Below, one piece after another: positions 1-64,000 of a stretch of 64,000 bases of DNA. The position numbers were made by a program, and so were the translations under genes. Under the pieces are notes generated by a model, which was not told where the DNA came from, did no database searches, and saw only the letters and a list, made by a program, of their open reading frames with translations. How positions within the stretch are numbered: position 1 is the stretch's first letter; the number at the start of each line of letters is the position of its first letter. The stretch is from Candidatus Accumulibacter conexus. Lineage in GTDB: Bacteria; Pseudomonadota; Gammaproteobacteria; Burkholderiales; Rhodocyclaceae. The stretch lies in the NCBI GenBank assembly GCA_017592775.1, contig JAGFNJ010000005.1, positions 62,246 through 126,245 on the forward strand, read 5' to 3'.

Positions 1-163
1 CGACGGGACTGCTCATCTGAATCGGCGTGCGCGCCGGCAGGATTGCGCGCCGCATGCTGCGCACCACCGCAGAGGGGCCGCGCAGCGGTTGCATCAGTGA
101 CCGCGCAGTCTGCCCTGTTCGCTCCCATCCGGGTAGCATCCGGCCATTGAGCCAAGGAAGAAG

Positions 164-1267
164 ATGTCCAGAAAAAAGGAAAGAAGCGTCGAGCCACAGG
201 TCCCCGCAGCGCCTCCCGGCGAGCCCCTGCGACTGACGCAGTTCTCGCACGGCGGCGGCTGCGGCTGCAAGATCGCCCCCGGAGTACTCGAACAGATCCT
301 CGCCCGCACCGCACCGGCCGTGGCGCCTTGGCAGCTCCTCGTCGGCATCGAAACCAGTGATGACGCTGCCGTGTACCAGCTCAACGACGAGCAGGCGGTG
401 ATCGCGACGACCGACTTCTTCATGCCGATCGTCGACGACCCCTTCGACTTCGGTTGCATCGCGGCAACCAATGCGCTGTCCGACGTCTATGCCATGGGCG
501 GAACCCCGCTGCTGGCGCTGGCCGTCGTCGGCATGCCGGTCAACCGCTTGCCGCTGGCAACCATCCAGCGCATTCTCGAAGGCGGCGAATCGGTCTGTGC
601 GAAGGCCGGCATCCCGATTGCCGGGGGACACACGATCGACTCGGTGGAACCGATTTATGGCCTTGTCGCCATCGGGCTCGTCCATCCGCGACACGTGCAG
701 CGGAACTCCGGCGCACGCCCCGGTGACAAGCTGATTCTCGGCAAGGGGCTGGGCGTCGGCTTCTTCAGTGCAGCCCTGAAGAAAGGCCTCCTGTCACCGG
801 CCTGCTATGCGGCGATGATCGCATCGACGACGCAGCTCAACACGCCCGGCCGCACCCTCGCCTGCCTCGCTGGCGTGCATGCGATGACCGATGTCACCGG
901 CTTTGGTCTGCTCGGGCACCTGGTCGAGATCTGCAAGGCATCCGCGGTTTCTGCCGTCATCGACTACACGGCGGTACCGACCCTGCCGAACGCCGTCGAC
1001 TATGCCGCCAAGGGCTGCATCACCGGCGCTTCCGGCCGCAACTGGGCGAGCTATCGCGAGTACGTCGAGCTTGACAGAAAGCTCGGCGATCTCGAACGTG
1101 ACCTGCTGACCGACCCGCAGACCAGTGGCGGACTGCTCGTTGCCTGCGCGCCGGAGGTCGTCACCGAGGTCCTGGCGGTCTTTCTGCAGGAGGGCTTCGA
1201 CCAGGCAACGGTGATCGGTGAGCTGGGCGAAGGCAAGCCACAGGTCGCGGTCATCAGGAGTCACTGA
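164..1267 (+). CDS. selD: selenide, water dikinase (selenophosphate synthetase)
   Basis: 367-aa ORF. The N-terminal loop RLTQFSHGGGCGCKIAP is the Cys-type SelD active site. PurM/AIR-synthase-like motifs DDAAVY, TTDFF and TDVTGFGLLGH are present. ATG at 164 is preceded by AAGGAAG. Confidence 0.9.
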   Translation: MSRKKERSVEPQVPAAPPGEPLRLTQFSHGGGCGCKIAPGVLEQILARTAPAVAPWQLLVGIETSDDAAVYQLNDEQAVIATTDFFMPIVDDPFDFGCIAATNALSDVYAMGGTPLLALAVVGMPVNRLPLATIQRILEGGESVCAKAGIPIAGGHTIDSVEPIYGLVAIGLVHPRHVQRNSGARPGDKLILGKGLGVGFFSAALKKGLLSPACYAAMIASTTQLNTPGRTLACLAGVHAMTDVTGFGLLGHLVEICKASAVSAVIDYTAVPTLPNAVDYAAKGCITGASGRNWASYREYVELDRKLGDLERDLLTDPQTSGGLLVACAPEVVTEVLAVFLQEGFDQATVIGELGEGKPQVAVIRSH

Positions 1268-1386
1268 GGCGCCGCGCGCTGCTGCGCAGCATGCTGCGCG
1301 CCGCCCCCACCGCCCAGCGACCGGACGGGGCGCGTCGTGCGCTCACGGGCCCCCGGGCCTGCGCGCGGCGACTCCTGCGCCGGCCG

Positions 1387-2625
1387 TCAGTCGAGCATCA
1401 GTGATACCAGCCCGTCGGCCAGCTTCGGTTCGAACCAGGTCGATTTGGGCGGCATCACCTGCCCCATGTCGGCTACCGCCATCAGCTCCGCCATCTGCGT
1501 CGGATACATGGCGAAGGCGACCGCCATCTCGCCGCGGTCCACCCGCCGCTCCAGCTCGCCCAGGCCACGCATGCCGCCGACGAAATCGATGCGCGTATCG
1601 CGGCGCAGGTCGCTGATCCCGAGCACCGGGTCGAGAAGCTGCTCGGCAAGCACCGAGACATCGAGCCGGCGCACGGGATCGGCCAGCGGCACCAGTTCCG
1701 GTCGCACCTGCAGCCGGTACCAGCGGCCGGCGAGATACATCCCGCAAACCCCACTTGAATCGGGGCGAAGCGGACCGTCCGCCAGGCTGACGCGGTAGCG
1801 CTCGCCGACTGCCAGCAGGAAATCCGCGACGTTCAGGCCGTTCAGGTCCCTGACCACCCGGTTGTAGTCCAGGATGCGCATCTGCCGCGCCGGGAAGATC
1901 ACCGCCAGGAACGATTCGGCGCCACCCTTGGCCTGCTGGCGCCGCGCAGCCGCAACGCGCGAGGCCGCTGCCGAACGGTGATGACCATCGGCGATGTAGA
2001 GTGCCGGCATCGCACCGAAGACGGCGCTGATGCGCGTCATGTCGGCATCCTCATCGATCAGCCACAGCGTATGCCGGATGCCGTCGTTCGCCGTCAGGTC
2101 GGCCACCGGCGGCTGCCCGGTCGCCATGGCCAGCAGGTTTTCGGCCTGCGGATCGTCAGGATGGGCCAGCAGGACCGGACCTGTCTGTGCATTCAGCGCC
2201 TCGATCTGGCGGACCCGGTCATCCTCCTTGTCGGGGCGGGTGAACTCGTGCCTGCGGATGCGGTTGCTGTCGTAGGCAGCGATCGAGGCTGCCGCCACCA
2301 ACCCCGTCTGCACGTGCTCACCCATCTCCAGACGGTAGGCGTAATAGCATGGCCGCGGGTCGCGGCACAGGACGCCGTCGTCGATCAGCCGGCGAAAGTT
2401 CATCGCCGACCGGGCATACACCTCGGGTGCGTAGTGATCGACCTCGGGTGGCAGGTCGATCTCGGCCTTCGACACATGCAGGAACGAGAGCGGCTTGCCG
2501 GCCGCAGCCTGCCGCGCCTCGTCACTCGAGAGTACGTCGTAGGGTGGTGCAGCGACGGCTGCGGCGTTGGCGCTGCGCGGCCGCAGGCCGGCAAAGGGCC
2601 GGATGAGGCAAGAATCGAATGTCAA
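1387..2625 (-). CDS. DUF1015 family protein
   Basis: 412-aa ORF. The N-terminus IRPFAGLRP...APPYDVLS and the motifs IADGHHRSAAA / DYNRVV match my memory of the DUF1015 family. The start codon is TTG at 2625. Confidence 0.8.
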   Translation of the reverse strand: MTFDSCLIRPFAGLRPRSANAAAVAAPPYDVLSSDEARQAAAGKPLSFLHVSKAEIDLPPEVDHYAPEVYARSAMNFRRLIDDGVLCRDPRPCYYAYRLEMGEHVQTGLVAAASIAAYDSNRIRRHEFTRPDKEDDRVRQIEALNAQTGPVLLAHPDDPQAENLLAMATGQPPVADLTANDGIRHTLWLIDEDADMTRISAVFGAMPALYIADGHHRSAAASRVAAARRQQAKGGAESFLAVIFPARQMRILDYNRVVRDLNGLNVADFLLAVGERYRVSLADGPLRPDSSGVCGMYLAGRWYRLQVRPELVPLADPVRRLDVSVLAEQLLDPVLGISDLRRDTRIDFVGGMRGLGELERRVDRGEMAVAFAMYPTQMAELMAVADMGQVMPPKSTWFEPKLADGLVSLMLD

Positions 2626-2787
2626 ATGCGTCTCCCGCTCGAGCGAAGTTCTGGAAAGTGCGCCGCAGTACGGCGGCTGCCGGCGGTGCCTCGTGGTGCG
2701 CAGCCACCAGCCGCCGCCACCACCGGCGGTCGCCGGCGGCGAACAGTCGTGTGGACAGAGGTCGCTGCAGCGGCCAGACGAAGCACC

Positions 2788-4230
2788 TCAAATGCTTCGG
2801 TAGAGCGCCTCATAGCGCAACGCGGAGTCGGCCCACGAGAAGTCCTGCGCCATCCCGCGCTTCTGCAACTGCTGCCACGCTGCCGCATTGCGCATCAACG
2901 TCAGTGCGTCGCCAATCCGACGGGCAAGGACGCGGCTGCTGGCATCGTCGAAGACGAAGCCGTTCGCCGTCCCGGCCCGGAGATGGTCGGGCGTGGCGTC
3001 GATGACCGTGTCGGCCAGACCACCAACCCGTCGCACCAGCGGAATCGTACCGTAGCGCAGGGCATAGAGCTGCGTCAGACCACAAGGTTCAAAGCGCGAT
3101 GGAACGAGCAGGATGTCGGCGCCGGCCATGATGCGGTGCGACAGGGCATCGTCAAAACCGAGGTAGACCGAGACCGAGCCCGGGTGCGCCCTCGCCGCCG
3201 AACGGAAAGCGCTTTCGATCTCGGCTTCACCACTGCCGATGACCACCAGCTGGCCGCCCGCCGCCAAGACATCCGGCAGCGCACCGAGAACGAGGTCGAT
3301 CCCCTTCTGCGAGGTCAGGCGGCTGACCACCGCGAGCAGGGGCGCCTTGCTCCTGAGCGCGAAGCCGAGTTCCGCCTGCAGCTTGAGCTTGCAGATCCGC
3401 TTCCCACGCAGCTTGTCGGCAGTATAGTTGTGCGCCAGCGCGCGGTCACTGCCCGGATCCCAAACCGAATAGTCGACACCGTTGAGGATTCCCGACAGAT
3501 TGCCGCCACGGTCGCGCAACAGTCCGTCGAGTCCCCAGCCGAACTCCGGCGTACAGATCTCCCGCGCATAGGTCGGACTGACGGCATTGACGCGCGCGGC
3601 ATGAAACAGCGCCGCCTTCATGAACGACAGATGGCCATGGAACTCGAGCGCGCTCTGATCCGCACCCGAGATCATCAACCCGAGATCGTTGTGGTGATCG
3701 AGCGGGAACAGACCACGGAAGGCAAGGTTGTGGATCGTGAACACGGTGGCCGTATTCAGCGCCGGATTCTGCGCGATGTAGGCCGGCGCCAGACCAGCGT
3801 GCCAGTCATGCGCATGCACGACCTCCGGCTGCCAATTGCGGTCGAGTTCGCCGCCGGCCAAATGGGCGGCAATCCAGCCCAGCAGGGCGTAGCGCCGATG
3901 ATTGTCCCGCCAGTCGCGGCCATCGGGACCGAGATACGGGTTGCCGTCCCGCCGGTAGAGGAAGGGCGCATCGATGACGTAGGCCAACAGCCCGCTGTCC
4001 GGCAGGCGGCCAAGGCGCAGCGTCACCACCGCTGCGCCGAAGACCGGGCCAAGGCGGATGACCCGCTTCGCGTCGACAACTCCGTTGAGGATCGCCGGCA
4101 TCCCCGGCAGCAGGACGCGAACATCGAGCCCGCGGGCGGCGAGCGCCGCCGGCAGAGCCGCCACGACGTCCGCCAGGCCCCCAGTCTTGACCAGCGGATA
4201 GATCTCCGCAGCTACGTGCAGGACGCGCAA
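2788..4230 (-). CDS. glgA: glycogen synthase (ADP-glucose type)
   Basis: 480-aa ORF. N-terminus [27 protein letters not shown] (KTGGL motif) and C-terminal [22 protein letters not shown] start at 4230. Confidence 0.95.
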
Positions 4231-4258
4231 GCTTCCCCTCCCCCTCCCGCTGCAGGCG

Positions 4259-5584
4259 TCAACCCAGCCGCTCGAGCATCTTGCGCGTCACCAGACTGAT
4301 GCCGCCCTCGGTGCGACGGAAGCGACGGGCATCCTCCTCCGGATCCTCGCCGATCACCATTCCCGCCGGGATGCTGCAGCCGGCATCGACGACGCAGTGA
4401 CTGAGGCGTGCCCGGGTGCCAACGGTCGTGTCGGGCAGCAGCACCGACAGATTGACACGCGCGTAGGAATGGACGCGACAGCCCGAGAAGAGCAGCGAAC
4501 GATTGACTTCGCCGGAGACGATCGAGCCACTGGAGACGGTCGACTCGACCGCGGTGCCGCGGCGATCCATGTGGTTGTGTACGAACTTCGCCGGTGGCAG
4601 TTGCTGCTGGTAGGTCCACACCGGCCAGTTGCGGTCGTACAGATTGAGCGATGGCACGGTGGCGGTGAGGTCGATGTTGGCATCCCAATAGGCATCGATG
4701 GTACCCACATCGCGCCAGTAGTGCTCGCGTCGCACATCGTCGGCGGCGATGACACAACTGCGCGAGAACGGATGCGCCGCGGCAACGCGATTCATCACCG
4801 CGCGTGGAATGATGTCCTTGCCGAAGTCGTGGCTTGAACTGGGGTCATTGAGGTCACGTTCGAGTTCGTCATAGAGGTACTTGGCGTTGAAGACATAGAC
4901 GCCCATGCTGCACAGGGACATGTCGGGATTGCCCGCCATCGCCGGCGGATCGTCCGGCTTCTCGATGAAGTCGGTGATGATCCCCCTGTCGTCGACGTCC
5001 ATGACGCCGAAGCCGCTGGCATCGCGCCGTGGCACCTCGATGCAGGCAATCGTGCACTCGGCCCCGCTCTCGACGTGGTCGACGAGCATCATGGCATAGT
5101 TCATCTTGTACACATGGTCGCCGGCAAGGATCACGACGTACTCGGGTGATGGCCGGTAGGTCTCGAGGATGTCGATGTTCTGGTAGACGGCATCGGCCGT
5201 CCCCCGGTACCACGACTCCTCGTCCACACGCTGCTGTGCGGGCAGCAGGTCGACGAACTCGTTGACCTCGCCATGCAGGAAGTTCCAGCCCCGCTGCAGG
5301 TGACGCAACAGACTGTGTGACTTGTACTGCGTCACCACCCCGATGCGCCGGAACTGCGCATTGACGCAGTTCGACAGCGCGAAATCGATGATGCGGAACT
5401 TGCCGCCGAAATGGACCGCCGGCTTTGCCCGGCGATCCGTCAGTTCATGCAGCCGGCTGCCGCGTCCGCCGGCCAGTACCAGGGCGATCGCCCTGCGCGG
5501 CAATTGGAATGTCTTCCTGTCAACCATCTTCGTATCCCCAGTTTGACTCGATTCATCGCATCCGGCGGGAACGTCGGATGCCAC
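4259..5584 (-). CDS. glgC: glucose-1-phosphate adenylyltransferase
   Basis: Motifs [37 protein letters not shown] and a C-terminal left-handed beta-helix region. The ORF-track start is GTG at 5584. An in-frame ATG at 5527 ([12 protein letters not shown]...) is an equally plausible true start. Confidence 0.92.
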
Positions 5585-5590
5585 CCTGCC

Positions 5591-7297
<1,707 letters not shown>

Positions 7298-8932
7298 TCA
7301 GCCGATGTGCTGCCTGGTGAACGCCAGCAGTGCCTGCGTCGAGGCATCCAGCGGTGCGGCCAGCGCCGGGTTGCCGATCGCCGGCAGGATGCTGTTGGCC
7401 ACTGCCTTGCCGAGCTCGACACCCCATTGGTCGAACGAGTTGAGTCCCCAGATGACACCCTGGACGAAAACCTTGTGCTCGTACAGGGCGATCAGCGCCC
7501 CCAGCGTCTGCGGTTCGAGCCGCGTCAGCAGCAGCGTCGATGACGGCTGATTGCCCGGAAACACCTTCTGCGGCAGCAGCGCCTCGAGCGCTGCCGGAGA
7601 CATCGTTCCCGCGAGTTCGCTGCGCGCCTCGGCAGCCGTCTTGCCGAAGGCCAGCGCCGCACTCTGCGCGAAGCAGTTGGCGAGCAGCGCTTCCTGGTGT
7701 CCGGGCAGCGGATAGTCGGCGCGAACGGCAGCGATGAAATCGCAGGGGATGAGCCGTCCGCCCTGGTGCAGCAACTGGAAGAAGGCGTGCTGGCCATTGT
7801 TGCCCAGCTCGCCCCAGACGATCGGATTCGAGGCACAGGCCAGCGGCTGCCCATCGCTGCCGACCGCCTTGCCGTTGCTCTCCATTTCAAGCTGCTGCAG
7901 GAAGGACGGGAAATACTTCAGCGATTCGTTGTAAGGCAGCACGGCATTGCTCGTCGCGCCCAGGAAGTTGGTGTTCCAGATGCCGATCAGCGCCATCACC
8001 ACCGGCAGATTGCGCTCGTAGGGCGTGCTGCGGAAATGCTCGTCCATCCGCTCGGCACCCGCCAGCAGTTCGGCAAAGGCCTGCGGTCCAATGGCGATCA
8101 TCAGTGCCAGGCCGACCGCCGACCACAGTGAGAAACGCCCGCCGACCCAATCCCAGAGCGGGAACACGGCGTCCTCCCTGATGCCGAACTGGACCGCCCG
8201 CTCCGGCTTCGCAGTCAGGGCAGCGAAGTGGCTGGACACTGCAGCGGCATCGCCCAGCTTCGCCAGCAGCCAGTCGCGTGCCGTCTGGGCATTGAGCATC
8301 GTCTCCTGGGTGGTGAAGGTCTTGCTCGCGACCAGGAACAGCGTCGTCTGCGGGTCGAGCGTCTGCAACAGCGGTGCCAGCTGCGCGCTGTCGAGGTTCG
8401 AAACGTAATGCACATCGACGGTCGGGTGCGACACCGAACGCAAGGCGTAAGCGAGCATCTTCGGGCCGAGGTCGGAACCGCCGATGCCGATGTTGACCAC
8501 GCTGCGGATTGGCAGGCCGGTGAAGCCGAGCGCCTTACCGGAACGGATGCCGTCGGCAAACGCGGCCATCCGCTGCCGCGTCGCCAGGACATCGGGCATG
8601 ACGTCGAGACTGGCCGTGGGGAACGGGCTCGCAGAGCGGCGCAGGGCGACGTGCAGCACCGAGCGGCCCTCGCTGGCGTTGATCTGCTCACCGCTGAACA
8701 TGCGTTCGGTCCATTGCTCGAGCTGCGCCGCCCGGGCCAGTTCGGCCAGCAGCGGCAGGCTCGCCGGATCGATGCGCTGCTTCGAGAAGTCGTAGAGGAT
8801 GCCGTCGAAGCTCAGTGAGAGGGATGCTACGCGGCCTGGATCGCGAGCAAAGAGTTCCCTGAGGTGCACCGGCGAAAGCGATTGCCGATGCGCTTCAATA
8901 GCCTTCCAGGCGGCTGAGGTGGTGATGTTCAT
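7298..8932 (-). CDS. pgi: glucose-6-phosphate isomerase
   Basis: 544-aa ORF with IGIGGSDLGPKM, ASKTFTTQET and GVIWGLNSFDQWGVELGK motifs. ATG at 8932. Confidence 0.95.
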   Translation of the reverse strand: MNITTSAAWKAIEAHRQSLSPVHLRELFARDPGRVASLSLSFDGILYDFSKQRIDPASLPLLAELARAAQLEQWTERMFSGEQINASEGRSVLHVALRRSASPFPTASLDVMPDVLATRQRMAAFADGIRSGKALGFTGLPIRSVVNIGIGGSDLGPKMLAYALRSVSHPTVDVHYVSNLDSAQLAPLLQTLDPQTTLFLVASKTFTTQETMLNAQTARDWLLAKLGDAAAVSSHFAALTAKPERAVQFGIREDAVFPLWDWVGGRFSLWSAVGLALMIAIGPQAFAELLAGAERMDEHFRSTPYERNLPVVMALIGIWNTNFLGATSNAVLPYNESLKYFPSFLQQLEMESNGKAVGSDGQPLACASNPIVWGELGNNGQHAFFQLLHQGGRLIPCDFIAAVRADYPLPGHQEALLANCFAQSAALAFGKTAAEARSELAGTMSPAALEALLPQKVFPGNQPSSTLLLTRLEPQTLGALIALYEHKVFVQGVIWGLNSFDQWGVELGKAVANSILPAIGNPALAAPLDASTQALLAFTRQHIG

Positions 8933-9209
8933 GATTGATGAGGGTCATTGATGAATGATCAGGCCGTCTGCTGACGACCCATGGGAAGAGGTTTTCGATG
9001 CAATCCAAAGGGATATTCCGTATTGGTTGTCAGCTTGCCAGAATGCGTCGCAGAACGCAAAAAAGAATGGCAACCGGCCCCCCGCAACAGGCCATTTCCG
9101 AGTATTTTTCTTGGTTATATTTCTCCGCTGCCGATCATCACCGGAAACTCCTGTCGCTGCGTCGATGGTCCGAAAGTCGTGCGCTACCAGAGTCGACTGA
9201 CAGGCAAAC

Positions 9210-9647
9210 TCAACTGCTGTTGGCCGGTCGCAGACCGTCGCCGGATTTCGCCCGGGAATTCTTCACGCTGACTGCGAAAGGCCGGTCTTCGACGGCGATA
9301 TGGCGCTCGAACCAGTACTCGGCATAGCGCAGGAAGGAATGAACGTCGCGCGCGCCGTTGCGCACCTCGGCGAAGGCCTTCTGCAAGGCATGCAGGTTGT
9401 CGCGATGGACGGTTGCGTGCCCGGCGAAGTCAACGCCGACCGCTTTCGCGATGCGCTCTTCGCTGGCGAAGTGGTATTCGAGATAATCGAGCAGAATTTC
9501 GAACTCGGCAAAGGAAACGGGCCCGCTGCCGAAACAGGCTGCCTTCAACGACTCGATACGGCGAAAGATTTCTTCGTGTTGTGCATCAATTTCGGGCAGA
9601 TCGATCAGCAATGCTTCCGGCAGCAGTCCGGCAAGGTTGATCTCCAC
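9210..9647 (-). CDS. hemerythrin-like metal-binding protein (bacteriohemerythrin)
   Basis: 145-aa ORF. The IDAQHEEIF...YLEYHFASEE...H..VH...H spacing is typical of the hemerythrin His/Glu ligands. GTG start is preceded by AGGAGA. Confidence 0.75.
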   Translation of the reverse strand: MEINLAGLLPEALLIDLPEIDAQHEEIFRRIESLKAACFGSGPVSFAEFEILLDYLEYHFASEERIAKAVGVDFAGHATVHRDNLHALQKAFAEVRNGARDVHSFLRYAEYWFERHIAVEDRPFAVSVKNSRAKSGDGLRPANSS

Positions 9648-9736
9648 AGCGATTCTCTCCTGGGAAACGGTCGATTTCGCAAGTCCACACAGTATAAAAA
9701 GGGAGCTCGCAAAATTCCAGTAAAATCAGCCCGAAT

Positions 9737-11221
9737 TCAGGCGAAGACGCCGTGCAGGAACCAGCCCGCCTGGCTGCGGAAAACCCACAGCCATTCGTCA
9801 CGCCGGGAAATGGCGACAAAGTAGTCGCGGCAGACATCGCCGAGCGCATCCGGCTCCGCCGCATCCCACCAGCCACTCTCGATTCGCTCGGGGCCGGCAA
9901 GCAGGCGCAGCGGACCGCCGCACTGCGGCCGCCCAGCCAGCTCGCGCAGGGCCTGTGGTTGCGCCAGCAGGCACAGCGGACGCGGACCGACGGCGGAACT
10001 CCGCAGGGCTGGGACAAGAAGCTGGCTGAGCGGCGGTTTCTCTCCTGCCAGCGACGCCGGCACGACCCGCCGCCAGGCGTTTTCCGGCCGATGCTCGGCG
10101 ACTGCCGACAGCGCATGCACGCCATCGTCGCCCAGGCGTGCCTGCAGCCGTTCGAGCAGTCCTGCCATCGATTCGTCGCCGGCACCCTCGCCACGCTCGG
10201 CGAACAGGCTGCGCGAATGACCGACGAGTGCTGCTGGTGCCTCGGCCCGCAAGCCGATGCACTCGACCGCGGCCGGCAGATGCAGACGCTGCAGCCGCTC
10301 GCCGAGCACACGGCCCATCCGCCCGGCGTCACGCGTGGCGCCGGAAAAACCCAGGGCAAGCACGGTCGCCGGCCGCTGCGTCGCGCCGCGTTCGTGCTCG
10401 AACTCGAAAACGCATTCGCTGATTCCACCACCCCGTGCGGCAAGCCAGCCAGACAAGGCATCGATCAGGCGACGTGCAGCAAAACAAAGCGCCGACGCCT
10501 GCTCGACGCGCATCGGCAACTCCAGCCGTTCGGCAAAAAGCTCCGGAAAGACGAAACGCTGCCTGGGATCCGGCAACTCACCCAGCGCCCGCGCCAGATC
10601 GGCCACCAGGCCGGCACCCAGCCGCCGCGCCAGACCGGCGCGCGGCAAGCGCAACAGGTCGGCAAGCGAACGCGCGCCGAAACTGGCGAGACGGGCCTCA
10701 TCCCCTGGTGCAAGGGCGAGCACCGACAGCGGCAGACTGCCGAGACGATGCGGCAGTTCGCCGAGCGTGCAGCAGGCGCGGTCGTCACCGCCGATCGCCA
10801 GCCACTGTGCGGCCAATGGTGTCGGCGCCAGGGCTGCCCGCGGCAGGTGACCCTGCTCGGCACAGCCGGCGACGACGCCCTCGAACAGCTTTGCGGCGCC
10901 ACCGAACAGGCGCAGTGAGGCGGCCACTTCGAGCAACAGCATCGACTGCGCCAGGCAGCAGACCTCGGAGGTGAAACTGCCGGCCCAGCAGGCGAGCCGC
11001 TTCAAGGCTGCCTGCTCACGCTCGACAGCGCGCTCCCGAACCACCAGATCAGGCAGCAACGCCCGTGCTTCAGCCAGCCGCCTGCCGGCCACCACACCTG
11101 CCGACACCGCCGCGCGGTCAGCAACGACGACCCGCTCGTGGTCGACGATGGCGCTAGGCGATGGCAGGTCGGGAAAGACTTCGAGCGGCAGGCAAGGCAG
11201 ATACAGGGCGAGCCAGAGCAT
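9737..11221 (-). CDS. imuB: Y-family polymerase-like translesion protein ImuB
   Basis: The conserved N-terminus MLWLALYLPCLPLEVF... begins at ATG 11221, giving a 495-aa product. The ORF track extends it 138 codons upstream into imuA, which I treat as spurious. It follows imuA, as in SOS mutagenesis cassettes. Confidence 0.8.
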   Translation of the reverse strand: MLWLALYLPCLPLEVFPDLPSPSAIVDHERVVVADRAAVSAGVVAGRRLAEARALLPDLVVRERAVEREQAALKRLACWAGSFTSEVCCLAQSMLLLEVAASLRLFGGAAKLFEGVVAGCAEQGHLPRAALAPTPLAAQWLAIGGDDRACCTLGELPHRLGSLPLSVLALAPGDEARLASFGARSLADLLRLPRAGLARRLGAGLVADLARALGELPDPRQRFVFPELFAERLELPMRVEQASALCFAARRLIDALSGWLAARGGGISECVFEFEHERGATQRPATVLALGFSGATRDAGRMGRVLGERLQRLHLPAAVECIGLRAEAPAALVGHSRSLFAERGEGAGDESMAGLLERLQARLGDDGVHALSAVAEHRPENAWRRVVPASLAGEKPPLSQLLVPALRSSAVGPRPLCLLAQPQALRELAGRPQCGGPLRLLAGPERIESGWWDAAEPDALGDVCRDYFVAISRRDEWLWVFRSQAGWFLHGVFA

Positions 11222-11861
11222 GACGCAAGCGCAGCGGGCGTTGCACGGCGATGGGCAGAGGCAGCGGTTGTGCGCTGCCACGGCGCTTGAGCAGGTGAAC
11301 GATGAGCTGCTCACCCTCGGCTTCGAGAGCCAGCCGCAGCGGTGCCGGCGAAGGCTGGCTGGCACAGGCTGCCGGACGAAAGACGAAGAGCAGAGCCTGG
11401 CTCGCCTCGGCGGCCAGTTGCAGGCGACGCAACGAGGCGGCTTGGACCTCCGGCAGCCAGACGACGATGGCACCAACGCCATCGGCAGCCAGCGAGCGTT
11501 CGCAGGCCCAGGCGGCATCGCGGCCGGGAGCGCTGGCAACCAGCAGGCGCGAGAGATCGACTCCTCCCGCCTGCAATGCCGGGGCATACAGCAGATATGG
11601 CGGGGCAATGCAGACCAGCCAGGCCAGTTCGTCACGCGAGAGCCGGGCCAGCGCCGGCAGCAGCAGGCTCAGCTCGCCGACGCCGCGACGCAGCGGCAGG
11701 AGTTCGGTCAAACCGCCACGCGGCCAGCCGCCACCGGGCAACTCGCGGTCGAGATCGGCGAAGCCCGTCGGCACGCCGGGCAGCGCTGCCCTGGCAAGCG
11801 TATCGCCCCGCCAGACATCGGGACGTTCGAGGATCTGCGCCAGCGTGGTGGATGACGACAT
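11154..11861 (-). CDS. imuA: translesion DNA synthesis-associated protein ImuA (SulA/RecA-like)
   Basis: The motif VWRG...PGVPTGFADLDRELPGGGWPRGGLTELL is typical of ImuA. ATG at 11861 (the ORF track opens at TTG 11867). It sits between lexA and imuB. Confidence 0.75.
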   Translation of the reverse strand: MSSSTTLAQILERPDVWRGDTLARAALPGVPTGFADLDRELPGGGWPRGGLTELLPLRRGVGELSLLLPALARLSRDELAWLVCIAPPYLLYAPALQAGGVDLSRLLVASAPGRDAAWACERSLAADGVGAIVVWLPEVQAASLRRLQLAAEASQALLFVFRPAACASQPSPAPLRLALEAEGEQLIVHLLKRRGSAQPLPLPIAVQRPLRLRHALARPVSALPAARSLSRPAIA

Positions 11862-11887
11862 GGTCAAATCCGGTTGGCAAGCACTGT

Positions 11888-12490
11888 TCAGATCGTCTCG
11901 CCGCTGCGGATCAAGCCGACAGCGATGCCTTCGATGACCAGTGACCGCCGCTCGGGATCGACGACGATCGGCGCGAAATCGGGATTCTCGGCAATCAGCT
12001 CGACGACACCGTCACGCCGCCGGAAGCGCTTGACCGTCACCTCGTCATCGAGCCGGGCAACGACGATCTGGCCGTTGCGCGCCTCGCCGCTGCGGTGCAC
12101 GGCAAGCAGGTCACCATCGAAAATGCCGGCATCGATCATCGACAGGCCACGCACCCGCAGGAGGAAATCGGCGCGCGGCGAGAACAGGCCGGCATCGAGC
12201 GTGTAACGGCGCTGCACGTTCTCCACGGCGAGGATCGGGCTACCGGCGGCGACACTGCCGACCAACGGCAGGCCGAGCTGTTCGACCAGGCGGATGCCGC
12301 GCGCCGATCCCGGCTCGAGGGTGATCAGACCCTTTCTCGCAAGTGCCCGCAGATGCTCCTCGGCCGCGTTGTGCGAGGCGAAACCAAAGGCCGTGGCGAT
12401 CTCCGCCCGTGTCGGCGGCGCGCCGAGGCTTTCCAGCGTGTTGCGAATGAATTCGAGTATTTCCTGTTGCCGCGTTGTAATCCTGAGCAT
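11888..12490 (-). CDS. lexA: LexA repressor
   Basis: N-terminal w[18 protein letters not shown]...PPTRAEIA, Ala-Gly cleavage region VAAGSPI, and S24 peptidase motifs GLSMIDAGI...VVARL..EVTVKR. ATG at 12490. An SOS box lies 25 nt upstream. Confidence 0.93.
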
Positions 12491-12514
12491 GACCGGCACC
12501 CTCCGTTGGCGTGA

Positions 12515-12530
12515 CTGTATTTTTGTACAG
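12515..12530. promoter_or_regulatory. LexA (SOS) box CTGT-N8-ACAG
   Basis: The exact palindromic sequence CTGTATTTTTGTACAG lies in the lexA / bcp divergent intergenic region, 25 nt upstream of the lexA ATG. Confidence 0.75.
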
Positions 12531-12645
12531 CAAGAGGAAAAAAGCAAGCGTGACGGCAGGACGAAGGGATGCAGCCTGGCGCTTGACCCGGGCTCCCCTT
12601 TGTTACCACAATCGCCTCCTCCACTCCCGCCCTCCGAGGCCCGCC

Positions 12646-13101
12646 ATGATCGACCAGCCTGTCGAAGACTTCAGCCTGCCCGCCAGCGGCGGCCGGACCT
12701 TCAGCCTTTCCGCCTGCCGCGGCAGCACCGTGGTCCTCTACTTCTACCCCAAGGACAGCACTCCCGGCTGTACCAGCGAGGCGCGGGACTTTCGTGACCT
12801 GCACCCGCAGTTCGTCGCCGCCGGCGCGATCATCGCCGGTGTGTCGCGCGACGGCCTCAGGTCGCACGACAACTTCACGGCGAAACAGGAACTGCCTTTC
12901 GCCCTCATCAGCGACAGCGACGAGGTGCTGTGCAACCGCTTCGCGGTGATCCGGATGAAGTCGATGTACGGCAAGCAGGTGCGCGGCATAGAGCGCAGCA
13001 CCTTCGTCATTGATGGCAACGGAGTCCTGCGGCGCGAGTGGCGCGGCGTCCGGGTGGCCGGGCACGCGCAGGAAGTGCTCGACTTCGTCAGCCACCTCTG
13101 A
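12646..13101 (+). CDS. bcp: thioredoxin-dependent thiol peroxidase (peroxiredoxin Bcp)
   Basis: The [18 protein letters not shown] peroxidatic-Cys motif is present. ATG at 12646. The upstream part of the ORF-track frame is treated as spurious. Confidence 0.9.
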
Positions 13102-13145
13102 AGCGCCAGACCAGCGCTGCGATCACTCCGGAAGAGGTTCCCGAC

Positions 13146-14570
13146 ATGCTCCACAGGAACGCCGTCGACAGCAGTCCCGTGACTGCGGCAGCGAGGAAGC
13201 TCTTCGTCCTCGACACCAATGTGCTGATGCACGACCCAACCTGTCTGTACCGCTTCCAGGAGCATGACCTGTTTCTGCCGATCATGACCCTCGAGGAACT
13301 CGACAGCCACAAGAAGGGAATGTCGGAGATCGCCCGCAATGCACGCCAGGTGACGCGCACGCTCGACGAAATCGTCAACGGTACGGCCGCCGCGATCGAA
13401 CTGGGCATCGCTCTCGACGGTGCTTCGCGGCAGTTGGCCAGTGGCCGCCTCTTCCTGCAGACGGAAGCGATCACCGGCGAACTGCCGGCGGGACTGCCGA
13501 CAGCGAAGGCCGACAACCAGATCCTGGCCGTCGTCATCCACCTCCAGAAGCGCCATCCCGAACGACCGGTGATCCTCGTCTCCAAGGACATCAACATGCG
13601 CATCAAGGCGCGGACGCTGGGATTGCAGGCGCAGGACTACTTCAACGACAAGGTGCTCGAAGACACCGACCTGCTGTACACCGGCACGCGCGAACTGCCG
13701 GCAGACTTCTGGGACGAGCACGGCCAGGACATGGTGTCGCGCAGCCGGGACGGGCGGACGCGGTACCGCATCAGTGGTCCGCTGTGCCCGCAGTTTCTGG
13801 TCAACCAGTTCCTGTACCAGGAAGGCGAACGCCCGCTGCAGGCGATCGTCCGCTCGCTCGCCGGGACGACCGCCGAACTCGAGACGCTGATCGACTACAG
13901 CCATGCCAGAAACAGCGTCTGGGGAATCACGGCGCGCAATCGCGAGCAGAACTTCGCCCTCAATGCGCTGATGAACCCGGACGTGGATTTCGTCACCCTG
14001 CTCGGCCAGGCCGGCACCGGCAAGACGCTGCTGACGCTGGCGGCCGGTCTGACGCAGGTGCTCGACGACAAGCGCTACGGTGAAATCATCGTCACCCGCG
14101 TGACGGTGCCGGTCGGCGAGGACATCGGTTTCCTGCCGGGCACCGAGGAAGAGAAGATGGGACCGTGGATGGGCGCCCTCGAGGACAATCTCGAGGTGCT
14201 CAACCGGGGCGACGAACAGGCCGGCGACTGGGGCCGGGCAGCCACCCGCGACCTGATCCGCCACCGCATCCGGATCAAGTCGCTCAACTTCATGCGCGGC
14301 CGCACCTTCCTCAACCGGTACCTGATCATCGACGAAGCGCAGAACCTGACGCCGAAGCAGATGAAGACACTGATCACCCGTGCCGGCCCTGGAACCAAGG
14401 TGATCTGCCTCGGCAACATCGCGCAGATCGACACGCCATACCTCAGCGAAGGCAGTTCCGGCCTGAGCTACGTCGTCGACCGGTTCAAGGGCTGGCAACA
14501 TGCCGGCCACGTCACCCTGCAGCGCGGCGAGCGGTCGCGTCTCGCCGATTACGCGGGTGAAGTGCTATAA
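13146..14570 (+). CDS. PhoH-like ATPase with N-terminal PIN domain (PhoH2/YlaK type)
   Basis: PIN-like LFVLDTNVLMHDP...DNQILA, followed by PhoH Walker A GQAGTGKTLL and IIDEAQNLT. ATG at 13146. Confidence 0.85.
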   Translation: MLHRNAVDSSPVTAAARKLFVLDTNVLMHDPTCLYRFQEHDLFLPIMTLEELDSHKKGMSEIARNARQVTRTLDEIVNGTAAAIELGIALDGASRQLASGRLFLQTEAITGELPAGLPTAKADNQILAVVIHLQKRHPERPVILVSKDINMRIKARTLGLQAQDYFNDKVLEDTDLLYTGTRELPADFWDEHGQDMVSRSRDGRTRYRISGPLCPQFLVNQFLYQEGERPLQAIVRSLAGTTAELETLIDYSHARNSVWGITARNREQNFALNALMNPDVDFVTLLGQAGTGKTLLTLAAGLTQVLDDKRYGEIIVTRVTVPVGEDIGFLPGTEEEKMGPWMGALEDNLEVLNRGDEQAGDWGRAATRDLIRHRIRIKSLNFMRGRTFLNRYLIIDEAQNLTPKQMKTLITRAGPGTKVICLGNIAQIDTPYLSEGSSGLSYVVDRFKGWQHAGHVTLQRGERSRLADYAGEVL

Positions 14571-14588
14571 TCGCCGGCGAATCGGGCC

Positions 14589-15959
14589 GTGTCTCATGAC
14601 ACGGCCCAGCCGTTTGTGGCCACCGATCGCTGCCGCCGGGTGCTGCCGGCAGCGGTCCGGCGCCTGCCGGAGAGTCGATTGAAACGACGCGATTTCCTTG
14701 CTGCTTCCGCGCTGATTGCACTGCTGGCGCCGGCGCCGGCGCTGGCCGCCAAGAAGAAGGAAAAGAGCAGCAAGCCGGGCGGCAGCAAACCGGCGAGTGG
14801 GTCGACCGGCCGCAGCAGGCGCGAGGCGAGAACGGACAACCGGAGTCGCGCGCGCGGCAGACAGACCTACCGCCCGGTCACCGAACAGCCGGCCGCCGCC
14901 CCGGCGGCCGTTGCCAGCTCGCCGGCGACGACCAACGAGCAGACCTACAACGCCATCGCACTGCCGGACGAGCCGCAGCCGCAGTGGCGAACCTACGACG
15001 TCACCTCGCTGATCACGCTCAACCACGTCAAGGGCAAGCTGCGCCTCTGGCTGCCGCTGGCACAATACCGCGACAACCCCTGGCAGCGGGCACTGGGGCA
15101 TGACTGGCGGGGCAACTTCGACAGTGCAGGCGTCTACCGCGACCCGGTGGCCGATCTGGAAGTCTTCTACGCCGACTGGAACCATGTTGCCGCGACACCG
15201 AAGCTGCAGCTGGTCAGTCAGGTGGCCAAGCGGGACCGGAACTTCGACATCACCCGCCGCGGCGGCGTCGCCGAGCGCGGCGAGGTGTTGCGCCGCTGCC
15301 TGCAGTCGAGCAACCTGGTACCGACCGACGGACTCGTACGGCGTACCGCCGAGACGGCAGTGGGTCGAATCAAGGATCCGGTGGCCCAGGGCAAGGCGAT
15401 CTACGACTGGGTGATCGAGAACACCACCTACGACCCGGTGCCGGCCGGCATCGGCCGCGGCGACGTCGAGGCGATGCTCGACAGCGGGCGGCTGAGTGGC
15501 GGCAGTGCCGACATCGCCCTGCTCTTCGTTGCCCTGTGCCGTTCGATCGGCATCCCGGCGCGGCCGGTCTTCGGGCTGCGCATCGACGGTTCGCGACTCT
15601 TTTCCGGGCTGGGCGCAACCGGCAACCTCGGTACCGGACAGCACTGCCGCGCCGAGTTCTACACCCCGGGTTATGGCTGGATCCCGGTCGACCCTGGTGA
15701 TGTGCGCAAAGCCATCCGCGACGAGAACCTGGGCTACAGCGACCCGAAGCTGCTCGTCCTGCGCAAGCTGCTGTTCGGTTTCTGGGAGAGGAACTGGCTG
15801 GCGCTCAATACCGCGCAGGATGTCCAACTGCAGGGCGCCAGCGGCGGTCCCCTGCCCTTCCTGGTGCTGCCGCAGATCGAGGCGGGCGGCCAGCGCTTCG
15901 ACAGCAGCGACAGCCAGCGCTGCAGCTACACGGTCACCTCCAACCGCGTCGACGGCTGA
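14589..15959 (+). CDS. Tat-signal transglutaminase-like family protein
   Basis: Twin-arginine signal RRDFLAASALIALLAPAPALA, then a K/R/S-rich linker. The C-terminal transglutaminase-core-like region reads GGSADIALLFVALCRSIGIPARPVFG...HCRAEFY..GYGWIPVDP. Confidence 0.75.
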   Translation: MSHDTAQPFVATDRCRRVLPAAVRRLPESRLKRRDFLAASALIALLAPAPALAAKKKEKSSKPGGSKPASGSTGRSRREARTDNRSRARGRQTYRPVTEQPAAAPAAVASSPATTNEQTYNAIALPDEPQPQWRTYDVTSLITLNHVKGKLRLWLPLAQYRDNPWQRALGHDWRGNFDSAGVYRDPVADLEVFYADWNHVAATPKLQLVSQVAKRDRNFDITRRGGVAERGEVLRRCLQSSNLVPTDGLVRRTAETAVGRIKDPVAQGKAIYDWVIENTTYDPVPAGIGRGDVEAMLDSGRLSGGSADIALLFVALCRSIGIPARPVFGLRIDGSRLFSGLGATGNLGTGQHCRAEFYTPGYGWIPVDPGDVRKAIRDENLGYSDPKLLVLRKLLFGFWERNWLALNTAQDVQLQGASGGPLPFLVLPQIEAGGQRFDSSDSQRCSYTVTSNRVDG

Positions 15960-15982
15960 TGTGACGTTAGCGCTGCCGACGC

Positions 15983-17431
15983 TCAGTACGATCCCGGGCT
16001 GGCAAAGCTCTCGAAACGCGTGTACTCGCCGAGGAAGGTCAGGCGCACGGTGCCGATCGGACCGTTGCGCTGCTTGCCGATGATGATCTCGGCGACGCCC
16101 TTTTCCGGTGTGTCCGGGTTGTAGACCTCGTCGCGGTAGATGAACATGATCACGTCGGCATCCTGCTCGATGGCTCCCGATTCGCGCAGGTCGGACATCA
16201 CCGGACGCTTGTTCGGCCGCTGTTCGAGCGAGCGATTGAGCTGCGACAGCGCCATCAGCGGCACGCCGAGTTCCTTCGCCAGACCCTTCAGCGAGCGCGA
16301 GATCTCGGAGATCTCGGTCGCCCGGTTCTCGCCATGCGAGGTCGCCGACATCAACTGCAGGTAGTCGATGACGATCAGCCCGAGCTGTCCGCACTGCCGG
16401 TAAAGGCGGCGGGCACGCGCCCGCAGGTCGATCGGATTCAGCGCCGGTGTCTCGTCGATGTAGATCGGCGCCTCGTGCATGCGGCCGAGGGCAAAGGACA
16501 GGCGCGACCATTCATCGTCGTTCAGGCGCCCGGTACGGACGCGGTGCGCGTCGAGACGACCGACCGAGCAGAGCATGCGCATCGCCAGTTGGGTGCCGCC
16601 CATCTCCATCGAGAAAATGGCCACCGGCAGCCCGACCTCGAGCGCCACATGCTCGGCAATGTTCATCGCGAACGAGGTCTTGCCCATCGACGGCCGGCCG
16701 GCGACGATCAGCAGATCGCCGCTCTGCAGGCCGGAGGTCTTGCCGTCGAGGTCGTGGTAACCGGTGGGCACACCGGTGATGTCGGACGGGTTGTCGCGAT
16801 CGTGCAGTTCCTGGATCCGCTCGACGACCTGCGTCAGCAGAGGATTGATATGGACGAAGCCGGTCTGGTGGCGAAAGCCGCCCTCGGCGATGGCAAACAC
16901 CTTCGCCTCGGCTTCGTCGAGCAGTGTTTTCGCGTCGCGGCCGAGCGGGTTGAGCGCGCTGCCGGCAATCTCGTCGCCGGCGGTGACCAGTTGGCGCAGG
17001 ATCGCGCGCTCGCGGACGATCTCGGCATAGCGGCGGATGTTTGCCGCCGACGGCGTGTTCGCCGCCAGTTCGCCGAGGTAGGCCAGGCCACCGGTCGCCT
17101 TGCCCTCGCCGGCCAGATCGAGGCTCTCGGCGACCGTTACCGCGTCGGCCGGCTTGCCACCTTCGAGCAGCTTGCGCATCTGGCGATAGATACGCCGGTG
17201 CTCGTCGCGGTAGAAATCGCCTTCGCCAACCAGGTCAGCGATGCGGTCGAAGGCCGCGTTGTCGAGCAACAGGCCGCCGAGGACCGATTGCTCGGCTTCC
17301 AGCGAATGGGGCGGCACACGCAGCTCGGACAGCACGGAGTCGGGCTGCGGGCCGCTCCCCCGCCGCGGGTTGCGCCCGGCCGGGCGGCGTTGCCCATCAT
17401 CGGGGCTGATTGGGTCGGACGAACTGGCCAT
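15983..17431 (-). CDS. dnaB: replicative DNA helicase
   Basis: 482-aa ORF. PPHSLEAEQSVLGGLL N-terminus, Walker A GRPSMGKTSF, IVIDYLQLM and SQLNRSLEQR motifs. Confidence 0.95.
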   Translation of the reverse strand: MASSSDPISPDDGQRRPAGRNPRRGSGPQPDSVLSELRVPPHSLEAEQSVLGGLLLDNAAFDRIADLVGEGDFYRDEHRRIYRQMRKLLEGGKPADAVTVAESLDLAGEGKATGGLAYLGELAANTPSAANIRRYAEIVRERAILRQLVTAGDEIAGSALNPLGRDAKTLLDEAEAKVFAIAEGGFRHQTGFVHINPLLTQVVERIQELHDRDNPSDITGVPTGYHDLDGKTSGLQSGDLLIVAGRPSMGKTSFAMNIAEHVALEVGLPVAIFSMEMGGTQLAMRMLCSVGRLDAHRVRTGRLNDDEWSRLSFALGRMHEAPIYIDETPALNPIDLRARARRLYRQCGQLGLIVIDYLQLMSATSHGENRATEISEISRSLKGLAKELGVPLMALSQLNRSLEQRPNKRPVMSDLRESGAIEQDADVIMFIYRDEVYNPDTPEKGVAEIIIGKQRNGPIGTVRLTFLGEYTRFESFASPGSY

Positions 17432-17497
17432 CGGGAATCCGCAACGAAAGGAAGGAGCAGGGCCACCAGTCTAGCGCGCTGGCGTGCGATCCAGTGC

Positions 17498-17533
17498 CCA
17501 AAAGCAGAAGAGCCTTGCCATCAGGCAAGGCTC
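17498..17533 (-). terminator. putative rho-independent terminator downstream of rplI
   Basis: A perfect 10-bp inverted repeat GAGCCTTGCC / GGCAAGGCTC (17510-17533) has a 4-nt loop. On the minus strand it is followed by TTCTGCTTTTGGG. Confidence 0.5.
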
Positions 17534-17570
17534 CTTGTCGACCAGAGGCAACCCAGCCTGCCGGACTGCC

Positions 17571-18029
17571 CTAGATCTTCGCCTGTTCGATGACCACGGC
17601 GACCGTGATCGTCGCCAGAACGTCGCCATGCAGCGCCACTTCCAGTTGTGTCTCGCCAATCGTCTTCAGTGGTCCGCCAGGCATGCGCACGGCCGACTTC
17701 TCGATGTCGAAGCCCTGTGCGCGCAGGCCGTCGGCAACGTCGAAATTGGTCACTGAACCAAACAGGCGACCATCGACACCAGCCTTGCGCGCGATGCGCA
17801 CGACGACACCCGCCAGTTTCTCGGCATAGGCCTGCGCATCGGCCAGCTTCGCCGCCGCCGCCTGCTCGAGTTCGGCCCGCTTCGCTTCGAACTCCTGCAG
17901 CGCCGCCGGCGTCGCGCGCCTGGCCTTGCCGGTCGGGATCAGGAAGTTGCGCGCGTAGCCGTCCTTCACCTTGAGCAGGTCACCGAGATTGCCGAGGTTG
18001 GCGACCTTCTCCATCAGAATGATTTGCAT
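17571..18029 (-). CDS. rplI: 50S ribosomal protein L9
   Basis: 152-aa [35 protein letters not shown]. Confidence 0.95.
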
Positions 18030-18043
18030 CGTCGTCTCCTCGC

Positions 18044-18319
18044 TTACTGGTGATTGTCGGTGTAGGGCAACAGCGCGAGGAAACGCGCGCGCTTGATCGC
18101 CACCGACAGCATCCGCTGATAGCCCGCCTTGGTGCCCGTCAGGCGGGCCGGCATGATCTTGGCGTTCTCGGCGATGTACTCCTTGAACAGATCGACATCC
18201 TTGTAGTCGATCTCTTCCATCTTCTCGGCAGTGAAGCGGCAGAACTTGCGCCGCTTGAAGAGACCACTACCCCGCTTCTTGACGTTCTTGTCATCCTTCT
18301 TCTTGAAGAACCTTGGCAT
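18044..18319 (-). CDS. rpsR: 30S ribosomal protein S18
   Basis: Motif [10 protein letters not shown]...[16 protein letters not shown] at 18319 is preceded by AAGGAAA (the ORF track opens at TTG 18337). Confidence 0.9.
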
Positions 18320-18701
18320 CTTGATTTCCTTCGACAAATTCGATCTTGGTTACATGCAGTCGCGGCTGCCTGCTGTGGCGGCTGCGCGCGGCGAGAAATC
18401 CGCTCAGCTGCAGCCGTGTCCCGGGACTCGCCGCCTGCAGCCAGTGTGCCGTATCGCCGAGGGCGATCGCCGGCACCTCACATTCGACGCGGCGGTTGCT
18501 GCCTGCCTCGAGCTGCTCCGACTGGTGACCGATCAGGCACTCCGTGACCGGCACTCCGGCCGGGGTGAAACGCAGCGCCTTGCGCTCGATCAGGACTCCG
18601 CTGAGCTCGACACGGTTCAGCAGCGCCGCCGACTCAGGCTGCTGGCTGCTCGCCGGCGGCAGCCGGGTCACGGACTTCCAGCAGCGACTTGGACTTCTCA
18701 T
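18291..18701 (-). CDS. priB: primosomal replication protein N (PriB)
   Basis: OB-fold PriB-like core [35 protein letters not shown]...RLHVTKIEF, in the conserved position between rpsF and rpsR. The start is uncertain. ATG 18701 and GTG 18671 both overlap the rpsF 3' end, and the conserved core begins around 18617. Confidence 0.7.
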
Positions 18702-19014
18702 CCTTCATCATCGGCGACGGCGCAGTGACCGCGCGCTTGGCCTTGATCGTCAGATGACGAAGAATCGCATCGTTGAACTTGAAGCCGTGCTCCAGTTCGG
18801 TCAGCGTCGCGCTGTCGCACTCGATGTTCAGCAGCAGGTAGTGGGCCTTGTGCAGCTTCTGGATCGGATAGGCGAGCTGGCGGCGACCCCAGTCCTCGAG
18901 GCGGTGGATCTGTCCGCCACGCGAGGCGATGAGCCCCTTGTAGCGCTCGACCATCGCCGGCACCTGCTCACTCTGGTCGGGATGGATGATCAGGACGATT
19001 TCGTAATGGCGCAT
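18634..19014 (-). CDS. rpsF: 30S ribosomal protein S6
   Basis: [26 protein letters not shown] begins at ATG 19014. The ORF-track extension to 19107 is treated as spurious. Confidence 0.93.
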
Positions 19015-19077
19015 GAACACTCCTTGTGGCTGAAGCCCCCCGCCATGCGAGCGGTGGAGCAAGGTGAAAAGCCGGCG

Positions 19078-19107
19078 ATTATAGCGCTGCTGCGGCTTCA
19101 CGGGCAA
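19078..19107 (-). promoter_or_regulatory. putative sigma70 promoter of the rpsF-priB-rpsR-rplI operon
   Basis: The minus strand reads TTGCCC-(18 nt)-TATAAT. The -35 lies at 19102-19107 and the -10 at 19078-19083, about 64 nt upstream of the rpsF ATG. Confidence 0.4.
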
Positions 19108-19237
19108 TCACTTCCGCGCATTCGCGGTCTCGCCACCCCTGTTGTCGAAGGCTTGCAGGCGAAGCCACCCTTTCTGGCTGCCAGCATTCACGTTCCCGGC
19201 TGCCGGCTCGCGGGGGGCAGCATCGGGGCATGCGATC

Positions 19238-19960
19238 CTAAGCCAGCCTCGCCTCCAGCTTGCGCAGCGATGCGCGAACGGTGGCAGCCCTCGCGTCCCC
19301 AACCTCGTCGAGTTTGTCGCAGATCGCCCGCAGAACCTCGAGCGTCGCGTTCGGCGCACTGCTGCCAGCCTTGTCGACGAAGGCGCGGTAGGCTCGCTCG
19401 GCGCCCGGTACGTCCACTCCAAGCAATGCGCGGCAGTCGCCGAGGTCGGCCCACGCCCAGCCGCTGTCGCTGAGTTCCTGCTGTTCCGCCAAGTGCTTGG
19501 TGAGCAGCTTTTCCAGCGTTTCGATGTCCGTGGCAAGGTCGTCGAGGGAGCTCGCGCCCGAGAGCAGGGCCAACTTCACGGCGTTGACCCGATTGTACGT
19601 GCTCTGGTGAACGAAGCTCTCCTCCAACTCCGCGCCCTTGCGGTAGCTGTCGAGAGCGGCACGCGAATCGCCAAGGCGACGCAACATTCCCCCGCGACTG
19701 CCGTAGGCTTCGACGAGTTCGCGCGCGATCGCGGCCACCTCCGGGGTCGGATCCCCGGCGGGCACACGCTGCTCGCGGGGCCACTCGGGAAGGGCAAGCA
19801 GGAACCTGATGATCTCGTCCAATACACCCGCGCCGGCACGGAATTCGGCCACCGCTCTGCTCGCGTCGCCTGCCCTGCCAAACGCCTCGCCGCGCTTGCG
19901 CAGGAGCTTCGCCTGGCGATGCCTCTCGGCCACCTCATCCTGCCAGCGGCTCGCCGTCAT
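19238..19960 (-). CDS. all-helical TPR/DUF4071-like protein, last gene of the caspase operon
   Basis: 240-aa ORF. Its ATG overlaps the stop codon of the upstream caspase gene (ATGA overlap at 19957-19960). It shares motif order with the helical region of the 22916-24928 protein: SYRKGAEL..STYNRVNAVKLALL...GWAWADLGDCRALL versus PYHRAFVA..HYSGINALTLLLL...DYWARASHAEACLLL. Confidence 0.6.
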   Translation of the reverse strand: MTASRWQDEVAERHRQAKLLRKRGEAFGRAGDASRAVAEFRAGAGVLDEIIRFLLALPEWPREQRVPAGDPTPEVAAIARELVEAYGSRGGMLRRLGDSRAALDSYRKGAELEESFVHQSTYNRVNAVKLALLSGASSLDDLATDIETLEKLLTKHLAEQQELSDSGWAWADLGDCRALLGVDVPGAERAYRAFVDKAGSSAPNATLEVLRAICDKLDEVGDARAATVRASLRKLEARLA

Positions 19961-22245
19961 GGTGCGTCTCCTTTCAGCCTCTTGAGGATCGTCTCTGCCA
20001 GGGCGAAGTCTTCCGCCACATCGCTGTCGTACAGCGCTGCCGCAACGTCCTCGCCGAGCTTCTGGTGAAGCGCTTTCGCCGCCTCGGGAAACCCGCGCGG
20101 TTTGACCCGGTACTCAAGATAGAGCCAGGCCGCGATGCGCTGCTCCACCGCCGCGCGTTCAGCATCGCGTTTGATCGGCCTGCTGGCAGCGAACAACGTC
20201 TGCGTTGCCTCGACCCGATCCTTCTCGGTGCTGCTCAACGACTCGGCGGAGCGATCCAGCAGATCGTGCACCTCAGGATAGGCGACGCTGACCGGCTCGA
20301 TCGCTTCGCGGACGACCTGATGCACCCAGTTGTAGCTCGGATCGAGTTCGTCGAACGGCCTTCTCTTCACCAGTGCGTCGGCCAAGTCGTCGAAGGTTCT
20401 TGCGGCGCCCTTCTGGTATCGGCGGGGCTCGAGTTGGGCGTTCATCAGCGCCACCTGCTGGAGCTCGGGTCCCGACTGGCCGTCTGCTCTCCGGACGCGA
20501 GCCGCCAAGTCCGCCCCGGGCAGGTAGCGTTCATCGACGATCTGCAGCGCGCCCCAAGGGCTCACCGCGAGCCGGACTCCGAGTTCGAGGAACGAGGACG
20601 GACTGAAGAGGCTCCAGTCCATGACGCATCCGGCTACCCGGCGGATGTGCTCGTACAGTGCCTGCGAAACGAGCTGCGATGACCCCAGGTCGATCAGGCG
20701 ACGGACACGGGGCTGGCGCACCCCCCGCTGCTGGAGAGCCTTTTCCAGCCCGCGGCGCACGTATAGCCATGCTTCCCGATGTTCAGGACGAAAGGAGCAC
20801 AGTGCGAGCACCAGTCGATCCAACGGAATCGTGCCCCACGACTCGACATCGGAGCCGAGCTGGCGCAGCGAATCGTACGCTGGCAGGTCGAGGTAGCGCG
20901 GCTGCAGCAGGAGCTGATCAAAACCCCTCGCCGTACCCTCGATGAAGCGACGGACAACGGGGTCCTCGGCCACAGTCGTCTCGGTCTCACTGTGCGAGAA
21001 GACCTGCAGATCGCTCAGGTTGAACGGCGTCTCCAACTGGCGGCCTTCGCGCCAGCCGTAGCCGTGGCTGCACAGGGTCACTCCGCGCCGGGTCGCCGCG
21101 CGGATGCCGAGCAGGAACATCACGCCCGGCTCGAAGCGCGTCAGATCGAAAAAGGCCAGGTCGGCCTGGACGACGGCCCGGATCGTGTTCTTGAGTGAGG
21201 ATCGGTTCCTGAAGGCGTCGTGAACGCGAAAGACCACGGTCGTGACGCATCCGGCATCGAAGTCCTCCGGCAAGTCCCGACGGGTTCCAGCCACCGACGA
21301 CCGACCCAGCCAAGAGCGGCGGAAGCGCTGCCAGACGCTATCGCCGGCCTGCAGGAACACGTCATTCACCTTCTCACGCAATGGATCGTCGGATGAGAAG
21401 CCCGCATGCTCGGACTCGACGACGAGGCAGTGCAGCCGCCGCGGATCGAAGTTCTCCCAGAGCGCGCCGTCGGACGATCCGGCGGCCATCGCGGTCCGCC
21501 GGAAGATCGGCTGACGACTGAGCTGTTCCAGAGTGTCCGTGTTGATATCGCCCATGCTGCCAATCGAAGGTCTTTGCGGCGGGAGCCGGGGAAGGGCCGC
21601 TGCCGCGATCTCTTCGCATTGGCCGCCCGTCGCGTTCAGTACCTCCTGGAGCGTTTCGTTGCGGGAGTCCGGGGCGAGGGCTCGCGCCAGTGCAGCCGTA
21701 AAAACGCTGACATCCTTGCCATCACTGCCGCATCGCCAGACGTGGCAAAGCTCTTTCTCTGCGCAGCCGAAGATGCGGATGAAGTTCTTGTCCGGAAATG
21801 CCTGACTGCCCTTTGTCCACGGTCGCCCCCCTTTCTCCGTCCCGTGGTCGCAATCGTCGCGGCACGCATCGATGATGAAGATCACCAGCGCGTCCGGATC
21901 CACGACCGAGGGACTCAGGTCGGTCGAAACGCGGTGCGTGGCGCTGCGAGCTGCCTCAGCACGGCTGACGCCGGCGGGGAGGATCCATTCCTGGCCATCA
22001 ATCGAGACGCCGTGGCCGCTGAAGTAGACAATGCCGACGTCGCTGGTCACCTTCGCGCAGAAATCGCTGATCGCACTTTCGAGCAGGCTGGCATTCCTCA
22101 CCGTGTCGGCCGACACGACTTCGACCGCGAACCCACATGTCGTCAGCGTCCGCTTCATGAGCAGGACATCCTGCTCAGCGGCGGGGAGATTCGTGAAGCC
22201 GTCCCCGTACTCGGCAGCACCGATCAGCAGTGCGCGTCTCGCCAC
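19957..22245 (-). CDS. caspase (peptidase C14)-like domain protein with a central TIR/deoxyribosyltransferase-like module
   Basis: 762-aa ORF. The N-terminus ALLIGAAEYG...VYFSGHGV (His, about aa 78) ...FIIDACRDD (Cys, about aa 128) is a caspase His/Cys dyad pattern. The central ADLAFFDLTRFEPGVMFLLGIRAATRRGVTL resembles the N-terminal module of the 22916-24928 protein. GTG start lies 1 nt after the stop of the upstream small ORF. Confidence 0.8.
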   Translation of the reverse strand: MARRALLIGAAEYGDGFTNLPAAEQDVLLMKRTLTTCGFAVEVVSADTVRNASLLESAISDFCAKVTSDVGIVYFSGHGVSIDGQEWILPAGVSRAEAARSATHRVSTDLSPSVVDPDALVIFIIDACRDDCDHGTEKGGRPWTKGSQAFPDKNFIRIFGCAEKELCHVWRCGSDGKDVSVFTAALARALAPDSRNETLQEVLNATGGQCEEIAAAALPRLPPQRPSIGSMGDINTDTLEQLSRQPIFRRTAMAAGSSDGALWENFDPRRLHCLVVESEHAGFSSDDPLREKVNDVFLQAGDSVWQRFRRSWLGRSSVAGTRRDLPEDFDAGCVTTVVFRVHDAFRNRSSLKNTIRAVVQADLAFFDLTRFEPGVMFLLGIRAATRRGVTLCSHGYGWREGRQLETPFNLSDLQVFSHSETETTVAEDPVVRRFIEGTARGFDQLLLQPRYLDLPAYDSLRQLGSDVESWGTIPLDRLVLALCSFRPEHREAWLYVRRGLEKALQQRGVRQPRVRRLIDLGSSQLVSQALYEHIRRVAGCVMDWSLFSPSSFLELGVRLAVSPWGALQIVDERYLPGADLAARVRRADGQSGPELQQVALMNAQLEPRRYQKGAARTFDDLADALVKRRPFDELDPSYNWVHQVVREAIEPVSVAYPEVHDLLDRSAESLSSTEKDRVEATQTLFAASRPIKRDAERAAVEQRIAAWLYLEYRVKPRGFPEAAKALHQKLGEDVAAALYDSDVAEDFALAETILKRLKGDAP

Positions 22246-22246
22246 A

Positions 22247-22531
22247 CTACGGCTTCTTGAACTTCAGCGTGATCGAACCCGAGCCGCTGACTGTGGCTGT
22301 CCCGATGAACTGCACACCGCCTTCGGCGGTGATCTCGACACCGACCTCGACCTCCGAAAGCTCGTAGTTGCCGACCTGCCGAACGTCGCTGAAGACCTCG
22401 GCGAGCAACGCCGTCGCCGACTGCAGGTTTGCGCGCATCGTCGCAACCGGAATCGCGGCAACGCCGACCGCCCTGCCGCCCTTCGCCGGGATCTGCACCA
22501 GAATCGGAAGCGTTTCCTGGTCCGTGCTCAT
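22247..22531 (-). CDS. small beta-rich protein resembling peptidase-co-occurring (trypco2/Pepco-type) partners
   Basis: 94-aa product from ATG 22531, preceded by GGAGGAG. The C-terminal YELSEVEVGVEITAEGGVQFIGTATVSGSGSITLKFKKP matches my memory of the small proteins encoded next to trypsin/caspase peptidases in conflict systems. The longer ORF-track frame to 22855 is treated as spurious. Confidence 0.55.
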   Translation of the reverse strand: MSTDQETLPILVQIPAKGGRAVGVAAIPVATMRANLQSATALLAEVFSDVRQVGNYELSEVEVGVEITAEGGVQFIGTATVSGSGSITLKFKKP

Positions 22532-22915
22532 CTGCTCCTCCCTTCGTCGTTGCGGCGAGGAAACGTCGCCGACCTTCCCATCGTCTCGGCCTTCGCGTCG
22601 GCACATTGGTCCGTTCCTCGCTCTCAGGTCAGCAAATTCATCGACCGCGTCGCCGACCCCGCCCGCAACCGCCCATTTTTCGGCAACCAAGCTGCTCGAC
22701 GACTGGCGCGACGGCGACGCCTGCACCAAGAATGCACGAGCACGAGAAATCCAACGGCAACGACCCAAGTATATGAGCTTGCTTGAAGCAGCGTCAATCT
22801 CACGACAATCGCCTGGATGCGGCGGCCTGCAAGCATGGGCGAGATCTCGCGACACGGCAATTCGGCGGCAGGCGTCTCCTCATGCAGCGACCATGGCAGA
22901 CACGGCAAGCGGGCG

Positions 22916-24928
22916 TCACCACAGCCGGCGCGTATCGATCCAGCTCACCCGCCCGGTGCGCCGCTTGACTTCGTTGTACATGTGGCTGGTACCGCCGGGA
23001 CCGTCGCCGCCGCCGCCGTTCCACAGGCAGATGAAGCGGACCTTGTCGACACCCCAGGCGAGCGCGGTATGGAGCAGCCAGAGATTGCAGCGCTCGAAGG
23101 CGCTGATCGTCCTGCCGCGGCCTCCCGCAGGCAGCGGCCCGATTTCCTCGGGCATGATCCGCGGCTCGTCGGCCAGAGTCGCGGTGACGGCGAAGTAGCG
23201 CTCGCGCCACTGCTCGCCATTGCTTGCCGGCAGGATGGAGCGCTCGATGAACTCCGGTTCGGCGAACGGCAGCATCACTTGCAGGCGAACGCCACGCGCC
23301 TGGCAGGCCTCGAGGAACAGCAGATCACCACCGCTGGCCGCCTGCGACAAGGCCAGATCACCGGCTCCGACGCCGAGCTGGTCGAGAACCCGGGCAACCT
23401 GTTCCGCTGCCAGCCCTTCCCGGTCAGCAGGAAAGCGCGGCGGCAGGCGATCGGCGGCATCAATCCTGTGGCCGCTGAACAGCAGCACCTGCCGCGGTGC
23501 AAAGGGTGGCGTGCTGCGCGCGATCTCGCGCTCGACGATGCTCAGGGCAGCGGCCGTCTCCGCCGGGCGAAAATCGATGTCGCGCAACAGGCACAAGGTC
23601 TGCCGGCTCGATTCGAGGGCGAACCAGTCCCGGTTGGCCGCGGCGACCATGTGGCTGAACTCCCGGCGCACCGATTCGACCGGCGCCAGCAGCAGGCACG
23701 CCTCGGCATGGCTGGCACGCGCCCAGTAGTCCTTGCGATCGCGCTCCTGCGCCGTCAGGCTGGCCCAGCGCACGCCGCCGCCGAGGTTCTCGATCAGCCG
23801 GGGATCGCTGTCGCCACCCAGATGCTGCCGCAGCAGCAACAGCGTCAGGGCATTGATGCCGGAGTAATGGTGCGCAGGGTCGGCGACGAAGGCCCGATGA
23901 TAGGGCTCGATCGCCTCGCCCAGGGTAGCGTTCTCGAAACTGGCTGCCTCGCGCATCTGCAGCGGCGACAGCCCGGGCTGGCGCCAGAGCGCCACCCAGC
24001 GCTCCTTCTCGATGCGCCCGGCAAGCGCCCAGCATTCGGCGTCGCGGGGATGATCGGCGGTCAGCCGGTGCACCAGCTCGCGCGCTTCCTCGAAACGGCC
24101 GAGGCGGCCCAGGCAGACCGACTTCCTCTCCCGGCTCGGCTTGTCGTCGGCGTCGATCGTCAACGCCTGTTCGAACTGCTCGAGCGCCAGTTCGTACTGC
24201 TTGAGCTTCAGCAGCGCCTGTCCGGCGGTGCGCCTGGCCTCGAGCTGCAGCGCGCGCACCGGCGTCTCCCCGGCGAGGACGAGGATGTCGCCCGGCCGGT
24301 TCTTCTGCCGCGACACCTCCATCCGGTTCGCCCAGCTTTCATAGGCGTCGGAGAACTCGTTGCGTTCGGCGAGCAGGAGCCGGCGCCACTCCGGTTGCTC
24401 GAGCTGCGGCATCAGTTGGAAGACGGGGCTCACCTTGCGCCGCGTCGAACTGGCCATGCTGGCGCAGACCATCGCCGTCAGCGCTGCGCGATCCTGCTCG
24501 ACGGTCGCCGGGTCCGGCGCGCCGTCGCGCAGCGAGTAGCGCAGCTTGCGGTCGGTGTAGATGTCGAAGGGCTGGTTCGGCCGCGGCCCCTGCACCAGCA
24601 CCACCCCGCGTGCGCGCAGGGCATGCCGTACGCCGAGTTCGTACCAGACGTTCGGGTTGTCGAGGGTCAGATCGGCAACGACGAGATCGGCGATCAGCAA
24701 CTCCTGGAACATGTCGGTGCGGATGTCGCCGGCACGCTGCTCCTCGTCGGCGCGAAACACCTCCATCCCCGCCGCCTCGAGCGCCGGCCGGATGTACTCG
24801 GCATAGACGCGATTGAAGTCGATCAACTGGCCATCGGCTCCGGGCTTGCTGCCGAAGGGCATGGCGACGAAGGCGTGTGGCGGCATCGGCCTCTCCTCAG
24901 CGCGGCGCTGCGTTGGCAGCGGCAGCAA
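22916..24928 (-). CDS. TIR/deoxyribosyltransferase-like + DUF4071 (TRAF-binding-like TPR) + C-terminal SLOG/DprA-like Rossmann domain protein
   Basis: N-terminus FVAMPFGSKPG...ADLVVADLTLDNPNVWYELGVRHALRARGVVLV. The central helical repeats contain HYSGINALTLLLL. The C-terminus reads VLLFSGHRID...SQAASGGDLLFLEACQARGV...ICLWNGGGGDGPGGTSHM. The likely true start is ATG 24886 (MPPHAFVAMPFG, preceded by GAGGAGAGG). The ORF track opens at TTG 24928. Confidence 0.65.
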   Translation of the reverse strand: MLPLPTQRRAEERPMPPHAFVAMPFGSKPGADGQLIDFNRVYAEYIRPALEAAGMEVFRADEEQRAGDIRTDMFQELLIADLVVADLTLDNPNVWYELGVRHALRARGVVLVQGPRPNQPFDIYTDRKLRYSLRDGAPDPATVEQDRAALTAMVCASMASSTRRKVSPVFQLMPQLEQPEWRRLLLAERNEFSDAYESWANRMEVSRQKNRPGDILVLAGETPVRALQLEARRTAGQALLKLKQYELALEQFEQALTIDADDKPSRERKSVCLGRLGRFEEARELVHRLTADHPRDAECWALAGRIEKERWVALWRQPGLSPLQMREAASFENATLGEAIEPYHRAFVADPAHHYSGINALTLLLLRQHLGGDSDPRLIENLGGGVRWASLTAQERDRKDYWARASHAEACLLLAPVESVRREFSHMVAAANRDWFALESSRQTLCLLRDIDFRPAETAAALSIVEREIARSTPPFAPRQVLLFSGHRIDAADRLPPRFPADREGLAAEQVARVLDQLGVGAGDLALSQAASGGDLLFLEACQARGVRLQVMLPFAEPEFIERSILPASNGEQWRERYFAVTATLADEPRIMPEEIGPLPAGGRGRTISAFERCNLWLLHTALAWGVDKVRFICLWNGGGGDGPGGTSHMYNEVKRRTGRVSWIDTRRLW

Positions 24929-24942
24929 CCGGCACAGCGCGG

Positions 24943-27900
24943 CTACTCATCGGTTGCCGACCGGGCACGGCGCGGCCGGCCGGAGCGGCGCGGAGCATCG
25001 CCGCCCGCCAGCGGGCGGTCGACGCGCTCGCCCGCACCCGGCCAGACCTGTTCGATGAGCGCGACCAGACGGTCGGCCGCGAGCTGCCACCCCGTCTCGC
25101 CACTGGTGACCCGGCGGGCATCGCAGAAGCGTGACAGCATGCCAATCTGGCTGACGATCGAGTCGAGATCGCGCGGCCGCAAAGCGAGGCTCGCCAGCGT
25201 CTCGGCGTAGGCACGGGCGACTTCCTCGTACGCCCGCTCGCCGGCCTCGCCAGCCTGCAGCAGTTGCTGGTCGAGCAGGCGCTCGATCAGCAACGCGTCG
25301 GCGGCGATGAGCGCATCCCAGACGCCGGCGCCGCTCGCGCTGCCACCGCCGACGCCCTGCCGGCAGTGGCCGGCGAGCGCAATCGCCGCGGCGCGCTGCC
25401 CATCGTCGGGCAGCAGTGCCTCCAGGGCAAGGCGATTGAGCGCATTGTAGGCGCGGAACGAGCTGTCACCCGGCCTGCCCTCACCGGCGGCGTAGAAACG
25501 TGCGCTGTCAAGCAGCGCGCGGTCCACTGCCGCCGCCGCGTCGCCGTCCACCGCCCGCTGCTGCGCCGCACCGCCGTTCCAGGCGGCGAGCAGGCGCGTC
25601 GCATGCAGGCTGGCGAGGCGCTTGGCGGCACCACCGCGCAAGGCGCTGCGCTCGCCACCCGCCGTCGCTGGCGCCGCTCCGTCCGGCTGCCGGCCTGCCG
25701 CGGCGACGACCTGGTCGAGATCGGCGAGGCGTGCGAGAGCCCGCTCGATCAGGCCCGGATCGGCGCTGGCCTCACCGAGGCGAGCCTCGATGTTCGCCAG
25801 TTGCTCGATGGCGCCGATCGGCACTTGGCCGGCGTCATCGTCGTCCTGCAGCGCATCGAGATAGCAGTCACGCGCATCGGCAAACTGACCGAGATCGGCC
25901 CACAGCGCGCCGACGGCGAACTGTACCGCCGGCAGGCGCCGCCAGCCGGCGGGGCAGCGTTCCTTGAGCAGGCGACGGAGGTTCCTGACGCTGGCCTCGA
26001 TCTCGCGTCGTGTCTGCTGACGGCTCGCTCGCGCCAGCCCCGCCCGCCAGCTCACCAGTTCATCGAGCAGTTCGTCGACCGACGCGTAGCCCGAATCGTC
26101 GTTGCCGCGGCCCTCGAGGCGCGGCTCGGCCCGCCAGCCGGGATCGCCGTAGGCCTGGAAGGCACCCCAGGTGATGTCCTGCGCGTTGCTCCTCCAGACC
26201 GCCTTGCGCGCCGCGTACACCGCCTCGCCAAAGGGCAGTCGCTCGACCAGCAGATGGCGGTAGAAGGCATTGCCGAAAACCAGCGCCCCCTGATCGTCGA
26301 CCGCCCAGCCGGCAACGACGACGCAGCGTACACCGCAGTCGATCAGCTCGCGTGCGACGCTGGCGGCAAGCAGGTTGCCGTCACGCACCGTCGCCGCAGT
26401 GTCGGCAGCGGCGACGCTGTCGATCTTGCCGAGATGACAGCAACTGAGGAAGACCAGCTCGGGAACCGTCTCCATCGCCCTGATCTCGGCCGCCGTCAGC
26501 AGCAGCCCGTCGGAGAGGACGACGCCGCTGCGCCGCCGGCCATCGGCGTGCAACTGGTCGAAGACACCATGCGCCGAGATGTACAGCAGCCGATAGTTCT
26601 CCTGATACAGCCGCGTCAGCACGTCGCAAGCACGCCAATCGGCACCGATCGCCGACAGCACCTGATAGCCCATCGCCTGCAGTACGGCAGCCACCTCGTT
26701 CGCCTCGCTCTCGGCGCCGGGCAAGGGTGGCGGATTGGCGGCATCCGGCCGCCGCGGGTCGGGAAAGGCGCGGGTGAAGCCTTCGACCGAGGGATTGCCG
26801 ACGACGAAAGCCCGGCGCTCGAATCCCTGCCGTACCTGCCGCCGGAACTCGCTGGTGGCAAACTGCCGGACCACCGGCGTCCGCAGCGCCAGCGGCAGCT
26901 TCTCGCCACCGCCGCCCGGCGAGTCGGCGAACATCAGCTCCCACGGCAAGTTCGCCGTGTACTCGTCGACCACCAGGACGATCCGCTCGAGCTGCCGGGC
27001 AGCGTCCTTGAAATCGTTCGGCACCATCAGCTGGAAGAGCGCACGGCCGAAACTCTCCTGCCAGACCGTGCTGTGGATCTGCTGCCGGACCAGCATCTCG
27101 ACCAGTCCCGGCTGGCGCTGATGAACGATCGACTCGGCGCGCGCCCGCTGGCCGACATAGAGGAAACGCAGGCGATCGGTGACCGCCGTGCGCGCCGTCC
27201 GCGGCGCCCGCCCGGCGGCGTCGGCGGGCGCCGCGCCGACGGCAGCCGGCGCCGTCGCAGCCACCTCCGCCGGCTCCTGCCGAGCGGCGTCGGTGATCAT
27301 CAGACGCGGCCAGTAGGCAGACCCGCTGCGGTCGAACAGGCGCCGCCGCCAGCCTTCGCCCTGCTGCAATTGTGGCTGGCAGACCAGCGCGACGCCATGG
27401 CGGCCGAGCAGTCCGGCGAGGCGCTCGGGTACCCGGCGCAAGGCATACGCGGCGGTGATCGCCGTGTCCTGGTACAGCTCGACGATGTCGACCCGACTGA
27501 CCCGGATGTGACGCCGGGTTGCCTCGTGAAAGCGTGCGTTGGCCTCGATGACCCCACGCACCAGCGCTTCGACCGAAGCCGCAACCGAAACACTGGCCGA
27601 CGAGTTGTAGCCGAGGAGCAGCGTCGCCAGTGGCAGGTCGCGATCCTCGTCGCCGAGCACGTCGATCGCCTGCAGCAGGTAGCGCAGCACACCCGCCCGC
27701 ACCGCGGCCGTCAGATCCTCGACGTTCAGGCTGCCGTCGTAGCTCCCCAAACCACAGACGACGGCTCCGCGCAGCGACCCGCGCCGCCGCTCCTGTGCGT
27801 TCGGCAATCGCAGCACGACCGTCGCGCTGCCCCGCGGCCCGGCATAGAGGCCCAGGTTGTAGCGTTCGCCGAGATCGCCGTCGAGCAGTTCGCGGTCGAT

Positions 27901-30900
27901 CAGCGCCTCGGCGCCGGAAATCGGATCCTGCTCGTAGTGACCGAGCAGGATCGGCTGCTCGAGGAAACGCAGGTCCATCGCCCGCACGGCCACTTCCAGC
28001 CGGCGCTTCGAGCGCGGTGCGACGCGGTTGCGCGGCGCGCCTCCGAGCAGGCCGACGGCCACTGCTTCGCCGCTCGCCAGCATCGGCGGTCCTGCGTCAT
28101 AGACGACCGGCCGCGCCTCGCCATCGCCGCGCACTGCCGGCGGACTGCGCAGCAGGGCACCGGTGGCGCCGCTGTGCAGCAGTTCGGCGAGCGCCGGATG
28201 GTACTCGCGGGTCGACGGCAGATCGCCGTGCTGCGCCGGCATGTAGTAGTAACTGCCGATGTTCCCGATCCGCCCCGAGGCCCACGTCACCGTGCCGTCA
28301 CCCTGCGTCGTGCCGACCAGCTTCAGCCGCCCCTTCTCCTCGCGGATGCCGCACGGCGTGTTGCGCGCAACGCCGAAGACATAGACCGACTGCTGCTCGT
28401 ATTCCTTCGGCAGGGCGGGCGTCGGCTCGCCATCCTGCCGCCAGAGCCAGCTGCCCTCGTCGAGTTCCGCCTGGCTCGGCGTCGCCGACTGGCCGTCGCC
28501 AAACCAGAAATCCTTCACCTTCTGCCGGTAGTCCTGCCAGGTCTCGGCGCGCTCGAAGCTCTGCCCGCCCAGGCCACCGTCCGGCTGCCCCTGAAAGCAG
28601 TCGACGAAACCCGGCTTTGGCAGCAACTGCAGGGCGCCACGGAAACCGGAGACGATCTGCAGCACTTCGCGCATGTCGTGCCGGACATCGAGTCGCACCA
28701 GCGAGCGCAGCGTGTCACCCTTGCCGAGCAGGTTCTCGACCATCGAGTAGGCGCCCTGGTTCGGCGTGCCGAGCATCACCAGACGGGCGCCCGGCCGCGC
28801 CATCAGCGCATCCATCACCGGCCGCCGCCGATGGATGCAGGCACGCACGACGAGACCGCCCATGCTGTGCGCCAGCAGCCGGATCGGCTGTTGCGTCTCC
28901 AGCAGCAGCCGATCGAGCAGCGCAGCCAGGCGTTCGCCCAGCACGTCGAGCGGCTGCCGCCAGTCGTAGGCAAAGCTCTCGACACGGTGGCTGGCGGCGA
29001 GAAACCTGCAGAGATCGCCATAGAACATGCCGAACAGTTCCTCCGCCTCGACTTCCGGCTGTCCCCAGGCGATCTTGTCGAGGCCGCCACCGGCAATGTC
29101 GAGGGGATCGAACCAGACCCGGTCGCGGCGCCTGACCTGCAGGTGCGACCCCATGACGCCGGGCAGGACGACGACCACCGGCAGATCGGCGACCGCCGCT
29201 TCGCCACCACGCCGCAGCCGGGCGCCGGGCATGGCTGCGTCGGCGAAAGGCCCCGGCAACGGCTGGAAAGCCGCCAGCGAGCCGACATCGCCGCTCACCA
29301 GCCAGTCCCGCAGGGCTGCCCGCGTGTCGATGTTGCTGAAATAGGCGAAGTGCGATACCGCGGCGCCACGGTCGAACAGGGCCCGCGCCCGCGCCTGTGG
29401 CGCGATGCCGGCGTACATAGAATCGGTATCGACGACCAGATCGTTGTCGAGGTTGTCGAACAGCAGGAAGTCGGTCAGCAACACCCCCAGGCGCTGCAGC
29501 ACGCCGCCGCCCTCGATGTCACCGGCGATCACCGCCATCTCGATGCCCGAACGTACCGGCGCCTCGCGCAGCAGGCGCGCCATCGGTGACTCGGGCAGCA
29601 TCGCCTCGATGCCCGGCACCAGGTGGGCACTCGTCCGTCGCCGGGCGATCTCGAGCACGACACGCTTGAAGGCCGAATAGAGCGGATTGCCGAAGAAGAA
29701 CGGAATCTGTCCGAGCAGCGTCAACAGCCCGGAGAGAAAGACATCGAGGTTGCCGCTGGCCAGCCGCGTTCCCTGCGCCGGGCTGGCAACCCGCACGTAG
29801 CGCCGCACGACCAGCTTCTTCGCCGCCAGCTCGCTGGCCAGCGCCCGCAAGAGCTGCCGCTGTTCGCCATGCGCGTCGCCGATCTCGCGCTGCACGACCT
29901 GTGCGGCGGCGGCGTCGGTCTCGCCGGTGGCCGGCAGGTCGCTGCGATAGTGCTCGATCAGGTGGTCGAAATTCTCGAGGCAGATGAGATCACCGACCAG
30001 GCCGCCACGCGAGTGCGAAACCAGACTGAGCTGCAGACCGTCCGGCAGCGCCGCCAGCAACTGCCGCGCGTTCTCGATCGGGCTCTCGGACAGCGTCCGG
30101 TGCTCGAAGGCGTAGATGCGACCGTTGAACTGCCGCTCGAGAACGCTCCACAACTCGCGCTCGTCGAGTTGCAGATCGCCGAAGCTGCCGCGCGTGCTCG
30201 ACCCCGTGCCGTGGATGAAGACGAGGACCGGCTCACCCGCGACAGCAGCCTCCTGCAGCTCCCGCTGCGCCCGCGCCCGCGCCTGCTCGTCCGGTTCTGC
30301 GGCCGGCGCAGCGCCGCGCACCGGCTGCCAGCAGTAGACTCCCGGCTGCCGCTCCAGCCGCTGCTCGATGGCCCACATCAGGGCCTTGGTTCCGAGCCAG
30401 GAAACGCCCAGTTCGACGGCATCGGAACCCCTGCCCCGTGTCAGCTCGGCAAGCCGCTTCCTGGCGTCGGTGATGATCGCGTCTTCACTGGCGCCGACCG
30501 CCAGCGCGAAAACGCGGCTGATCAGGCCGCCGACGAGATCGCCGGCGAGCCCGCGCGTCGCCGCGCCGTCGCTGCGCAGGCGATCGAACAGGATCTCGCC
30601 CTCGCTGCCGAGGAGGTCGGGACGGCTGCGTGCCAGCGACGCCTGCAGCTCGCTGGCGCTGGTGATCAGCACCCCGCCGTCAGCCAGTTCGATGACCAGC
30701 ACCTCGTCCGCCTGCGCCACGTACTTCTGGCTGACGGCGGTGGCGCCGCGCGCCGTCGCGCCGATCTCGAAGCAGGCTCGCGGCTGCAGGTAGCCCGCCG
30801 GCATGAACGGATCATCGCCGGCATCGGCGGCGCGCCGGACGTTGCGCAGCAGTGCCGGCAAGGGTGCCTGATCCTGCGGGCTGGCCGTCAGGTCGAGAAT

Positions 30901-30915
30901 CGTGGTCTGCGACAT
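24943..30915 (-). CDS. giant multidomain protein: two alpha/beta-hydrolase (lipase/LCAT/PGAP1-like) domains + CHAT caspase-fold protease + C-terminal helical repeats
   Basis: About 1990 aa from ATG 30915, preceded by GGAG. Hydrolase 1: VLVFIHGTGSS...LVSHSRGGLV (about aa 250-325 of the ORF-track frame). Hydrolase 2: VVVLPGVMGSHL...RLLAHSMGGLVVRA (about aa 598-710). CHAT: LLYISAHGVF...ELVFLSCCHLGK (about aa 1461-1515). The tail is Ala/Leu-rich and helical. Confidence 0.8.
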   Translation of the reverse strand: MSQTTILDLTASPQDQAPLPALLRNVRRAADAGDDPFMPAGYLQPRACFEIGATARGATAVSQKYVAQADEVLVIELADGGVLITSASELQASLARSRPDLLGSEGEILFDRLRSDGAATRGLAGDLVGGLISRVFALAVGASEDAIITDARKRLAELTRGRGSDAVELGVSWLGTKALMWAIEQRLERQPGVYCWQPVRGAAPAAEPDEQARARAQRELQEAAVAGEPVLVFIHGTGSSTRGSFGDLQLDERELWSVLERQFNGRIYAFEHRTLSESPIENARQLLAALPDGLQLSLVSHSRGGLVGDLICLENFDHLIEHYRSDLPATGETDAAAAQVVQREIGDAHGEQRQLLRALASELAAKKLVVRRYVRVASPAQGTRLASGNLDVFLSGLLTLLGQIPFFFGNPLYSAFKRVVLEIARRRTSAHLVPGIEAMLPESPMARLLREAPVRSGIEMAVIAGDIEGGGVLQRLGVLLTDFLLFDNLDNDLVVDTDSMYAGIAPQARARALFDRGAAVSHFAYFSNIDTRAALRDWLVSGDVGSLAAFQPLPGPFADAAMPGARLRRGGEAAVADLPVVVVLPGVMGSHLQVRRRDRVWFDPLDIAGGGLDKIAWGQPEVEAEELFGMFYGDLCRFLAASHRVESFAYDWRQPLDVLGERLAALLDRLLLETQQPIRLLAHSMGGLVVRACIHRRRPVMDALMARPGARLVMLGTPNQGAYSMVENLLGKGDTLRSLVRLDVRHDMREVLQIVSGFRGALQLLPKPGFVDCFQGQPDGGLGGQSFERAETWQDYRQKVKDFWFGDGQSATPSQAELDEGSWLWRQDGEPTPALPKEYEQQSVYVFGVARNTPCGIREEKGRLKLVGTTQGDGTVTWASGRIGNIGSYYYMPAQHGDLPSTREYHPALAELLHSGATGALLRSPPAVRGDGEARPVVYDAGPPMLASGEAVAVGLLGGAPRNRVAPRSKRRLEVAVRAMDLRFLEQPILLGHYEQDPISGAEALIDRELLDGDLGERYNLGLYAGPRGSATVVLRLPNAQERRRGSLRGAVVCGLGSYDGSLNVEDLTAAVRAGVLRYLLQAIDVLGDEDRDLPLATLLLGYNSSASVSVAASVEALVRGVIEANARFHEATRRHIRVSRVDIVELYQDTAITAAYALRRVPERLAGLLGRHGVALVCQPQLQQGEGWRRRLFDRSGSAYWPRLMITDAARQEPAEVAATAPAAVGAAPADAAGRAPRTARTAVTDRLRFLYVGQRARAESIVHQRQPGLVEMLVRQQIHSTVWQESFGRALFQLMVPNDFKDAARQLERIVLVVDEYTANLPWELMFADSPGGGGEKLPLALRTPVVRQFATSEFRRQVRQGFERRAFVVGNPSVEGFTRAFPDPRRPDAANPPPLPGAESEANEVAAVLQAMGYQVLSAIGADWRACDVLTRLYQENYRLLYISAHGVFDQLHADGRRRSGVVLSDGLLLTAAEIRAMETVPELVFLSCCHLGKIDSVAAADTAATVRDGNLLAASVARELIDCGVRCVVVAGWAVDDQGALVFGNAFYRHLLVERLPFGEAVYAARKAVWRSNAQDITWGAFQAYGDPGWRAEPRLEGRGNDDSGYASVDELLDELVSWRAGLARASRQQTRREIEASVRNLRRLLKERCPAGWRRLPAVQFAVGALWADLGQFADARDCYLDALQDDDDAGQVPIGAIEQLANIEARLGEASADPGLIERALARLADLDQVVAAAGRQPDGAAPATAGGERSALRGGAAKRLASLHATRLLAAWNGGAAQQRAVDGDAAAAVDRALLDSARFYAAGEGRPGDSSFRAYNALNRLALEALLPDDGQRAAAIALAGHCRQGVGGGSASGAGVWDALIAADALLIERLLDQQLLQAGEAGERAYEEVARAYAETLASLALRPRDLDSIVSQIGMLSRFCDARRVTSGETGWQLAADRLVALIEQVWPGAGERVDRPLAGGDAPRRSGRPRRARSATDE

Positions 30916-31066
30916 CGTCGTCTCCTTCGCACCTGCTTCTTCAGACGGCCGCGTACCCCACGGCCGCAAGTGGCAACAGCATCCTGGTCAGCGCCGACCC
31001 CGATCCAGGCACGTCAGCTCTGGCGACTGCCCCTTGCCGCGACAGCGCCGGCGCGATACGGACCGA

Positions 31067-31909
31067 TCAGGTGAGAACCTTCCGCTGACGCGCGTCCGCG
31101 CTGCCGAAGATCTGCGGCGTCTGCGGATACGAGGCAGACGGCAGGTTGGCCGGCGTGATGCGGGCATGCCAGTCAGCATAAGTGGCACCGGCAGGCAGCG
31201 CACGCAGGGTCTTCAACGCGTAGTAGGTGAAAGCACCGCAGGGACGGCCGCCAATCCTGGCGTCGTAGCTGAAGTTGTTCGGCCCTTCCTTGCAGCCGGC
31301 GAGCAGCAGGTCACCGGCCATCCGCGACAGCGCACCGGCAAAAGGCGACAGACCCGAAGTGACCTGGACCGTCGTCAGCGGCTGCCCGCTGAAACCGCGC
31401 GGCAACTGGTCGGCAGGCAGCCAGTTGCCCATCGGCATGAAGCGCGGTCGCGGCGCGTCATCGGCATCCGGATCGGCCAGCGCCGCCCGCGTCACCGTCC
31501 CCGAATGGCAGCTGTCAGAAATCAGCAGCAGCCGCACGCCCGCCTTGCGGGCCGCAAACAGGGTATTGATCTCGTCATCGATCAGGGCGCCGCCACCGGT
31601 CTGCAGGTCGTACGGACACAGCGCCTCGTCGAGTCCGTCAACTTCGTCGCCGTTGAGGTCGGGGACATAGGTTCCGTGTCCCGAGAAGGTCATCACGACG
31701 ACGTCGCCACTGACTGCCGAACCGATCAGCGACTGGATGCCACTGACCATCGCTGCCTTGGTGGCCTGGCTGTCGATCAGCTTGCTGACGGTGAAACCGC
31801 GCGTCGCCAGTTCGCCGGCCCAGTCGTTGGCGTCGTTGACGCAGCCATTCAGGTCCATGTGCGTGCCGGGATAGTTGTTGACACCGATGCAAAGCGCGCG
31901 CTTGCTCAT
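31067..31909 (-). CDS. metacaspase-like peptidase C14 family protein
   Basis: 280-aa ORF. ALCIGVNNYPG...LNGCVNDA...VVMTFSGHGT (His) ...LLLISDSCHSGT (Cys). ATG at 31909 is preceded by AGGAGG. Confidence 0.85.
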   Translation of the reverse strand: MSKRALCIGVNNYPGTHMDLNGCVNDANDWAGELATRGFTVSKLIDSQATKAAMVSGIQSLIGSAVSGDVVVMTFSGHGTYVPDLNGDEVDGLDEALCPYDLQTGGGALIDDEINTLFAARKAGVRLLLISDSCHSGTVTRAALADPDADDAPRPRFMPMGNWLPADQLPRGFSGQPLTTVQVTSGLSPFAGALSRMAGDLLLAGCKEGPNNFSYDARIGGRPCGAFTYYALKTLRALPAGATYADWHARITPANLPSASYPQTPQIFGSADARQRKVLT

Positions 31910-32052
31910 GACTGCCTCCTGTGGTCTGATGATTTATCGGGGATTGCGATCTCCAGTGTAGCAAGCGCCCGGCGAATGACAACCCCCACGGCGGCCAAGC
32001 CATGCGCTCACGGCTGCGAAGTCGTCGCGCACGGGGCGGAAAGTCAACAGGC

Positions 32053-32084
32053 AAAAAAAAAAAGCGAGCCCGCCACGAGCTCGC
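32053..32084 (-). terminator. rho-independent terminator downstream of the OmpA-like gene
   Basis: On the minus strand, stem GCGAGC / GCTCGC with a 9-nt loop is followed by a run of 11 T (plus-strand A-run 32053-32063). It lies 24 nt after the stop at 32108. Confidence 0.65.
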
Positions 32085-32107
32085 CGGCACGCCATCAACT
32101 TTGGCGA

Positions 32108-32575
32108 CTACTGCACGCGAATCTCCACCCGCCGGGCTTCCTCGGGGCCGCCACTGCCGATGGTCGACTCGGGGCGACGGAACTTCACGCGCTGCGCCGG
32201 AACACCGCCCGCCACCAGCGCGTCGCGCACCGAAGCGGCGCGCGCCCGCGCGAGATCGGCGTTGTGCTTCGGATCACCCGAAGCATCGTGGAAGCCCGAC
32301 AGGAGGACGATCGCCGCCGGCTTGTCCGCGAGCACCTGCTTCGTCCGCAGCACGACGAGGTTGTCCTCATCGACGAACACTGCCTGATCGACCGAAAAAT
32401 AGACCTTCGCCAGGGGTTCGCCGATCGGCGCGATATCGCTCACTGCGGCAGTCGCCTGCGGCAACCCCGGCGACGGACCAGCGCTGAAGTAAACGGCCGC
32501 GACACAGAGCGCGATACCGCCAACCACCCCCGCCACCACACCCGCTACTTCGTCCTCATCGTCATGCGCCGACAT
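32108..32575 (-). CDS. membrane-anchored OmpA/MotB-like domain protein
   Basis: 155-aa ORF with an acidic N-terminus, one hydrophobic helix (VVAGVVGGIALCVAAVYF), and an OmpA-like C-terminus LSGFHDASGDPKHNADLARARAASVRDALVAGGVPAQRV. Confidence 0.8.
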   Translation of the reverse strand: MSAHDDEDEVAGVVAGVVGGIALCVAAVYFSAGPSPGLPQATAAVSDIAPIGEPLAKVYFSVDQAVFVDEDNLVVLRTKQVLADKPAAIVLLSGFHDASGDPKHNADLARARAASVRDALVAGGVPAQRVKFRRPESTIGSGGPEEARRVEIRVQ

Positions 32576-32779
32576 CTTCGTCTCCCCAGGCAGATTGCTG
32601 GGCCGCTCGCCCAGATCAGGGGGGATTCTACTCCCGATGCGGTCCGGAGAATACCCTTGCGCACGCTCCGGACATCGTCGCAGGACCGCCTCACGCGAGC
32701 AGCGACGACACCGGCCCGCATCCCCGACACCCCGCAGGAGACGGCGACTCGCCCACCACGCGCGCTGCGGCGCGAGCGA

Positions 32780-33079
32780 TCAATCCGGAACCAGGTCGCG
32801 ATAGTGACGCAACTGCACGAAGCGGGCGACCTCGTCGATCTCCTCCTCGGTCCAGCGCAGCGACGCCATCGCCTGCCAGCGGCGAATCTCGGCGAGCAGG
32901 CTGCGCCAGTCGGTGACCAGCCGCCGGTCGCGCCAATGCACCTCGCGATCGTGACAGGCGATGCAATGCGTCGCATACAGGAGTTCACCGCGTGCCGGCG
33001 CCCTCACCTCATCGGCCGCAACCGCAGGCGGCCTGGCAAGGACGGCCAGAAGGACGGCGACCGTCAGTCTCGGCAACAT
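32780..33079 (-). CDS. small secreted c-type cytochrome-like protein
   Basis: Signal-like MLPRLTVAVLLAVLARPPAVAA, then a single CXXCH motif (CIACH). ATG at 33079 is preceded by GGAG. Confidence 0.6.
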   Translation of the reverse strand: MLPRLTVAVLLAVLARPPAVAADEVRAPARGELLYATHCIACHDREVHWRDRRLVTDWRSLLAEIRRWQAMASLRWTEEEIDEVARFVQLRHYRDLVPD

Positions 33080-33130
33080 CGACTTCTCCGGCGGTGACCA
33101 CAACCCGAGCGCACTGGCTTCACCACGGGC

Positions 33131-33667
33131 CTAGTCGATCGGCACCTGCCTGCCCTTGCCTGCAGGCGCCTTCGGCAATGTGACCTCGAGCACGCCATCC
33201 TTGAAGGCCGCCCTGGCCGCCTCGGCATCTACTTCGGCGGGCAGCGACAGCGAGCGCGAGAACGAGTTCGAGCGGATCTCGCGACGGCGATAGTCGCCCT
33301 TCTCATCGACCTCCTCCTGCCTGCTCTGCGCCTGGATCGTGATCGCATCGGCGGTCAGCGAGATCGAGATCTCGTCCTTGCTCACCCCGGGCAGCTCGGC
33401 CCGCACCAAGACCTCGTTCTCGCGATCGATCAGGTCGACTGCCGGCGCACGAAAACTCGGGCCCTCGAACCACGTCGGCCATTCCCGTTCGAAAGGCCGC
33501 ATCCAGCGGCCAGGCGAAAAGCCGGAGAACATCCGGTCCATCATCCGCTCCATCTGTTCGAAGCGCTCTTCAAAACCCCTGAACGGCGTCACACCTCCGT
33601 GTTGAACGGCCAACGACTTGCCGCCCTGCTCTTCCCGGACCTCTGCTTCACCTGCCTTGTCGTTCAT
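33131..33667 (-). CDS. Hsp20/alpha-crystallin family small heat-shock protein
   Basis: The alpha-crystallin domain PAVDLIDRENEVLVRAELPGVSKDEISI...FSRSLSLPAEVDAEAARAAFKDGVLEVTLPK is present. ATG at 33667 is preceded by AAGGAGAG. Confidence 0.85.
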   Translation of the reverse strand: MNDKAGEAEVREEQGGKSLAVQHGGVTPFRGFEERFEQMERMMDRMFSGFSPGRWMRPFEREWPTWFEGPSFRAPAVDLIDRENEVLVRAELPGVSKDEISISLTADAITIQAQSRQEEVDEKGDYRRREIRSNSFSRSLSLPAEVDAEAARAAFKDGVLEVTLPKAPAGKGRQVPID

Positions 33668-33934
33668 GACTCTCTCCTTGACAGAATGTGCTTCCGCGTC
33701 GGCGCCGATGGCGGCTGACAGCGAGCGCGCCGATGCCACCGCCGACAAGCCGGGGAAGCATTCAACCAGAGCATCATCACCCTCATCGCGCGCGGCTGGG
33801 CGGCACGGGGCGGCACGAATTGCGCCGCAACCCAACCGCGCTTACCATACCCAACATAGTCACTGCCGGGCAGAAATCAAGGTCTTTCGCGCCCGCACCC
33901 CGGCGACCCGGCGAATGATCGGTAGGGAGAAATC

Positions 33935-34294
33935 ATGGCAAGCAGCCACACTCAAGCCACGCGCGAGCCGCCGCGCAGCGAGATCGACGCCTGCGCGGGA
34001 CCGTTGCTGATCGAGTTCGGTGCCCGCTGGTGCGGGCACTGCCAGGCCCTGCAGGCGCCGCTCGCCGCAGCACTGGCAGCGTACCCGGCGATCCACCATC
34101 TGCAAATCGAGGACGGTCCGGGCCGCCCGCTCGGCCGTTCGTTCGCGGTCCGCCTGTGGCCGACCCTGGTCTTCCTCCACCAAGGGAAGGAAATCATCCG
34201 CCTGGTGCGGCCAGCGGCTGCCGAGACGATCGAGCAGGCGCTGGCGGCACTCCACCTCCGGTCGGCCAACCCGCACTGCCAGGATCTGGCCTAG
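33935..34294 (+). CDS. thioredoxin family protein
   Basis: 119-aa ORF with a WCGHC active-site motif and cis-Pro context (LWPTLVF). ATG is preceded by GGGAGA. Confidence 0.8.
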
Positions 34295-34311
34295 CCGGAC
34301 GCGCTGCTGCC

Positions 34312-34830
34312 ATGCCCGCCCTGCTGCGCGCGGTCCGCGCCGACATCACCACCCTGCAGGTCGACGCGGTCGTCAACGCCGCCAACACGTCGCTGCTCGG
34401 CGGCGGCGGAGTCGACGGCGCCATCCACCGTGCCGCCGGACCCGACCTGATGCAGGCATGTCGGCTGCTCGGCGGCTGCCCGACCGGCGACGCGCGCATC
34501 ACCCGCGGCTATCGCCTGCCGGCCCGCTATGTCATCCATGCCGTTGGTCCGGTCTGGCGGGGCGGCTGCAGTGGCGAGGCCGAGCTGCTGGCTTCGTGCT
34601 ACCGTCGCCTGCTCGCGCTGGCGGCGGCGCACGAGGTAGGAAGCCTGGCGATTCCGAGCATCAGCACCGGCATCTACGGGTACCCGATCGCCCAGGCGGC
34701 CGGCATCGCGGTGAGCACGGTGCAGGCAGCCCTCCCCGCTGCCGCCCTGCTGCGCGAAGTGATCTTCTGCTGCTTCTCGGCGGGCGACCTCGCCGTCTAT
34801 GAGAACCTGCTCGCCGACAACGGCGCCTGA
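34312..34830 (+). CDS. macro domain protein (O-acetyl-ADP-ribose deacetylase, YmdB-like)
   Basis: Motifs [33 protein letters not shown] and [16 protein letters not shown] at 34312. Confidence 0.88.
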
Positions 34831-35232
34831 GAGCCAACCAGCGCCCGGCTGCCAGTCCGACAGCGCCAGACCCGGAACGAACACCTTGCCAAGGCGACCG
34901 ACCGCGCACCACAATGGCAATGTGGCCGGCAGTGGATCGATGATCGCCGCCAGTCGATGAGCATGGGGCATCACAGCAAGCGAGCCGACAGGGCTGCGGT
35001 CATCACGATCGAGCAGTGTTCGGACAGGGTTGGACCACGGTTGCCGGCACGGCCGGCGGCAAATGACGAAGGAGCACGGCAGGATGCAACCACACAGCCA
35101 GTCGGGCCAGGGCACGAGCAGGGCGTCCACCGCCACCGGCCGGGATCGGCGAGCGCGCCAGGCATGCGCCGCCGGCGTCGGCTGCCGCGGCAGGCAACCC
35201 GCGTGCTGCGCTGACCCAGTGCAGACGGATCG

Positions 35233-35889
35233 ATGAGCGGCGCGAGCGAGGCGCCTGCGTCGTCGCCACCGACCGCCGCCACACCCTTCGACGAGCGCGC
35301 AGCGACCTGGGATGCGGACCCGGCGAAAGTCGCCCGCGCGCTCGCCGTCGCCGCGGCGATCCGCAGCCGGGTGCCGACCGATCGAGCCATGCGCGTTCTC
35401 GAGTATGGCTGTGGTACGGGCCTGCTGGGCTTCGCCCTGCAGCCGCACTGCGGCTGCATCACCCTGGCCGACAGTTCGTCCGGAATGCTCGCCACGCTGC
35501 AGGGCAAGATCGCGGCGTCGGGCGCCAGCAATCTGCAGGCGCTGCAACTGGACCTCGTCAGCGATCCGTTGCCAACCGAACGCTACGACCTCATCTGCTC
35601 GCTGATGACCTTTCACCACATTGCCGACACCGCCAGGCTGCTGCGCGACCTGTACACCCTCCTCGACTCACCCGGCCATCTCTGCGTCGCCGACCTCGAC
35701 GCCGAGGATGGCTCGTTCCACGAACCGGGCTTCACCGGCCACCAGGGTTTCGCGCGCGCCGCCCTCGCCGGCGAAGCGCAGGAAGCCGGCTTTCACGACA
35801 TCGGCTTCAGCACCGTTTTCCACATCTCGAAGCCCGACAGTGCCGGCCAGACCGACTTCCCGATCTTCCTCATGGTGGCCCGCAAGTGA
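35233..35889 (+). CDS. class I SAM-dependent methyltransferase
   Basis: Motif I VLEYGCGTGLLG. The post-I and II regions are consistent with a Methyltransf_11/12-type fold. Confidence 0.8.
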   Translation: MSGASEAPASSPPTAATPFDERAATWDADPAKVARALAVAAAIRSRVPTDRAMRVLEYGCGTGLLGFALQPHCGCITLADSSSGMLATLQGKIAASGASNLQALQLDLVSDPLPTERYDLICSLMTFHHIADTARLLRDLYTLLDSPGHLCVADLDAEDGSFHEPGFTGHQGFARAALAGEAQEAGFHDIGFSTVFHISKPDSAGQTDFPIFLMVARK

Positions 35890-35928
35890 CCGCCGGCCTG
35901 GACGGTCGAGGCTGATCGCCGCATCGCG

Positions 35929-36810
35929 ATGCGTACCCCCTGGCGCTGCGAGCGGCTGCCGATCAACGGCCTCACCTACCATGTCCGCCACTGGGGACCG
36001 CCCGACGCGCCGCTGCTGCTGATGCTGCACGGCTGGATGGATTCGTCGCCGAGCTTCCAGTTCACCGTCGATGCGCTCCGCCAGTCGTGGCACGTGCTGG
36101 CGCCGGACTGGCGCGGCTACGGGCAAAGCGAGTGGCTGCACCGACGCTACTGGTTCGCTGACTACTACGCCGACCTCGAGGCGTTGCTCGACCACTACAG
36201 CCCCGACGCGCCCGTGCGCATCGTCGGGCACAGCATGGGCGGCGCGGTGGCGAGCATCTATGGCGGCGTCCGTCCGGAACGAATCGCCGGCCTGGTGATG
36301 GTCGATTTCCTGGGCCTGCCGACCAACGAAGCGGACGAGGCGCCGGCCCGCATCCGCCAATGGCTCGACCACCGGCGCGCACCACCGCTGATGCGCACCT
36401 ATGTCAGCCACGAGCAACTGGCGGCGCGCCTGCTGCAGTTCAACCGCCGCTTGCTGCCCGAACGGGCGCTGTTCCTCGCCACGCACTGCATCAGCGACCG
36501 GCCCGATGGCCGGCTGGTGGTCGCCTGCGACCCGTGGCACAAGGTTCCTTCGCCCTATCTCTACCATGCCGGCGACGTGATGGCCTGCTGGCGCGCGATG
36601 ACTGCCCCGGTACTGCTGGTGACGGCCGACGAAGGCTACGTGCTGCAGCGATTCGGCAGGCAGCCCGGCGAGCTGCGGCGGCGAATGGACTGCTTCGTCA
36701 ACGGCAAGCAGGTGCACATCGACGACTGCGGCCACAACGTCCAGCACGACCGGCCGGAAAGGCTCGCCGAGCTGGTCGAGTCGTTCTTCGGCCCCGCGCG
36801 TGCGGAATGA
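35929..36810 (+). CDS. alpha/beta hydrolase fold protein
   Basis: HG oxyanion motif LLLMLHGWMDS, nucleophile elbow GHSMGG, and C-terminal DDCGHNVQHDRPE (His of the triad). Confidence 0.8.
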   Translation: MRTPWRCERLPINGLTYHVRHWGPPDAPLLLMLHGWMDSSPSFQFTVDALRQSWHVLAPDWRGYGQSEWLHRRYWFADYYADLEALLDHYSPDAPVRIVGHSMGGAVASIYGGVRPERIAGLVMVDFLGLPTNEADEAPARIRQWLDHRRAPPLMRTYVSHEQLAARLLQFNRRLLPERALFLATHCISDRPDGRLVVACDPWHKVPSPYLYHAGDVMACWRAMTAPVLLVTADEGYVLQRFGRQPGELRRRMDCFVNGKQVHIDDCGHNVQHDRPERLAELVESFFGPARAE

Positions 36811-37008
36811 ACGGCCGCCCGCCGGCAGATGCGGCGGCGGCCGATTGCCAGCCCCCGCGCTTCGCTGCCGCGCTCCAGCGGCACGGCCATGGCGCCGGTG
36901 ACCTGACCGGCCCGCCGGCCGCGAGCACCTGCAGGAAGCCCAGTGCTGCCGGCAAGGTCGGCAGGCGGGGCGATCGACGACGCCGCGCCCCGCACCCCGC
37001 ACGACGCG

Positions 37009-37563
37009 TCAGAGGGCCGGATACTTGGCCGGATCGAACATCTTCTCGAGCGCCTTTCCGAGTTCCGGTACGCTCAGTTTCTCATCGTAGATGCCAGCGC
37101 TCACCTGGATACCGGTGGTGAAGGACATGTCCGCCGCCAGGGCATAGGAGAGCTTGCGCGACAGCTTGCCCGCTCCCGGCTTCTGCCATGCGTACTCGAC
37201 CCAGCCGCCACGCGGTTCGCTGCCCACCTTGCAGAGCTCGCGGAAGATGAACTTGCCCGAATTGTCGGTGATCTGCATGATCGGCTGACCCACCAGGTCG
37301 GGCCGCAGGGGATGTGCCATCATCCTGTTCCGGCGACAGTCATAGACAAAGACGTAGCTGTCCTTCCACACCCATTTGCCGTCCTTGTTGTTGAACTCGG
37401 CATAGCCCGCCGAGCCCTTGTCGTGCAGGAACCTGGCGGCCGCCCGGACGTTGTTGACGGCCTCTTCTGCCGTTGCGGCATCGGCGTCTGCAGCCGTCGC
37501 CGAGGGGAGAAAACCACATGCGGCCAACACCGCGACCAAACCGATCACTTTCCCGTTTCTCAT
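37009..37563 (-). CDS. periplasmic single-Cache (sCache_2-like) domain protein
   Basis: Signal peptide MRNGKVIGLVAVLAACGF, followed by GKWVWKDSYVFVYD...MAHP...GGWVEYAW, which is typical of Cache_2. No transmembrane or output domain follows. Confidence 0.6.
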   Translation of the reverse strand: MRNGKVIGLVAVLAACGFLPSATAADADAATAEEAVNNVRAAARFLHDKGSAGYAEFNNKDGKWVWKDSYVFVYDCRRNRMMAHPLRPDLVGQPIMQITDNSGKFIFRELCKVGSEPRGGWVEYAWQKPGAGKLSRKLSYALAADMSFTTGIQVSAGIYDEKLSVPELGKALEKMFDPAKYPAL

Positions 37564-37655
37564 AGCATCTTGCTCCTTCAGAACTTTCTCACTGGTGCCG
37601 GCAAGACCGCCTCTCGCCGACGATCGTGGCGCTGCGGCTGCCGACCGGACGGACC

Positions 37656-38219
37656 CTAGGCGATCCATGGCCGGCCAACCGGCAGGATGTCACGACCGAA
37701 GACGTCGGCATAGATGATGTGGGCCATGATGTACCAGGCCATTGCCGCCGTGACCATCAACTCGTAGCCGGCAACGACGGTCAGTTCCGGAAAGCCGAAA
37801 TGCGCCAGATCGAGCAGGATGAAACCGATCAGCAACAGCGTGAACGTCAGGGCCAGAGCGCCGTGAATGCGCATTGAGCCGATCCAGAGGATGAAAGTGA
37901 ACAGCGTCCAGGCGATCAGGAACCAGCCGACATCGGTCTTGCTCGAAGTGTAGAGGTCGTAGTGGTTGCCGATCAGCAGCAGAGCCAAAGCGATCCAGAA
38001 ACAGCCGTAGGCGGTGAACGCGCAATAGCCGAAGTTGTTGCCGGTCTTCATCTCCTGCAAGCCAGCGATCATCTGCGCCAAGCCGCCAAAGATCAGCCCC
38101 AGCCAGACGACGGGGCCCAGCCCCATCCAGCCGACGTTGTGGAACTGCAATACCATCGTCGTCAACCCAAAACCGGCCAGACCGACAACTGCCGGATTCC
38201 CCAGCTTCTGCTCCGCCAT
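37656..38219 (-). CDS. satP: acetate/succinate uptake transporter, GPR1/FUN34/YaaH (SatP) family
   Basis: NPAVVGLAGFGLTTMVLQ...GGLAQMIAGLQEMKTGNNFGYCAFTAYGCFW, a six-helix pattern. ATG at 38219. Confidence 0.85.
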   Translation of the reverse strand: MAEQKLGNPAVVGLAGFGLTTMVLQFHNVGWMGLGPVVWLGLIFGGLAQMIAGLQEMKTGNNFGYCAFTAYGCFWIALALLLIGNHYDLYTSSKTDVGWFLIAWTLFTFILWIGSMRIHGALALTFTLLLIGFILLDLAHFGFPELTVVAGYELMVTAAMAWYIMAHIIYADVFGRDILPVGRPWIA

Positions 38220-38715
38220 CACTACCCCCTGTGAACAAGAAAAACGAACGGTTGCGCCAGCAACACGCAACCGCGAGGAATGCGGGTTTGCTCGCCCCGT
38301 TCGACGCCTGCGCCCCCAGCAAGGTGCTGATGATACCATTACATTGGCATCACCAGCAAACCGGAAACCCTGCGGACAGAAGCAAAACCACATCTCCGGC
38401 AGTCGTTAATCGCGTGCCGTCAGCGACTTGTGAATTGCGTTTGTCCGCCAACTATTACGGGCGCGTAGGCATCCTGACTGGCCGCGCAAGGGCTCGCCCG
38501 ACGGCCGGCCAGCGGTCCTGGAAGGTGCTCGCGAGGACTGCTCGCCGGGCCCCGGGGGAGCGCCGTGCGTGCCGGCCCGCTTGCGCCGACGTCCGATTGC
38601 GGTCCCAGCACGCGTTGCTGGGCACTTCCGTTCCGCCGCCTGGCGGCGGCGTTGGCATCCTGCTTGCAGCCGCCCTCGCAGGCAGGCACGGATCCCGGTC
38701 AGCGACGGCCCTTGC

Positions 38716-39342
38716 ATGCGCGCCATCGCGTCGCAGGCGGAAGTCAGCGGACGCCCGCTGCCGCGACTCGGCGAACTCGGGCGCGCCCGCTTGCGGCTGC
38801 TGGCACTGGCGGCAACCGTCGCTCCCTGGCTGGTGCGCAGCCTGAAAGCGCGGTCGGCAATGCATTGCCCGTGGGGAATCGACCGCTACGACGGCAGCCA
38901 TCCCTTTCTCCGCCTCCTCGATGCCATGCCGGCCGGCTGGCAGGCCGGCCACTGCTTCCCGGCTGGCCATGCCAGTGCCGGCATGTGGCTGGCGGCACTC
39001 GCCGTGCTCTGGCTGCCCCACTCGCCACGCAAGGCGCTGCTGGCCTACGCTGGCGGCGCCGGGGTCGGCATGCTGCTGGGCTGGGTACAGCAGATGCGTG
39101 GCCAGCATTTCCTCACGCACACGCTGTGGACGGCGTGGCTGACGACCGCGGTTCTCGTCGTGCTTCTGGCCCTCTTCTCGCGCCACTTGCTGTCATCGGC
39201 GCCGGCAGCGCCGGCACTCGACGAGCGCGCCGTGTGTCAGCACTTGGCACCGGCGGCACAACCGGTCGCCACGCCACCGCTCACCGGCGCCAGCGGCCGG
39301 CCCTCCGACGCCCAGGCACGAATCCCGTCGCGGACGTTATAG
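38716..39342 (+). CDS. PAP2-superfamily phosphatase-like protein, possibly N-terminally truncated
   Basis: The motifs SLKARSAMHCPW...GHCFPAGHASAG...QMRGQHFLTHTLW match the KX6RP / PSGH / SRX5HX3D-like PAP2 pattern. The frame upstream of about 38716 is Arg-rich and non-hydrophobic, whereas N-terminal TM helices would be expected. Confidence 0.5.
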   Translation: MRAIASQAEVSGRPLPRLGELGRARLRLLALAATVAPWLVRSLKARSAMHCPWGIDRYDGSHPFLRLLDAMPAGWQAGHCFPAGHASAGMWLAALAVLWLPHSPRKALLAYAGGAGVGMLLGWVQQMRGQHFLTHTLWTAWLTTAVLVVLLALFSRHLLSSAPAAPALDERAVCQHLAPAAQPVATPPLTGASGRPSDAQARIPSRTL

Positions 39343-39686
39343 ACCGTCCGGTAACCGGCCTGCTGCGACAGCAACTGGCTTGCCGCCCGCGTCCGGTTGC
39401 CACTGCGGCAGATGACGATCACCGGCTCGTTCGCCTTGGCCACCCCCTGTACCTGCTGCAGCCAGGCCGGCGGGTCGGCGCGGCCACGCTCGTCGAAGAG
39501 GGTCAGCAGCCTGCTGTTCGGCACGACCCCGGTCTCCTGCCACTCGCCGGCAGTGCGGATGTCGACCACCGGCACCCCGGCAGCCAGCAGTCGTGCCAGT
39601 TCGGCGTTGCCGATGTCCACCACCTCGGCGCGCAGCAGCAACGGAAAGGTCAGCGCCAGAAAAGGGAAAAGAAGCTTGCCGAGCAT
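39237..39686 (-). CDS. rhodanese-like domain protein (secreted)
   Basis: Signal-like MLGKLLFPFLALTFPLLLRA and an active-site loop VIVICRSGNRT. ATG at 39686. Confidence 0.8.
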   Translation of the reverse strand: MLGKLLFPFLALTFPLLLRAEVVDIGNAELARLLAAGVPVVDIRTAGEWQETGVVPNSRLLTLFDERGRADPPAWLQQVQGVAKANEPVIVICRSGNRTRAASQLLSQQAGYRTVYNVRDGIRAWASEGRPLAPVSGGVATGCAAGAKC

Positions 39687-40011
39687 GATCGATCCTCCAG
39701 AAAGACGCACCGCCTCATCTTACACGCCTGCGCCGCCTGCTGCCTGCTGCCCCTGCCTGCCGCGGTCGGTTCGCGCGGCCGGCGCGCAACTGCCGGCAAT
39801 CCAGGACATGGCCATAAAACGTGCCAAGTCGGAGCGAAGGCTGCCCCTTGCCCAAAAAGCACCCGTAAACCAGCCGTACAGAGACCTCCCGCGAGCCGGC
39901 GCAAGCTTGAAAGATAGCCCTTTTCAGCGTCGCGGCAGCGCGCTACCATGGACGCCTCTGCGGTCAGCGGTCCTTGTCCCAATTGCCCAGCGACGAAAGG
40001 ATACCCCAGTC

Positions 40012-41850
40012 TTGAAGCCTACCGACATCAGCGCTCCCGACTACTTCCACAAGGTCGTCGACTGCCAGTGGGCCTGCCCGGCCCACACGCCCGTTCCCGA
40101 GTACATCCGCCTGATCGCCGCCGGGCGGTACAGCGAAGCTTACATGGTGAACTGGGTGTCGAACGTCTTTCCCGGCATTCTCGGTCGTACCTGCGACCGC
40201 CCCTGCGAACCCGCCTGCCGCCGCAGCCGCGTCGAGGACGAAGCACCTGACGGCCGCGAGCGCCGGGAGCCGGTCGCCATCTGCCGCCTGAAGCGCGTCG
40301 CCGCCGACTACAAGGAAGACATTCGCAGCCTGCTGCCGCAACCGGCGGCACAGAAGAACGGCCGCCGCGTTGCCTGCATCGGTGCCGGCCCGGCGTCGCT
40401 GACCGTCGCCCGCGATCTGGCGCCGCTCGGCTACGAGGTGGTGGTCTATGATGGCGACAGGCTCGCCGGCGGCATGATGCGCACGCAAATCCCCAAGTTT
40501 CGCCTGCCCGAGGGAGTCATTGACGAGGAAACCGGCTACATCCTCAACCTCGGCGTCGACTTCCGCGGCGGCCAATACATCCATTCGCTGAAGGCCGTAC
40601 TCGACGAAGGCTACGATGCCGTCTTCGTCGGCTGCGGCGCACCACGCGGCCAGGATCTCGACGTCCCCGGCCGCAAGGCGGCAGCCAAGCACATCCACCT
40701 CGGCATCGACTGGCTGGCGAACGTCGCCTTCGGCCACGTCACCTCGATCAGCAAGCGGGTGATCGTCCTCGGTGGCGGCAACACCGCCATGGACTGCTGC
40801 CGCTCGGCGCGACGTCTCGGCGGCGAGGACGTCAAGGTGATCGTCCGTTCCGGCTTCGAGCAGATGAAGGCCAGCCCGTGGGAGAAGGAGGACGCGATGC
40901 ACGAAGGCATCCCGATCCTCAACAACCTCGTACCGAAAGCCTTCACCCACAACGGCGGCCGCCTGACCGGCGTCACCTTCCAGAAGGTGCGCTCGGTCTA
41001 TGACGAGAACGGGCGCCGCACACTCGTCCCGACCGGCGAGCCCGACCCGCACTTCGAGTGCGACACCGTTCTCGTCGCCGTCGGCCAGGAGAACGCCTTC
41101 CCGTGGATCGAGCGCGACATCGGCATCGAATTCGACAAGTGGGGACTGCCGAAGCTCGACGAGAAGACGATGCAGTCGACGCTGCCGAACGTCTTCTTCG
41201 GCGGCGACGCCGCTTTCGGGCCGAAGAACATCATCTGGGCGGTGGCGCACGGGCATGAGGCGGCGGTCTCGATCGACCGCCTGCTGAACGGCGAGGACAT
41301 CGCCGCCCGGCCGGCACCGACGACCAGCCTGGTGTCGCAAAAGATGGGCATCCACGCCTGGCGCTACGACAACGCCATCTCGGACGATCGCCGCCTGCGC
41401 GTGCCGCTGCGCGACGTCTCGGCGGCGCTGAAGAACATCCGCATCGAGGTCGAACTCGGCTTCGATCCCCAGCTCGCCTTCAAGGAGGCGCAGCGCTGCC
41501 TGAACTGCGACGTGCAGACGGTGTTCAGCAACCGCCTGTGCATCGAGTGCGACGCCTGCATGGACATCTGCCCGATGGACTGCATCAGCTTCACGCACAA
41601 CGGCGACGAGGATGACCTGCGAGGCCGCCTGCAGGCGCCGGCGCAGAACCGCAGCCAGGACCTCTACGTCTCGGGGACGCTGAAGACCGGGCGGGTGATG
41701 GTCAAGGACGAGGATGTCTGCCTGCACTGCGGCCTGTGCGCCGAGCGCTGCCCGACCGGCGCCTGGGACATGCAGAAGTACCTGCTGGTCATGACGCATG
41801 CCGGCTGCGCGCGGACGGGCGCCAGCGAAGCGCAGGCCGTGGTCACCTGA
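40012..41850 (+). CDS. GltD-like FAD/NAD(P)-dependent oxidoreductase fused to a 2x[4Fe-4S] ferredoxin domain
   Basis: N-terminal Fe-S Cys cluster (CQWACPAHTP...CDRPCEPAC). Dinucleotide motifs VACIGAGPASL and VIVLGGGNTAMDC. C-terminal CLNCDVQ...CIECDACMDICP and CLHCGLCAERCP. I propose the start at TTG 40012, after AAAGGA, because no in-frame ATG is nearby. Confidence 0.75.
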   Translation: MKPTDISAPDYFHKVVDCQWACPAHTPVPEYIRLIAAGRYSEAYMVNWVSNVFPGILGRTCDRPCEPACRRSRVEDEAPDGRERREPVAICRLKRVAADYKEDIRSLLPQPAAQKNGRRVACIGAGPASLTVARDLAPLGYEVVVYDGDRLAGGMMRTQIPKFRLPEGVIDEETGYILNLGVDFRGGQYIHSLKAVLDEGYDAVFVGCGAPRGQDLDVPGRKAAAKHIHLGIDWLANVAFGHVTSISKRVIVLGGGNTAMDCCRSARRLGGEDVKVIVRSGFEQMKASPWEKEDAMHEGIPILNNLVPKAFTHNGGRLTGVTFQKVRSVYDENGRRTLVPTGEPDPHFECDTVLVAVGQENAFPWIERDIGIEFDKWGLPKLDEKTMQSTLPNVFFGGDAAFGPKNIIWAVAHGHEAAVSIDRLLNGEDIAARPAPTTSLVSQKMGIHAWRYDNAISDDRRLRVPLRDVSAALKNIRIEVELGFDPQLAFKEAQRCLNCDVQTVFSNRLCIECDACMDICPMDCISFTHNGDEDDLRGRLQAPAQNRSQDLYVSGTLKTGRVMVKDEDVCLHCGLCAERCPTGAWDMQKYLLVMTHAGCARTGASEAQAVVT

Positions 41851-41860
41851 GGAGCGAGAA

Positions 41861-43699
41861 ATGCAGAAGATCGAAGCAGTCAACGATTTCGTCGTCAAGT
41901 TCGCCAACATCAACGGCTCCGGCTCGGCGTCGGCAAACGAACTGTTTGCCCGCGCGATCCTGCGCATGGGGGTGCCGGTGTCACCGCGCAACATCTTTCC
42001 GTCGAACATTCAGGGCCTGCCGACCTGGTTCGAGGTGCGCGTCACCGAGCACGGCTACCTCGGTCGCCGCGGTGGTGTCGACCTGATGGTGGCGATGAAT
42101 CCGCAGAGCTGGGAGCAGGACGTGCGCGAGATCGATCCCGGCGGCTACCTCTTCTACGACAGCTCGAAAGCCGTACCGCGCGCGCGCCTGCGCAGCGACA
42201 TCCACGTCCTCGGCATGCCGCTGACCGAGATCTGCAACGATACCTACAGCGACTCGCGCGAACGGCAACTGTTCAAGAACATCATCTACGTCGGCGCCCT
42301 GACGACGCTGCTCGACATCGACCCACAGGAAATCGAGAAGCTCTTCGGCGAACAGTACAAGGGCAAGGAGAAGCTTTTCGACTCCAACCTGCAGGCACTC
42401 AACCTCGGCCGCGACTACGCCCGCGAGCACCTGAAGCCGATCGCCCTCAAGGTCGAGCGCCGCGACCGTGTCGGCGACATGGTCTTCACCGACGGCAACA
42501 GTGCCGCCGCGCTCGGCTGCATCTACGGTGGCGCGACGGTCTGCGCCTGGTACCCGATCACCCCCTCCTCGTCGGTCCCCGAAGCCTTCGAGCGCTATGC
42601 CCAGAAGCTGCGTACCGACCCGGTCAGTGGCGAGAAGCGCTACAGCATTGTCCAGGCCGAGGACGAGCTGGCATCGATCGGCATGGTCATCGGCGCCGGC
42701 TGGAACGGCGCGCGCGCGTTCACCGCCACCTCCGGCCCCGGCATCTCGCTGATGGCCGAGTTCATCGGTCTCGCCTACTTCGCCGAGATCCCGGCGGTGC
42801 TGATCAACGTCCAGCGCGGCGGCCCGTCGACCGGCATGCCGACGCGCACGCAGCAGGCCGACGTGCTCGCCTGCGCCTACGCCTCGCACGGCGACACCAA
42901 GCACGTCCTGCTGTTTCCCGAAGACCCCTGCGAGTGCTTCGAGATGTCGGCGCAGGCGCTCGACCTCGCAGAACGGCTGCAGACGCCGGTCTTCGTCATG
43001 AGCGACCTCGACATCGGCATGAACCAGCGGCTTTGCCGCCCCTTCGCCTGGGACGACAGCCGCGAGTACGACCGCGGCAAGGTGATGACGCGCGAAGCGC
43101 TCGACGCCGGCACCGATTTCGGCCGCTACCTCGATGTCGATGGCGACGGCATTCCCTACCGCACCTATCCCGGAACGCACCCGACCAAGGGCGGCTACTT
43201 CACCCGCGGCACGACGAAGAACGCCTATGCCACCTACTCCGAAGCCGGCGCCGACTACATCTACAACATGCAGCGGCTGCGGCAGAAGTTCGAGACCGCC
43301 AAGTCGCTGGTGCCGTTGCCGGTGCTGACCGCCGCCCGCTACCCGGCACGTTTCGCCGCCATCTTCTATGGCTCGACCGGCCCGGCGATGCAGGAAGCGC
43401 TCGACGCACTCGCCGAGCAGGGCATCTACATCAACGCCCTGCGCGTTCGCGCCTTCCCGTTCCAGAACGAGATCGCCGACTTCATCGCCGCGCACTCGAA
43501 GGTCTTCGTCTTCGAGCAGAACTTCGACGGACAACTGACGACGCTGCTGATCAACGAGGCACACGTCAACCCGGCCAGCCTGATCCCGGTGCTGCACTAC
43601 GACGGCACGCCGATCACTGCCCGCTTCATCACCCAGGAGATCGCCGAACGAGTCGCCCGGCTCAACGTGCGGCCACTCCGCGAAAACATGGTGGCCTGA
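41861..43699 (+). CDS. korA: 2-oxoacid:acceptor (ferredoxin) oxidoreductase subunit alpha
   Basis: NGSGSASANELFARAILRMGVPV (gamma-like N-terminal part), then an alpha domain AWYPITPSS...QAEDELASIGMVIGAGWNGARAFTATSGPGISLM. ATG at 41861 is preceded by GAGGAG. Confidence 0.9.
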   Translation: MQKIEAVNDFVVKFANINGSGSASANELFARAILRMGVPVSPRNIFPSNIQGLPTWFEVRVTEHGYLGRRGGVDLMVAMNPQSWEQDVREIDPGGYLFYDSSKAVPRARLRSDIHVLGMPLTEICNDTYSDSRERQLFKNIIYVGALTTLLDIDPQEIEKLFGEQYKGKEKLFDSNLQALNLGRDYAREHLKPIALKVERRDRVGDMVFTDGNSAAALGCIYGGATVCAWYPITPSSSVPEAFERYAQKLRTDPVSGEKRYSIVQAEDELASIGMVIGAGWNGARAFTATSGPGISLMAEFIGLAYFAEIPAVLINVQRGGPSTGMPTRTQQADVLACAYASHGDTKHVLLFPEDPCECFEMSAQALDLAERLQTPVFVMSDLDIGMNQRLCRPFAWDDSREYDRGKVMTREALDAGTDFGRYLDVDGDGIPYRTYPGTHPTKGGYFTRGTTKNAYATYSEAGADYIYNMQRLRQKFETAKSLVPLPVLTAARYPARFAAIFYGSTGPAMQEALDALAEQGIYINALRVRAFPFQNEIADFIAAHSKVFVFEQNFDGQLTTLLINEAHVNPASLIPVLHYDGTPITARFITQEIAERVARLNVRPLRENMVA

Positions 43700-43700
43700 G

Positions 43701-44756
43701 ATGACCTACATCGCCAAACCCCGCCTGCACCACCCGAGCCTGGCGAAGAACCGTGTCGGCTTCACCCGGCGCGACTACGAAGGCAAGATCTCGACCCTCT
43801 GCGCCGGTTGCGGCCACGACTCGATCTCGGCATCGATCATCCAGGCATGCTGGGAACTCGACATCGAGCCGCACCGCGTCGCCAAGCTGTCCGGCATCGG
43901 CTGCTCGTCGAAGACCCCCGACTACTTCCTTGGCAACTCGCACGGCTTCAACACCGTGCACGGCCGCATGCCCTCGGTGCTCACCGGCGCCTACCTCGCC
44001 AACCGCGACCTGATCTACCTCGGTGTCTCGGGCGACGGCGATTCGGCATCGATCGGCCTCGGCCAGTTCGCGCACGTCATGCGCCGCGGCGTCAATATGA
44101 CCTACCTGGTCGAGAACAACGGCGTCTACGGCCTCACCAAGGGCCAGTTCTCGGCCACCGCCGACAAGGGCTCGCGCTCCAAGAAGGGCCAGAGCAACAA
44201 CGACGCGCCGATCGACCTCGTCACCCTGGCGCTGGTGATGGGCGCCACCTTCGTCGCCCGCGGCTTCTCGGGCGACAAGACACAGCTCGTGCCGCTGCTC
44301 CGCGCCGCCCTCGCCCACCAGGGCGCGGCGGTGATCGACATCCTGTCGCCGTGCATCACCTTCAACAACCACTCCGGCAGCACCAAGAGCTACGACTACG
44401 TGCGCGAGCACAACGAGGCGGTGAACCGTCTCGACTTCATCCCGCTGCACGAGGAAATCACCGCCGACTACGCTGCCGGCGAACTCGTCGCCGTCCGCCA
44501 ACACGACGGCTCGGTCGTCCACCTGCGCAAACTGCACGCCGACTACGACCCGACCGACCGCATCCGCGCCATGTCGTACATCCAGGAGCACGCGGCGCGC
44601 GGCGAGGTCGTCACCGGCCTGCTCTACGTCGATCCCGAGGCCGCCGACCTGCACCGACAGCTCGGCACCGTCGAGCAGCCGCTGAACACGCTCGGCGCCG
44701 CCGAACTCTGTCCGGGCGCGAAGGCACTGGAGAAGATCAACGCCTCGCTGCGCTGA
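43701..44756 (+). CDS. korB: 2-oxoacid:ferredoxin oxidoreductase subunit beta (TPP-binding)
   Basis: CAGCGHDSI and the TPP motif GVSGDGDSASIG...YLVENNGVYGLTKGQ. The start lies 1 nt after the korA stop. Confidence 0.9.
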   Translation: MTYIAKPRLHHPSLAKNRVGFTRRDYEGKISTLCAGCGHDSISASIIQACWELDIEPHRVAKLSGIGCSSKTPDYFLGNSHGFNTVHGRMPSVLTGAYLANRDLIYLGVSGDGDSASIGLGQFAHVMRRGVNMTYLVENNGVYGLTKGQFSATADKGSRSKKGQSNNDAPIDLVTLALVMGATFVARGFSGDKTQLVPLLRAALAHQGAAVIDILSPCITFNNHSGSTKSYDYVREHNEAVNRLDFIPLHEEITADYAAGELVAVRQHDGSVVHLRKLHADYDPTDRIRAMSYIQEHAARGEVVTGLLYVDPEAADLHRQLGTVEQPLNTLGAAELCPGAKALEKINASLR

Positions 44757-44810
44757 CCGCCGCCCGCGGCGGCCGCTCGCGCGTTGCGGCCGGCACCGAC
44801 GGGCCGGACG

Positions 44811-45170
44811 ATGATCGGCGCCATCACCCTGCTGCTCGTCTTCCAGCTCGTCGGCGAGGTGATCGCCCGCGGACTGGCATTGCCGGTTCCCGGCCCGGTG
44901 ATCGGCATGGCCCTGCTCTTCGTCGCGCTGTGCGTGCGCGGCGGGCCTTCGACCGAGCTGCGCGGCACCGCCCAGGGCATGCTGCAGCACCTCTCGCTGC
45001 TCTTCATCCCGGCTGGCACCGGCATCATGCTGCACTTCCAGCGCATGTCCGACGAGCTGCTGCCGCTGCTCGTCTCGCTGCTCGTCAGCACCGTCGTCAC
45101 CATCGCCGTGACGGCACTCGTCCTGCGCTTCCTCGCCGACCGCAGTGGCAAGCAGGAAAGGACGCCATGA
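44811..45170 (+). CDS. CidA/LrgA family (holin-like) membrane protein
   Basis: 119-aa hydrophobic protein, MIGAITLLLVFQLVGEVIARGLALPVPGPVIGMALLF. Confidence 0.8.
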   Translation: MIGAITLLLVFQLVGEVIARGLALPVPGPVIGMALLFVALCVRGGPSTELRGTAQGMLQHLSLLFIPAGTGIMLHFQRMSDELLPLLVSLLVSTVVTIAVTALVLRFLADRSGKQERTP

Positions 45171-45883
45171 GCGCGAGCGCCATCTGGGTCTACCTGGCCG
45201 CCTCGCCGCTTCTCGGCCTGACACTGACGTTGCTCGCCTACCTCGCAGCCAGCGCCGTACACCAGCGCTGCGGCGGCCACCCGCTGGCCAATCCGGTCCT
45301 GCTCGCGGTCGCAACACTCGTCGGCCTGCTGTGGCTGACCGACACCCCCTACCGCACCTACTTCGACGGCGCCCAGTTCGTCCACTTCCTGCTCGGGCCG
45401 GCCACCGTGGCGCTGGCGATCCCGCTGCACGCCCAGCTTCCCCGCCTGCGGCGAATGGCGCTGCCACTGCTCCTCGCCCTGGTCATCGGCTCGCTGACCG
45501 CCGCCCTGTCGGCCGTCGCCATCGGTGCCCTGCTGGGAGCGAGCCGGGCGACCCTGCTGTCGCTGGCGCCGAAGTCGGTGACGACGCCGATCGCCATGGG
45601 AATCGCCGAGCGGATCGGCGGCCTGCCCTCGCTGACCGCGGTACTGGTGATCCTCACCGGCGTGCTCGGGGCGATTCTCGCCCGCTACATCTATCGCGCC
45701 CTGCACATCGACGACGATGCGCAACGCGGCTTCGCCCTCGGCATCGCCGCGCACGGCATCGGCACGGCGCGCGCCTTCCAGGAGAGCGAGCAGATGGGCG
45801 CCTTTGCCGCCCTGGCGATGGGTCTCAATGGCCTGCTGACGGCCGTGCTGCTGCCGCTGCTGCTGCCTTTGCTGCTCGCCTGA
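45167..45883 (+). CDS. LrgB family membrane protein
   Basis: The ATG overlaps the lrgA-like stop (ATGA). Motifs SLAPKSVTTPIAMGIAE and GIAAHGIGTARAF. The ORF track embeds it in a longer spurious frame starting at 43808. Confidence 0.85.
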   Translation: MSASAIWVYLAASPLLGLTLTLLAYLAASAVHQRCGGHPLANPVLLAVATLVGLLWLTDTPYRTYFDGAQFVHFLLGPATVALAIPLHAQLPRLRRMALPLLLALVIGSLTAALSAVAIGALLGASRATLLSLAPKSVTTPIAMGIAERIGGLPSLTAVLVILTGVLGAILARYIYRALHIDDDAQRGFALGIAAHGIGTARAFQESEQMGAFAALAMGLNGLLTAVLLPLLLPLLLA

Positions 45884-46112
45884 GCGCAGCGCTGCCGCCA
45901 GCCCTGACGAGACTCTTCCCCGCGAGCCGCGCGCACGGCGCAGCGCGCAGCCAGCGGGCGACGGGCAATCGATGTACACTGCACAGCGCTGCGTCAGGAC
46001 GCGCCACCTGTCGCAGGCAGCGCCAGGGACCGGCCGGCACGCCACGACGCCGCGCGTGTCCGGTGCTCCGTCGGCCGACCACAGCCAACCACCCGATGGC
46101 GAGGAGAGCAGC

Positions 46113-48065
46113 ATGCGCAGCAAGATCGTCACCGCCGACGAAGCGATCGCCCTGATCCGCGACGGCGATACCCTGGCCAGTACCGGCTTCGTCCAGACCG
46201 GCTTCGCCGAGGCCCTGCTGTCGGCGCTCGAGCGCCGCTTCCTCGCCAGCGGCAGCCCGAAGAACCTGACGCTGTTCGCCGCCGCCGGCCAGGGCGACGG
46301 CCTCTCGCTGGGCCTCAACCACCTCGGTCACGAGGGACTGCTGCGGCGCGTCGTCGCCGGCCACTGGGGCCGCATGCCGAAAGTCGCCCAGCTCGCCCTC
46401 GACAACCGCATCCAGGCCTACAACCTGCCGCAGGGAATCATCTGCCAGCTCTTCCGCGACCTCTCCGCCGGCAAGCCGGGCTCGTTCTCCAAGGTCGGCC
46501 TGCACACCTTCGTCGATCCGCGTTACGGCGGTGGCCGGATCAACGACGCGACGACGCGCGACATCGTCAAGCTGGTCGAGGTCGACGACGAGGAATGGCT
46601 GTTCTACAAGGTCGGCAGGGTCAATGTCGCCTTCGTCCGTGGCACCACCGCCGACACCTTCGGCAACATCACCATGGAACGGGAAGCGCTCACCCTCAAC
46701 AACCTGGCGATGGCGATGGCGGCCAAGAACAGCAACGGCATCGTCATCGCGCAGGTCGAGCGGATCGCCGAGCGCAACGGCCTGCCGCCACGGCAGGTGA
46801 AGATCCCCGGCATCCTCGTCGACTGCGTCGTCATCGCCGAACCGGCGCAGCACATGCAGACCCTGGCGACGCCGTACAGCGCCGCCTACGCCGGCGAGTT
46901 CCGCGTGCCGGCGGCCAGCCTGGTATCGACGCCGCTGACCGAGCGCAAGATCATCGCCCGCCGCGCCGCCTTCGAGCTGCCGCCGAACGGCATCATCAAC
47001 CTCGGCGTCGGCATGCCGGAAGGCGTCGCGGCGGTCGCCAACGAGGAGCGCATCTCGCACCTGCTGACACTGACCGTCGAATCCGGACTCATCGGCGGCA
47101 TCCCGTCGAGCGGCGGCAACTTCGGCACCGGCGTGAACATGGACGCGGTGATCGACGAGAACCAGCAATTCGACTTCTACGACGGCGGCGGCCTCGACAT
47201 GGCCTGCCTCGGCATGGCCGAGTGCGACGCCGCCGGCAACGTCGACGTCAGCCGCTACGGTGGCCGCCTGACCGGCGCCGGCGGCTTCATCAACATCAGC
47301 CAGAACGCCCGCCTCGTCATCTTCGTCGGCACCTTCACCGGCAAGGGCCTGAAGGTCGATGTCGTCGACGGCAAGTTGCGCATCGTGCAGGAGGGCGAAC
47401 AGCGCAAGTTCGTCAGGCAGGTCGAGCAGATCACCTTCAACGGCCAGTACGCCTACGATCGCGGCAAACCCGTCTACTACGTCACCGAACGCTGCGTCTT
47501 CCGGCGCGTGCGGCGCGGACTGGCGCTGATCGAGGTCGCTCCCGGCATCGACGTCGCGCGCGACATCCTGCCGCACATGGACTTCGAACCGATCATCGGC
47601 GAATACGCCGAGATGGACGCGCGCATCTTCAACAACAACCCGATGGGCCTCGAAGCCGAACTGCTCAACCTGTCGATGCCCGAACGCGTCATCTACGACG
47701 CCGAGCGCAACATCCTCTTCCTCAACTTCGAAGGCATGTACGTGCGCGTGCTCGAGGACGTGCAGGCGATCTGGGACATCTGCGAACTGCGCTGCCGGGC
47801 CGCCGGCAAGCGCGTCGGCGTCATCATCAACTACGACCGCTTCCGCATCAACCAGGACATGTACGACGCCTACGCCGAAATGGACCGCTACTTCCTCGCC
47901 AACTACTTCAGCCAGATCACCCGCTACGCCACCAGCGCCTTCCTGCGCGCCAAGCTCGGCGAAGCCTTCTCGGCGCGCAGCATCGCGCCGCACGTCTTCG
48001 AGCGCCGCGAGGAAGCGCAGGCCTACCTCGCCGGCCGCGGCGGCGAGAACGGCCGCAGCGGCTGA
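46113..48065 (+). CDS. acyl-CoA:acetate/3-ketoacid CoA-transferase (YdiF-like fused alpha-beta family I)
   Basis: MRSKIVTADEAIALIRDGDTLASTGF...GHWG..P...LA..N.IQAYNLPQGI...ESGLIGG (catalytic Glu region). ATG at 46113 is preceded by GAGGAGAG. Confidence 0.85.
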   Translation: MRSKIVTADEAIALIRDGDTLASTGFVQTGFAEALLSALERRFLASGSPKNLTLFAAAGQGDGLSLGLNHLGHEGLLRRVVAGHWGRMPKVAQLALDNRIQAYNLPQGIICQLFRDLSAGKPGSFSKVGLHTFVDPRYGGGRINDATTRDIVKLVEVDDEEWLFYKVGRVNVAFVRGTTADTFGNITMEREALTLNNLAMAMAAKNSNGIVIAQVERIAERNGLPPRQVKIPGILVDCVVIAEPAQHMQTLATPYSAAYAGEFRVPAASLVSTPLTERKIIARRAAFELPPNGIINLGVGMPEGVAAVANEERISHLLTLTVESGLIGGIPSSGGNFGTGVNMDAVIDENQQFDFYDGGGLDMACLGMAECDAAGNVDVSRYGGRLTGAGGFINISQNARLVIFVGTFTGKGLKVDVVDGKLRIVQEGEQRKFVRQVEQITFNGQYAYDRGKPVYYVTERCVFRRVRRGLALIEVAPGIDVARDILPHMDFEPIIGEYAEMDARIFNNNPMGLEAELLNLSMPERVIYDAERNILFLNFEGMYVRVLEDVQAIWDICELRCRAAGKRVGVIINYDRFRINQDMYDAYAEMDRYFLANYFSQITRYATSAFLRAKLGEAFSARSIAPHVFERREEAQAYLAGRGGENGRSG

Positions 48066-48189
48066 GGCCGGGCGCTGGCCAGGGCGACAGCGCAGCGACG
48101 GCGAGGCGGCGAGCAGCCGGATCGAATCCTGATCGGCACAGCAGGGACGGCGCTCGTCAGCGCCACACCTGACTCACCCGAGGAGCACC

Positions 48190-48199
48190 GCAAGCTTGC
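48190..48199. promoter_or_regulatory. 10-bp palindrome GCAAGCTTGC (copy 1 of 3), candidate operator
   Basis: A perfect palindrome 66 nt upstream of the CARF-wHTH gene ATG. The 13-mer CGCAAGCTTGCCG is identical to copy 2. Confidence 0.3.
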
Positions 48200-48264
48200 C
48201 GTTGCTCGCGTGGTCGGCAAGAATGGCGAAAATTCGCGCCATACCAACGCGGAGCCCAAGAACA

Positions 48265-49413
48265 ATGCCCAATCTCAGCGAACCCCCAGGCGACTACCCC
48301 CGGCGCGTCCTCGTCGCCGTCACCGGCCTGTCGCCGCAGATCGTCACCGAGACCCTGTACGCGCTGGCGATCGCCGCCGAAGGAACACCTTTCGTCCCGA
48401 CCGAGATCCATCTGATCACCACCCGCAGCGGCGCGGAGAAAGCCCGCCTGGCGCTGCTTTCGGACGACCCCGGCTGGTTCCATCAGCTCTGCCACGACTA
48501 CGAACTGCCGCCGATCCGCTTCGCCGCCGACACCATTCATGTCCTCCGGGACGGCGATGGCGGCGCCCTTGAGGACATCCGGTCACTCGACGACAATCGC
48601 CACGCCGCCGACGGCATCACCGAACTCGTTCGCGCCTTCACCGCCGACCCGGACTGCGCGCTGCACGTATCGATCGCCGGCGGGCGGAAGACGATGGGCT
48701 TCTTCCTCGGCTATGCGCTGTCACTCTACGGCCGGCCGCAGGACAGGCTGTCGCACGTCCTCGTGTCCGAGCCGTTCGAATCGAGCGGCGGCTTCTACTA
48801 CCCGACGCCCTTCAGCCGTGTCCTCGAGCTGCCTGGCGGCCGTCTCGTCGACACCGCGAACGCGCTGATCACCCTTGCCGAGTTGCCTTTCGTGAGCCTG
48901 CGGCACGGCTTGCCGGAGGCGCTGCTGACCGGTCACGCCAGCTACAACCAGACGGTCGAGGCCGCCCGGCAGGCGCTGGCGCCACCCGAACTGCAACTGG
49001 ACCTCGCCGCGCGCCGCGTGCGCGCCGCCGGCAAGGTCTTCGCCCTGCCCCCAGCCGAACTCGCGCTGCTCAGCGTCTTTGCACGGCGCGCACTGCGCGG
49101 CGAAGCGCCGCTGCCCGCCCCACCGAAGGAACTGCCGGACGTCGAATGGCGACAGCGCTACCTGATCGAACTGCGCTGGATCGACGGTCTCCTGGGCGAA
49201 CGCGACGACACCGAGCGCGCACTGAAGAAGGGCATGGACGGCGGTTACTTCTCGACGCACCTGTCGAAGCTCAGGAAAATCCTGCAGCGCGAACTCGGCC
49301 CCGCCGCCGCTCCCTATCTGATCAGCGACGGCGGCAGCCGGCCGCGCCGCTACAGCCTTGAGCTGCGGCCGACGGCGGTAGGCTATGGTGCCCTCGACAA
49401 TGCAGCGTCGTAG
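48265..49413 (+). CDS. CRISPR-associated CARF protein (NE0113/TIGR02584-like) with C-terminal OmpR/PhoB-type winged-helix domain
   Basis: N-terminus RVLVAVTGLSPQIVTETLYAL...LHVSIAGGRKTMGFFLGYALSLYGRPQDRLSHVLVSEPFE (CARF Rossmann pattern). C-terminus PAELALLSVFARRAL...YFSTHLSKLRKILQREL...YLISDGGSRPRRYSL resembles trans_reg_C. ATG at 48265. Confidence 0.75.
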   Translation: MPNLSEPPGDYPRRVLVAVTGLSPQIVTETLYALAIAAEGTPFVPTEIHLITTRSGAEKARLALLSDDPGWFHQLCHDYELPPIRFAADTIHVLRDGDGGALEDIRSLDDNRHAADGITELVRAFTADPDCALHVSIAGGRKTMGFFLGYALSLYGRPQDRLSHVLVSEPFESSGGFYYPTPFSRVLELPGGRLVDTANALITLAELPFVSLRHGLPEALLTGHASYNQTVEAARQALAPPELQLDLAARRVRAAGKVFALPPAELALLSVFARRALRGEAPLPAPPKELPDVEWRQRYLIELRWIDGLLGERDDTERALKKGMDGGYFSTHLSKLRKILQRELGPAAAPYLISDGGSRPRRYSLELRPTAVGYGALDNAAS

Positions 49414-49465
49414 GACCAGTCCCTTGCCGCTCTCGCCACCCCTACTGCAAACCGATCAAGGATAG

Positions 49466-50641
<1,176 letters not shown>

Positions 50642-50655
50642 CCGGGAGACCAAAC

Positions 50656-53319
50656 ATGAACCTCCTCGACCAATCGGCCCGTGTTGCGCTGGCGGCCTTC
50701 CTCCACGACATTGGCAAGCTCGCCGAGCGCGCCGGCATCGAGCACGACGGCCGCCTCGACGCCCACCGGACGCTGTACTGCCCGTGGCACCAGGAGGGAA
50801 GCAACCCCCGCCATGGCTACCACAGCCATATCCATGCTGCCTACACCGCGCTCGCCTGGGACGAACTGGAAGCGACTGGACATTTTCCGGATCTGCGCCA
50901 CGACGCTCCACCGTTCGCGACTGCCGCCGACGACAACGCTACCGACTCGGCCGTGAATGCGGCCAGTGCGCACCACCGGCCGGACACCTTCCTGCAATGG
51001 ATCGTCGCCACGGCCGACCGCGTCGCCTCGGGCTTCGAACGTGACGAGTTCGACAGCCGGTACAACAACAGCAAGGAGCGCGAGAACCACTACCGCGCGC
51101 GTCTGCTGACGCTGTTCGAACAGATCGGTCGCGGCCCGATCAAGGAAGGCGAACTCCAGTGGCGCTACGCCCTGCAGCCCCTGGCACCGGCGAGCATCTT
51201 TCCGCAGCCGGTCAGCCTGTGCACGCCGCGCAATGACCCCGGCGCGCGCAGCGAGTACCTCGCTCTGTGGCAGACCCTGCTCACCGGCATCCGGCTCATC
51301 CCTCGGGCGCACGTTGGCTCGCTGCCGTTGTGGCTCGACCACTTCGACAGTCTGTGGCTGACGATGACGCACGCCATCCCTTCTGCGACGGCCTTCGGAG
51401 CCAAGCCCGAGGTATCGCTGTACGACCACAGCAAGGCGACGGCCGCGCTGGCGACGGCCCTGTGGCGCTGGCACCACGAGCAGCGGCTGACCACGGTCGA
51501 TGCCGTGCGCGGCGGCTGGTCCGACGACAAGTTCCTGCTGATCCAGGGTGACGTGTTCGGCATTCAGGACTTCATCTTCGCCGAAGGCGGCGCCACCCAG
51601 ACGAACGCCCACAAGCTGCTGCGGGGCCGCTCGTTCCAGGTCTCGCTGTTCGCCGAGTGCGCGGCACTCATGCTGCTCGACGCGCTCGAGCTACCGGCGA
51701 CGGCGCAGATCATCAACGCGGCAGGCAAGTTTCTCATCGTCGCGCCGAACACCGCCGACGCGCACGGCGCCCTCGAGCGCTGCCGCCGCGCACTCAACGA
51801 CTGGTGTCTGAGGCACACCTACGGCGAAGTCGGCGTCGGGCTGGCGAGTACGCCGGCTTCGTGCAACGACTTCGCCGCCGGCCGCTTCGGCAAGCTGACA
51901 CGGCGCCTGTTCGCGGCGCTCGACACCGCCAAGCACCAACGCTTCGATCTTTGCGCCGACGAGGCCACCACCGCTTTTGACGGTTTTCTCGACCAGTTCG
52001 ACACTGCCCTTGGTGTCTGCACGATCAACGGCCGCCATCCCGCTGATCGCGCGGCATCCGCCCGGCGCGGCTACCCGCTGTCGAAGCTCGCCGACGACCA
52101 GATCCGGATCGGCGAGCAACTGACCCGGCACGCCCGCCTGCTGGTCGCACGCGAGGCCGGAACGCTACCGGTGCTCGGCCTCGACTACTTCGGCTACCGG
52201 CTCGCGATCGTCCCCGGCGACGAGGAGTCCGGCAGGTACGGCGAACTCGCTCGCTGCGGCAACCTGCTGCGCGCCTGGGATTTCGACGCCCCCGAGGCGG
52301 ACGGCACGATCTGGCGTGGTTATGCGCGACGCTTCGTCAACAGCTATGTGCCCCGCTTCGACGCCAGTGACTTGCCGACGCTGGACAAGTATGGCGCGTG
52401 GCAAAGCGAAGCCGAAGTGCTGGTGGCGGACCACCGCGAACAGAAAGCGTCAGGGGCGATCAAGACGCTCAACCTGATCGCCTGTGAAGATCGCCAGCAG
52501 GGCAGCCAGGGGCGCTGGCAAGGAGAGATTGCCCTGATGGTTCTCAAGGGCGACATCGACAACCTCGGCAGCCTGTTTCAACAGGGCCTGGAGAAACCGA
52601 CTTTTGCCAAGATGGCTTCACTGTCGCGCCAGGTCAACGGCTTCTTTGCCCTCTGGCTACCGTGGTTCTGTGAACACGGGCTCGACGAGCGGCAGGTCGC
52701 TCGCTACCGCAACACCTACACCGTCTTCGCCGGTGGCGACGATTTCTTCCTGATCGGTCCCTGGGAGTCGACACTCGCGCTGGCCACGACGTTGCGGGAG
52801 AAGTTCGCGGCCTATGTCGCCAATCCGGACCTCAGCTTCTCTGCCGGCCTGAGCATGGCGCACTCGAAGACGCCGGTACGCCAGCTCGCGCGCAGCGCCG
52901 AAGGGGCGCTCGCAGCCGCCAAGGAACACCCTGGCAAGGATGCCGTCACCCTCTGGCAGCGCACCGTCGGCTGGACCGACTGGCGCAGCCTCATGGGCCA
53001 GCGCCGACACGCGCTCGAGGCGCTGATGGAACGTGCCGGCAGCCACGGCGCGGCTTTCTCCAGTGGCCTGACCTACGCCCTGCTGCTCCTCTCGGATCGC
53101 GCCGGGAGCAAGCGTCCGGAAGATGCCATCTGGCGCTCGCAACTGCACTATCGGCTGGCACGCTTCTTCCGTGACCGCGTCAAGGGAGACGAGGCAGCCC
53201 GCACGCGTCGCGAAGAACTGCTCGTCGAAGCCATACGAGAAGTCGGCGGCGCGCTGAGCACCCACCGGGGCGCCTACCGCCTGCCACTGTCCGTCCTGCT
53301 CTACCGGCAGCGTCAGTAG
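50656..53319 (+). CDS. cas10: type III CRISPR-associated Cas10/Csm1
   Basis: 887 aa. N-terminal HD motif AAFLHDIGK (50704-50709). Palm/cyclase motif FAGGDDFFLIGPW (GGDD at 52732-52743). ATG at 50656 is preceded by GGGAGA. Confidence 0.9.
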   Translation: MNLLDQSARVALAAFLHDIGKLAERAGIEHDGRLDAHRTLYCPWHQEGSNPRHGYHSHIHAAYTALAWDELEATGHFPDLRHDAPPFATAADDNATDSAVNAASAHHRPDTFLQWIVATADRVASGFERDEFDSRYNNSKERENHYRARLLTLFEQIGRGPIKEGELQWRYALQPLAPASIFPQPVSLCTPRNDPGARSEYLALWQTLLTGIRLIPRAHVGSLPLWLDHFDSLWLTMTHAIPSATAFGAKPEVSLYDHSKATAALATALWRWHHEQRLTTVDAVRGGWSDDKFLLIQGDVFGIQDFIFAEGGATQTNAHKLLRGRSFQVSLFAECAALMLLDALELPATAQIINAAGKFLIVAPNTADAHGALERCRRALNDWCLRHTYGEVGVGLASTPASCNDFAAGRFGKLTRRLFAALDTAKHQRFDLCADEATTAFDGFLDQFDTALGVCTINGRHPADRAASARRGYPLSKLADDQIRIGEQLTRHARLLVAREAGTLPVLGLDYFGYRLAIVPGDEESGRYGELARCGNLLRAWDFDAPEADGTIWRGYARRFVNSYVPRFDASDLPTLDKYGAWQSEAEVLVADHREQKASGAIKTLNLIACEDRQQGSQGRWQGEIALMVLKGDIDNLGSLFQQGLEKPTFAKMASLSRQVNGFFALWLPWFCEHGLDERQVARYRNTYTVFAGGDDFFLIGPWESTLALATTLREKFAAYVANPDLSFSAGLSMAHSKTPVRQLARSAEGALAAAKEHPGKDAVTLWQRTVGWTDWRSLMGQRRHALEALMERAGSHGAAFSSGLTYALLLLSDRAGSKRPEDAIWRSQLHYRLARFFRDRVKGDEAARTRREELLVEAIREVGGALSTHRGAYRLPLSVLLYRQRQ

Positions 53320-53335
53320 GTACCGCCCAGGAATC

Positions 53336-53345
53336 GCAAGCTTGC
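53336..53345. promoter_or_regulatory. 10-bp palindrome GCAAGCTTGC (copy 2 of 3), candidate operator or internal regulatory site
   Basis: Lies in the 79-bp cas10-csm2 gap, 54 nt upstream of the csm2 ATG. Confidence 0.3.
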
Positions 53346-53398
53346 CGAACCAGAGAACGCCACCCACTTTCCGCATAATGCGCCAAGGAGATCAACTG

Positions 53399-53770
53399 AT
53401 GGACATCAACCTCGCCACCTTCCCGCCGGACGCCGAGCTGTTCAACATGGAGGCCGAAAAAGTCGCCAACCGCCTCAACCAAGCCCCCGGCACAGTCAAC
53501 AAGCCGACGCAGATCCGCCGCTTCTACGACGAACTGGTCGGCTGGCAGGAGCGCATCGACGGCGACGACGAAAGGTTCAGGCAATACGAAGCCTTCATTC
53601 GCATGCTCAACGCCAAGGTCGCCTACGCCAAGGGCCGCCGCCTGGTCGATGATGAATTCGTCGGCTGGTTCCGCCAGTGCATCAAGACCACCACCAACGC
53701 CAGGGCACTGGACCACTTCCGCCTGCACTTCGAAGCCGTCCTCGGCTTCCTCAAGGCGCTGCGCGCCTGA
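53399..53770 (+). CDS. csm2: type III-A small subunit Csm2 (Cas11)
   Basis: 123-aa helical protein placed between cas10 and csm3. The KPTQIRRFYDEL...AKVAYAKGR pattern is typical of Csm2. ATG at 53399 is preceded by AAGGAG. Confidence 0.75.
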   Translation: MDINLATFPPDAELFNMEAEKVANRLNQAPGTVNKPTQIRRFYDELVGWQERIDGDDERFRQYEAFIRMLNAKVAYAKGRRLVDDEFVGWFRQCIKTTTNARALDHFRLHFEAVLGFLKALRA

Positions 53771-53790
53771 CAACCCAGGGAGACAAGAGA

Positions 53791-54501
53791 ATGCAACTCA
53801 CGCAGATCAAACAACTGACGGCCATCCTCGTGCTGCGCACCGGCCTGCACATCGGTGCCGGCGATACCGAGATGCGTATCGGCGGTACCGACAATCCGGT
53901 CGTCAAGAACCCCCTGGATGGCCAGCCCTACATCCCCGGTTCATCGCTCAAGGGCAAGATCCGTTCGCTCCTCGAATGGCAGCTCGGTCTGGTCAGTGCC
54001 GCCAACGGCCACCCCTTCTCCTTCGAGCACCTCGCGAGGGATGACCGTCCCGAGGCACGCAACCTGCTGCGCCTGTTCGGCGGTGCGCCGGGCGCCAATG
54101 TCGACAAGCTCGTCAACGAAATCGGCCCGACACGCAGTGCATTCTGGGACTGCGCCCTGAACGCTGACTGGCTCGGCAGGGCACGCGCGCGCAACCTGTT
54201 GACCATCGAGGCGAAAAGCGAGAACTCGATCAACCGCATCGCCGGGGTCGCCGAAAACCCCCGCTTCACCGAGCGCGTCATCGCCGGTGCCGAATTCGAC
54301 TTCCGGCTTTCGCTGAAGGTGATCGACGGTGAAGACCTCCTCCCGCTGCTGCTGCGTGGCCTCAAGCTACTCGAAATGGACAGTCTCGGCGGCTCGGGGT
54401 CGCGCGGCTACGGCAAGATCGCGCTGTCCGGGCTGGCACTCGACGGTCGGTCGATTCAGGCCGACTTCGACGCCATCGAGCCCTTCCCGGCCGGCACCTG
54501 A
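53791..54501 (+). CDS. csm3: type III-A RAMP protein Csm3 (Cas7)
   Basis: LRTGLHIGAGDTEMRIGGTDNPVVKNP...PYIPGSSLKGKIRSLLE and a C-terminal GGSGSRGYGKI glycine loop. Confidence 0.9.
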   Translation: MQLTQIKQLTAILVLRTGLHIGAGDTEMRIGGTDNPVVKNPLDGQPYIPGSSLKGKIRSLLEWQLGLVSAANGHPFSFEHLARDDRPEARNLLRLFGGAPGANVDKLVNEIGPTRSAFWDCALNADWLGRARARNLLTIEAKSENSINRIAGVAENPRFTERVIAGAEFDFRLSLKVIDGEDLLPLLLRGLKLLEMDSLGGSGSRGYGKIALSGLALDGRSIQADFDAIEPFPAGT

Positions 54502-54504
54502 ACC

Positions 54505-55458
54505 ATGCCGCACTCCCTCCATCGCGCCACACTGGCGCTCCACAGCCCGCTTGGCACTCCGCTCGCCGGCGACACGGTCTTCGGCCAGATGTGCTGGACG
54601 CTGCGCGAGGCAGCCAGCGAAACCGAACTCGCCCGCCGCCTCGAAGGCTACGCGGAGGGCCACCCCTGGCTAGTCGTTTCGGACGGCTTCCCCAGCGGCT
54701 TCCTGCCCAGACCTTCGCTGCCGCAGCACCTCGTCACCCCGAACCACGATCCGACTCAGCGCAAGGCCGACAAGCGCCGCCGCTGGCTGCACGCCGACGG
54801 CACTGGCGATGCTCTGGCGGCGCAGCTCGCCCGCGCAGTCGATGATGCGCAGGCCTACGGGCAGGCGCCAAGGCACGAAACGCAGGCACACAACACGCTC
54901 AATCGGCTCACCGGTACCACTGGCGAAGGGGCCTTCGCTCCCTATGCGGTCGCGCACTCACGCTACGCGGCAGGGCAGCGCATCGACCTCTACCTCGCGC
55001 TCGACGATGAGCGCTTGCCAGCAGCGGAAGCGGCCCGCCTGCTGGCAGCACTCGGCAGCGCGGGCTTCGGCCGCGATGCCAGCATCGGCCTCGGCAAGTT
55101 TTCGGTCGAAGGTATCGAAGCCGCTTCCTTCGCCGAACCGACCCGGGCAGGCGCCTACTGGACCCTCGGTCCATGCGCACCGCAGGGACAGGGTTTCGTC
55201 GGCAGCAAGAGTTACTGGCGCGTGTTCACCCGCTTCGGACGCCACGGCAATGCGCTCGCGCTCAGCGGCAGCCCGTTCAAGACGCCTCTGCTGCTGGCTG
55301 CGACCGGCGCGCTCCTGGTACCGGCTGGCGAGTTCGAGCGGCGTGCCTTCGTCGGGCAGGGTCTCGGCGGCAACGGCCGTCTGTCGAAGACCCAACCCGC
55401 CACGGTACACCAGGGCTATGCCCCGGTTGCAACCATCGACCTGGAGAACGCGAAGTGA
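54505..55458 (+). CDS. csm4: type III-A RAMP protein Csm4 (Cas5)
   Basis: 317-aa ORF immediately after csm3. N-terminal LHSPLGTPLAGDTVFGQMCW and a C-terminal glycine-rich GFGRDASIGLGKF loop. Confidence 0.8.
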   Translation: MPHSLHRATLALHSPLGTPLAGDTVFGQMCWTLREAASETELARRLEGYAEGHPWLVVSDGFPSGFLPRPSLPQHLVTPNHDPTQRKADKRRRWLHADGTGDALAAQLARAVDDAQAYGQAPRHETQAHNTLNRLTGTTGEGAFAPYAVAHSRYAAGQRIDLYLALDDERLPAAEAARLLAALGSAGFGRDASIGLGKFSVEGIEAASFAEPTRAGAYWTLGPCAPQGQGFVGSKSYWRVFTRFGRHGNALALSGSPFKTPLLLAATGALLVPAGEFERRAFVGQGLGGNGRLSKTQPATVHQGYAPVATIDLENAK

Positions 55459-57095
55459 GCGCCCACCCGCACACCACCTCCCGACCGCTGGCCATCTCGA
55501 CGCTGTCACCGGTCCACATCGGCTGTGGCGAGGTCTACGAGCCCAGCAACTTCGTCATCCACGACGGGCTGCTGCACGCCCTTGATCCATCAGACCTGGC
55601 AGCCGCACTGAGCGACAGCGAACGCAAGCGACTGGCGGCACTGGCCGAAGAGCGTGAGCCGATCGGTGCCATGCAGCGCTTTTTCCGCGATGCAGCGGCG
55701 CGCCTGGCAGAGCTGGCGCGGCACCAAGTCGCCATCGTCCCGTCTCTGGAACAGGAGTACCGCGACAAGGCGGGGCGACCGACGCAGCGGGCCCGCGACG
55801 GCGAAGCAACCTACAACCTGTTCCCGATCGCACGAACCGCCTTCCGGCCGCTCGACGACAGTCCCTACCTGCCGGGGAGCTCGCTCAAGGGCAGCATCCG
55901 CACGGCGTACCTCAACCATATCAATTCGGGCCGCAAGCTGACCGCCGCGGAGCAGGCGGAAAGGCGACCGGCCGGCCGCAGCGTCGAGCAGCGGCTCCTG
56001 GGTTACAACCGGAACCAGTTCGAGAAGGACCCGTTCCGCCTGCTTGCACTCGCCGACGCTCACCCCGAGGAAGGCTGCACGCCGCCACCGACGCGCGTCC
56101 TCTACTGCATCAGCAAGAAGAAGCGCCAGCCACGCGAAGGCGAGCGGCCGTCTCCCGAGCTGCAGGTGTTTCTCGAGACCATTCCCGATGCGCTCCCTGC
56201 GGCGTTTTGCAGCGAAGTGCGCTTCGGGCCGCGTGCCGCGATCCTGTGGAACGAGTTGTGTGACGCCTGCAACGGCTTCTACCGACCCCAGCTCGAAGCC
56301 GAACTGTGCCACCCGCTTCTCGGCCCGCAACTCGACAGTGAGTGGCGGCAGCTGATGCAGGAGCTTCTTGATGCGGAGCTGGCCGAGCTGATCGCGGCGC
56401 GGCAGGGCCTCCTGCTGCGTGTCGGCCGCCACTCCGGCGCCGAGTCGGTCACCCTGGACGGCGTGCGCTCGATCAAGATCCTCGGTGCCCGCGTCAATGG
56501 CAAGCAGACCTTCGACTTCCGCGCCCTGCCGACCGAAAAGCGCTACGCCCGGCCCAACAAGGCTACCGACAGCAAACTCCTGCCTTTCGGCTGGATTTGG
56601 GTTGATGGCAGCGACGATCGACACCGCCATCTTTCCGATGCCCTGCGCCAGAAGCTCGCGCTGCGCAGCCGTCCACTTTGCGAAGCGCATCGGGATCGCC
56701 TGTCGCGCCTCGAGGCAAGGCAGGCCGAGCTGGCCTTGGCCAAAGCCGTTGCCCTCGAACGCCAACGAACCGAAGCTGCCGCGGTACGCGCCGAAGCAGA
56801 AACGAGGCAACAGAGAGAACTCGAACTGGCACGCATGAGTGCGAACGGCCGTCGTGTGCAGCAGTTTCTCACTGACTTCGCCGCCCGTGCCGAGCAACTG
56901 CGGGGCAACAAGGAGAACCCCAACGGCACGTTCCACGGCATGGCCAGAGCGCTGGCGCGCGACGCCGCCGAGTGGCCACACGAAGAGCGCCTCGCGGCTG
57001 CCGATGCCATCGAGCAATGGCTACCGAAAGTCGTCCGGGTCGACCTCAAGGAAGAGCGCAAGAAGCTCAGGCTTGCCGCACTGCGTACTGCATGA
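55455..57095 (+). CDS. csm5: type III-A RAMP protein Csm5 with ~160-aa C-terminal coiled-coil-like extension
   Basis: The GTG start overlaps the csm4 stop (GTGA). N-terminus LAISTLSPVHIGCGEVY, YLPGSSLKGSIRTAYL, and the terminal RAMP motif LLPFGWIWV at 56589-56603. An Ala/Glu/Arg-rich tail then runs to 57095. Confidence 0.75.
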   Translation: MSAHPHTTSRPLAISTLSPVHIGCGEVYEPSNFVIHDGLLHALDPSDLAAALSDSERKRLAALAEEREPIGAMQRFFRDAAARLAELARHQVAIVPSLEQEYRDKAGRPTQRARDGEATYNLFPIARTAFRPLDDSPYLPGSSLKGSIRTAYLNHINSGRKLTAAEQAERRPAGRSVEQRLLGYNRNQFEKDPFRLLALADAHPEEGCTPPPTRVLYCISKKKRQPREGERPSPELQVFLETIPDALPAAFCSEVRFGPRAAILWNELCDACNGFYRPQLEAELCHPLLGPQLDSEWRQLMQELLDAELAELIAARQGLLLRVGRHSGAESVTLDGVRSIKILGARVNGKQTFDFRALPTEKRYARPNKATDSKLLPFGWIWVDGSDDRHRHLSDALRQKLALRSRPLCEAHRDRLSRLEARQAELALAKAVALERQRTEAAAVRAEAETRQQRELELARMSANGRRVQQFLTDFAARAEQLRGNKENPNGTFHGMARALARDAAEWPHEERLAAADAIEQWLPKVVRVDLKEERKKLRLAALRTA

Positions 57096-58114
57096 ACGCC
57101 CGGACCACCTTCCCCGTCGCCCGCTACCGCCTCGAGTTCCGAGCCACGCGGCCGATTCGCCTGCCCGACTACGCAGGGTCGATGCTGCGCGGCGCCTTCG
57201 GCCACGCACTGCGGCAGCTCGCCTGCATGACGCGCCAAAAGGAGTGCACCGGCTGCCCGCTGGCCGGAACATGTCCTTATCCCGCGATTTTCGCGCCCGT
57301 GCCGCCGGCGACGCATGCCCTGCAGAACTTCAGCCGGATTCCCGTGCCGCAGGTCATCGAGCCTCCCGCATGGGGCGCCAAGGTGCTGACTGCGGGCGAG
57401 ACGCTCACTTTCCACCATGTGCTGATCGGCCGCTCGCGTCAGGAGCTGCCGCTGATCGTCCTGGCCTGGCGTCGCGCGCTCGCCCGTGGCGTCGGGGCCG
57501 GCGACGGCACCGCCGAACTGCTTGGCGTCGTCCACTGCGGTGAGAACGACGAGACTGAAATCCATCGTCCCGAGGTGGGAACCATCTGCGACCACGTGCA
57601 GGAGATCCCCTTACGGGCACCATCTGACGCCCGACTGACCGACACCACGCTCAACTTCGTCACGCCCCTGCGCCTGCAATACAACGGCCAGGCCCTGCCG
57701 CCCGCGAAACTGCAGCCACGGACTCTGTTGCTGGCGCTTGCCCGACGGGCAAACCTGCTCGCCGAGTTCCACGCGGATGGTCCGCTGATCCACGACTTCG
57801 CTGCACTGAGCGACGCCGCCGCGCGGGTCGGCGACGAGCGCAACGTCTGCTGGCGTGACTGGAAACGCTACTCGTCACGACAGCAGCGCGCAATGTGCTT
57901 GGGCGGAGTTGTCGGCACCTGGCGACTGCAGGGCCCGCTCGCTCCCTTCGCCGCTCTGCTCCGCCTGGGCCAATGGCTGCACGTGGGCAAGGAGACCACG
58001 TTCGGCCTCGGTCAATACACCCTCGCCGGATGCGCGCCCGGCGACATCTCCGCCGATGCCGAAAGACATTGTGAACGCCACGCGCAACTCCTTGAAAGAA
58101 ATGCAGTAAACTGA
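57092..58114 (+). CDS. cas6: CRISPR pre-crRNA endoribonuclease Cas6
   Basis: The ATG overlaps the csm5 stop (ATGA). N-terminus YRLEFRATRPIRLPDYAGSMLRGAFGHAL with a Cys cluster CTGCPLAGTCPY. C-terminal glycine loop VGKETTFGLGQY. Confidence 0.85.
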   Translation: MNARTTFPVARYRLEFRATRPIRLPDYAGSMLRGAFGHALRQLACMTRQKECTGCPLAGTCPYPAIFAPVPPATHALQNFSRIPVPQVIEPPAWGAKVLTAGETLTFHHVLIGRSRQELPLIVLAWRRALARGVGAGDGTAELLGVVHCGENDETEIHRPEVGTICDHVQEIPLRAPSDARLTDTTLNFVTPLRLQYNGQALPPAKLQPRTLLLALARRANLLAEFHADGPLIHDFAALSDAAARVGDERNVCWRDWKRYSSRQQRAMCLGGVVGTWRLQGPLAPFAALLRLGQWLHVGKETTFGLGQYTLAGCAPGDISADAERHCERHAQLLERNAVN

Positions 58115-58122
58115 CAGGTGCG

Positions 58123-61100
58123 GTCAGTATGCAGCCCTGAAAACAAAGGGATTGAGACGTGAGAATATAAGTTGTGCATCCTGCCTCAGTCAGTATGCAG
58201 CCCTGAAAACAAAGGGATTGAGACTGAGATACTGCAACCGACGCAAGGCAAAGAGTGCGTCAGTATGCAGCCCTGAAAACAAAGGGATTGAGACCGAGCG
58301 AACGCGGCTTTATTGCCTGCACTCGTGAGTCAGTATGCAGCCCTGAAAACAAAGGGATTGAGACTTGTTAGCCCGCGGGGTTTGCATAGTCTAGCGTAGG
58401 GTTGTCAGTATGCAGCCCTGAAAACAAAGGGATTGAGACATCTGCTCCTGCGTCCGGGCCGGGCGAGCGGTTTTGTCAGTATGCAGCCCTGAAAACAAAG
58501 GGATTGAGACAGGAGTTTCGTCCCCTCGTACTCGTCGACGGAGTGTCAGTATGCAGCCCTGAAAACAAAGGGATTGAGACCGGCCTTCGCGGGCCATGGC
58601 GATGATTTGTAGTTGGTCAGTATGCAGCCCTGAAAACAAAGGGATTGAGACTCCGGGCTCCAGGCTCGCGTCTTGCTTCGTCATCGTCAGTATGCAGCCC
58701 TGAAAACAAAGGGATTGAGACGTGGCCTGCTACGGCGGCTTTGGGCTGCCGGACTGTCAGTATGCAGCCCTGAAAACAAAGGGATTGAGACTTAAGCATC
58801 GTCGTCTCCTTGCGTTTCGATCCGGGTCAGTATGCAGCCCTGAAAACAAAGGGATTGAGACATGCCAAAGCATGCCTGTTGGGTAGCGTCGCGTCAGTAT
58901 GCAGCCCTGAAAACAAAGGGATTGAGACTCGCCGCCTACGCCGAATCCCTCCCCAAGCTCGGTCAGTATGCAGCCCTGAAAACAAAGGGATTGAGACCGC
59001 CAAGAAGCTCCGGGCAGTCTGGCGAGACGTGTCAGTATGCAGCCCTGAAAACAAAGGGATTGAGACTCAGCGTCGATCCATTCGATTCCCTTCTCCGAGG
59101 TCAGTATGCAGCCCTGAAAACAAAGGGATTGAGACCCGCCTCTTCCGCGACCTCCAGGTGATGGAATGTCAGTATGCAGCCCTGAAAACAAAGGGATTGA
59201 GACAGCTCCGGGCAGTCTGGCGAGACGTAGGCCGCCGTCAGTATGCAGCCCTGAAAACAAAGGGATTGAGACCAGCGCTCTTGTCCCGACCAAAAAAGAA
59301 ATGCCCGTCAGTATGCAGCCCTGAAAACAAAGGGATTGAGACGACCCAGACGGTTGAGCTTTTGTCTCTGGGTAACGTCAGTATGCAGCCCTGAAAACAA
59401 AGGGATTGAGACGGATTCTCGCTTGCTCTTTCTTTTCTTCTTCTAGAGTCAGTATGCAGCCCTGAAAACAAAGGGATTGAGACCAACTGCCGCTTGACGA
59501 AAGCGGCCTCGGCGCAACGTCAGTATGCAGCCCTGAAAACAAAGGGATTGAGACATTCGGTACTTTATGTACTCGCGCGACCAGTCTGGTCAGTATGCAG
59601 CCCTGAAAACAAAGGGATTGAGACGACGGACGGTTTTCGTGGTATTCGTGGTCATTACATTGTCAGTATGCAGCCCTGAAAACAAAGGGATTGAGACGAT
59701 ACTTCCGGTCGTAGAGCTTTGGAACGTCGGGTCAGTATGCAGCCCTGAAAACAAAGGGATTGAGACAGGGATCTTTGTGTCCATCTACCCGAAAGAGGAA
59801 CTGTCAGTATGCAGCCTTGAAAACAAAGGGATTGAGACCGCCCAGAACAACGCAACCAGCGCACCCGTCAGTCAGTATGCAGCCCTGAAAACAAAGGGAT
59901 TGAGACCGGCAGAACCCCGCCGCTCGCCGATGATAAAATGGTCAGTATGCAGCCCTGAAAACAAAGGGATTGAGACGTTTGCTCGACTAACGTTTACAAC
60001 GTTTCTGTTGTCAGTATGCAGCCCTGAAAACAAAGGGATTGAGACTTTCGGCGGACGAACGGTACGAGTAGTACTCATTGTCAGTATGCAGCCCTGAAAA
60101 CAAAGGGATTGAGACGACGCACTGTCCTGCGATGCAGAGCAATAAGCCGTCAGTATGCAGCCCTGAAAACAAAGGGATTGAGACGCAGACTCTGCCGCCG
60201 TCCTGATCTTGTGCTTCGTCAGTATGCAGCCCTGAAAACAAAGGGATTGAGACTCGACTTGCGCTTCTCACTGAGCGGGGCGGTCATGTCAGTATGCAGC
60301 CCTGAAAACAAAGGGATTGAGACGGGCTGAACGGGGCGGTGGTGAGGTGGGCGATGCCGTCAGTATGCAGCCCTGAAAACAAAGGGATTGAGACTGCGCC
60401 CGTTCTGATCAGTGATTGTCATGGCGTGTCAGTATGCAGCCCTGAAAACAAAGGGATTGAGACTTGTACGCAGCGTTCGATGGAGTGCGCTTCCATCGTC
60501 AGTATGCAGCCCTGAAAACAAAGGGATTGAGACGTACGAAATCGTACGGCATTTTCGACGATAGACGGGTCAGTATGCAGCCCTGAAAACAAAGGGATTG
60601 AGACTGGTTTAGCGGGTCTGATAATGCTACCCGCAAGGTCAGTATGCAGCCCTGAAAACAAAGGGATTGAGACTGTTTCTGGAGTGCATCGCCGCTACCT
60701 GCCATTGGTCAGTATGCAGCCCTGAAAACAAAGGGATTGAGACCGAAGTGGTCGCGCTTGTAGCTGATCGCCTCGTAGGTCAGTATGCAGCCCTGAAAAC
60801 AAAGGGATTGAGACTATATGCCCGATTATTTATGGATAAAACATAAGGGGTCAGTATGCAGCCCTGAAAACAAAGGGATTGAGACCGAGTCGTACGGTAC
60901 CGGACGGCATGCTCAACGATGTCAGTATGCAGCCCTGAAAACAAAGGGATTGAGACTAGCCACTAGGCAGCGCATCGCAGAGGTAAGGAAGTCAGTATGC
61001 AGCCCTGAAAACAAAGGGATTGAGACGTGCAGATCTTCGACAGCGTCGAAAACGGAACGCCGTCAGTATGCAGCCCTGAAAACAAAGGGATTGAGACGGC

Positions 61101-62908
61101 GGCAGGCAGTCGCGCAGCACTTCGATCGTGTGTCAGTATGCAGCCCTGAAAACAAAGGGATTGAGACCCGGGCAGACTGTTTCACGCAGCGCGATCTCGT
61201 CAGTATGCAGCCCTGAAAACAAAGGGATTGAGACGCACGGCCGCCCGTTGATCCATGTCGAATGCCCTAGTCAGTATGCAGCCCTGAAAACAAAGGGATT
61301 GAGACGATCAGCGTGCTCTTGGCTGACGAAACTGATGGGTCAGTATGCAGCCCTGAAAACAAAGGGATTGAGACTTCAGCATCGCTACAGCATGCGCAAG
61401 CCGCTGCTCGGTCAGTATGCAGCCCTGAAAACAAAGGGATTGAGACAATGCTTCATCCTCTTCCTGGGTGACTTCCAGAGTCAGTATGCAGCCCTGAAAA
61501 CAAAGGGATTGAGACCATGCAGCCTTGAACTCGGCACGCAGTTTGAGAACGTCAGTATGCAGCCCTGAAAACAAAGGGATTGAGACGATCTTGTCGGCGG
61601 CGGTGAAAACTTGGGCACGGGTCAGTATGCAGCCCTGAAAACAAAGGGATTGAGACCCAATGACGACCCACTCATTATCAGCGACGGTCAGTATGCAGCC
61701 CTGAAAACAAAGGGATTGAGACTTGATGTACTCGCGCGACCAGTCTGGTTTGGGCTTGTCAGTATGCAGCCCTGAAAACAAAGGGATTGAGACCCCTTTG
61801 TGATACATGCTACCTATCGCTGGATGAGGTCAGTATGCAGCCCTGAAAACAAAGGGATTGAGACCGATTCGGCGAACTTGGGGAGCGCTACCATTGTCAG
61901 TATGCAGCCCTGAAAACAAAGGGATTGAGACCGCTCCTGCACTGTGTGTGAGAAGGAAATCATGTGTCAGTATGCAGCCCTGAAAACAAAGGGATTGAGA
62001 CTTATCATAATCTCGGTACTTGGCGGTGATCACAAGTCAGTATGCAGCCCTGAAAACAAGGGATTGAGACCGCGGAACTCCCGGCGACCAACTCTGCAAA
62101 TGAGGTCAGTATGCAGCCCTGAAAACAAAGGGATTGAGACGCTCGCCGATGATGAACTGATCCTCATCAACCGGTCAGTATGCAGCCCTGAAAACAAAGG
62201 GATTGAGACCTCTTGCACCGCCTCCCAAAGCCACTGATGGGTCAGTATGCAGCCCTGAAAACAAAGGGATTGAGACGACCATTGCGGAACTTTCACGACT
62301 CAACGAGGACAGTCAGTATGCAGCCCTGAAAACAAAGGGATTGAGACCCGGATGAGCCGCCTATGCAGGGAGCCGATGGTCAGTATGCAGCCCTGAAAAC
62401 AAAGGGATTGAGACAACGAACGCGGCGACGGTCGAAAGATCAACTGCGTCAGTATGCAGCCCTGAAAACAAAGGGATTGAGACCGTTCAATGCTTCCATT
62501 TCAATCTCCTGTTTGGGTCAGTATGCAGCCCTGAAAACAAAGGGATTGAGACTTTGCCGCCTTTGATCGACGGCCCGGCTAGCGGGGGGTCAGTATGCAG
62601 CCCTGAAAACAAAGGGATTGAGACTCTGTCGATTTCGGCGTCAGGTACGAAACCAGTTGAAGTCAGTATGCAGCCCTGAAAACAAAGGGATTGAGACCCG
62701 GTCAGTTCGTCGTAGAAATCGCTTTGCGGCGGTGTCAGTATGCAGCCCTGAAAACAAAGGGATTGAGACGCTGTGCGCCCAGACGCACTGGGCATGTCGC
62801 TTGTCAGTAAGCAGCCCTGAAAACAAAGGGATCGAGACGGTGAGGGCGGCGATCAGGTCGCGGATTGCCGACGTCAGTAAGCAGCCCTGAAAACAAGGAG
62901 ACTTCAAA
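58123..62908 (+). CRISPR. CRISPR array, 69 repeats / 68 spacers
   Basis: The 36-bp repeat is GTCAGTATGCAGCCCTGAAAACAAAGGGATTGAGAC. I hand-counted 69 copies and 68 spacers of 30-39 bp. Variant copies: repeat 25 (59803) has C15T, repeat 57 (62036) has a 1-nt deletion, repeat 68 (62803) has T8A and T31C, and repeat 69 (62873) is strongly degenerate. The repeat 3' end ATTGAGAC resembles the canonical 8-nt Cas6-generated 5' tag (ATTGAAAC/G). That, plus degeneracy at the 62.9-kb end, supports plus-strand transcription. Confidence 0.97.
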
Positions 62909-63008
62909 GTCGGGCGACCATGCGGTGGCCACCGGTGCTCCGCTCTCGGCTTCCGTCCCGACAGAGCACCGTCAGCGAAATCGGGCGCAACCCCCTGGAT
63001 GGCAAGTG

Positions 63009-63018
63009 GCAAGCTTGC
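63009..63018. promoter_or_regulatory. 10-bp palindrome GCAAGCTTGC (copy 3 of 3), candidate operator
   Basis: Lies between the last degenerate repeat and cas2, 41 nt upstream of the cas2 ATG. Confidence 0.3.
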
Positions 63019-63058
63019 GGATCGGGACAGCCGCGCCGCCGACGTCTATCGTTGCGCC

Positions 63059-63346
63059 ATGAGCGATGCAGCACGAACTCTCTACCTGGTCTGCTACGAC
63101 GTGTGCGATTCGGCACTGCGCCGTCGCGTGCAGAAGTACCTCACGGGCTACAAGGTCGGTGGTCAGAAGTCGTTCTTCGAGTGCTGGCTGACAGCCGCGG
63201 AGTTGCGCGAGGTCCGCTCGACGTTGGCGAACCAGCTTGACCTTGCAGAAGACCGTGCGCATATCTTCCAGCTCGATCCGCGCATGCAGCGGGACCTGCT
63301 TGGCCGCGCAACCGAGCCCGTAACGGAGTGTTTCCTGATCGTCTGA
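63059..63346 (+). CDS. cas2: CRISPR-associated endoribonuclease Cas2
   Basis: 95-aa product, LYLVCYDVCDSALRRRVQKYL...QKSFFECWLTAAELREV...HIFQL. ATG at 63059. Confidence 0.9.
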   Translation: MSDAARTLYLVCYDVCDSALRRRVQKYLTGYKVGGQKSFFECWLTAAELREVRSTLANQLDLAEDRAHIFQLDPRMQRDLLGRATEPVTECFLIV

Positions 63347-63362
63347 GGAAAGGAGAGAAGCG

Positions 63363-64000
63363 ATGTCGAGCCTCTACGTAGACCGACGCGGCGTCACGCT
63401 GAAGGCGGACGGCGAAGCGCTGGTGTTCTACGAGAACGGCGAGCGCGTGGGCACGGTGCCACTGGCACCGCTGTCGCGGGTCTTCATGCGCGGCGACGTG
63501 ACGCTATCCTCGGCGCTTCTCGGCAAGCTCGGCGAGCGCGGCATCGGTGTGGTGGTCCTGTCGGGCCGCAAGGCGGTGCCGACGATGCTCCTCGGCCGAC
63601 CGCACAACGATGCGGCACGTCGGGTGGCTCAGTACCGCCTCTCTCTCGATGCCGATTTCTGCCTGCGCTTCTCGCGCGCCATCGTCGAAGCCAAGCTCCG
63701 CGCGCAGGCGGCCTTTCTCGACGAACGCCGGGACAGTGAGCTACGTTCGCGCTACCTGCTGACGCTCTCGCTGAAGCGCCTGGCCAGCAGCATTGCGGCG
63801 GTCGACCAACAGTCGACGATTGCATCGCTGCGCGGACTCGAAGGCGCGGGGGCGGCGGCCTACTTCGAGGGCTTCGCCGATCTGCTCCCCGACCGCCTGC
63901 ACTTCAACGGCCGCAACCGCCGTCCTCCGCGCGACCCGGTGAATGCCGTCCTCTCGCTCGGCTACACCCTGCTGCACGCAGAAACCGTGCTGGCGCTGTA
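63363..64000 (+). CDS. cas1: CRISPR-associated endonuclease Cas1 (3' end truncated by the window edge)
   Basis: It is absent from the ORF track because no stop is reached. My own translation from ATG 63363 (after AAGGAGAGAAG) gives MSSLYVDRRGVTLKADGEALVFYENGERVG...GIGVVVLSGRK...LRGLEGAGAAAYFEGF...RNRRPPRDPVNAVLSLGYTLLH, which carries typical Cas1 motifs. Confidence 0.9.
   Translation, partial: MSSLYVDRRGVTLKADGEALVFYENGERVGTVPLAPLSRVFMRGDVTLSSALLGKLGERGIGVVVLSGRKAVPTMLLGRPHNDAARRVAQYRLSLDADFCLRFSRAIVEAKLRAQAAFLDERRDSELRSRYLLTLSLKRLASSIAAVDQQSTIASLRGLEGAGAAAYFEGFADLLPDRLHFNGRNRRPPRDPVNAVLSLGYTLLHAETVLAL

Follow-up and report, generated by a model that had tools for sequence, protein, structure and literature searches.

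Two or three neighbouring predicted immune modules of the suicide type in a stretch of Candidatus Accumulibacter DNA

The window, a stretch of 64,000 nucleotides from Candidatus Accumulibacter conexus, contains six neighbouring open reading frames, called G1 to G6 here, all on the minus strand. Public contigs of identical sequence carry independent gene calls, which confirm the six co-oriented genes of the initial annotation. The annotated coordinates hold for five of them, but G3 starts at 24886 (656 aa) and not at 24928. The features are as follows.

32063-32085 (read 32085-32063): terminator stem of the OmpA-like gene, a sequence pattern
31955-31982, minus strand: promoter-like site upstream of G1, just past the OmpA terminator (consensus scan, pattern only)
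31067-31909, minus strand: G1, 280 aa; Pfam Peptidase_C14, E 2e-21
24943-30915, minus strand: G2, 1990 aa; Pfam matches
G2 aa 1-230: N-terminal region without an assigned domain
29341-30225, minus strand: G2 aa ~231-525, hydrolase 1, DUF7379, E 2e-33
28216-29181, minus strand: G2 aa ~579-900, hydrolase 2, LCAT/Abhydrolase_6-like
26143-27051, minus strand: G2 aa 1289-1591, CHAT protease, E 2e-30
24946-26118, minus strand: G2 aa ~1600-1990, C-terminal TPR-S-like repeats, weak match
22916-24886, minus strand: G3, 656 aa; Pfam and PADLOC matches
24437-24886, minus strand: G3 aa 1-150, TIR/DrHyd-like N-domain with YELG motif, Glu83
23525-24361, minus strand: G3 aa ~176-454, TPR-S/DUF4071 repeats; TPR-S E 3e-21, MAP3K_TRAF_bd/DUF4071
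22919-23524, minus strand: G3 aa 455-656, SLOG-like Rossmannoid C-domain
19114-22838, no strand: insertion of ~3.7 kb with the trio G4-G6 (blastn breakpoints and alignments)
22768-22797, minus strand: promoter-like site upstream of G4, within the insertion (consensus scan, pattern only)
22247-22531, minus strand: G4, 94 aa; Pfam Pepco, E 2e-18
19957-22245, minus strand: G5, 762 aa; Pfam Peptidase_C14, E 1e-19
21511-22245, minus strand: G5 aa 1-245, caspase/paracaspase-like protease
20851-21462, minus strand: G5 aa 262-465, domain D1, TIR/DrHyd-like, resembling the G3 N-domain
20401-20838, minus strand: G5 aa 470-615, domain D2, of the same type as D1
19960-20400, minus strand: G5 helical tail
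19238-19960, minus strand: G6, 240 aa, a helical protein

The terminator that was said to bound the OmpA-like gene is present. The promoter-like sites match 9 of 12 hexamer positions upstream of G1 and 10 of 12 upstream of G4, which is pattern evidence only. The trio is as tightly packed as first described: G4 and G5 lie 1 nt apart, and G5 and G6 overlap by 4 nt. Likewise, none of the six proteins contains a Walker-A motif. PADLOC matched no system in the region, in agreement with the earlier failure to recognise the combination as a named defence system. Its matches are weak and at the level of single domains: caspase, BovA/CHAT (E 5e-5) and TIR effector. The first domain calls were right by Pfam and PADLOC, with the TIR-like and SLOG-like modules on a weaker footing.

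G1 is a stand-alone metacaspase-like C14 protease with the motifs SGHG (H78) and DSCHSG (C134). These two residues, together with an acidic cluster, do not vary among 15 homologues. H1449 and C1492/C1493 of G2 and H78 and C128 of G5 are also invariant in homologues, so the His/Cys dyads proposed for all three proteases are intact. The same is true of the two lipase-like GXSXG domains of G2, where S302/H522 and S684/D873/H896 do not vary. The part of G2 between hydrolase 2 and CHAT has no assigned domain. The whole architecture is common to at least 1270 homologues of ~2000 aa, many of which carry precomputed TPR-S matches.

G1 and G2 are a tight pair that often stands alone. G1 adjoins G2 in 17 of the ~25 G2-bearing loci within a set of 80 G3-centred loci, and in three of six G2-centred loci. 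None of those six contains G3, so the co-conservation of all six genes expected from the initial annotation does not hold. G2 without G3 is frequent, and in two loci (L136, L139) G2 is alone.

In the trio, the small peptidase partner, taken at first for a component known from conflict systems, is Pepco, a family shown to form a protease-activated pore (PMC12642450). The Pfam score of G4 is 67, against a cut-off of 27. By analogy with its family, G4 is a predicted pre-pore beta-barrel effector. In 16 metagenome loci, among them trypsin-headed variants, a G5 relative is preceded by Pepco; a G5-G6 clade of ~40% identity lacks it at that place.

The AF2 model of G5 (pLDDT 79) finds its best Foldseek matches in MALT1 and caspases. 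The caspase part of the former description, a caspase plus TIR-like protein, is upheld; its TIR-like domains are two, not one. When the G3 N-domain is compared with G5 by hhalign, D1 scores 84% and D2 83%, with controls below 10%. G5 has G6 as its obligate partner: of the 40 loci with DNA downstream of a G5 homologue, 37 have a G6 homologue as the next gene, and the two are fused in relatives of ~980-1050 aa. Aligned with the middle region of G3, G6 scores 84% (E 7e-6; controls at most 2%), which suggests that it resembles the distal TPR-S/DUF4071 region. Together, G5 and G6 appear from these alignments to rebuild the front two-thirds of G3. A search of IMG/VR contigs found no G5 relatives.

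G3 itself is present, as relatives, in 546 species genomes. Its TIR-like and SLOG-like labels are softer than the other domain calls, being based on sub-threshold sequence matches, hhalign probabilities of ~84% and Foldseek matches. PADLOC matches a TIR effector at aa 39-131 (E 1.6e-6), and Pfam TIR_2 reaches only E 0.016 on the N-domain. The AF2 model (pLDDT 83.5), compared with BFVD by Foldseek, matches CMP hydrolase, NDT, DprA-like and TIR proteins, the aligned region not being given. These modelled folds support placing the end domains in the TIR-DrHyd-SLOG (TDS) class described in PMC9503650. The N-domain seems nearer to DrHyd/NDT than to TIR domains of the canonical type. For the C-domain, 6 of 33 stand-alone relatives match the YAcAr SLOG family.

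G3 is a widespread protein that recurs beside G1-G2, a patatin phospholipase or the trio. Among the 80 G3-centred loci, G2 adjoins G3 in ~25 and patatin in 19. Some G3-partner pairs have 4-nt start/stop overlaps. Further tight neighbours are a clostripain protease, a TIR_2 protein and an nSTAND1-WD40 protein.

The trio is a recent insertion. In Accumulibacter SCELSE-3 (L007) and A. iunctus (L008), 10-42 bp take its place between G3 and rpsF, and blastn breakpoints and alignments show that close Accumulibacter relatives without the trio keep the order OmpA-G1-G2-G3-rpsF. GC3 of the trio is 0.72-0.82, lower than the 0.85-0.87 of G2 and G3. Between Accumulibacter lineages, G5 is 79% identical, compared with 92% for G3.

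This bears on the single island that was initially proposed. In its strongest form, all six proteins would be obligate in one pathway; for instance, a G3 signal would start a CHAT/caspase cascade that ends in the lipase and Pepco effectors. The genes are co-oriented and closely spaced, G2, G3 and G6 all have TPR-S-type repeats, G3 and G5 both have TIR-like domains, and related Accumulibacter contigs (L001, L002, L087) have the identical six-gene order. Nevertheless, such a machine is very improbable. Besides the relatives that retain G1-G2-G3 alone, the trio is beside G3 in 0 of 80 loci in other genomes, it occurs elsewhere without G1 or G2, G2 occurs without G3, and a promoter-like site comes with the insertion. 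What survives of the proposed linkage is adjacency: G3 beside G1-G2, as counted above, and, in four independent settings, a G3-type or DUF4071 protein next to the trio (the window, L087 and L088; also L146, L091 and L112).

Alternatively, G1-G2, G3 and the trio could be three unrelated, self-contained systems at a permissive integration spot. G3 would then be a one-protein sensor-effector, with SLOG/TPR-S as the sensing part and a DrHyd/TIR-like head that uses up NAD+ or nucleotides. In a weak alignment, the YELG Glu of G3 falls on the catalytic Glu of DNPH1, and effector-type heads (patatin, kinase, TIR) take the N-domain position in TPR-S-SLOG relatives. Many of the 80 G3 loci have neither G1-G2, patatin nor another recurrent neighbour, and the trio, like G2, can be alone (L148, L149, L092). 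Even so, complete independence is on the unlikely side. The G3-G2, G3-patatin and G3/DUF4071-trio adjacencies are all far above chance for rare families, and these pairs persist in changing gene orders and with overlapping stop and start codons. In addition, G5-G6 copy the domain types of G3, suggesting homotypic contacts.

The reading we prefer, at about even odds (0.5), sees the region as several separable modules stacked together, each a protease-gated cell-suicide device of the abortive-infection type without an NTPase, and not as a machine that needs all six genes. The conflict-system flavour noted at the outset was right. The heads on the G5 sensor region (caspase, or Trypsin_2 in some relatives, with or without TIR_2), the G5-G6 adjacency and fusions, and the patatin, kinase, TIR, ParA-like and sigma54-AAA heads fused to the dyad of TPR-S and G3 C-domain in relatives are all modularity typical of such systems. 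The surroundings also speak for this reading, with a type III-A CRISPR-Cas locus at a distance of 16 kb.

For these modules we infer activities, a trigger, cleavage sites, a coupling to G3 and a defence role. In the trio, the sensor part of G5 (two TIR/DrHyd-like domains and the helical tail) and the TPR-S-like G6 would jointly detect a trigger. The paracaspase-like head of G5, probably Arg/Lys-specific, would become active and cut the Pepco barrel G4, and the membrane would be permeabilised. In G1-G2, a CHAT and metacaspase pair is fused to two lipase-type hydrolases. Here proteolysis may license lipid/ester hydrolysis or promiscuous proteolysis, by a CHAT-to-G1 cascade, by self-processing of G2, or by both. 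G3 has the same TIR/DrHyd-like and TPR-S core, with a SLOG-like nucleotide-binding domain behind it, and probably serves both modules as a sensor or adaptor. Most likely it would act upstream as sensor, signal generator or adaptor, and effector arms that target the membrane in different ways (patatin, G1-G2, the Pepco trio) could be connected to it. Here it lies between two such arms.

Both kinds of module are already known, as Pepco pores and caspase-activated hydrolases. Pepco and Trypco are those of Kaur et al. 2020 (PMC7159879), and Pepco has been shown experimentally to be a protease-activated pore (Evans et al., bioRxiv 2025.11.14.688446 / PMC12642450). Pairs of caspase and alpha/beta-hydrolase are a described class (PMC7159879, PMC12642450), and LcCaspase activates the LcHydrolase zymogen (PMC12642450). 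These activations were established by others for the families, and would carry over to G4 and G2 by analogy.

As in known Pepco-protease modules, the gene directly before the sensor-fused protease encodes a small Pepco, caspase and trypsin heads are interchangeable, and the protease is predicted to license a pre-formed beta-barrel pore. Those modules have STAND/Avs, FGE or peptidoglycan-binding sensors, whereas G5 has two TIR/DrHyd-like domains and a separate, sometimes fused, TPR-S-like protein (G6), with no NTPase. SsPepco loses a C-terminal tail of ~2 kDa that is missing from G4 and its caspase-linked relatives, which have 2-12 aa past a conserved LKF motif.

G1-G2 resemble LcCaspase/LcHydrolase at the level of fold class, in that caspase-fold proteases are tied to lipase-like alpha/beta-hydrolases with intact triads. 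However, G2 joins two hydrolases in cis to CHAT and TPR-S in ~2000 aa, a second, stand-alone metacaspase adjoins it, and there is no vWA-MoxR or STAND partner. In type III-B CRISPR, as relayed from Steens et al. 2024 by bioRxiv 2024.10.24.620036 and PMC12642450, SAVED-CHAT starts a proteolytic cascade through PCaspase. There too a CHAT protease has a small, separate caspase-like protease as its neighbour, so that a two-step cascade from G2 to G1 might be conceivable. Compared with that relayed description, G1-G2 have no SAVED domain or cyclic-oligoadenylate link, and G2 has a TPR-S-type sensor and added lipase domains.

In Thoeris types I and IV, the effector that senses the TIR signal is of the SLOG-SIR2 or the caspase-like kind (bioRxiv 2024.10.24.620036). 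Rossmannoid domains of the TIR and SLOG classes accompany caspase-like effectors here as well, making nucleotide signalling a plausible link. Unlike Thoeris, G3 holds both domains in one polypeptide; PADLOC matched neither ThsA nor ThsB, and the C-terminal region of G5 differs from that of the type IV caspase, so far as can be told. G3 and its relatives also fit the nucleotide-centric systems of Burroughs, Aravind and colleagues, with TPR-S (Pfam PF20308), TIR-DrHyd-SLOG domains and swappable heads. The literature searched contained no experimentally tested member of these TPR-S/SLOG/DrHyd systems.

Borvo shares a CHAT protease domain with G2 (PADLOC BovA E 4.6e-5, G2 aa 1403-1577). The match is weak and confined to CHAT, and BovA is a single-CHAT protein, with a wholly different architecture from G2. 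Membership of G2 in Borvo was therefore rejected.

The modules could also serve the cell outside phage defence. Floc-forming Accumulibacter and other Burkholderiales might use them for programmed cell death under stress, for membrane remodelling or for regulated proteolysis. In three Burkholderiales genomes, G1-G2 lie beside an rlpA-like gene at a conserved chromosomal site, a setting less suggestive of a mobile defence island. G3 is unusually conserved (60-70% identity across orders), the flanks of the region hold housekeeping genes (the rpsF operon and OmpA), and the authors of PMC12642450 raise possible stress-response roles for protease-effector modules. A purely cellular role is nonetheless improbable, given that the trio varies in presence between strains and adjoins IS elements in one locus (L146), that the Pepco family acts in phage-triggered death (PMC12642450), and that swapping of heads and effectors and TIR-STAND neighbours, seen in L147 and L027, are typical of immune systems.

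Six open reading frames lie together on the minus strand of the window, a metagenome scaffold of Candidatus Accumulibacter sp., as the initial annotation had proposed. Upstream of them are an OmpA-family gene and a strong terminator-like hairpin; downstream, in the same orientation, is rpsF-priB-rpsR-rplI-dnaB. Promoter-like sites precede G1, G4 and rpsF.

31067-31909, minus strand: G1, metacaspase-like C14 protease, 280 aa
24943-30915, minus strand: G2, protein with two hydrolase domains and CHAT, 1990 aa
22916-24886, minus strand: G3, protein with TIR/DrHyd-like, TPR-S and SLOG-like parts, 656 aa
22247-22531, minus strand: G4, Pepco, 94 aa
19957-22245, minus strand: G5, caspase with two domains (D1 and D2) resembling the G3 N-domain, 762 aa
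19238-19960, minus strand: G6, helical protein, 240 aa

An upstream TTG at 24928 had been proposed as the start of G3. Homologues are 650-656 aa long, and therefore this codon is not the start. G4 and G5 are separated by 1 nt, and G5 and G6 overlap by 4 nt. Gene order is unchanged on the ENA contigs that carry exact copies of G5. The top matches to G3 are named Accumulibacter. An Rfam search of the window found no RNA family.

The region is best read as a stack of protease-gated suicide modules. This reading is given a probability of about one half, with all activities, the trigger and the role in defence being putative.

The six genes had been taken for one island, but the island is composite. 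In the closest relatives, Accumulibacter SCELSE-3 (locus L007), A. iunctus (L008) and A. adjunctus (L009), the order is OmpA-G1-G2-G3-rpsF. Comparison by blastn places breakpoints at window positions 22838 and 19114, where the relatives carry 10-42 bp; the trio G4-G6 therefore sits on an insertion of about 3.7 kb with its own promoter-like site. GC3 is lower in the trio (0.72-0.82) than in G2 and G3 (0.85-0.87). The insertion is common to two further Accumulibacter loci (L087 and L088), in which G5 is 79% and G3 92% identical. G3 is 91-95% identical in L007, L008 and L009. The high conservation of G3 counts against the suicide-module reading.

The insert contains no integrase or transposase. 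A target-site duplication at about 22850 and 19125 was considered and is not claimed, the similarity being poor and imperfect (GTCGCGAGATCTCGC versus GTGGCGAGACCGCG). Both of these end sequences resemble the single site of relatives without the trio.

A scan with a G3 profile, using one genome per GTDB species, yielded 546 relatives. Analysis by tblastn and clustering covered the 80 best loci. Among these best 80 of 546, G2 is near G3 in about 25, with G1 accompanying G2 in 17 of those, and a patatin phospholipase of about 395 aa adjoins G3 in 19. The trio is beside G3 in none of the 80. Nor is G3 beside G2 at any of six loci centred on G2.

G1 and G2 can be recognized as a pair of their own. 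G1 matches Peptidase_C14 in Pfam; comparison of homologues finds H78 and C134 invariant and a metacaspase-type acidic cluster present. Pfam scans of G2, including scans of sub-sequences, find DUF7379, a second hydrolase similar to LCAT/Abhydrolase_6, a CHAT domain and a weak C-terminal TPR-S match, while the N-terminus and middle have no credible Pfam family. A precomputed TPR-S match is carried by many G2 homologues; unlike these Pfam matches, an hhalign comparison of the G2 C-terminus with the TPR-S part of G3 gives only 1.6%. The invariant residues of G2 are S302/H522, S684/D873/H896 and H1449/C1492-C1493. A caspase-fold protease is genetically linked to alpha/beta-hydrolases with intact triads in two ways, as CHAT in cis within G2 and as the adjoining G1. 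The catalytic residues that had been assigned to the proteases G1, G2 and G5 and to the G2 hydrolases all hold up, being invariant in homologues.

The family joining two lipases to CHAT has at least 1270 homologues. At the six G2-centred loci, G1 adjoins G2 in three (L137, L140 and L141, all from Burkholderiales), and in each of these an rlpA-like gene (DPBB_1 + SPOR) is directly upstream of the pair. This is a conserved chromosomal position, atypical of a mobile defence gene, and its occurrence in some Burkholderiales counts against the suicide-module reading. At another locus, in Ideonella sp. YS5 (L138, 1-6960), two co-oriented genes (>1371 aa and 1180 aa) replace G1 directly upstream of the G2 homologue. 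Neither of these large genes has a Pfam match.

In G3, Pfam recognizes TPR-S and MAP3K_TRAF_bd (DUF4071). The AlphaFold2 model (pLDDT 83.5, pTM 0.76) consists of an N-terminal alpha/beta domain, parts of which have pLDDT <50; a long TPR solenoid; and a C-terminal five-stranded beta-alpha Rossmannoid domain with the Gly-rich loops SGGD and GGGGDGPGGT. A whole-chain Foldseek search of the PDB returns TPR proteins only, so that the end domains are not readable from it. The viral models of BFVD are more informative, with matches for which the aligned region is not reported: a CMP/hydroxymethyl-CMP hydrolase (E 2e-4), a DprA-like protein (E 1.6e-3; TM 0.72, normalized by the target's length), a nucleoside 2-deoxyribosyltransferase (NDT; E 0.03) and a TIR protein (E 0.09).

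The N-domain matches the PADLOC model 'Effector TIR' (E 1.6e-6) and Pfam TIR_2 (E 0.016, under its cut-off). Profiles of the end domains find nothing significant among PDB sequences; only DNPH1 recurs, at E ~1. In such weak DNPH1 sequence matches (E ~0.7-1.2), the YELG of G3 is aligned with the catalytic Glu motif of DNPH1. The C-domain has no credible Pfam family, and its own profile has no PDB or Pfam match. That profile does match 3177 representative proteins, and the SLOG family YAcAr is matched by 6 of 33 stand-alone C-domain relatives (best E 0.003), with no other family recurring. Of the proposal that G3 carries TIR-like and SLOG-like domains, an alpha/beta N-domain, a Rossmannoid C-domain and weak matches are seen; neither end domain has a Pfam family above cut-off.

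Elsewhere, the dyad of TPR-S and C-domain is fused to patatin, Ser/Thr kinase, AAA_35 + TIR_2, ParA-like and sigma54-AAA heads. By comparison with these heads, the N-domain of G3 takes the 'output' position. Among viral contigs in IMG/VR there are only distant relatives of the G3 N-domain and none of G5, which is a further point against the suicide-module reading.

Two side observations (L091, L112 and protein P0399) concern the history of DUF4071. Bacterial DUF4071 proteins of 446 aa align along nearly the full length of the Pfam 'MAP3K TRAFs-binding' (ASK1) profile at E 1e-36, and in bacteria TPR-S with the SLOG-like domain occurs fused to a Ser/Thr kinase. Both suggest that the regulatory N-terminal part of ASK-type MAP3 kinases in animals may have bacterial roots.

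The trio begins with Pepco. G4 scores 67.3 bits against Pfam PF24393 (cut-off 27) and 28.8 bits against Trypco1 (cut-off 24.6), and is directly before the sensor-fused protease G5, an arrangement that is conserved across genomes. Searching with an iterated Pepco HMM reveals Pepco ahead of the G5 relative at 16 loci, with caspase as well as trypsin heads. Pepco has been reported beside proteases of serine or cysteine type that carry a variety of fused sensors, and is made toxic when a trypsin-like Avs4 removes its C-terminal tail (PMC12642450).

Caspase-linked Pepco proteins (G4 at 22247-22531; open reading frames in L087-L092 and L109-L131) end 2-12 aa past a conserved ..SGSITLKF, and trypsin-linked ones end at ..WDFS. 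The C-terminal tail of about 2 kDa that is removed in the characterized SsPepco is missing from both. This absence argues against the suicide-module reading; because of it, the activating cut may lie elsewhere.

G5 matches Peptidase_C14 in Pfam, with H78 and C128 invariant. In its AlphaFold2 model (pLDDT 79) the caspase domain is followed by two alpha/beta domains of Rossmann-like fold, and the tail is helical. The best PDB matches in Foldseek are MALT1 and caspases; the whole-chain search returns these only, and the other domains are not readable. No credible Pfam family is found for D1, D2, the tail or G6. By hhalign, D1 and D2 resemble the G3 N-domain with probabilities of 84% and 83% (E ~1e-5; controls <10%), and G6 resembles the distal TPR-S/DUF4071 part of G3 with 84% (controls <=2%). 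The Glu of the ELG.R motif is kept in D2 (E554, invariant) and not in D1.

Searches detect 181 members of the G5 family, mostly of about 755 aa. Some members of about 980-1050 aa include a TPR part, and six-frame reading identifies them as G5-G6 fusions. In some relatives the caspase head is exchanged for Trypsin_2, with or without TIR_2. Among 49 metagenome loci, 40 have downstream DNA; of these, 37 show a G6 homologue immediately after that of G5, and the other three are distant relatives with 30% identity.

A G5 clade of about 40% identity has G5 and G6 fused into about 1000 aa (L094 5947-9102 and L099 5941-9039; proteins P0124, P0143, P0167 and P0176). No Pepco was found upstream of this caspase clade. 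Small upstream open reading frames there were considered and rejected as apparently spurious.

G3-type proteins do occur beside other trios. At L146, where G5 is 74% identical, Pepco-G5-G6 is followed by a full-length G3 paralogue with 42% identity across all three domains. A 446-aa DUF4071/TPR-S protein (L091 7026-8366, L112 4035-5375; Pfam E 1e-36) adjoins the trio at two further loci, on one side or the other. At L147 its place is taken by a TIR-STAND protein, and at L148, L149 and L092 the trio is by itself. Pairs of G2 and G3, and of G3 and patatin, overlap by 4 nt in several genomes. Close neighbours of G3 also include a protease of the clostripain family, one TIR_2 and one nSTAND1-WD40 protein, and additional TPR-S proteins. 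The G3-type protein is therefore a frequent, non-obligate partner of three membrane-targeting arms.

Two DDE transposase genes (L146, 1-2656) bracket this four-gene unit of Pepco, G5, G6 and the G3 paralogue, a hint that it travels together with IS elements.

If the region is a stack of suicide modules, the parts would work as follows. Within the trio, G6 and the tandem TIR/DrHyd-like domains of G5 would sense a signal or bind G3; they would activate the paracaspase-like head of G5, and processing by this head would turn Pepco into an active pore. G1-G2 would rely on a cascade of CHAT and metacaspase, or on self-processing of G2, to license the two lipase domains. Precedents for this step are SAVED-CHAT, which acts on PCaspase (bioRxiv 2024.10.24.620036, PMC12642450), and LcCaspase, which acts on LcHydrolase (PMC12642450). 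G3 would sense through its SLOG-like and TPR-S parts, after which its N-domain may make or destroy a nucleotide, or G3 may nucleate an assembly.

A bolder proposal, and an improbable one, is that G3-type proteins are NTPase-free hub sensors that recruit and activate interchangeable death arms. Activation would proceed by homotypic TIR-like/TPR-S assembly or through a nucleotide that G3 makes or binds. The arms so far would be the Pepco pore, reached through the G5-G6 caspase, the giant CHAT/metacaspase-lipase system of G1-G2, and patatin, and in this Accumulibacter strain a single sensor would control two different protease-gated membrane killers. Such a hub would be the counterpart, in bacteria, of caspase activation driven by adaptors, with a regulatory module shared with the front of animal ASK-family MAP3 kinases (DUF4071/PF13281). 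Were G3 a shared upstream sensor, it would offer a tractable model for rewiring one sensor to different effectors, and for the bacterial origin of the ASK-type regulatory region.

The region had been described as no named defence system and as free of Walker-A NTPases, and both statements stand. PADLOC gives weak single-domain matches only; the lack of a system-level match also weighs against the suicide-module reading. No Walker-A motif or NTPase Pfam match occurs in any of the six proteins, unlike STAND/AAA-centred systems (Avs, vWA-MoxR ternary), which have a P-loop NTPase. Thoeris (types I-IV) requires a separate ThsB-type TIR protein and an effector whose sensor is of SLOG, Macro or caspase type, and PADLOC finds no Ths match here. 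The match to BovA of Borvo is limited to 175 aa of the G2 CHAT domain (E 4.6e-5) and is not full-length. NCBIfam added nothing decisive on the six proteins.

The effector logic is of known kinds, that of Pepco-protease modules in the trio and that of caspase-hydrolase systems in G1-G2. The Aravind group has reportedly covered TPR-S, SLOG and DrHyd themes in computational work. The literature that was searched contains no account of DUF4071 or DUF7379 proteins from bacteria.

Protease-licensed death effectors are an emerging dominant logic of bacterial immunity, and the sensors studied to date are mostly STAND/Avs NTPases or belong to CRISPR/CBASS signalling. Three things that the region offers seem to be new: a Pepco-caspase module whose sensor is free of NTPases and is built from tandem TIR/DrHyd-like domains and a TPR-S partner; a very large, widespread family joining two lipases to a CHAT protease, with a partner metacaspase; and a conserved protein with TIR-like, TPR-S and SLOG-like parts that is repeatedly paired with three different effectors targeting the membrane. 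Accumulibacter is the key organism of phosphorus-removing wastewater plants, so its phage-resistance traits are of practical interest there.

The same window holds a type III-A CRISPR-Cas locus and an array, 16-31 kb from the island.

48196-57095: type III-A CRISPR-Cas locus with Csx1/CARF, Cas10/Csm1, Csm3 and Csm5
58104-~62900: CRISPR array, 69 repeats of GTCAGTATGCAGCCCTGAAAACAAAGGGATTGAGAC, spacing ~70 nt

The neighbourhood is defence-rich, though CRISPR-Cas is not directly adjacent to the island. The array accounts for the lower G+C content of 0.51 between 58 and 62 kb, and a Cas1 match is located near 63000-64000.

Follow-up and report, generated by a model that had tools for sequence, protein, structure and literature searches.

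In the 64,000-nucleotide stretch of the Candidatus Accumulibacter conexus genome analysed here (hereafter the window), three adjacent minus-strand genes encode a 94-aa Pepco/Trypco1-family protein, a 762-aa protein with an N-terminal caspase domain and a 240-aa TPR protein. Together these probably form an autonomous protease-effector cassette, of a type associated with abortive infection or programmed death, in which the caspase would activate the Pepco protein as a pore-forming toxin in response to a cue received by a sensor. Homologous loci used for comparison are designated by L numbers.

Gene organization

All three open reading frames are real, conserved genes and not chance ORFs, given the Pfam score of the Pepco protein (see below), the homologue counts and the common starts. 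The 762-aa protein has 171 homologues at E<=1e-5 in a word-indexed search, with >170 of equal length, while 63 homologues were found for the 240-aa protein, and 15 close homologues with an identical start for the 94-aa protein. Direct reading of the sequence bore out the original prediction as to the packing of the trio, i.e. the 94-aa gene, a 1-nt gap, the 762-aa gene, an ATGA overlap and the 240-aa gene: a single spacer base (T22246) separates the Pepco stop from the caspase GTG, and the caspase stop shares the ATGA at 19960-19957 with the start of the TPR gene. In 14 non-duplicate loci, the stop of the second gene overlaps with the start of the third as ATGA or GTGA; about 10 others carry both as one fused gene. 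The junction between the Pepco and caspase genes is variable across loci, from a 4-nt overlap up to a 100-nt gap.

The gap between the Pepco gene and the gene upstream of it (22532-22915) is 384 nt long, not 385 bp as first given, and the suggestion that it holds a promoter of the trio's own is probably correct. A consensus scan identified a putative promoter there with 10/12 consensus matches, and found two promoter-like sites against 0.4 expected in shuffles. In the alignment to L050, a locus with 79% identity, no other block between the two genes is conserved as well as this site, and a 5'UTR block directly before the Pepco ATG is also kept, the rest being diverged and rich in indels. After the TPR gene, no terminator-like site was found.

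Table 1. Features of the three-gene locus, with positions in the window
Feature	Position	Strand	Details and basis
Promoter-like site TTGACG-18-TATACT (-35, 18-nt spacer, -10)	22768..22797	(-)	~237 nt 5' of Pepco ATG
Shine-Dalgarno-like AAGGGAGGAG	22535..22544	(-)	3 nt 5' of Pepco ATG; read from sequence
Pepco/Trypco1-family gene	22247..22531	(-)	ATG at 22531, TAG 22249-22247, 94 aa; read from sequence
Caspase-sensor fusion gene	19957..22245	(-)	GTG at 22245, TGA 19959-19957, 762 aa; read from sequence
Caspase (Peptidase_C14) domain, aa 3-206	21628..22239	(-)	Pfam PF00656, E 1e-19
Catalytic His78 codon	22014-22012	(-)	
Catalytic Cys128 codon	21864-21862	(-)	
Alpha/beta (flavodoxin-like) domain 1, aa ~271-447	20905..21435	(-)	AF2 model; motif ADLAFFDLTRFEPGVMFLLGIRAA
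Alpha/beta (flavodoxin-like) domain 2, aa ~479-627	20365..20811	(-)	AF2 model; motif CVMDWSLFSPSSFLELGVRLAVS
Helical region of module, aa ~637-758, six helices	19972..20337	(-)	AF2 secondary structure
TPR partner gene	19238..19960	(-)	ATG at 19960, end at 19238, 240 aa; read from sequence

The caspase protein, its C-terminal module and the TPR partner

The large protein had been predicted to be a caspase, and the Pfam match and an invariant catalytic dyad agree with this. Its GHG and DACR motifs (H78/C128) are found in 100 out of 100 caspase-type homologues, and a profile search of PDB sequences matched the domain to MALT1 paracaspase and metacaspase-4. With the dyad intact, the protein has the appearance of an active caspase.

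The approximately 500 aa beyond the caspase domain have no Pfam match. A search with this module alone matched 465 of 1.84 billion cluster representatives. An AF2 model of aa 226-762 (pLDDT 89, pTM 0.87) contains two flavodoxin-like domains followed by helices, and no family match was obtained for the latter. The best single-domain Foldseek matches, in which domains 1 and 2 were not told apart, were DNPH1 (probability 0.91, TMt 0.57-0.60), MilB (0.89) and Leishmania NDT (0.85), with TRAM TIR at 0.54, and the E-values of the DNPH1/NDT/TIR-like matches were 0.08-0.2. HMM and hhalign comparisons of the module to PDB sequences and DNPH1 gave nothing significant, and domain 1 has no Pfam or PDB sequence match. 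The internal TIR/deoxyribosyltransferase-like segment previously proposed is consequently supported in its fold elements, at fold level only, and consists of two domains, not one. Within CVMDWSLFSPSSFLELGVRLAVS, domain 2 carries the invariant residues D543, W544, E554 (codon 20586-20584) and R558, and a Y and an S are also invariant. An hhalign alignment of domain 2 to DNPH1, itself not significant, places E554 in register with the catalytic Glu of YELG. Domain 1 has Leu in place of this Glu in ADLAFFDLTRFEPGVMFLLGIRAA. The sensor core has no Walker A motif and hence does not belong to the STAND NTPases.

The constant module could conceivably be an effector enzyme in its own right, e.g. an N-glycosidase acting on nucleotides or NAD+ to deplete a metabolite or generate a signal, with the protease and Pepco taking care of processing, regulation or a second kill. 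E554 does sit where the catalytic Glu lies in the DNPH1/NDT topology and is accompanied by the other invariant residues (D, W, R, Y and S), the Foldseek matches include N-glycosidases, TIR and DRHyd domains are described as effectors or generators of signals in conflict systems (PMC7159879), and NAD-salvage genes adjoin one locus. We nevertheless consider such an enzymatic role unlikely, since the Glu is lost in domain 1, the phosphate-binding loop of DNPH1 is not evident in the module sequence, the likeness to enzymes is not significant at the sequence level, comparable systems have the sensor as the constant part and the effectors as variable N-terminal heads, and dedicated effector genes (Pepco, DUF900) go with the module.

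The third protein was expected to be helical, and its AF2 model (pLDDT 94.9) consists of 11 helices. Foldseek retrieved the TPR solenoids CTPR, LGN, OGT and MamA, all with probability 1.0, and Pfam TPR_2 was matched by 42 of its 56 homologues. The window protein itself falls below every Pfam TPR-S and MAP3K_TRAF_bd threshold, TPR-S being matched by only two of the 56. Module and TPR protein co-occur in every complete locus examined (about 50 loci, many phyla), and in 14 out of 120 homologues the TPR protein forms a fused C-terminal extension of a caspase or trypsin protein. Whether by fusion or by gene overlap, the two are obligately paired, and they are the only members of the trio for which gene fusions support such a pairing. 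We infer that they constitute an uncatalogued two-part sensor, in which the protease carries one part and a separate TPR protein is the other.

The Pepco protein and the exchange of heads and effectors

The small protein was originally regarded as a possible peptidase partner, and profile searches identify it as a genuine Pfam Pepco/Trypco1 member, with matches to Pepco (PF24393, E 2e-18, 67.3 bits against a cut-off of 27) and, also passing the threshold, Trypco1 (PF19493, 1.9e-6). Its NCBIfam match is CU044_2847_fam. Invariant Pepco residues are K17-G18, I87, L89 and F91; the K-G pair is situated in an N-terminal extension of ~28 aa, and only three residues (KKP) follow the last beta strand. 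In the closer homologues (L001, L004, L011, L020, L036 and L049-L052) a Pepco gene likewise precedes the caspase gene, in keeping with the expectation that the small ORF would be conserved at this position.

Protease heads and effectors are exchanged on a constant sensor core. The same core was found with a Trypsin_2 head and Trypco1, with TIR_2 plus Trypsin_2, and with CHAT or FAD/NAD-oxidoreductase-like heads, while in 12 of 38 genome loci a DUF900 hydrolase encoded downstream stands in for Pepco beside the caspase and sensor. Where sister loci lack Pepco, its place is taken by Trypco1, a DUF900 hydrolase or a fused TIR, which is consistent with an effector or substrate that can be exchanged. 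The Pepco subtype also tracks the type of protease on the same sensor, with Pepco PF24393 accompanying caspase and Trypco1 accompanying trypsin.

Trypco1 and Trypco2 were first defined by Kaur et al. 2020, who also noted the pairing of caspase and hydrolase (PMC7159879). The only experimentally studied Pepco relative, SsPepco, is a protease-cleaved pore toxin and not a protease cofactor: a 9-10-mer beta-barrel, activated when the neighboring protease cuts off the 20 C-terminal residues that follow Ile97 (Evans et al. 2025, bioRxiv 10.1101/2025.11.14.688446). By analogy, the window Pepco is predicted to be a protease-activated beta-barrel pro-toxin. The SsPepco-SsAvs4 pair is similar to the window locus in that a beta-rich protein of ~100 aa is encoded directly upstream of a sensor-fused protease and in that the effector is exchangeable between sensors. 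However, SsPepco belongs to Trypco2 (PF19631) and was not detected by the Pepco HMM of the window clade, whose protein belongs to Pepco PF24393/Trypco1, and the SsAvs4 protease is a trypsin-like STAND protein, whereas that of the window is a caspase without NTPase. Furthermore, the window Pepco has the N-terminal extension with the K-G pair. As it ends three residues past its last strand, the tail-removal mechanism of SsPepco is not transferable as is. One candidate cleavage position is K17-G18, comparable to the site between R and G at which LcCaspase cuts its neighboring hydrolase (Evans et al., bioRxiv 10.1101/2025.11.14.688446). The few residues following F91 are the other candidate. LcCaspase is a relative of the window caspase domain (E 4e-18) with an identical GHG/DACR dyad, but it lacks the module and is partnered by LcHydrolase rather than Pepco. 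LcHydrolase was not detected by an HMM built for DUF900 (PF05990), the hydrolase found in the sister loci.

The tight coupling of the genes had been taken to imply a stoichiometric complex of all three proteins. In such a complex the small one would be a structural or regulatory caspase subunit, i.e. a cofactor, inhibitor or chaperone. The 1-nt and 4-nt junctions, the absence of a long removable tail of the SsPepco kind and the co-variation of Pepco subtype and protease type, which could mirror a binding interface, are in line with this. Co-variation is equally expected of a substrate, though, and the Pepco-caspase spacing reaches 100 nt, many homologues have a DUF900 hydrolase or a fused TIR instead of Pepco, and a Pepco-protease fusion was never found, unlike fusions of the TPR protein, which are common. 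With the single tested relative being a cleaved toxin (bioRxiv 10.1101/2025.11.14.688446) and fusions backing only the caspase-module and TPR proteins, the three-protein complex is quite improbable, and Pepco is more likely a swappable substrate or toxin than a stoichiometric subunit.

Genomic setting

The trio is kept in unrelated genomic contexts and phyla, as in L001 (74% identity), L051 (56%), L052 (53%) and L004 (Roseibium, 37%), but also in L011 (Cyanobium) and L020 (Myxococcaceae), and is therefore a self-contained cassette. In the window it adjoins the rpsF-dnaB housekeeping genes, and no mobile-element genes were identified in the flanks examined.

The upstream neighbor is a 670-aa TIR-like/TPR-S protein, and the trio, this gene and those of a 2008-aa DUF7379-CHAT protein and a 280-aa stand-alone caspase make up six genes on the same strand. 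The trio could be part of a larger six-gene system, possibly a protease cascade. The order of the six genes is repeated in L050, a TPR-S protein, differently arranged, adjoins the trio of L001, TPR-S-like proteins are found near the core in L042, L045 and L048, and the TPR-S protein is remotely homologous to the trio sensor. L049 and L050 are, however, close relatives in which even the ribosomal flank is common, so that their synteny is by descent; the trio stands alone in L004, L051, L052, L011 and L020, and the 384-nt gap with its conserved promoter-like site lies between trio and TPR-S gene. Membership in a six-gene system accordingly seems very unlikely.

An equally poor prospect is a cassette without anti-phage function, i.e. 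a stress-, development- or kin-selection-related module for regulated proteolysis or cell death, for which speak the lack of any match of the three proteins to PADLOC models, the chromosomal place beside core genes, the connection of such caspase/trypsin systems to multicellular or social bacteria (Kaur et al., PMC7159879) and the stress sensing suggested for EACC1-DnaK fusions (Evans et al., bioRxiv 10.1101/2025.11.14.688446), and against which stand the patchy spread over phyla, the sister loci adjoining integrases with RepSA, TrwC relaxase, transposases, toxin-antitoxin genes and TIR genes, and an effector shuffling of the kind typical for defense systems.

Related systems and proposed mechanism

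The window sensor is colinear with the TIR-like+TPR-S proteins of the 670-aa neighbor family (hhalign probability 93-94%, E ~1e-7). Domain 2 aligns with their TIR-like N-domain (probability 72%, E 3.5e-5; 66% and E 5.5e-5 for domain 1), the TPR partner aligns with their TPR-S region (93%, E 3e-7), and the motif D(L/W)(T/S)...P....ELG.R is common to both. The window sensor differs in its duplicated alpha/beta domain, extra helices, separate TPR polypeptide and attached protease head. TPR-S (PF20308) and MAP3K_TRAF_bd/DUF4071 (PF13281) we take, from the Pfam naming, to be the N-terminal regulatory architecture of ASK1/MAP3K5-type kinases. Avs/STAND (NLR-like) proteins likewise combine a variable effector or protease head at the N-terminus with a constant sensor, TPR-like repeats included, at the C-terminus, but have a P-loop NTPase where the window sensor has two flavodoxin-like domains. 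In bacterial gasdermin systems, a caspase-like protease gene is found beside a latent pore-former that is released by proteolysis, and the window similarly has a protease gene beside a predicted latent pore-forming protein. Pepco is unrelated to gasdermin, however, and the tested SsPepco is a pre-assembled barrel, whereas gasdermin is a monomer that assembles after cleavage.

In the protease-effector cassette favored here, the sensor would consist of two chains, namely the C-terminal ~500 aa of the caspase protein (two flavodoxin-like domains and a helical tail) and the co-translated TPR protein. Sensing of a cue, such as a phage protein or a nucleotide-type ligand, would render the caspase domains (His78/Cys128) active, probably by oligomerization, whereupon they would cut the 94-aa Pepco encoded just upstream. 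The cut Pepco, a beta-rich oligomeric pro-toxin, would then form a membrane-permeabilizing pore, leading to cell death or arrest. Pepco as pore toxin, Pepco as caspase substrate and the response to infection are all transferred by analogy from the Trypco2/SsAvs4 and LcCaspase systems. The trio is most likely a bacterial suicide or anti-phage module, which would follow the protease-effector defense logic of Evans et al. 2025 with an uncatalogued sensor that is remotely similar to TIR-like+TPR-S proteins.

Organization of the trio and its expression signals

We find that the trio is a Pepco-caspase module with a tail-less Pepco, driven by an uncatalogued predicted sensor of tandem flavodoxin-like domains and a TPR partner. 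Reading of the sequence bore out the three minus-strand ORFs of the original prediction at the coordinates it had given (see table), and on the whole its observation was confirmed and its interpretation supported in part. The ORFs are genes and did not arise by chance, since homologues of matching length and start were found for each product: the large protein has 171 and the 240-aa protein 63, and the small protein has 15 close ones. An in-frame, 202-aa form of the small ORF, starting from GTG 22855, was rejected, since the homologues share the Met of the shorter form, which has a Shine-Dalgarno sequence in front of it, and since the DNA upstream of that Met shows no coding-type conservation.

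The upstream gap is present as described, although its length is 384 nt and not 385. It contains a sigma-70-like site, and when aligned to L050, a close relative of the window trio, the gap was well conserved only at this site and in the 5'UTR just before the ATG, which supports the proposal that the trio has its own promoter. A terminator-like site was looked for 3' of the TPR gene and none was found, making read-through toward rpsF possible. Scanning the trio region for Rfam families, tRNAs and repeats gave nothing relevant, and the base composition of the region carried no foreign-DNA signature.

Coordinates of features in the window and in homologous loci (L numbers)
Feature	Sequence	Position	Strand	Remarks
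94-aa ORF, Pepco	window	ATG 22531 to TAG 22249-22247	minus	AAGGGAGGAG on its 5' side
762-aa ORF, caspase fusion	window	GTG 22245 to TGA 19959-19957	minus	one spacer base after 94-aa ORF
240-aa ORF, TPR protein	window	ATG 19960 to 19238	minus	start inside ATGA 19960-19957
Upstream gap	window	22532-22915
Sigma-70-like site	window	22797-22768	minus	TTGACG-18-TATACT, in upstream gap
670-aa protein	window	22916-24928	minus	TIR-like N-domain, TPR-S/MAP3K_TRAF_bd region
2008-aa protein	window	24943-30969	minus	DUF7379 (three stretches), LCAT-like alpha/beta hydrolase region, CHAT peptidase, TPR
280-aa stand-alone caspase	window	31067-31909	minus	Peptidase_C14, E 2e-21; upstream of CHAT gene
rpsF-priB-rpsR-rplI-dnaB	window	15983-19107	minus	abutted by trio
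Module with oxidoreductase-like head	L035	2420-5347
Module with oxidoreductase-like head	L044	325-2865
Module with TIR_2 before Trypsin_2	L008	3911-6523
Trio beside NAD genes	L051	1084-5517		metagenome contig
Split or frameshifted module gene	L024	3305-5559
Split or frameshifted module gene	L036	3227-7660		interrupted by ~1-kb stretches
Split or frameshifted module gene	L046	1943-4190
DUF900 hydrolase in Pepco's place	L002/L017	9012-10259		~415 aa
DUF900 hydrolase in Pepco's place	L009/L021	7989-9248		~415 aa

Domain composition of the three proteins

The guess that the small protein is a peptidase partner of the Pepco/Trypco type was confirmed by profile search with curated Pfam thresholds. 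The 94-aa protein scored above threshold for both Pepco (PF24393; E 2e-18, 67.3 bits, threshold 27) and Trypco1 (PF19493; 28.8 bits, threshold 24.6), the match being confined to profile positions 38-112, and it also exceeded the cut-off of the NCBIfam model CU044_2847_fam. Invariant throughout an alignment of 18 clade sequences were V12, K17, G18, A39, L43, V53, G54, L58, E60, E66, E70, G71, G72, G83, I87, L89 and F91. Clade members have 3-15 residues after F91, the window copy ending ...SGSGSITLKF-KKP. The hydrophobic moment of the Pepco helix and strands, compared with shuffled sequences, gave no discrimination, SsPepco itself (a characterized relative, see below) included. The Pepco gene, which in the window ends 1 nt upstream of the Peptidase_C14 gene, also precedes the caspase gene in L001, L004 (Roseibium), L011 (Cyanobium), L020 (Myxococcaceae) and L049-L052, showing that the small ORF is conserved upstream of the more closely related caspase genes.

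Residues 3-206 of the 762-aa protein make up a Peptidase_C14 domain (Pfam, 71.5 bits, threshold 21.4), in which His78 (in GHG) and Cys128 (in DACR) were invariant in 100 out of 100 caspase-type homologues. The PDB sequence matches of the protein's profile, i.e. MALT1 paracaspase and metacaspase-4, extended over the caspase part only. The NCBIfam model for EACC1-associated caspases (NF047832) gave 52.1 bits, below its cut-off of 140, and no EACC1 gene adjoins the trio.

For the remainder of the protein, residues 207-762, the models of Pfam, NCBIfam and PADLOC and the sequences of the PDB gave no match, nor did PDB sequence searches with separate profiles of its two domains return one. An AlphaFold2 model of residues 226-762, computed with 73 homologues in the alignment, was confident (pLDDT 89, pTM 0.87); it has alpha/beta domains at approximately aa 271-447 and 479-627, with six helices C-terminal to them. 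Searched against the PDB with Foldseek, this module gave weak E-values (0.08-0.2; TMt 0.47-0.60). Among single-domain matches DNPH1 came out best, at probability 0.91 and a TMt of up to 0.60, with further matches to the CMP N-glycosidase MilB (0.89), a nucleoside 2-deoxyribosyltransferase (0.85) and the TIR domain of TRAM (0.54). Both domains taken together resembled two-Rossmann GT-B enzymes and epimerases. The domains carry a related motif, ADLAFFDLTRFEPGVMFLLGIRAA in domain 1 and CVMDWSLFSPSSFLELGVRLAVS in domain 2, and aligning them with hhalign gave a probability of 40%, limited to this 23-column motif; an internal duplication of the alpha/beta domain is plausible, though the sequence is not proof of it. 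The motif is also present in the TIR-like N-domain of the neighboring 670-aa protein (hhalign probabilities 66% and 72%). TIR sequence models of Pfam and PADLOC found no match in the 762-aa protein. Aligned to human DNPH1, both domains had the motif in register at a probability below 2%, and lacking statistical support in hhalign they were not assigned to the DNPH1/NDT family. The TIR/deoxyribosyltransferase-like segment of the original prediction is therefore supported at the level of fold, in two copies; with no significant sequence match to the enzymes, it is at most a candidate member of their family. A STAND/Avs-type sensor was rejected because the Walker A motif G/AxxxxGK[ST] is absent; no NTPase Pfam match was found either, and the model has two flavodoxin-like domains instead.

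The third protein, predicted to be helical, is a TPR protein. Its AlphaFold2 model (pLDDT 94.9) contains 11 helices and was matched by Foldseek to TPR solenoids at probability 1.0, and Pfam TPR_2 matches 42 of 56 homologues, the window copy only weakly (E 0.006). The Pfam models TPR-S and MAP3K_TRAF_bd gave no match in the window copy, and TPR-S matched two of the 56 homologues. Both models match the 670-aa neighbor, and profile-profile comparison aligned the TPR partner family with the TPR-S region of that protein's family (probability 93%, E 3e-7). A profile that included natural fusions was colinear with the same family across domain 2 and on through the TPR part (probability 94%, E 1e-7). 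The trio sensor, i.e. the module with its TPR partner, can therefore plausibly be seen as a relative of the "TIR-like + TPR-S" architecture that has been elaborated and split. The MAP3K_TRAF_bd model takes its name from ASK-type kinases, and the trio sensor may conceivably be tied to ASK1 itself. The designation DUF4071 has been used for Ask1 (PMC6363233).

A constant core with changing heads and effectors

With HMMs built for this analysis, we compared the trio with homologous loci that came from contig look-ups and from scanning 185,579 species genomes; the genome scan yielded 38 loci from many bacterial phyla. The module family is small but diverse: at E<=1e-3, a search of 1.84 billion clusters gave 465 representatives. 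In the loci examined, module and TPR protein always occurred together. The TPR start overlaps the module stop by 4 nt in 14 non-duplicate loci and lies within a few nt in most others, and in about 10 loci the TPR part is fused to the C-terminus of the module. Among 120 database homologues, 14 are such fusions, a trypsin-headed protein included. This constant pairing, overlap and fusion is strong sequence evidence that module and TPR protein form a physical two-chain unit.

What varies is the N-terminal head of the module, most commonly a caspase, otherwise Trypsin_2, TIR_2 followed by Trypsin_2, CHAT, an FAD/NAD-oxidoreductase-like domain or an unknown domain. Effectors vary as well. Pepco genes were found upstream in the window's clade and in the Roseibium, Cyanobium, Myxococcaceae and Bryobacterales loci, trypsin-headed versions go with Trypco1, and 12 of the 38 genome loci have a DUF900 alpha/beta hydrolase on the downstream side.

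Several single loci deserve mention. In L035 and L044 the module bears an FAD/NAD(P)-binding oxidoreductase-like head and no protease, so the core is not restricted to protease outputs. The TIR_2-Trypsin_2 heads were found in L008 and in five homologous proteins (P0108, P0109, P0113, P0114 and P0118); L008, the sole such locus looked at, had no Pepco- or Trypco-like ORF upstream but kept the TPR partner. DUF900 hydrolases taking the place of Pepco in L002/L017 and L009/L021 may be a second, uncharacterized class of caspase-activated hydrolase effector. The split or frameshifted module genes of L024, L036 and L046 are probably decaying or insertion-disrupted copies. In L051 the trio adjoins NMNAT-like, NAD synthase, nicotinamidase-like and NAPRTase genes, which may be coincidence or may be tied to nucleotide/NAD sensing.

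The surrounding island

The N-domain of the 670-aa protein is recognized by the PADLOC TIR model (1.6e-6) and weakly by Pfam TIR_2, while its C-terminal ~200 aa gave no family match. The 670-aa protein as a whole is remotely homologous, and colinear, to domain 2 and the TPR partner of the trio sensor; its like adjoins the trio in L001, and TPR-S-like proteins occur near the core in L042, L045 and L048. The 2008-aa protein, with a weak PADLOC match to BovA, is probably a separate conflict-system giant protein. Together with the stand-alone caspase and the caspase of the trio, its CHAT domain brings the caspase-fold peptidases on one strand of the island to three. The window, L049 and L050 share the order stand-alone caspase, CHAT protein, TPR-S protein, Pepco, caspase and TPR protein, followed by rpsF to dnaB. 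This suggests a stable chromosomal island in their lineage, the relatives being sludge and bioreactor metagenome contigs with 79% protein identity.

Comparison with characterized systems

Trypco1 and Trypco2 were defined as trypsin-co-occurring proteins by Kaur et al. 2020 (PMC7159879), who also noted caspases paired with alpha/beta hydrolases. According to Evans et al. 2025 (bioRxiv 10.1101/2025.11.14.688446), SsPepco is a pre-assembled, SDS-resistant beta-barrel of 9-10 subunits that becomes toxic when the neighboring protease, SsAvs4, cuts off its 20-aa C-terminal tail after Ile97; LcCaspase cuts its neighboring hydrolase at R|G, and many different sensors are found recombined with modules of this protease-effector kind. 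The trio likewise has a protease fused to a putative sensor, an adjacent effector and recombining parts, and with its constant core, its caspase, trypsin or CHAT heads and its Pepco, Trypco1, DUF900 or TIR effectors it fits this logic. The LcCaspase/LcHydrolase pair was rejected as a member of the family, as LcCaspase has only the caspase domain in common and the DUF900 HMM misses LcHydrolase. No PADLOC model matched the trio, and no description of the sensor architecture was found in searchable papers, Pfam or PADLOC.

Possible mechanism and alternatives

By analogy with these systems, the two-chain sensor would detect an infection-associated cue, upon which the caspase domains would be activated, probably by oligomerization. 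The activated caspase would then cut Pepco, and the processed Pepco would permeabilize the membrane, leading to abortive infection. Whereas trio architecture, residue conservation and modularity were computed here, all four steps are carried over by analogy, and as a whole we regard the scheme as more probable than not.

Transfer of mechanism from SsPepco is limited by differences in family, tail and sensor. SsPepco is a Trypco2 protein (PF19631, E 5e-18) that matches neither Pepco nor Trypco1, as opposed to the Pepco/Trypco1 protein of the window, and the Pepco HMM of the window's clade does not detect it (E 0.08). It has 20 aa after I97, whereas the window Pepco lacks the charged, proline-rich tail (three residues follow F91) and instead has an N-terminal extension of about 28 aa with the invariant K17-G18. 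The invariant Ile87 of the window Pepco is at most a candidate equivalent of I97. The SsAvs4 system is moreover of the NTPase sensor type, and the window sensor is without NTPase. Pepco might alternatively act as a stoichiometric cofactor. The DNPH1/NDT-like module might also be an enzymatic effector in its own right. The DNPH1/nucleoside 2-deoxyribosyltransferase (DRHyd) superfamily has a flavodoxin-like fold with a catalytic Glu that opens the helix after strand 3. E554, invariant in domain 2, falls in register with this residue of DNPH1 (in YELG), albeit at a non-significant hhalign probability (<2%), and Leu occupies the equivalent position in domain 1. A non-defence death or stress module is another alternative; against it speaks the mobile or defence company of sister loci, i.e. 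integrases with RepSA, a TrwC relaxase, transposases, toxin-antitoxin genes (MazE/PIN) and TIR genes. That the trio belongs to a larger six-gene system accords with the gene order of the island, but this order, rpsF-dnaB flank included, is common only to the 79%-identical relative, and the trio, standing alone in the unrelated contexts of L004, L051 and L052, is autonomous.

A more far-reaching reading, which we consider improbable as a whole, is that the tandem DNPH1/MilB/NDT-like domains and the TPR protein constitute a new class of NTPase-free small-molecule immune sensor. Domain 2, in which E554, D543, W544 and R558 are invariant, would bind or hydrolyse an infection-derived nucleotide, and this binding would switch on the caspase. 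Candidate ligands are an NAD-derived signal or phage-type (d)NMPs that are hydroxymethylated or otherwise modified, the kind of molecule on which DNPH1 and MilB naturally act. The tail-less Pepco would be activated differently from SsPepco, e.g. by removal of its N-terminal 17 residues at K17|G18, and the TIR/NDT-like + TPR architecture would correspond, in bacteria, to the regulatory N-terminal part of ASK1-type kinases in animals.

Significance

Protease-activated toxins, e.g. Pepco, EACC1, MBL, hydrolases and gasdermins, are an emerging major logic of bacterial immunity, and to our knowledge most of their sensors are unknown. The locus defines a compact, NTPase-free predicted sensor, composed of two DNPH1/NDT/TIR-like domains and an obligate TPR partner, which recurs in about 465 protein clusters from many phyla, would control no fewer than three types of protease (caspase, trypsin and CHAT) and is paired with Pepco, Trypco1, DUF900 hydrolase and TIR effectors. 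With only three genes, the cassette is tractable for identifying the cue of such a sensor, and it provides a natural test of whether tail-less Pepco/Trypco1 proteins are activated differently from the one characterized Trypco2. The importance would be greater if the signal read by the sensor is a nucleotide or if activation of the tail-less Pepco takes a new route, and the sensor is a possible prokaryotic relative of the ASK1-type module that controls cell-death signaling in animals.

Follow-up and report, generated by a model that had tools for sequence, protein, structure and literature searches.

A three-module gene and its neighbours

The window, by which we mean the whole 64-kb stretch of DNA analysed here, carries on its minus strand a gene for a 656-aa protein made up of a DRHyd/TIR-like module, a TPR-S module and a SLOG domain. 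The gene closes a putative three-gene operon, in which a caspase gene is followed by the gene for a giant lipase–CHAT–TPR-S protein and then by the three-module gene. The genes of the operon and the modules of its last product are as follows:

31067..31909, minus strand: caspase (Peptidase_C14, by Pfam), 280 aa, intact His/Cys dyad; first gene of the putative operon
24943..30915, minus strand: giant upstream operon partner with three DUF7379/LCAT-like alpha/beta-hydrolase domains, a CHAT protease and a weak C-terminal TPR-S (Pfam)
22916..24886, minus strand: three-module gene, 656 aa, DRHyd/TIR-like – TPR-S – SLOG; stop codon at 22916-22918
24377..24886, minus strand: its N-terminal Rossmann-like N-glycosidase module, residues about 1-170, MilB/DNPH1/TIR fold
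23507..24256, minus strand: its helical TPR-S/DUF4071 (MAP3K TRAF-binding-like) module, residues about 211-460, by Pfam
22919..23503, minus strand: its C-terminal SLOG-fold domain, residues 462-656, by structure model and Foldseek

We confirmed the open reading frame at 22916..24928 on the minus strand, which counts 670 codons from a TTG, and its third-position GC of 0.87 is typical of real genes in a window of roughly 67% GC. A chance reading frame is ruled out by 2,220 homologues at E ≤ 1e-5, the majority of them full length, and by the 2,621 clusters (50% identity) retrieved with the C-terminal domain alone. Translation likely starts at the ATG at 24886 rather than at the TTG at 24928, since GAGGAG precedes the ATG and the product from it, which opens with MPPHAFVAMPFG, agrees with its homologues in N-terminus and falls within their length range of 650-656 aa.

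The catalytic motifs of the two upstream partners are intact. The listed reading frame of the giant extends to a TTG at 30969, with the first ATG at 30915; its nucleophile elbows (HSRGG and HSMGG) and the His and Cys motifs of its CHAT domain are preserved, and its TPR-S, scored at E 2.9e-4 in the window, reaches 1e-11 to 8e-7 in homologues. Homologues of the giant adjoin the family of the three-module gene in 21 of 82 loci. Those of the caspase, whose dyad motifs read SGHG and DSCHSG, are present in 20 of the 82. The giant ends in a TAG at 24945-24943, leaving a gap of 56 nt to the ATG of the three-module gene or 14 nt to the TTG, close to the 15-57 nt estimated in the first-pass annotation. 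Co-transcription of the two genes, which that annotation had called probable, we would call plausible, because they lie on one strand with 56 nt between them and a search of this gap returned no terminator-like site; their adjacency also recurs in other genomes.

Downstream, 384 nt (previously given as 385 bp) separate the stop at 22916 from the ATG at 22531 of a small Pepco/Trypco1 ORF that opens a gene trio. We considered this trio as part of the same system and rejected it, as homologues of the 762-aa caspase and the 240-aa protein occur in 0 of the 82 related loci; the trio belongs to a separate Pepco/EACC1-type system. The window holds, besides this Pepco–caspase system, a type III CRISPR-Cas locus. 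A low-GC block at 58-62 kb, entertained as rRNA, gave no Rfam match and is a CRISPR array.

An N-glycosidase fold, TPR-S repeats and a SLOG fold

The AlphaFold model of the N-terminus (pLDDT 82.6) was matched by Foldseek, each time with probability 1.0, to the CMP N-glycosidases MilB and BcmB, to DNPH1 and to the TIR domains of TIR-STING and SARM1, with E 2e-5 for 4ohb/4jem. TIR-STING and SARM1 rank below MilB, and the matches to MilB, BcmB and DNPH1 identify the DRHyd N-glycosidase fold. By sequence, the PADLOC TIR effector model reaches E 1.7e-6, and Pfam TIR_2 stays at E 0.11 with 13.5 bits, where the cutoff is 28, short of canonical TIR membership. The nucleoside-deoxyribosyltransferase/DRHyd branch is the closer relation of the domain, canonical TIR the more distant one. 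Foldseek, PADLOC and Pfam together bear out the proposal, made from the letters alone, of a TIR/nucleoside-deoxyribosyltransferase-like module preceding DUF4071.

Residues of note in this module are M9-P10, D58, N77-P78-N79 and E83, and by sequence E83 takes the place of the catalytic glutamate in the …YELG motif of DRHyd N-glycosidases, with N77 and N79 as the predicted phosphate- and ribose-binding Asn residues. A sub-threshold but suggestive alignment with DNPH1 sets E83 against the Glu of the conserved GYELG motif, which we take to be the catalytic nucleophile of DNPH1. N79 and E83 are invariant in 37/37 close homologues and lost in 5/17 distant ones, so glycosidase activity is not family-wide. 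BcTpr, from the Bacillus cereus BcTir/Tpr system, has N80-P81-N82…E86 in identical spacing to N77-P78-N79…E83, an equivalence by motif and spacing only. Mutagenesis found N82 and E86 of BcTpr to be required for NADase activity, production of a cADPR isomer and defence (bioRxiv 10.1101/2023.05.26.542521). Given the conserved N…E residues, the N-terminal module probably does more than sense, acting as an enzyme and effector.

For the middle module, both TPR-S (PF20308; E 3e-21, 76.2 bits, cutoff 27.6) and MAP3K_TRAF_bd/DUF4071 (PF13281; 28.0 bits, cutoff 24.1) exceed their gathering scores, as expected of the DUF4071 helical repeats first suggested here. The pair of TPR-S and SLOG occurs behind exchangeable N-termini, namely patatin, Ser/Thr kinase, SLATT, TIR_2 and ParA-like domains.

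The C-terminal model (pLDDT 95.6) has five parallel strands and places the domain in the SLOG superfamily. Its best PDB match by Foldseek is YpsA of B. subtilis (2nx2; E 1.5e-7, TM 0.60), followed by Moco carrier protein, ShosA, TM1055, DprA, YgdH and YvdD, all of them SLOG-fold proteins, as is every PDB match with a probability of at least 0.87 among the top 22. Against the viral library, the model found DprA-like, DUF2493 and YspA proteins. The earlier assignment to a Rossmann domain of SLOG/DprA-LOG type agrees with these high-probability matches, which come from SLOG families only, and structure searches thus connect the two termini with MilB/DNPH1/TIR and SLOG, not with unrelated folds. 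The sequence motifs on which the first-pass annotation had drawn are present at both ends (FVAMPFG…ADLVVADLT..NPNVWYELGVRHALRARGVVLV within residues 6-98; LLFSGHRID…ASGGDLLFLEAC…LWNGGGGDGPGGTSHM within residues 468-636), and its three-module reading (TIR-like, DUF4071, SLOG) was essentially correct, all three domain calls surviving our tests.

Sequence profiles are silent on the C-terminal domain: Pfam gave no match at E ≤ 1 and NCBIfam none, the named Pfam SLOG families (YpsA, YAcAr, STALD, TPALS, LOG and DprA) gave none of significance, and a weak contact with YAcAr appeared in 6 of 41 homologues (best E 0.046). A profile search of PDB sequences with this domain found nothing significant, and phmmer and profile searches of PDB sequences for the terminal domains returned only TPR designs or chance matches to PPK2 and to TACO1, the latter carrying the name "Translational activator of cytochrome c oxidase 1". 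We rejected the likeness of the GGDGPGGT stretch to PPK2 (E 0.8): with SLOG proteins alone in the fold search, it looks like a P-loop-like coincidence.

The glycine-rich loops of the fold are in place (SGH after strand 1, GGD after strand 2 and GDGPGGT after strand 4), and a signature, SGHxxDxxxRxxPRFP … GGD … WxGxxGDGPGGT, is specific to this clade of SLOG domains. Invariant positions are G472, H473, D476, R484, G519, D521, S550, W560, W622, G631 and G632; five of them, H473, D476, R484, D521 and S550, are polar residues in post-strand loops and stay invariant even at 33-40% overall identity. The catalytic motif of LOG enzymes, PGGxGTxxE, is only partly kept, and divergent members do not retain its Glu (E639). 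The nucleotide-sensing role first suggested for the protein is plausible for its SLOG domain, with sensing not told apart from nucleotide processing or signal making.

Relatives in Thoeris systems and the partners of the family

Over residues 9-345, the protein is 26% identical (E 6e-25) to a 402-aa protein of an E. coli plasmid with the same TPR-S/PF13281 content, and the TIR adjoining the latter shares 56% identity with ThsB of Yersinia enterocolitica, a validated protein of type VIII Thoeris; the homology is therefore to a ThsI-type protein identified by its context. ThsI, described as "CMP hydrolase and TPR", is activated by canonical cADPR and becomes toxic once cADPR is supplied (bioRxiv 10.64898/2025.12.03.692087), and like our protein it places a MilB-like N-glycosidase N-terminus before TPR-S/PF13281 repeats. 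ThsI-type proteins are, however, about 400 aa long and lack SLOG, whereas the protein here has an extra SLOG domain of 195 aa, and a ThsB TIR adjoins nearly all of them, whereas here a caspase and a CHAT-lipase giant take that place. Our locus has an effector of the type VIII layout, CMP-hydrolase-like with TPR, and no adjacent ThsB-type TIR. BcTpr likewise combines a MilB-like glycosidase with a TPR region, but has 415 aa, a TIR gene as partner and no SLOG. The reports on both relatives are preprints and name different signal makers, the TIR in type VIII Thoeris and BcTpr itself in BcTir/Tpr. The BcTir/Tpr preprint also lists "YspA-Tpr", "Patatin-Tpr" and caspase assemblies from Burroughs & Aravind 2020 (bioRxiv 10.1101/2023.05.26.542521).

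The order of effector and then SLOG recalls ThsA, the SIR2–SLOG protein of type I Thoeris, although the effector here is a glycosidase and not SIR2, a TPR-S region is interposed, and the SLOG domain, in contrast to those of ThsA and YpsA, has no significant Pfam SLOG model (STALD, YpsA, LOG or DprA). Type IV Thoeris pairs a TIR with a caspase-like protease activated by N7-cADPR and, on the reading proposed here, shares with our locus the plan of a nucleotide-signalling immune operon with a caspase-family protease as executioner; the operon here differs in having a plain C14 caspase, a CHAT domain within a 2,000-aa lipase-bearing TPR-S giant, and no TIR. No defence-system model of PADLOC v2 covers the protein, the weak TIR match being the only hit.

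We classified neighbourhoods over the 47 loci flanked by 5 kb or more on either side, finding only patatin in 15, only caspase/CHAT in 12, both in 5 and neither in 15. Patatin lies mostly downstream on the same strand, in about 20 loci only tens of bp away. The neighbours include classic defence effectors (patatin, caspases, TIR-STAND-WD40 and pYEATS), and such variable swapping of effectors is typical of conflict systems. ThsI and BcTpr, the closest characterised relatives, are anti-phage. These observations make it improbable, in our judgement, that the operon is not antiviral at all but acts as a regulated cell-death, developmental or stress/redox switch of floc- and filament-forming bacteria, its SLOG domain reading an endogenous metabolite in parallel with the ASK1 signalosome. 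Several points do lean that way. The family is found mainly in aggregate-forming taxa (Accumulibacter, Zoogloea, Thauera, Crenothrix and Nitrospira); the gene is chromosomal, beside rpsF-rplI-dnaB; YpsA affects cell division; and 15/47 well-flanked loci have no recognised effector neighbour. This last point also counts against the Thoeris-like module proposed below, as do a position in no obvious mobile island and another family locus (L001) that sits among housekeeping genes. The parallel itself draws on the regulatory region of ASK1/MAP3K5, which also has DUF4071 repeats, the family (now PF13281) whose gathering threshold our middle module passes, and on a bacterial relative combining kinase, TPR-S and SLOG (P0156). 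The protein in the window has no kinase, and a search of PDB sequences with it returned no ASK1 chains among its matches. The N-terminus of ASK1 is reportedly, following Burroughs & Aravind, of DRHyd ancestry.

The SLOG domain and the nature of the signal

To gather ThsI-type loci and stand-alone SLOG loci, we used smaller alignments as queries, as a single ThsI protein yielded 5 loci and a 25-protein alignment of stand-alone SLOG was too divergent. A ThsB-like TIR is present in 68/80 ThsI-type loci without a fused SLOG, lying no more than 300 bp away in 63, against 6/82 SLOG-fused loci (Fisher p 1.6e-25); when any TIR is counted, the figures are 68/80 and 20/82 (p 2e-15). The SLOG-fused family is largely TIR-less and is found instead with patatin or with pairs of caspase and giant. 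The two are not strict alternatives, however, as three ThsI-type loci (L174, L177 and L191) hold a TIR and a stand-alone SLOG together.

One possible explanation of this near mutual exclusion between ThsB-type TIR and SLOG of our type as partners of DRHyd–TPR-S proteins, which we advance tentatively, is that the SLOG domain makes the signal: an infection-responsive enzyme would replace the ThsB TIR and convert NAD+ or a nucleotide into a second messenger, and the TPR-S modules would be the receptors for glycosidase, protease and lipase. Its clade would then be a signal-generating or infection-sensing enzyme in the role of ThsB, marking a TIR-less branch of Thoeris with a portable SLOG and TPR-S control unit. 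Consistent with this, the type VIII authors presume the TPR to be the cADPR receptor (bioRxiv 10.64898/2025.12.03.692087), and SLOG, TIR and DRHyd belong together in a single Rossmannoid clade, some SLOG domains of which are predicted to make ADPR-derived signals. Stand-alone SLOG genes adjoin lipase–CHAT–TPR-S giants in 11/30 loci, and minimal operons consist of a stand-alone SLOG, an optional caspase and such a giant, with no TIR among the recurring neighbour families; on a Rhizobium plasmid, genes for SLOG, a TPR-S protein, SLATT and patatin accompany a ThsI-like gene, and no TIR is annotated. The invariance of the five polar loop residues also suggests an enzyme, but the incomplete LOG motif with its non-conserved E639 does not, and the three loci with both TIR and SLOG weigh against a simple replacement. 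The SLOG domains studied in immunity are, moreover, receptors, that of ThsA binding 3'cADPR. TRPM2 binds ADPR.

That the SLOG domain is itself a receptor, as first suggested for this protein, is a possibility we hold with equal reserve. A nucleotide signal, perhaps a cADPR isomer or a different ADPR derivative, would free the N-terminal glycosidase from autoinhibition in the manner of ThsA, with which the protein shares the order of effector, linker and SLOG. The source of the signal would be a TIR encoded elsewhere or the protein's own N-terminal domain. A self-contained signalling loop of the latter kind is conceivable because BcTpr reportedly binds cADPR and also produces an isomer of it (bioRxiv 10.1101/2023.05.26.542521). 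The closest fold match, YpsA, points the same way, as cADPR sensors are said to be among the members of the YpsA-like clade, and so do the SLATT domains, named from their association with SLOG, that are fused to TPR-S–SLOG. Yet tblastn with TIR queries found no TIR gene in the 64-kb window, and, as counted above, a TIR of any kind is a minority neighbour in the family. Where patatin or a kinase is fused to TPR-S–SLOG, the polypeptide itself contains no signal generator, and the strong complementarity with ThsB would be left unexplained.

Whichever part the SLOG domain plays, we consider it reasonably likely that the protein is an effector of the ThsI/BcTpr type, a MilB-like N-glycosidase with TPR-S, to which a YpsA/YspA-like SLOG has been added, and that it acts in a module resembling Thoeris that brings about abortive infection or cell suicide. 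Beyond the folds, conserved catalytic residues, ThsI-type homology, conserved neighbourhoods and the swap of SLOG for ThsB-type TIR that we observe, we infer a ligand, a direction of signalling, a toxic outcome and an antiviral role. The signal would be a small molecule derived from NAD+ or a nucleotide. The constant pair of TPR-S and SLOG would form the input unit, SLOG handling the nucleotide and TPR-S coupling it to effectors. On triggering, the N-terminal glycosidase would cleave NAD+ or nucleotides, causing depletion, further signal or both, and the caspase and the CHAT–lipase giant, with its own TPR-S, would be co-activated as executioners.

Until now, descriptions of Thoeris have paired a TIR that produces an ADPR-derived signal with an effector that reads it. 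The family described here is a widespread one that keeps the ThsI-type effector core, has almost always lost the TIR partner, carries a fused SLOG domain so far without a profile model, and is wired to caspase/CHAT-lipase or patatin executioners. If SLOG substitutes for the TIR, this would be a new role of the SLOG fold in immune signalling and a new TIR-independent class, in which SLOG and TPR-S would drive an N-glycosidase, a patatin, a kinase, a SLATT pore or a caspase with a CHAT-lipase giant; one operon of the window would then join NAD+/nucleotide signalling to a proteolytic and lipolytic death machine of the caspase family, echoing the animal ASK signalosome. If SLOG is a receptor, the family would provide a modular switch by which nucleotides gate proteases, lipases and kinases. 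Either way, thousands of proteins annotated as "DUF4071/TRAFs-binding/TPR" gain a testable annotation, and bacterial caspase machinery is tied to the domain set of animal ASK1.

Architecture of the three-module protein

The minus-strand open reading frame placed at 22916..24928 by the first-pass annotation is present (third-position GC, 0.87), and every motif string quoted for it is found in the protein. Its stop at 22916 stands, but TTG at 24928 is only the start of the longest frame; we prefer the ATG at 24886, which is preceded by GAGGAG and yields a 656-aa product with the N-terminus MPPHAFVAMPFG, because the length (650–656 aa) and N-termini of homologues agree with it. Searches returned 2,220 homologues at E ≤ 1e-5, mostly full length, with the best-scoring ones in Candidatus Accumulibacter (up to 93–95% identity). 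This is clearly a real gene.

In the middle of the protein, Pfam detects TPR-S (PF20308; E 3e-21) and MAP3K_TRAF_bd/DUF4071 (PF13281; 28.0 bits, cutoff 24.1). Residues 462–656 gave no match in Pfam or NCBIfam, and no Pfam SLOG family model recognized the C-terminal domain, although 6 of 41 homologues of the domain weakly touched Pfam YAcAr. A model of this domain built from a diverse 41-sequence alignment (pLDDT 95.6, pTM 0.92) had SLOG-fold proteins without exception as its high-probability PDB matches, with YpsA (E 1.5e-7, TM 0.60) followed by Moco carrier protein, ShosA, TM1055, DprA, YgdH, and YvdD; its viral matches were DprA-like, DUF2493, and YspA proteins.

For the N-terminal module, sequence-level indications of identity are weak: residues 1–178 matched a PADLOC TIR effector model at E 1.7e-6 and Pfam TIR_2 only at E 0.11. 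Its AlphaFold model (31-sequence alignment, pLDDT 82.6) had as top PDB matches in Foldseek the CMP N-glycosidase MilB (E 2e-5), the TIR domain of TIR-STING, DNPH1, BcmB, and the SARM1 TIR domain, all with probability 1.0. These MilB, TIR, and DNPH1 fold matches place the module in the TIR/DRHyd Rossmannoid class, within which the model suggests that it is nearest to nucleoside-deoxyribosyltransferase-like glycosidases. The three-module reading proposed earlier is thus backed by the Pfam matches in the middle and by fold searches of both terminal domains. The motif ADLVVADLTLDNPNVWYELG aligned to ADVVVAEVTQPSLGVGYELG of DNPH1, so that E83 falls on the Glu of the conserved GYELG motif of DNPH1. 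In the stretch N77-P78-N79…E83, the predicted catalytic pair N79/E83 is invariant in 37 close homologues, and it is missing in 5 of 17 relatives at 33–65% identity.

Using the C-terminal domain as the sole query, we recovered 2,621 clusters at 50% identity, including free-standing proteins of ~200 aa and multi-domain proteins. TPR-S precedes the SLOG domain in all ten longer multi-domain proteins examined, and most of these differ in what stands N-terminal to it (patatin, Ser/Thr kinase, SLATT_1, AAA_35 plus TIR_2, or ParA/MinD-like ATPase). In addition, a sigma-54 AAA+ module occurs downstream of SLOG, not before TPR-S. Residues G472, H473, D476, R484, G519, D521, S550, W560, W622, G631, and G632 are unchanged at 33–65% identity; the SLOG domain is both mobile and under tight constraint. 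The recurrence of TPR-S before SLOG and the invariant SLOG residues, set against the loss of N79/E83, indicate that TPR-S and SLOG form the constant core, with an N-terminal position that behaves as a slot for effectors. One 799-aa relative carries a Ser/Thr protein kinase followed by TPR-S/MAP3K_TRAF_bd and the same SLOG domain; this bacterial kinase joined to ASK1-type regulatory repeats is of possible relevance to how the ASK signalosome arose.

SLOG and TIR in ThsI- and BcTpr-like systems

Infection leads the ThsB TIR of type VIII Thoeris to produce canonical cADPR; supplying cADPR makes the effector ThsI ("CMP hydrolase and TPR") toxic, and its TPR is presumed to be the receptor (bioRxiv 10.64898/2025.12.03.692087). 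B. cereus BcTpr, a MilB-like N-terminus with a TPR region, binds cADPR and depends on N82 and E86 for defence, NADase activity, and formation of a cADPR isomer (bioRxiv 10.1101/2023.05.26.542521); N79 and E83 in the N77-P78-N79…E83 stretch here are spaced in the same way. SLOG-less relatives of our protein, annotated as "TRAFs-binding domain-containing protein", are common on plasmids. One of 402 aa on an E. coli IncHI1 plasmid contains TPR-S and PF13281 and aligns with residues 9–345 (26% identity, E 6e-25); its gene adjoins two TIR genes and a SLATT gene, and a TIR beside it shares 56% identity with the validated ThsB of Yersinia type VIII Thoeris.

We searched 80 SLOG-less ThsI-type loci and 82 SLOG-fused loci with an HMM of ThsB-type TIRs.

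TIR genes at the two sets of loci
SLOG-less ThsI-type (80): ThsB-like TIR in 68, 63 within 300 bp (median 36 bp); any TIR in 68
SLOG-fused (82): ThsB-like TIR in 6; any TIR in 20, of which 5 adjacent

SLOG and TIR are therefore complementary (Fisher p = 1.6e-25 for ThsB-like TIR and 2e-15 for any TIR, for sets that differ in taxonomy and counts that ignore kinship), and the contrast is conservative because larger flanks were searched in the SLOG-fused set. Three ThsI-type loci hold a stand-alone SLOG gene as well as a TIR, so the two are not strict alternatives. Our search of the 64-kb window turned up no TIR gene. As to which module makes and which reads a signal, a SLOG domain that makes or triggers it would fit the minimal SLOG + X–TPR-S operons and the way in which SLOG complements TIR, and a receptor would fit precedents such as ThsA; we regard each reading as tentative, and the two about equally so.

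A Rhizobium leguminosarum plasmid (CP050566.1, 33.7–41.4 kb) clusters a stand-alone SLOG gene with a 307-aa TPR-S protein, a SLATT (DUF4231) gene, DUF3380, patatin, and a 444-aa ThsI-like DUF4071 protein, with no TIR gene annotated in the cluster; its content resembles the effectors of type VII/VIII Thoeris, with SLOG standing where TIR would be.

Caspase and CHAT partners

Our gene is the third and last of three minus-strand genes, the first two of which have intact catalytic motifs:
31909..31067, minus strand, caspase of 280 aa
30915..24943, minus strand, giant protein of ~2,000 aa with three DUF7379/LCAT-like hydrolase domains and a CHAT protease

The giant's stop (24943–24945) lies 56 nt from our ATG, and no terminator-like site was found in this gap. 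TPR-S is sub-threshold at the giant's C-terminus (E 2.9e-4) and clear in its homologues (E 1e-11 to 8e-7). Among 82 loci sampled across GTDB species, a giant homologue occurs in 21 and the caspase in 20, in varying gene orders, and a patatin gene occurs in 31, as a rule downstream and co-directional, no more than tens of bp away in ~20.

Neighbour classes in the 47 loci with at least 5 kb on each side
Patatin only: 15
Caspase/CHAT only: 12
Both: 5
Neither: 15

Of 30 loci with a stand-alone gene of the same SLOG clade, 11 have it beside a lipase–CHAT–TPR-S giant, and in some of them the caspase separates the two. This Rosetta-stone pattern, with SLOG fused to TPR-S or beside CHAT–TPR-S giants, argues that SLOG, TPR-S, and the caspase/CHAT machinery are functionally linked. 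In JGI Ga0484961_0000013, a family member sits amid other genes of conflict type, namely pYEATS, a TPR-S + trypsin protein, and two TIR proteins, with a lipase–CHAT–TPR-S giant and its caspase on the opposite strand; several effectors in this one island reuse TPR-S.

Genomic setting and interpretation

Downstream, 384 nt separate our stop from the ATG (22531) that opens a separate, EACC1-type system (19238–22531, minus strand):
22797-22768, minus strand, promoter-like site TTGACG-18-TATACT
22531..22247, minus strand, Pepco/Trypco1 protein, 94 aa
22245..19957, minus strand, 762-aa protein with N-terminal caspase of the "EACC1-associated" kind
19960..19238, minus strand, TPR-like protein, 240 aa

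Homologues of the 762-aa and 240-aa proteins occur in none of the 82 related loci. The protease/SLOG cluster lies directly upstream of housekeeping genes (15983–19107), which is not where a putative defence cluster is usually found on a chromosome:
18634-19107, minus strand, rpsF
17571-18029, minus strand, rplI
15983-17431, minus strand, dnaB

On its other side are ordinary metabolic genes, followed by a type III CRISPR-Cas locus (48196–63346, plus strand):
39397-48065, plus strand, 2-oxoacid:ferredoxin oxidoreductase subunits, pyridine-nucleotide oxidoreductase/ferredoxin fusion, CoA transferase
48196-49413, plus strand, Cas_NE0113
50419-53319, plus strand, Cas10
53677-54501 and 55173-57095, plus strand, RAMP proteins
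56972-58114, plus strand, Cas6
roughly 58189-62838, CRISPR array of ~65 repeats (36-nt repeat GTCAGTATGCAGCCCTGAAAACAAAGGGATTGAGAC)
62999-63346, plus strand, Cas2

The low-GC, ORF-poor stretch at 58–62 kb is accounted for by the array. With metabolic genes in between, the region does not form a single uninterrupted defence island.

The protein does not belong under type VIII Thoeris, since its gene lacks the neighbouring ThsB gene that defines that type. The most apt description is a branch of the DRHyd–TPR-S (ThsI/BcTpr) systems that bears SLOG, is largely without TIR, and is coupled to caspase-family executioners. The domain annotation is confirmatory and the architecture was in part anticipated by comparative genomics: in the BcTpr preprint, "YspA-Tpr", "Patatin-Tpr", and caspase assemblies are credited to Burroughs & Aravind 2020 (bioRxiv 10.1101/2023.05.26.542521), so the general association had already been noticed computationally. 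A non-immune role in cell death or stress in aggregate-forming bacteria seems improbable to us. We lean towards a ThsI/BcTpr-like N-glycosidase effector in which a fused YpsA/YspA-like SLOG domain would replace the separate TIR partner. It would act together with the caspase and the lipase–CHAT–TPR-S giant in a suicide or defence module controlled by a nucleotide signal, with a presumably toxic outcome and a putative antiviral role. Two points here are specific, open to testing, and potentially important: the swap of SLOG for TIR and the connection with the CHAT-lipase giant.
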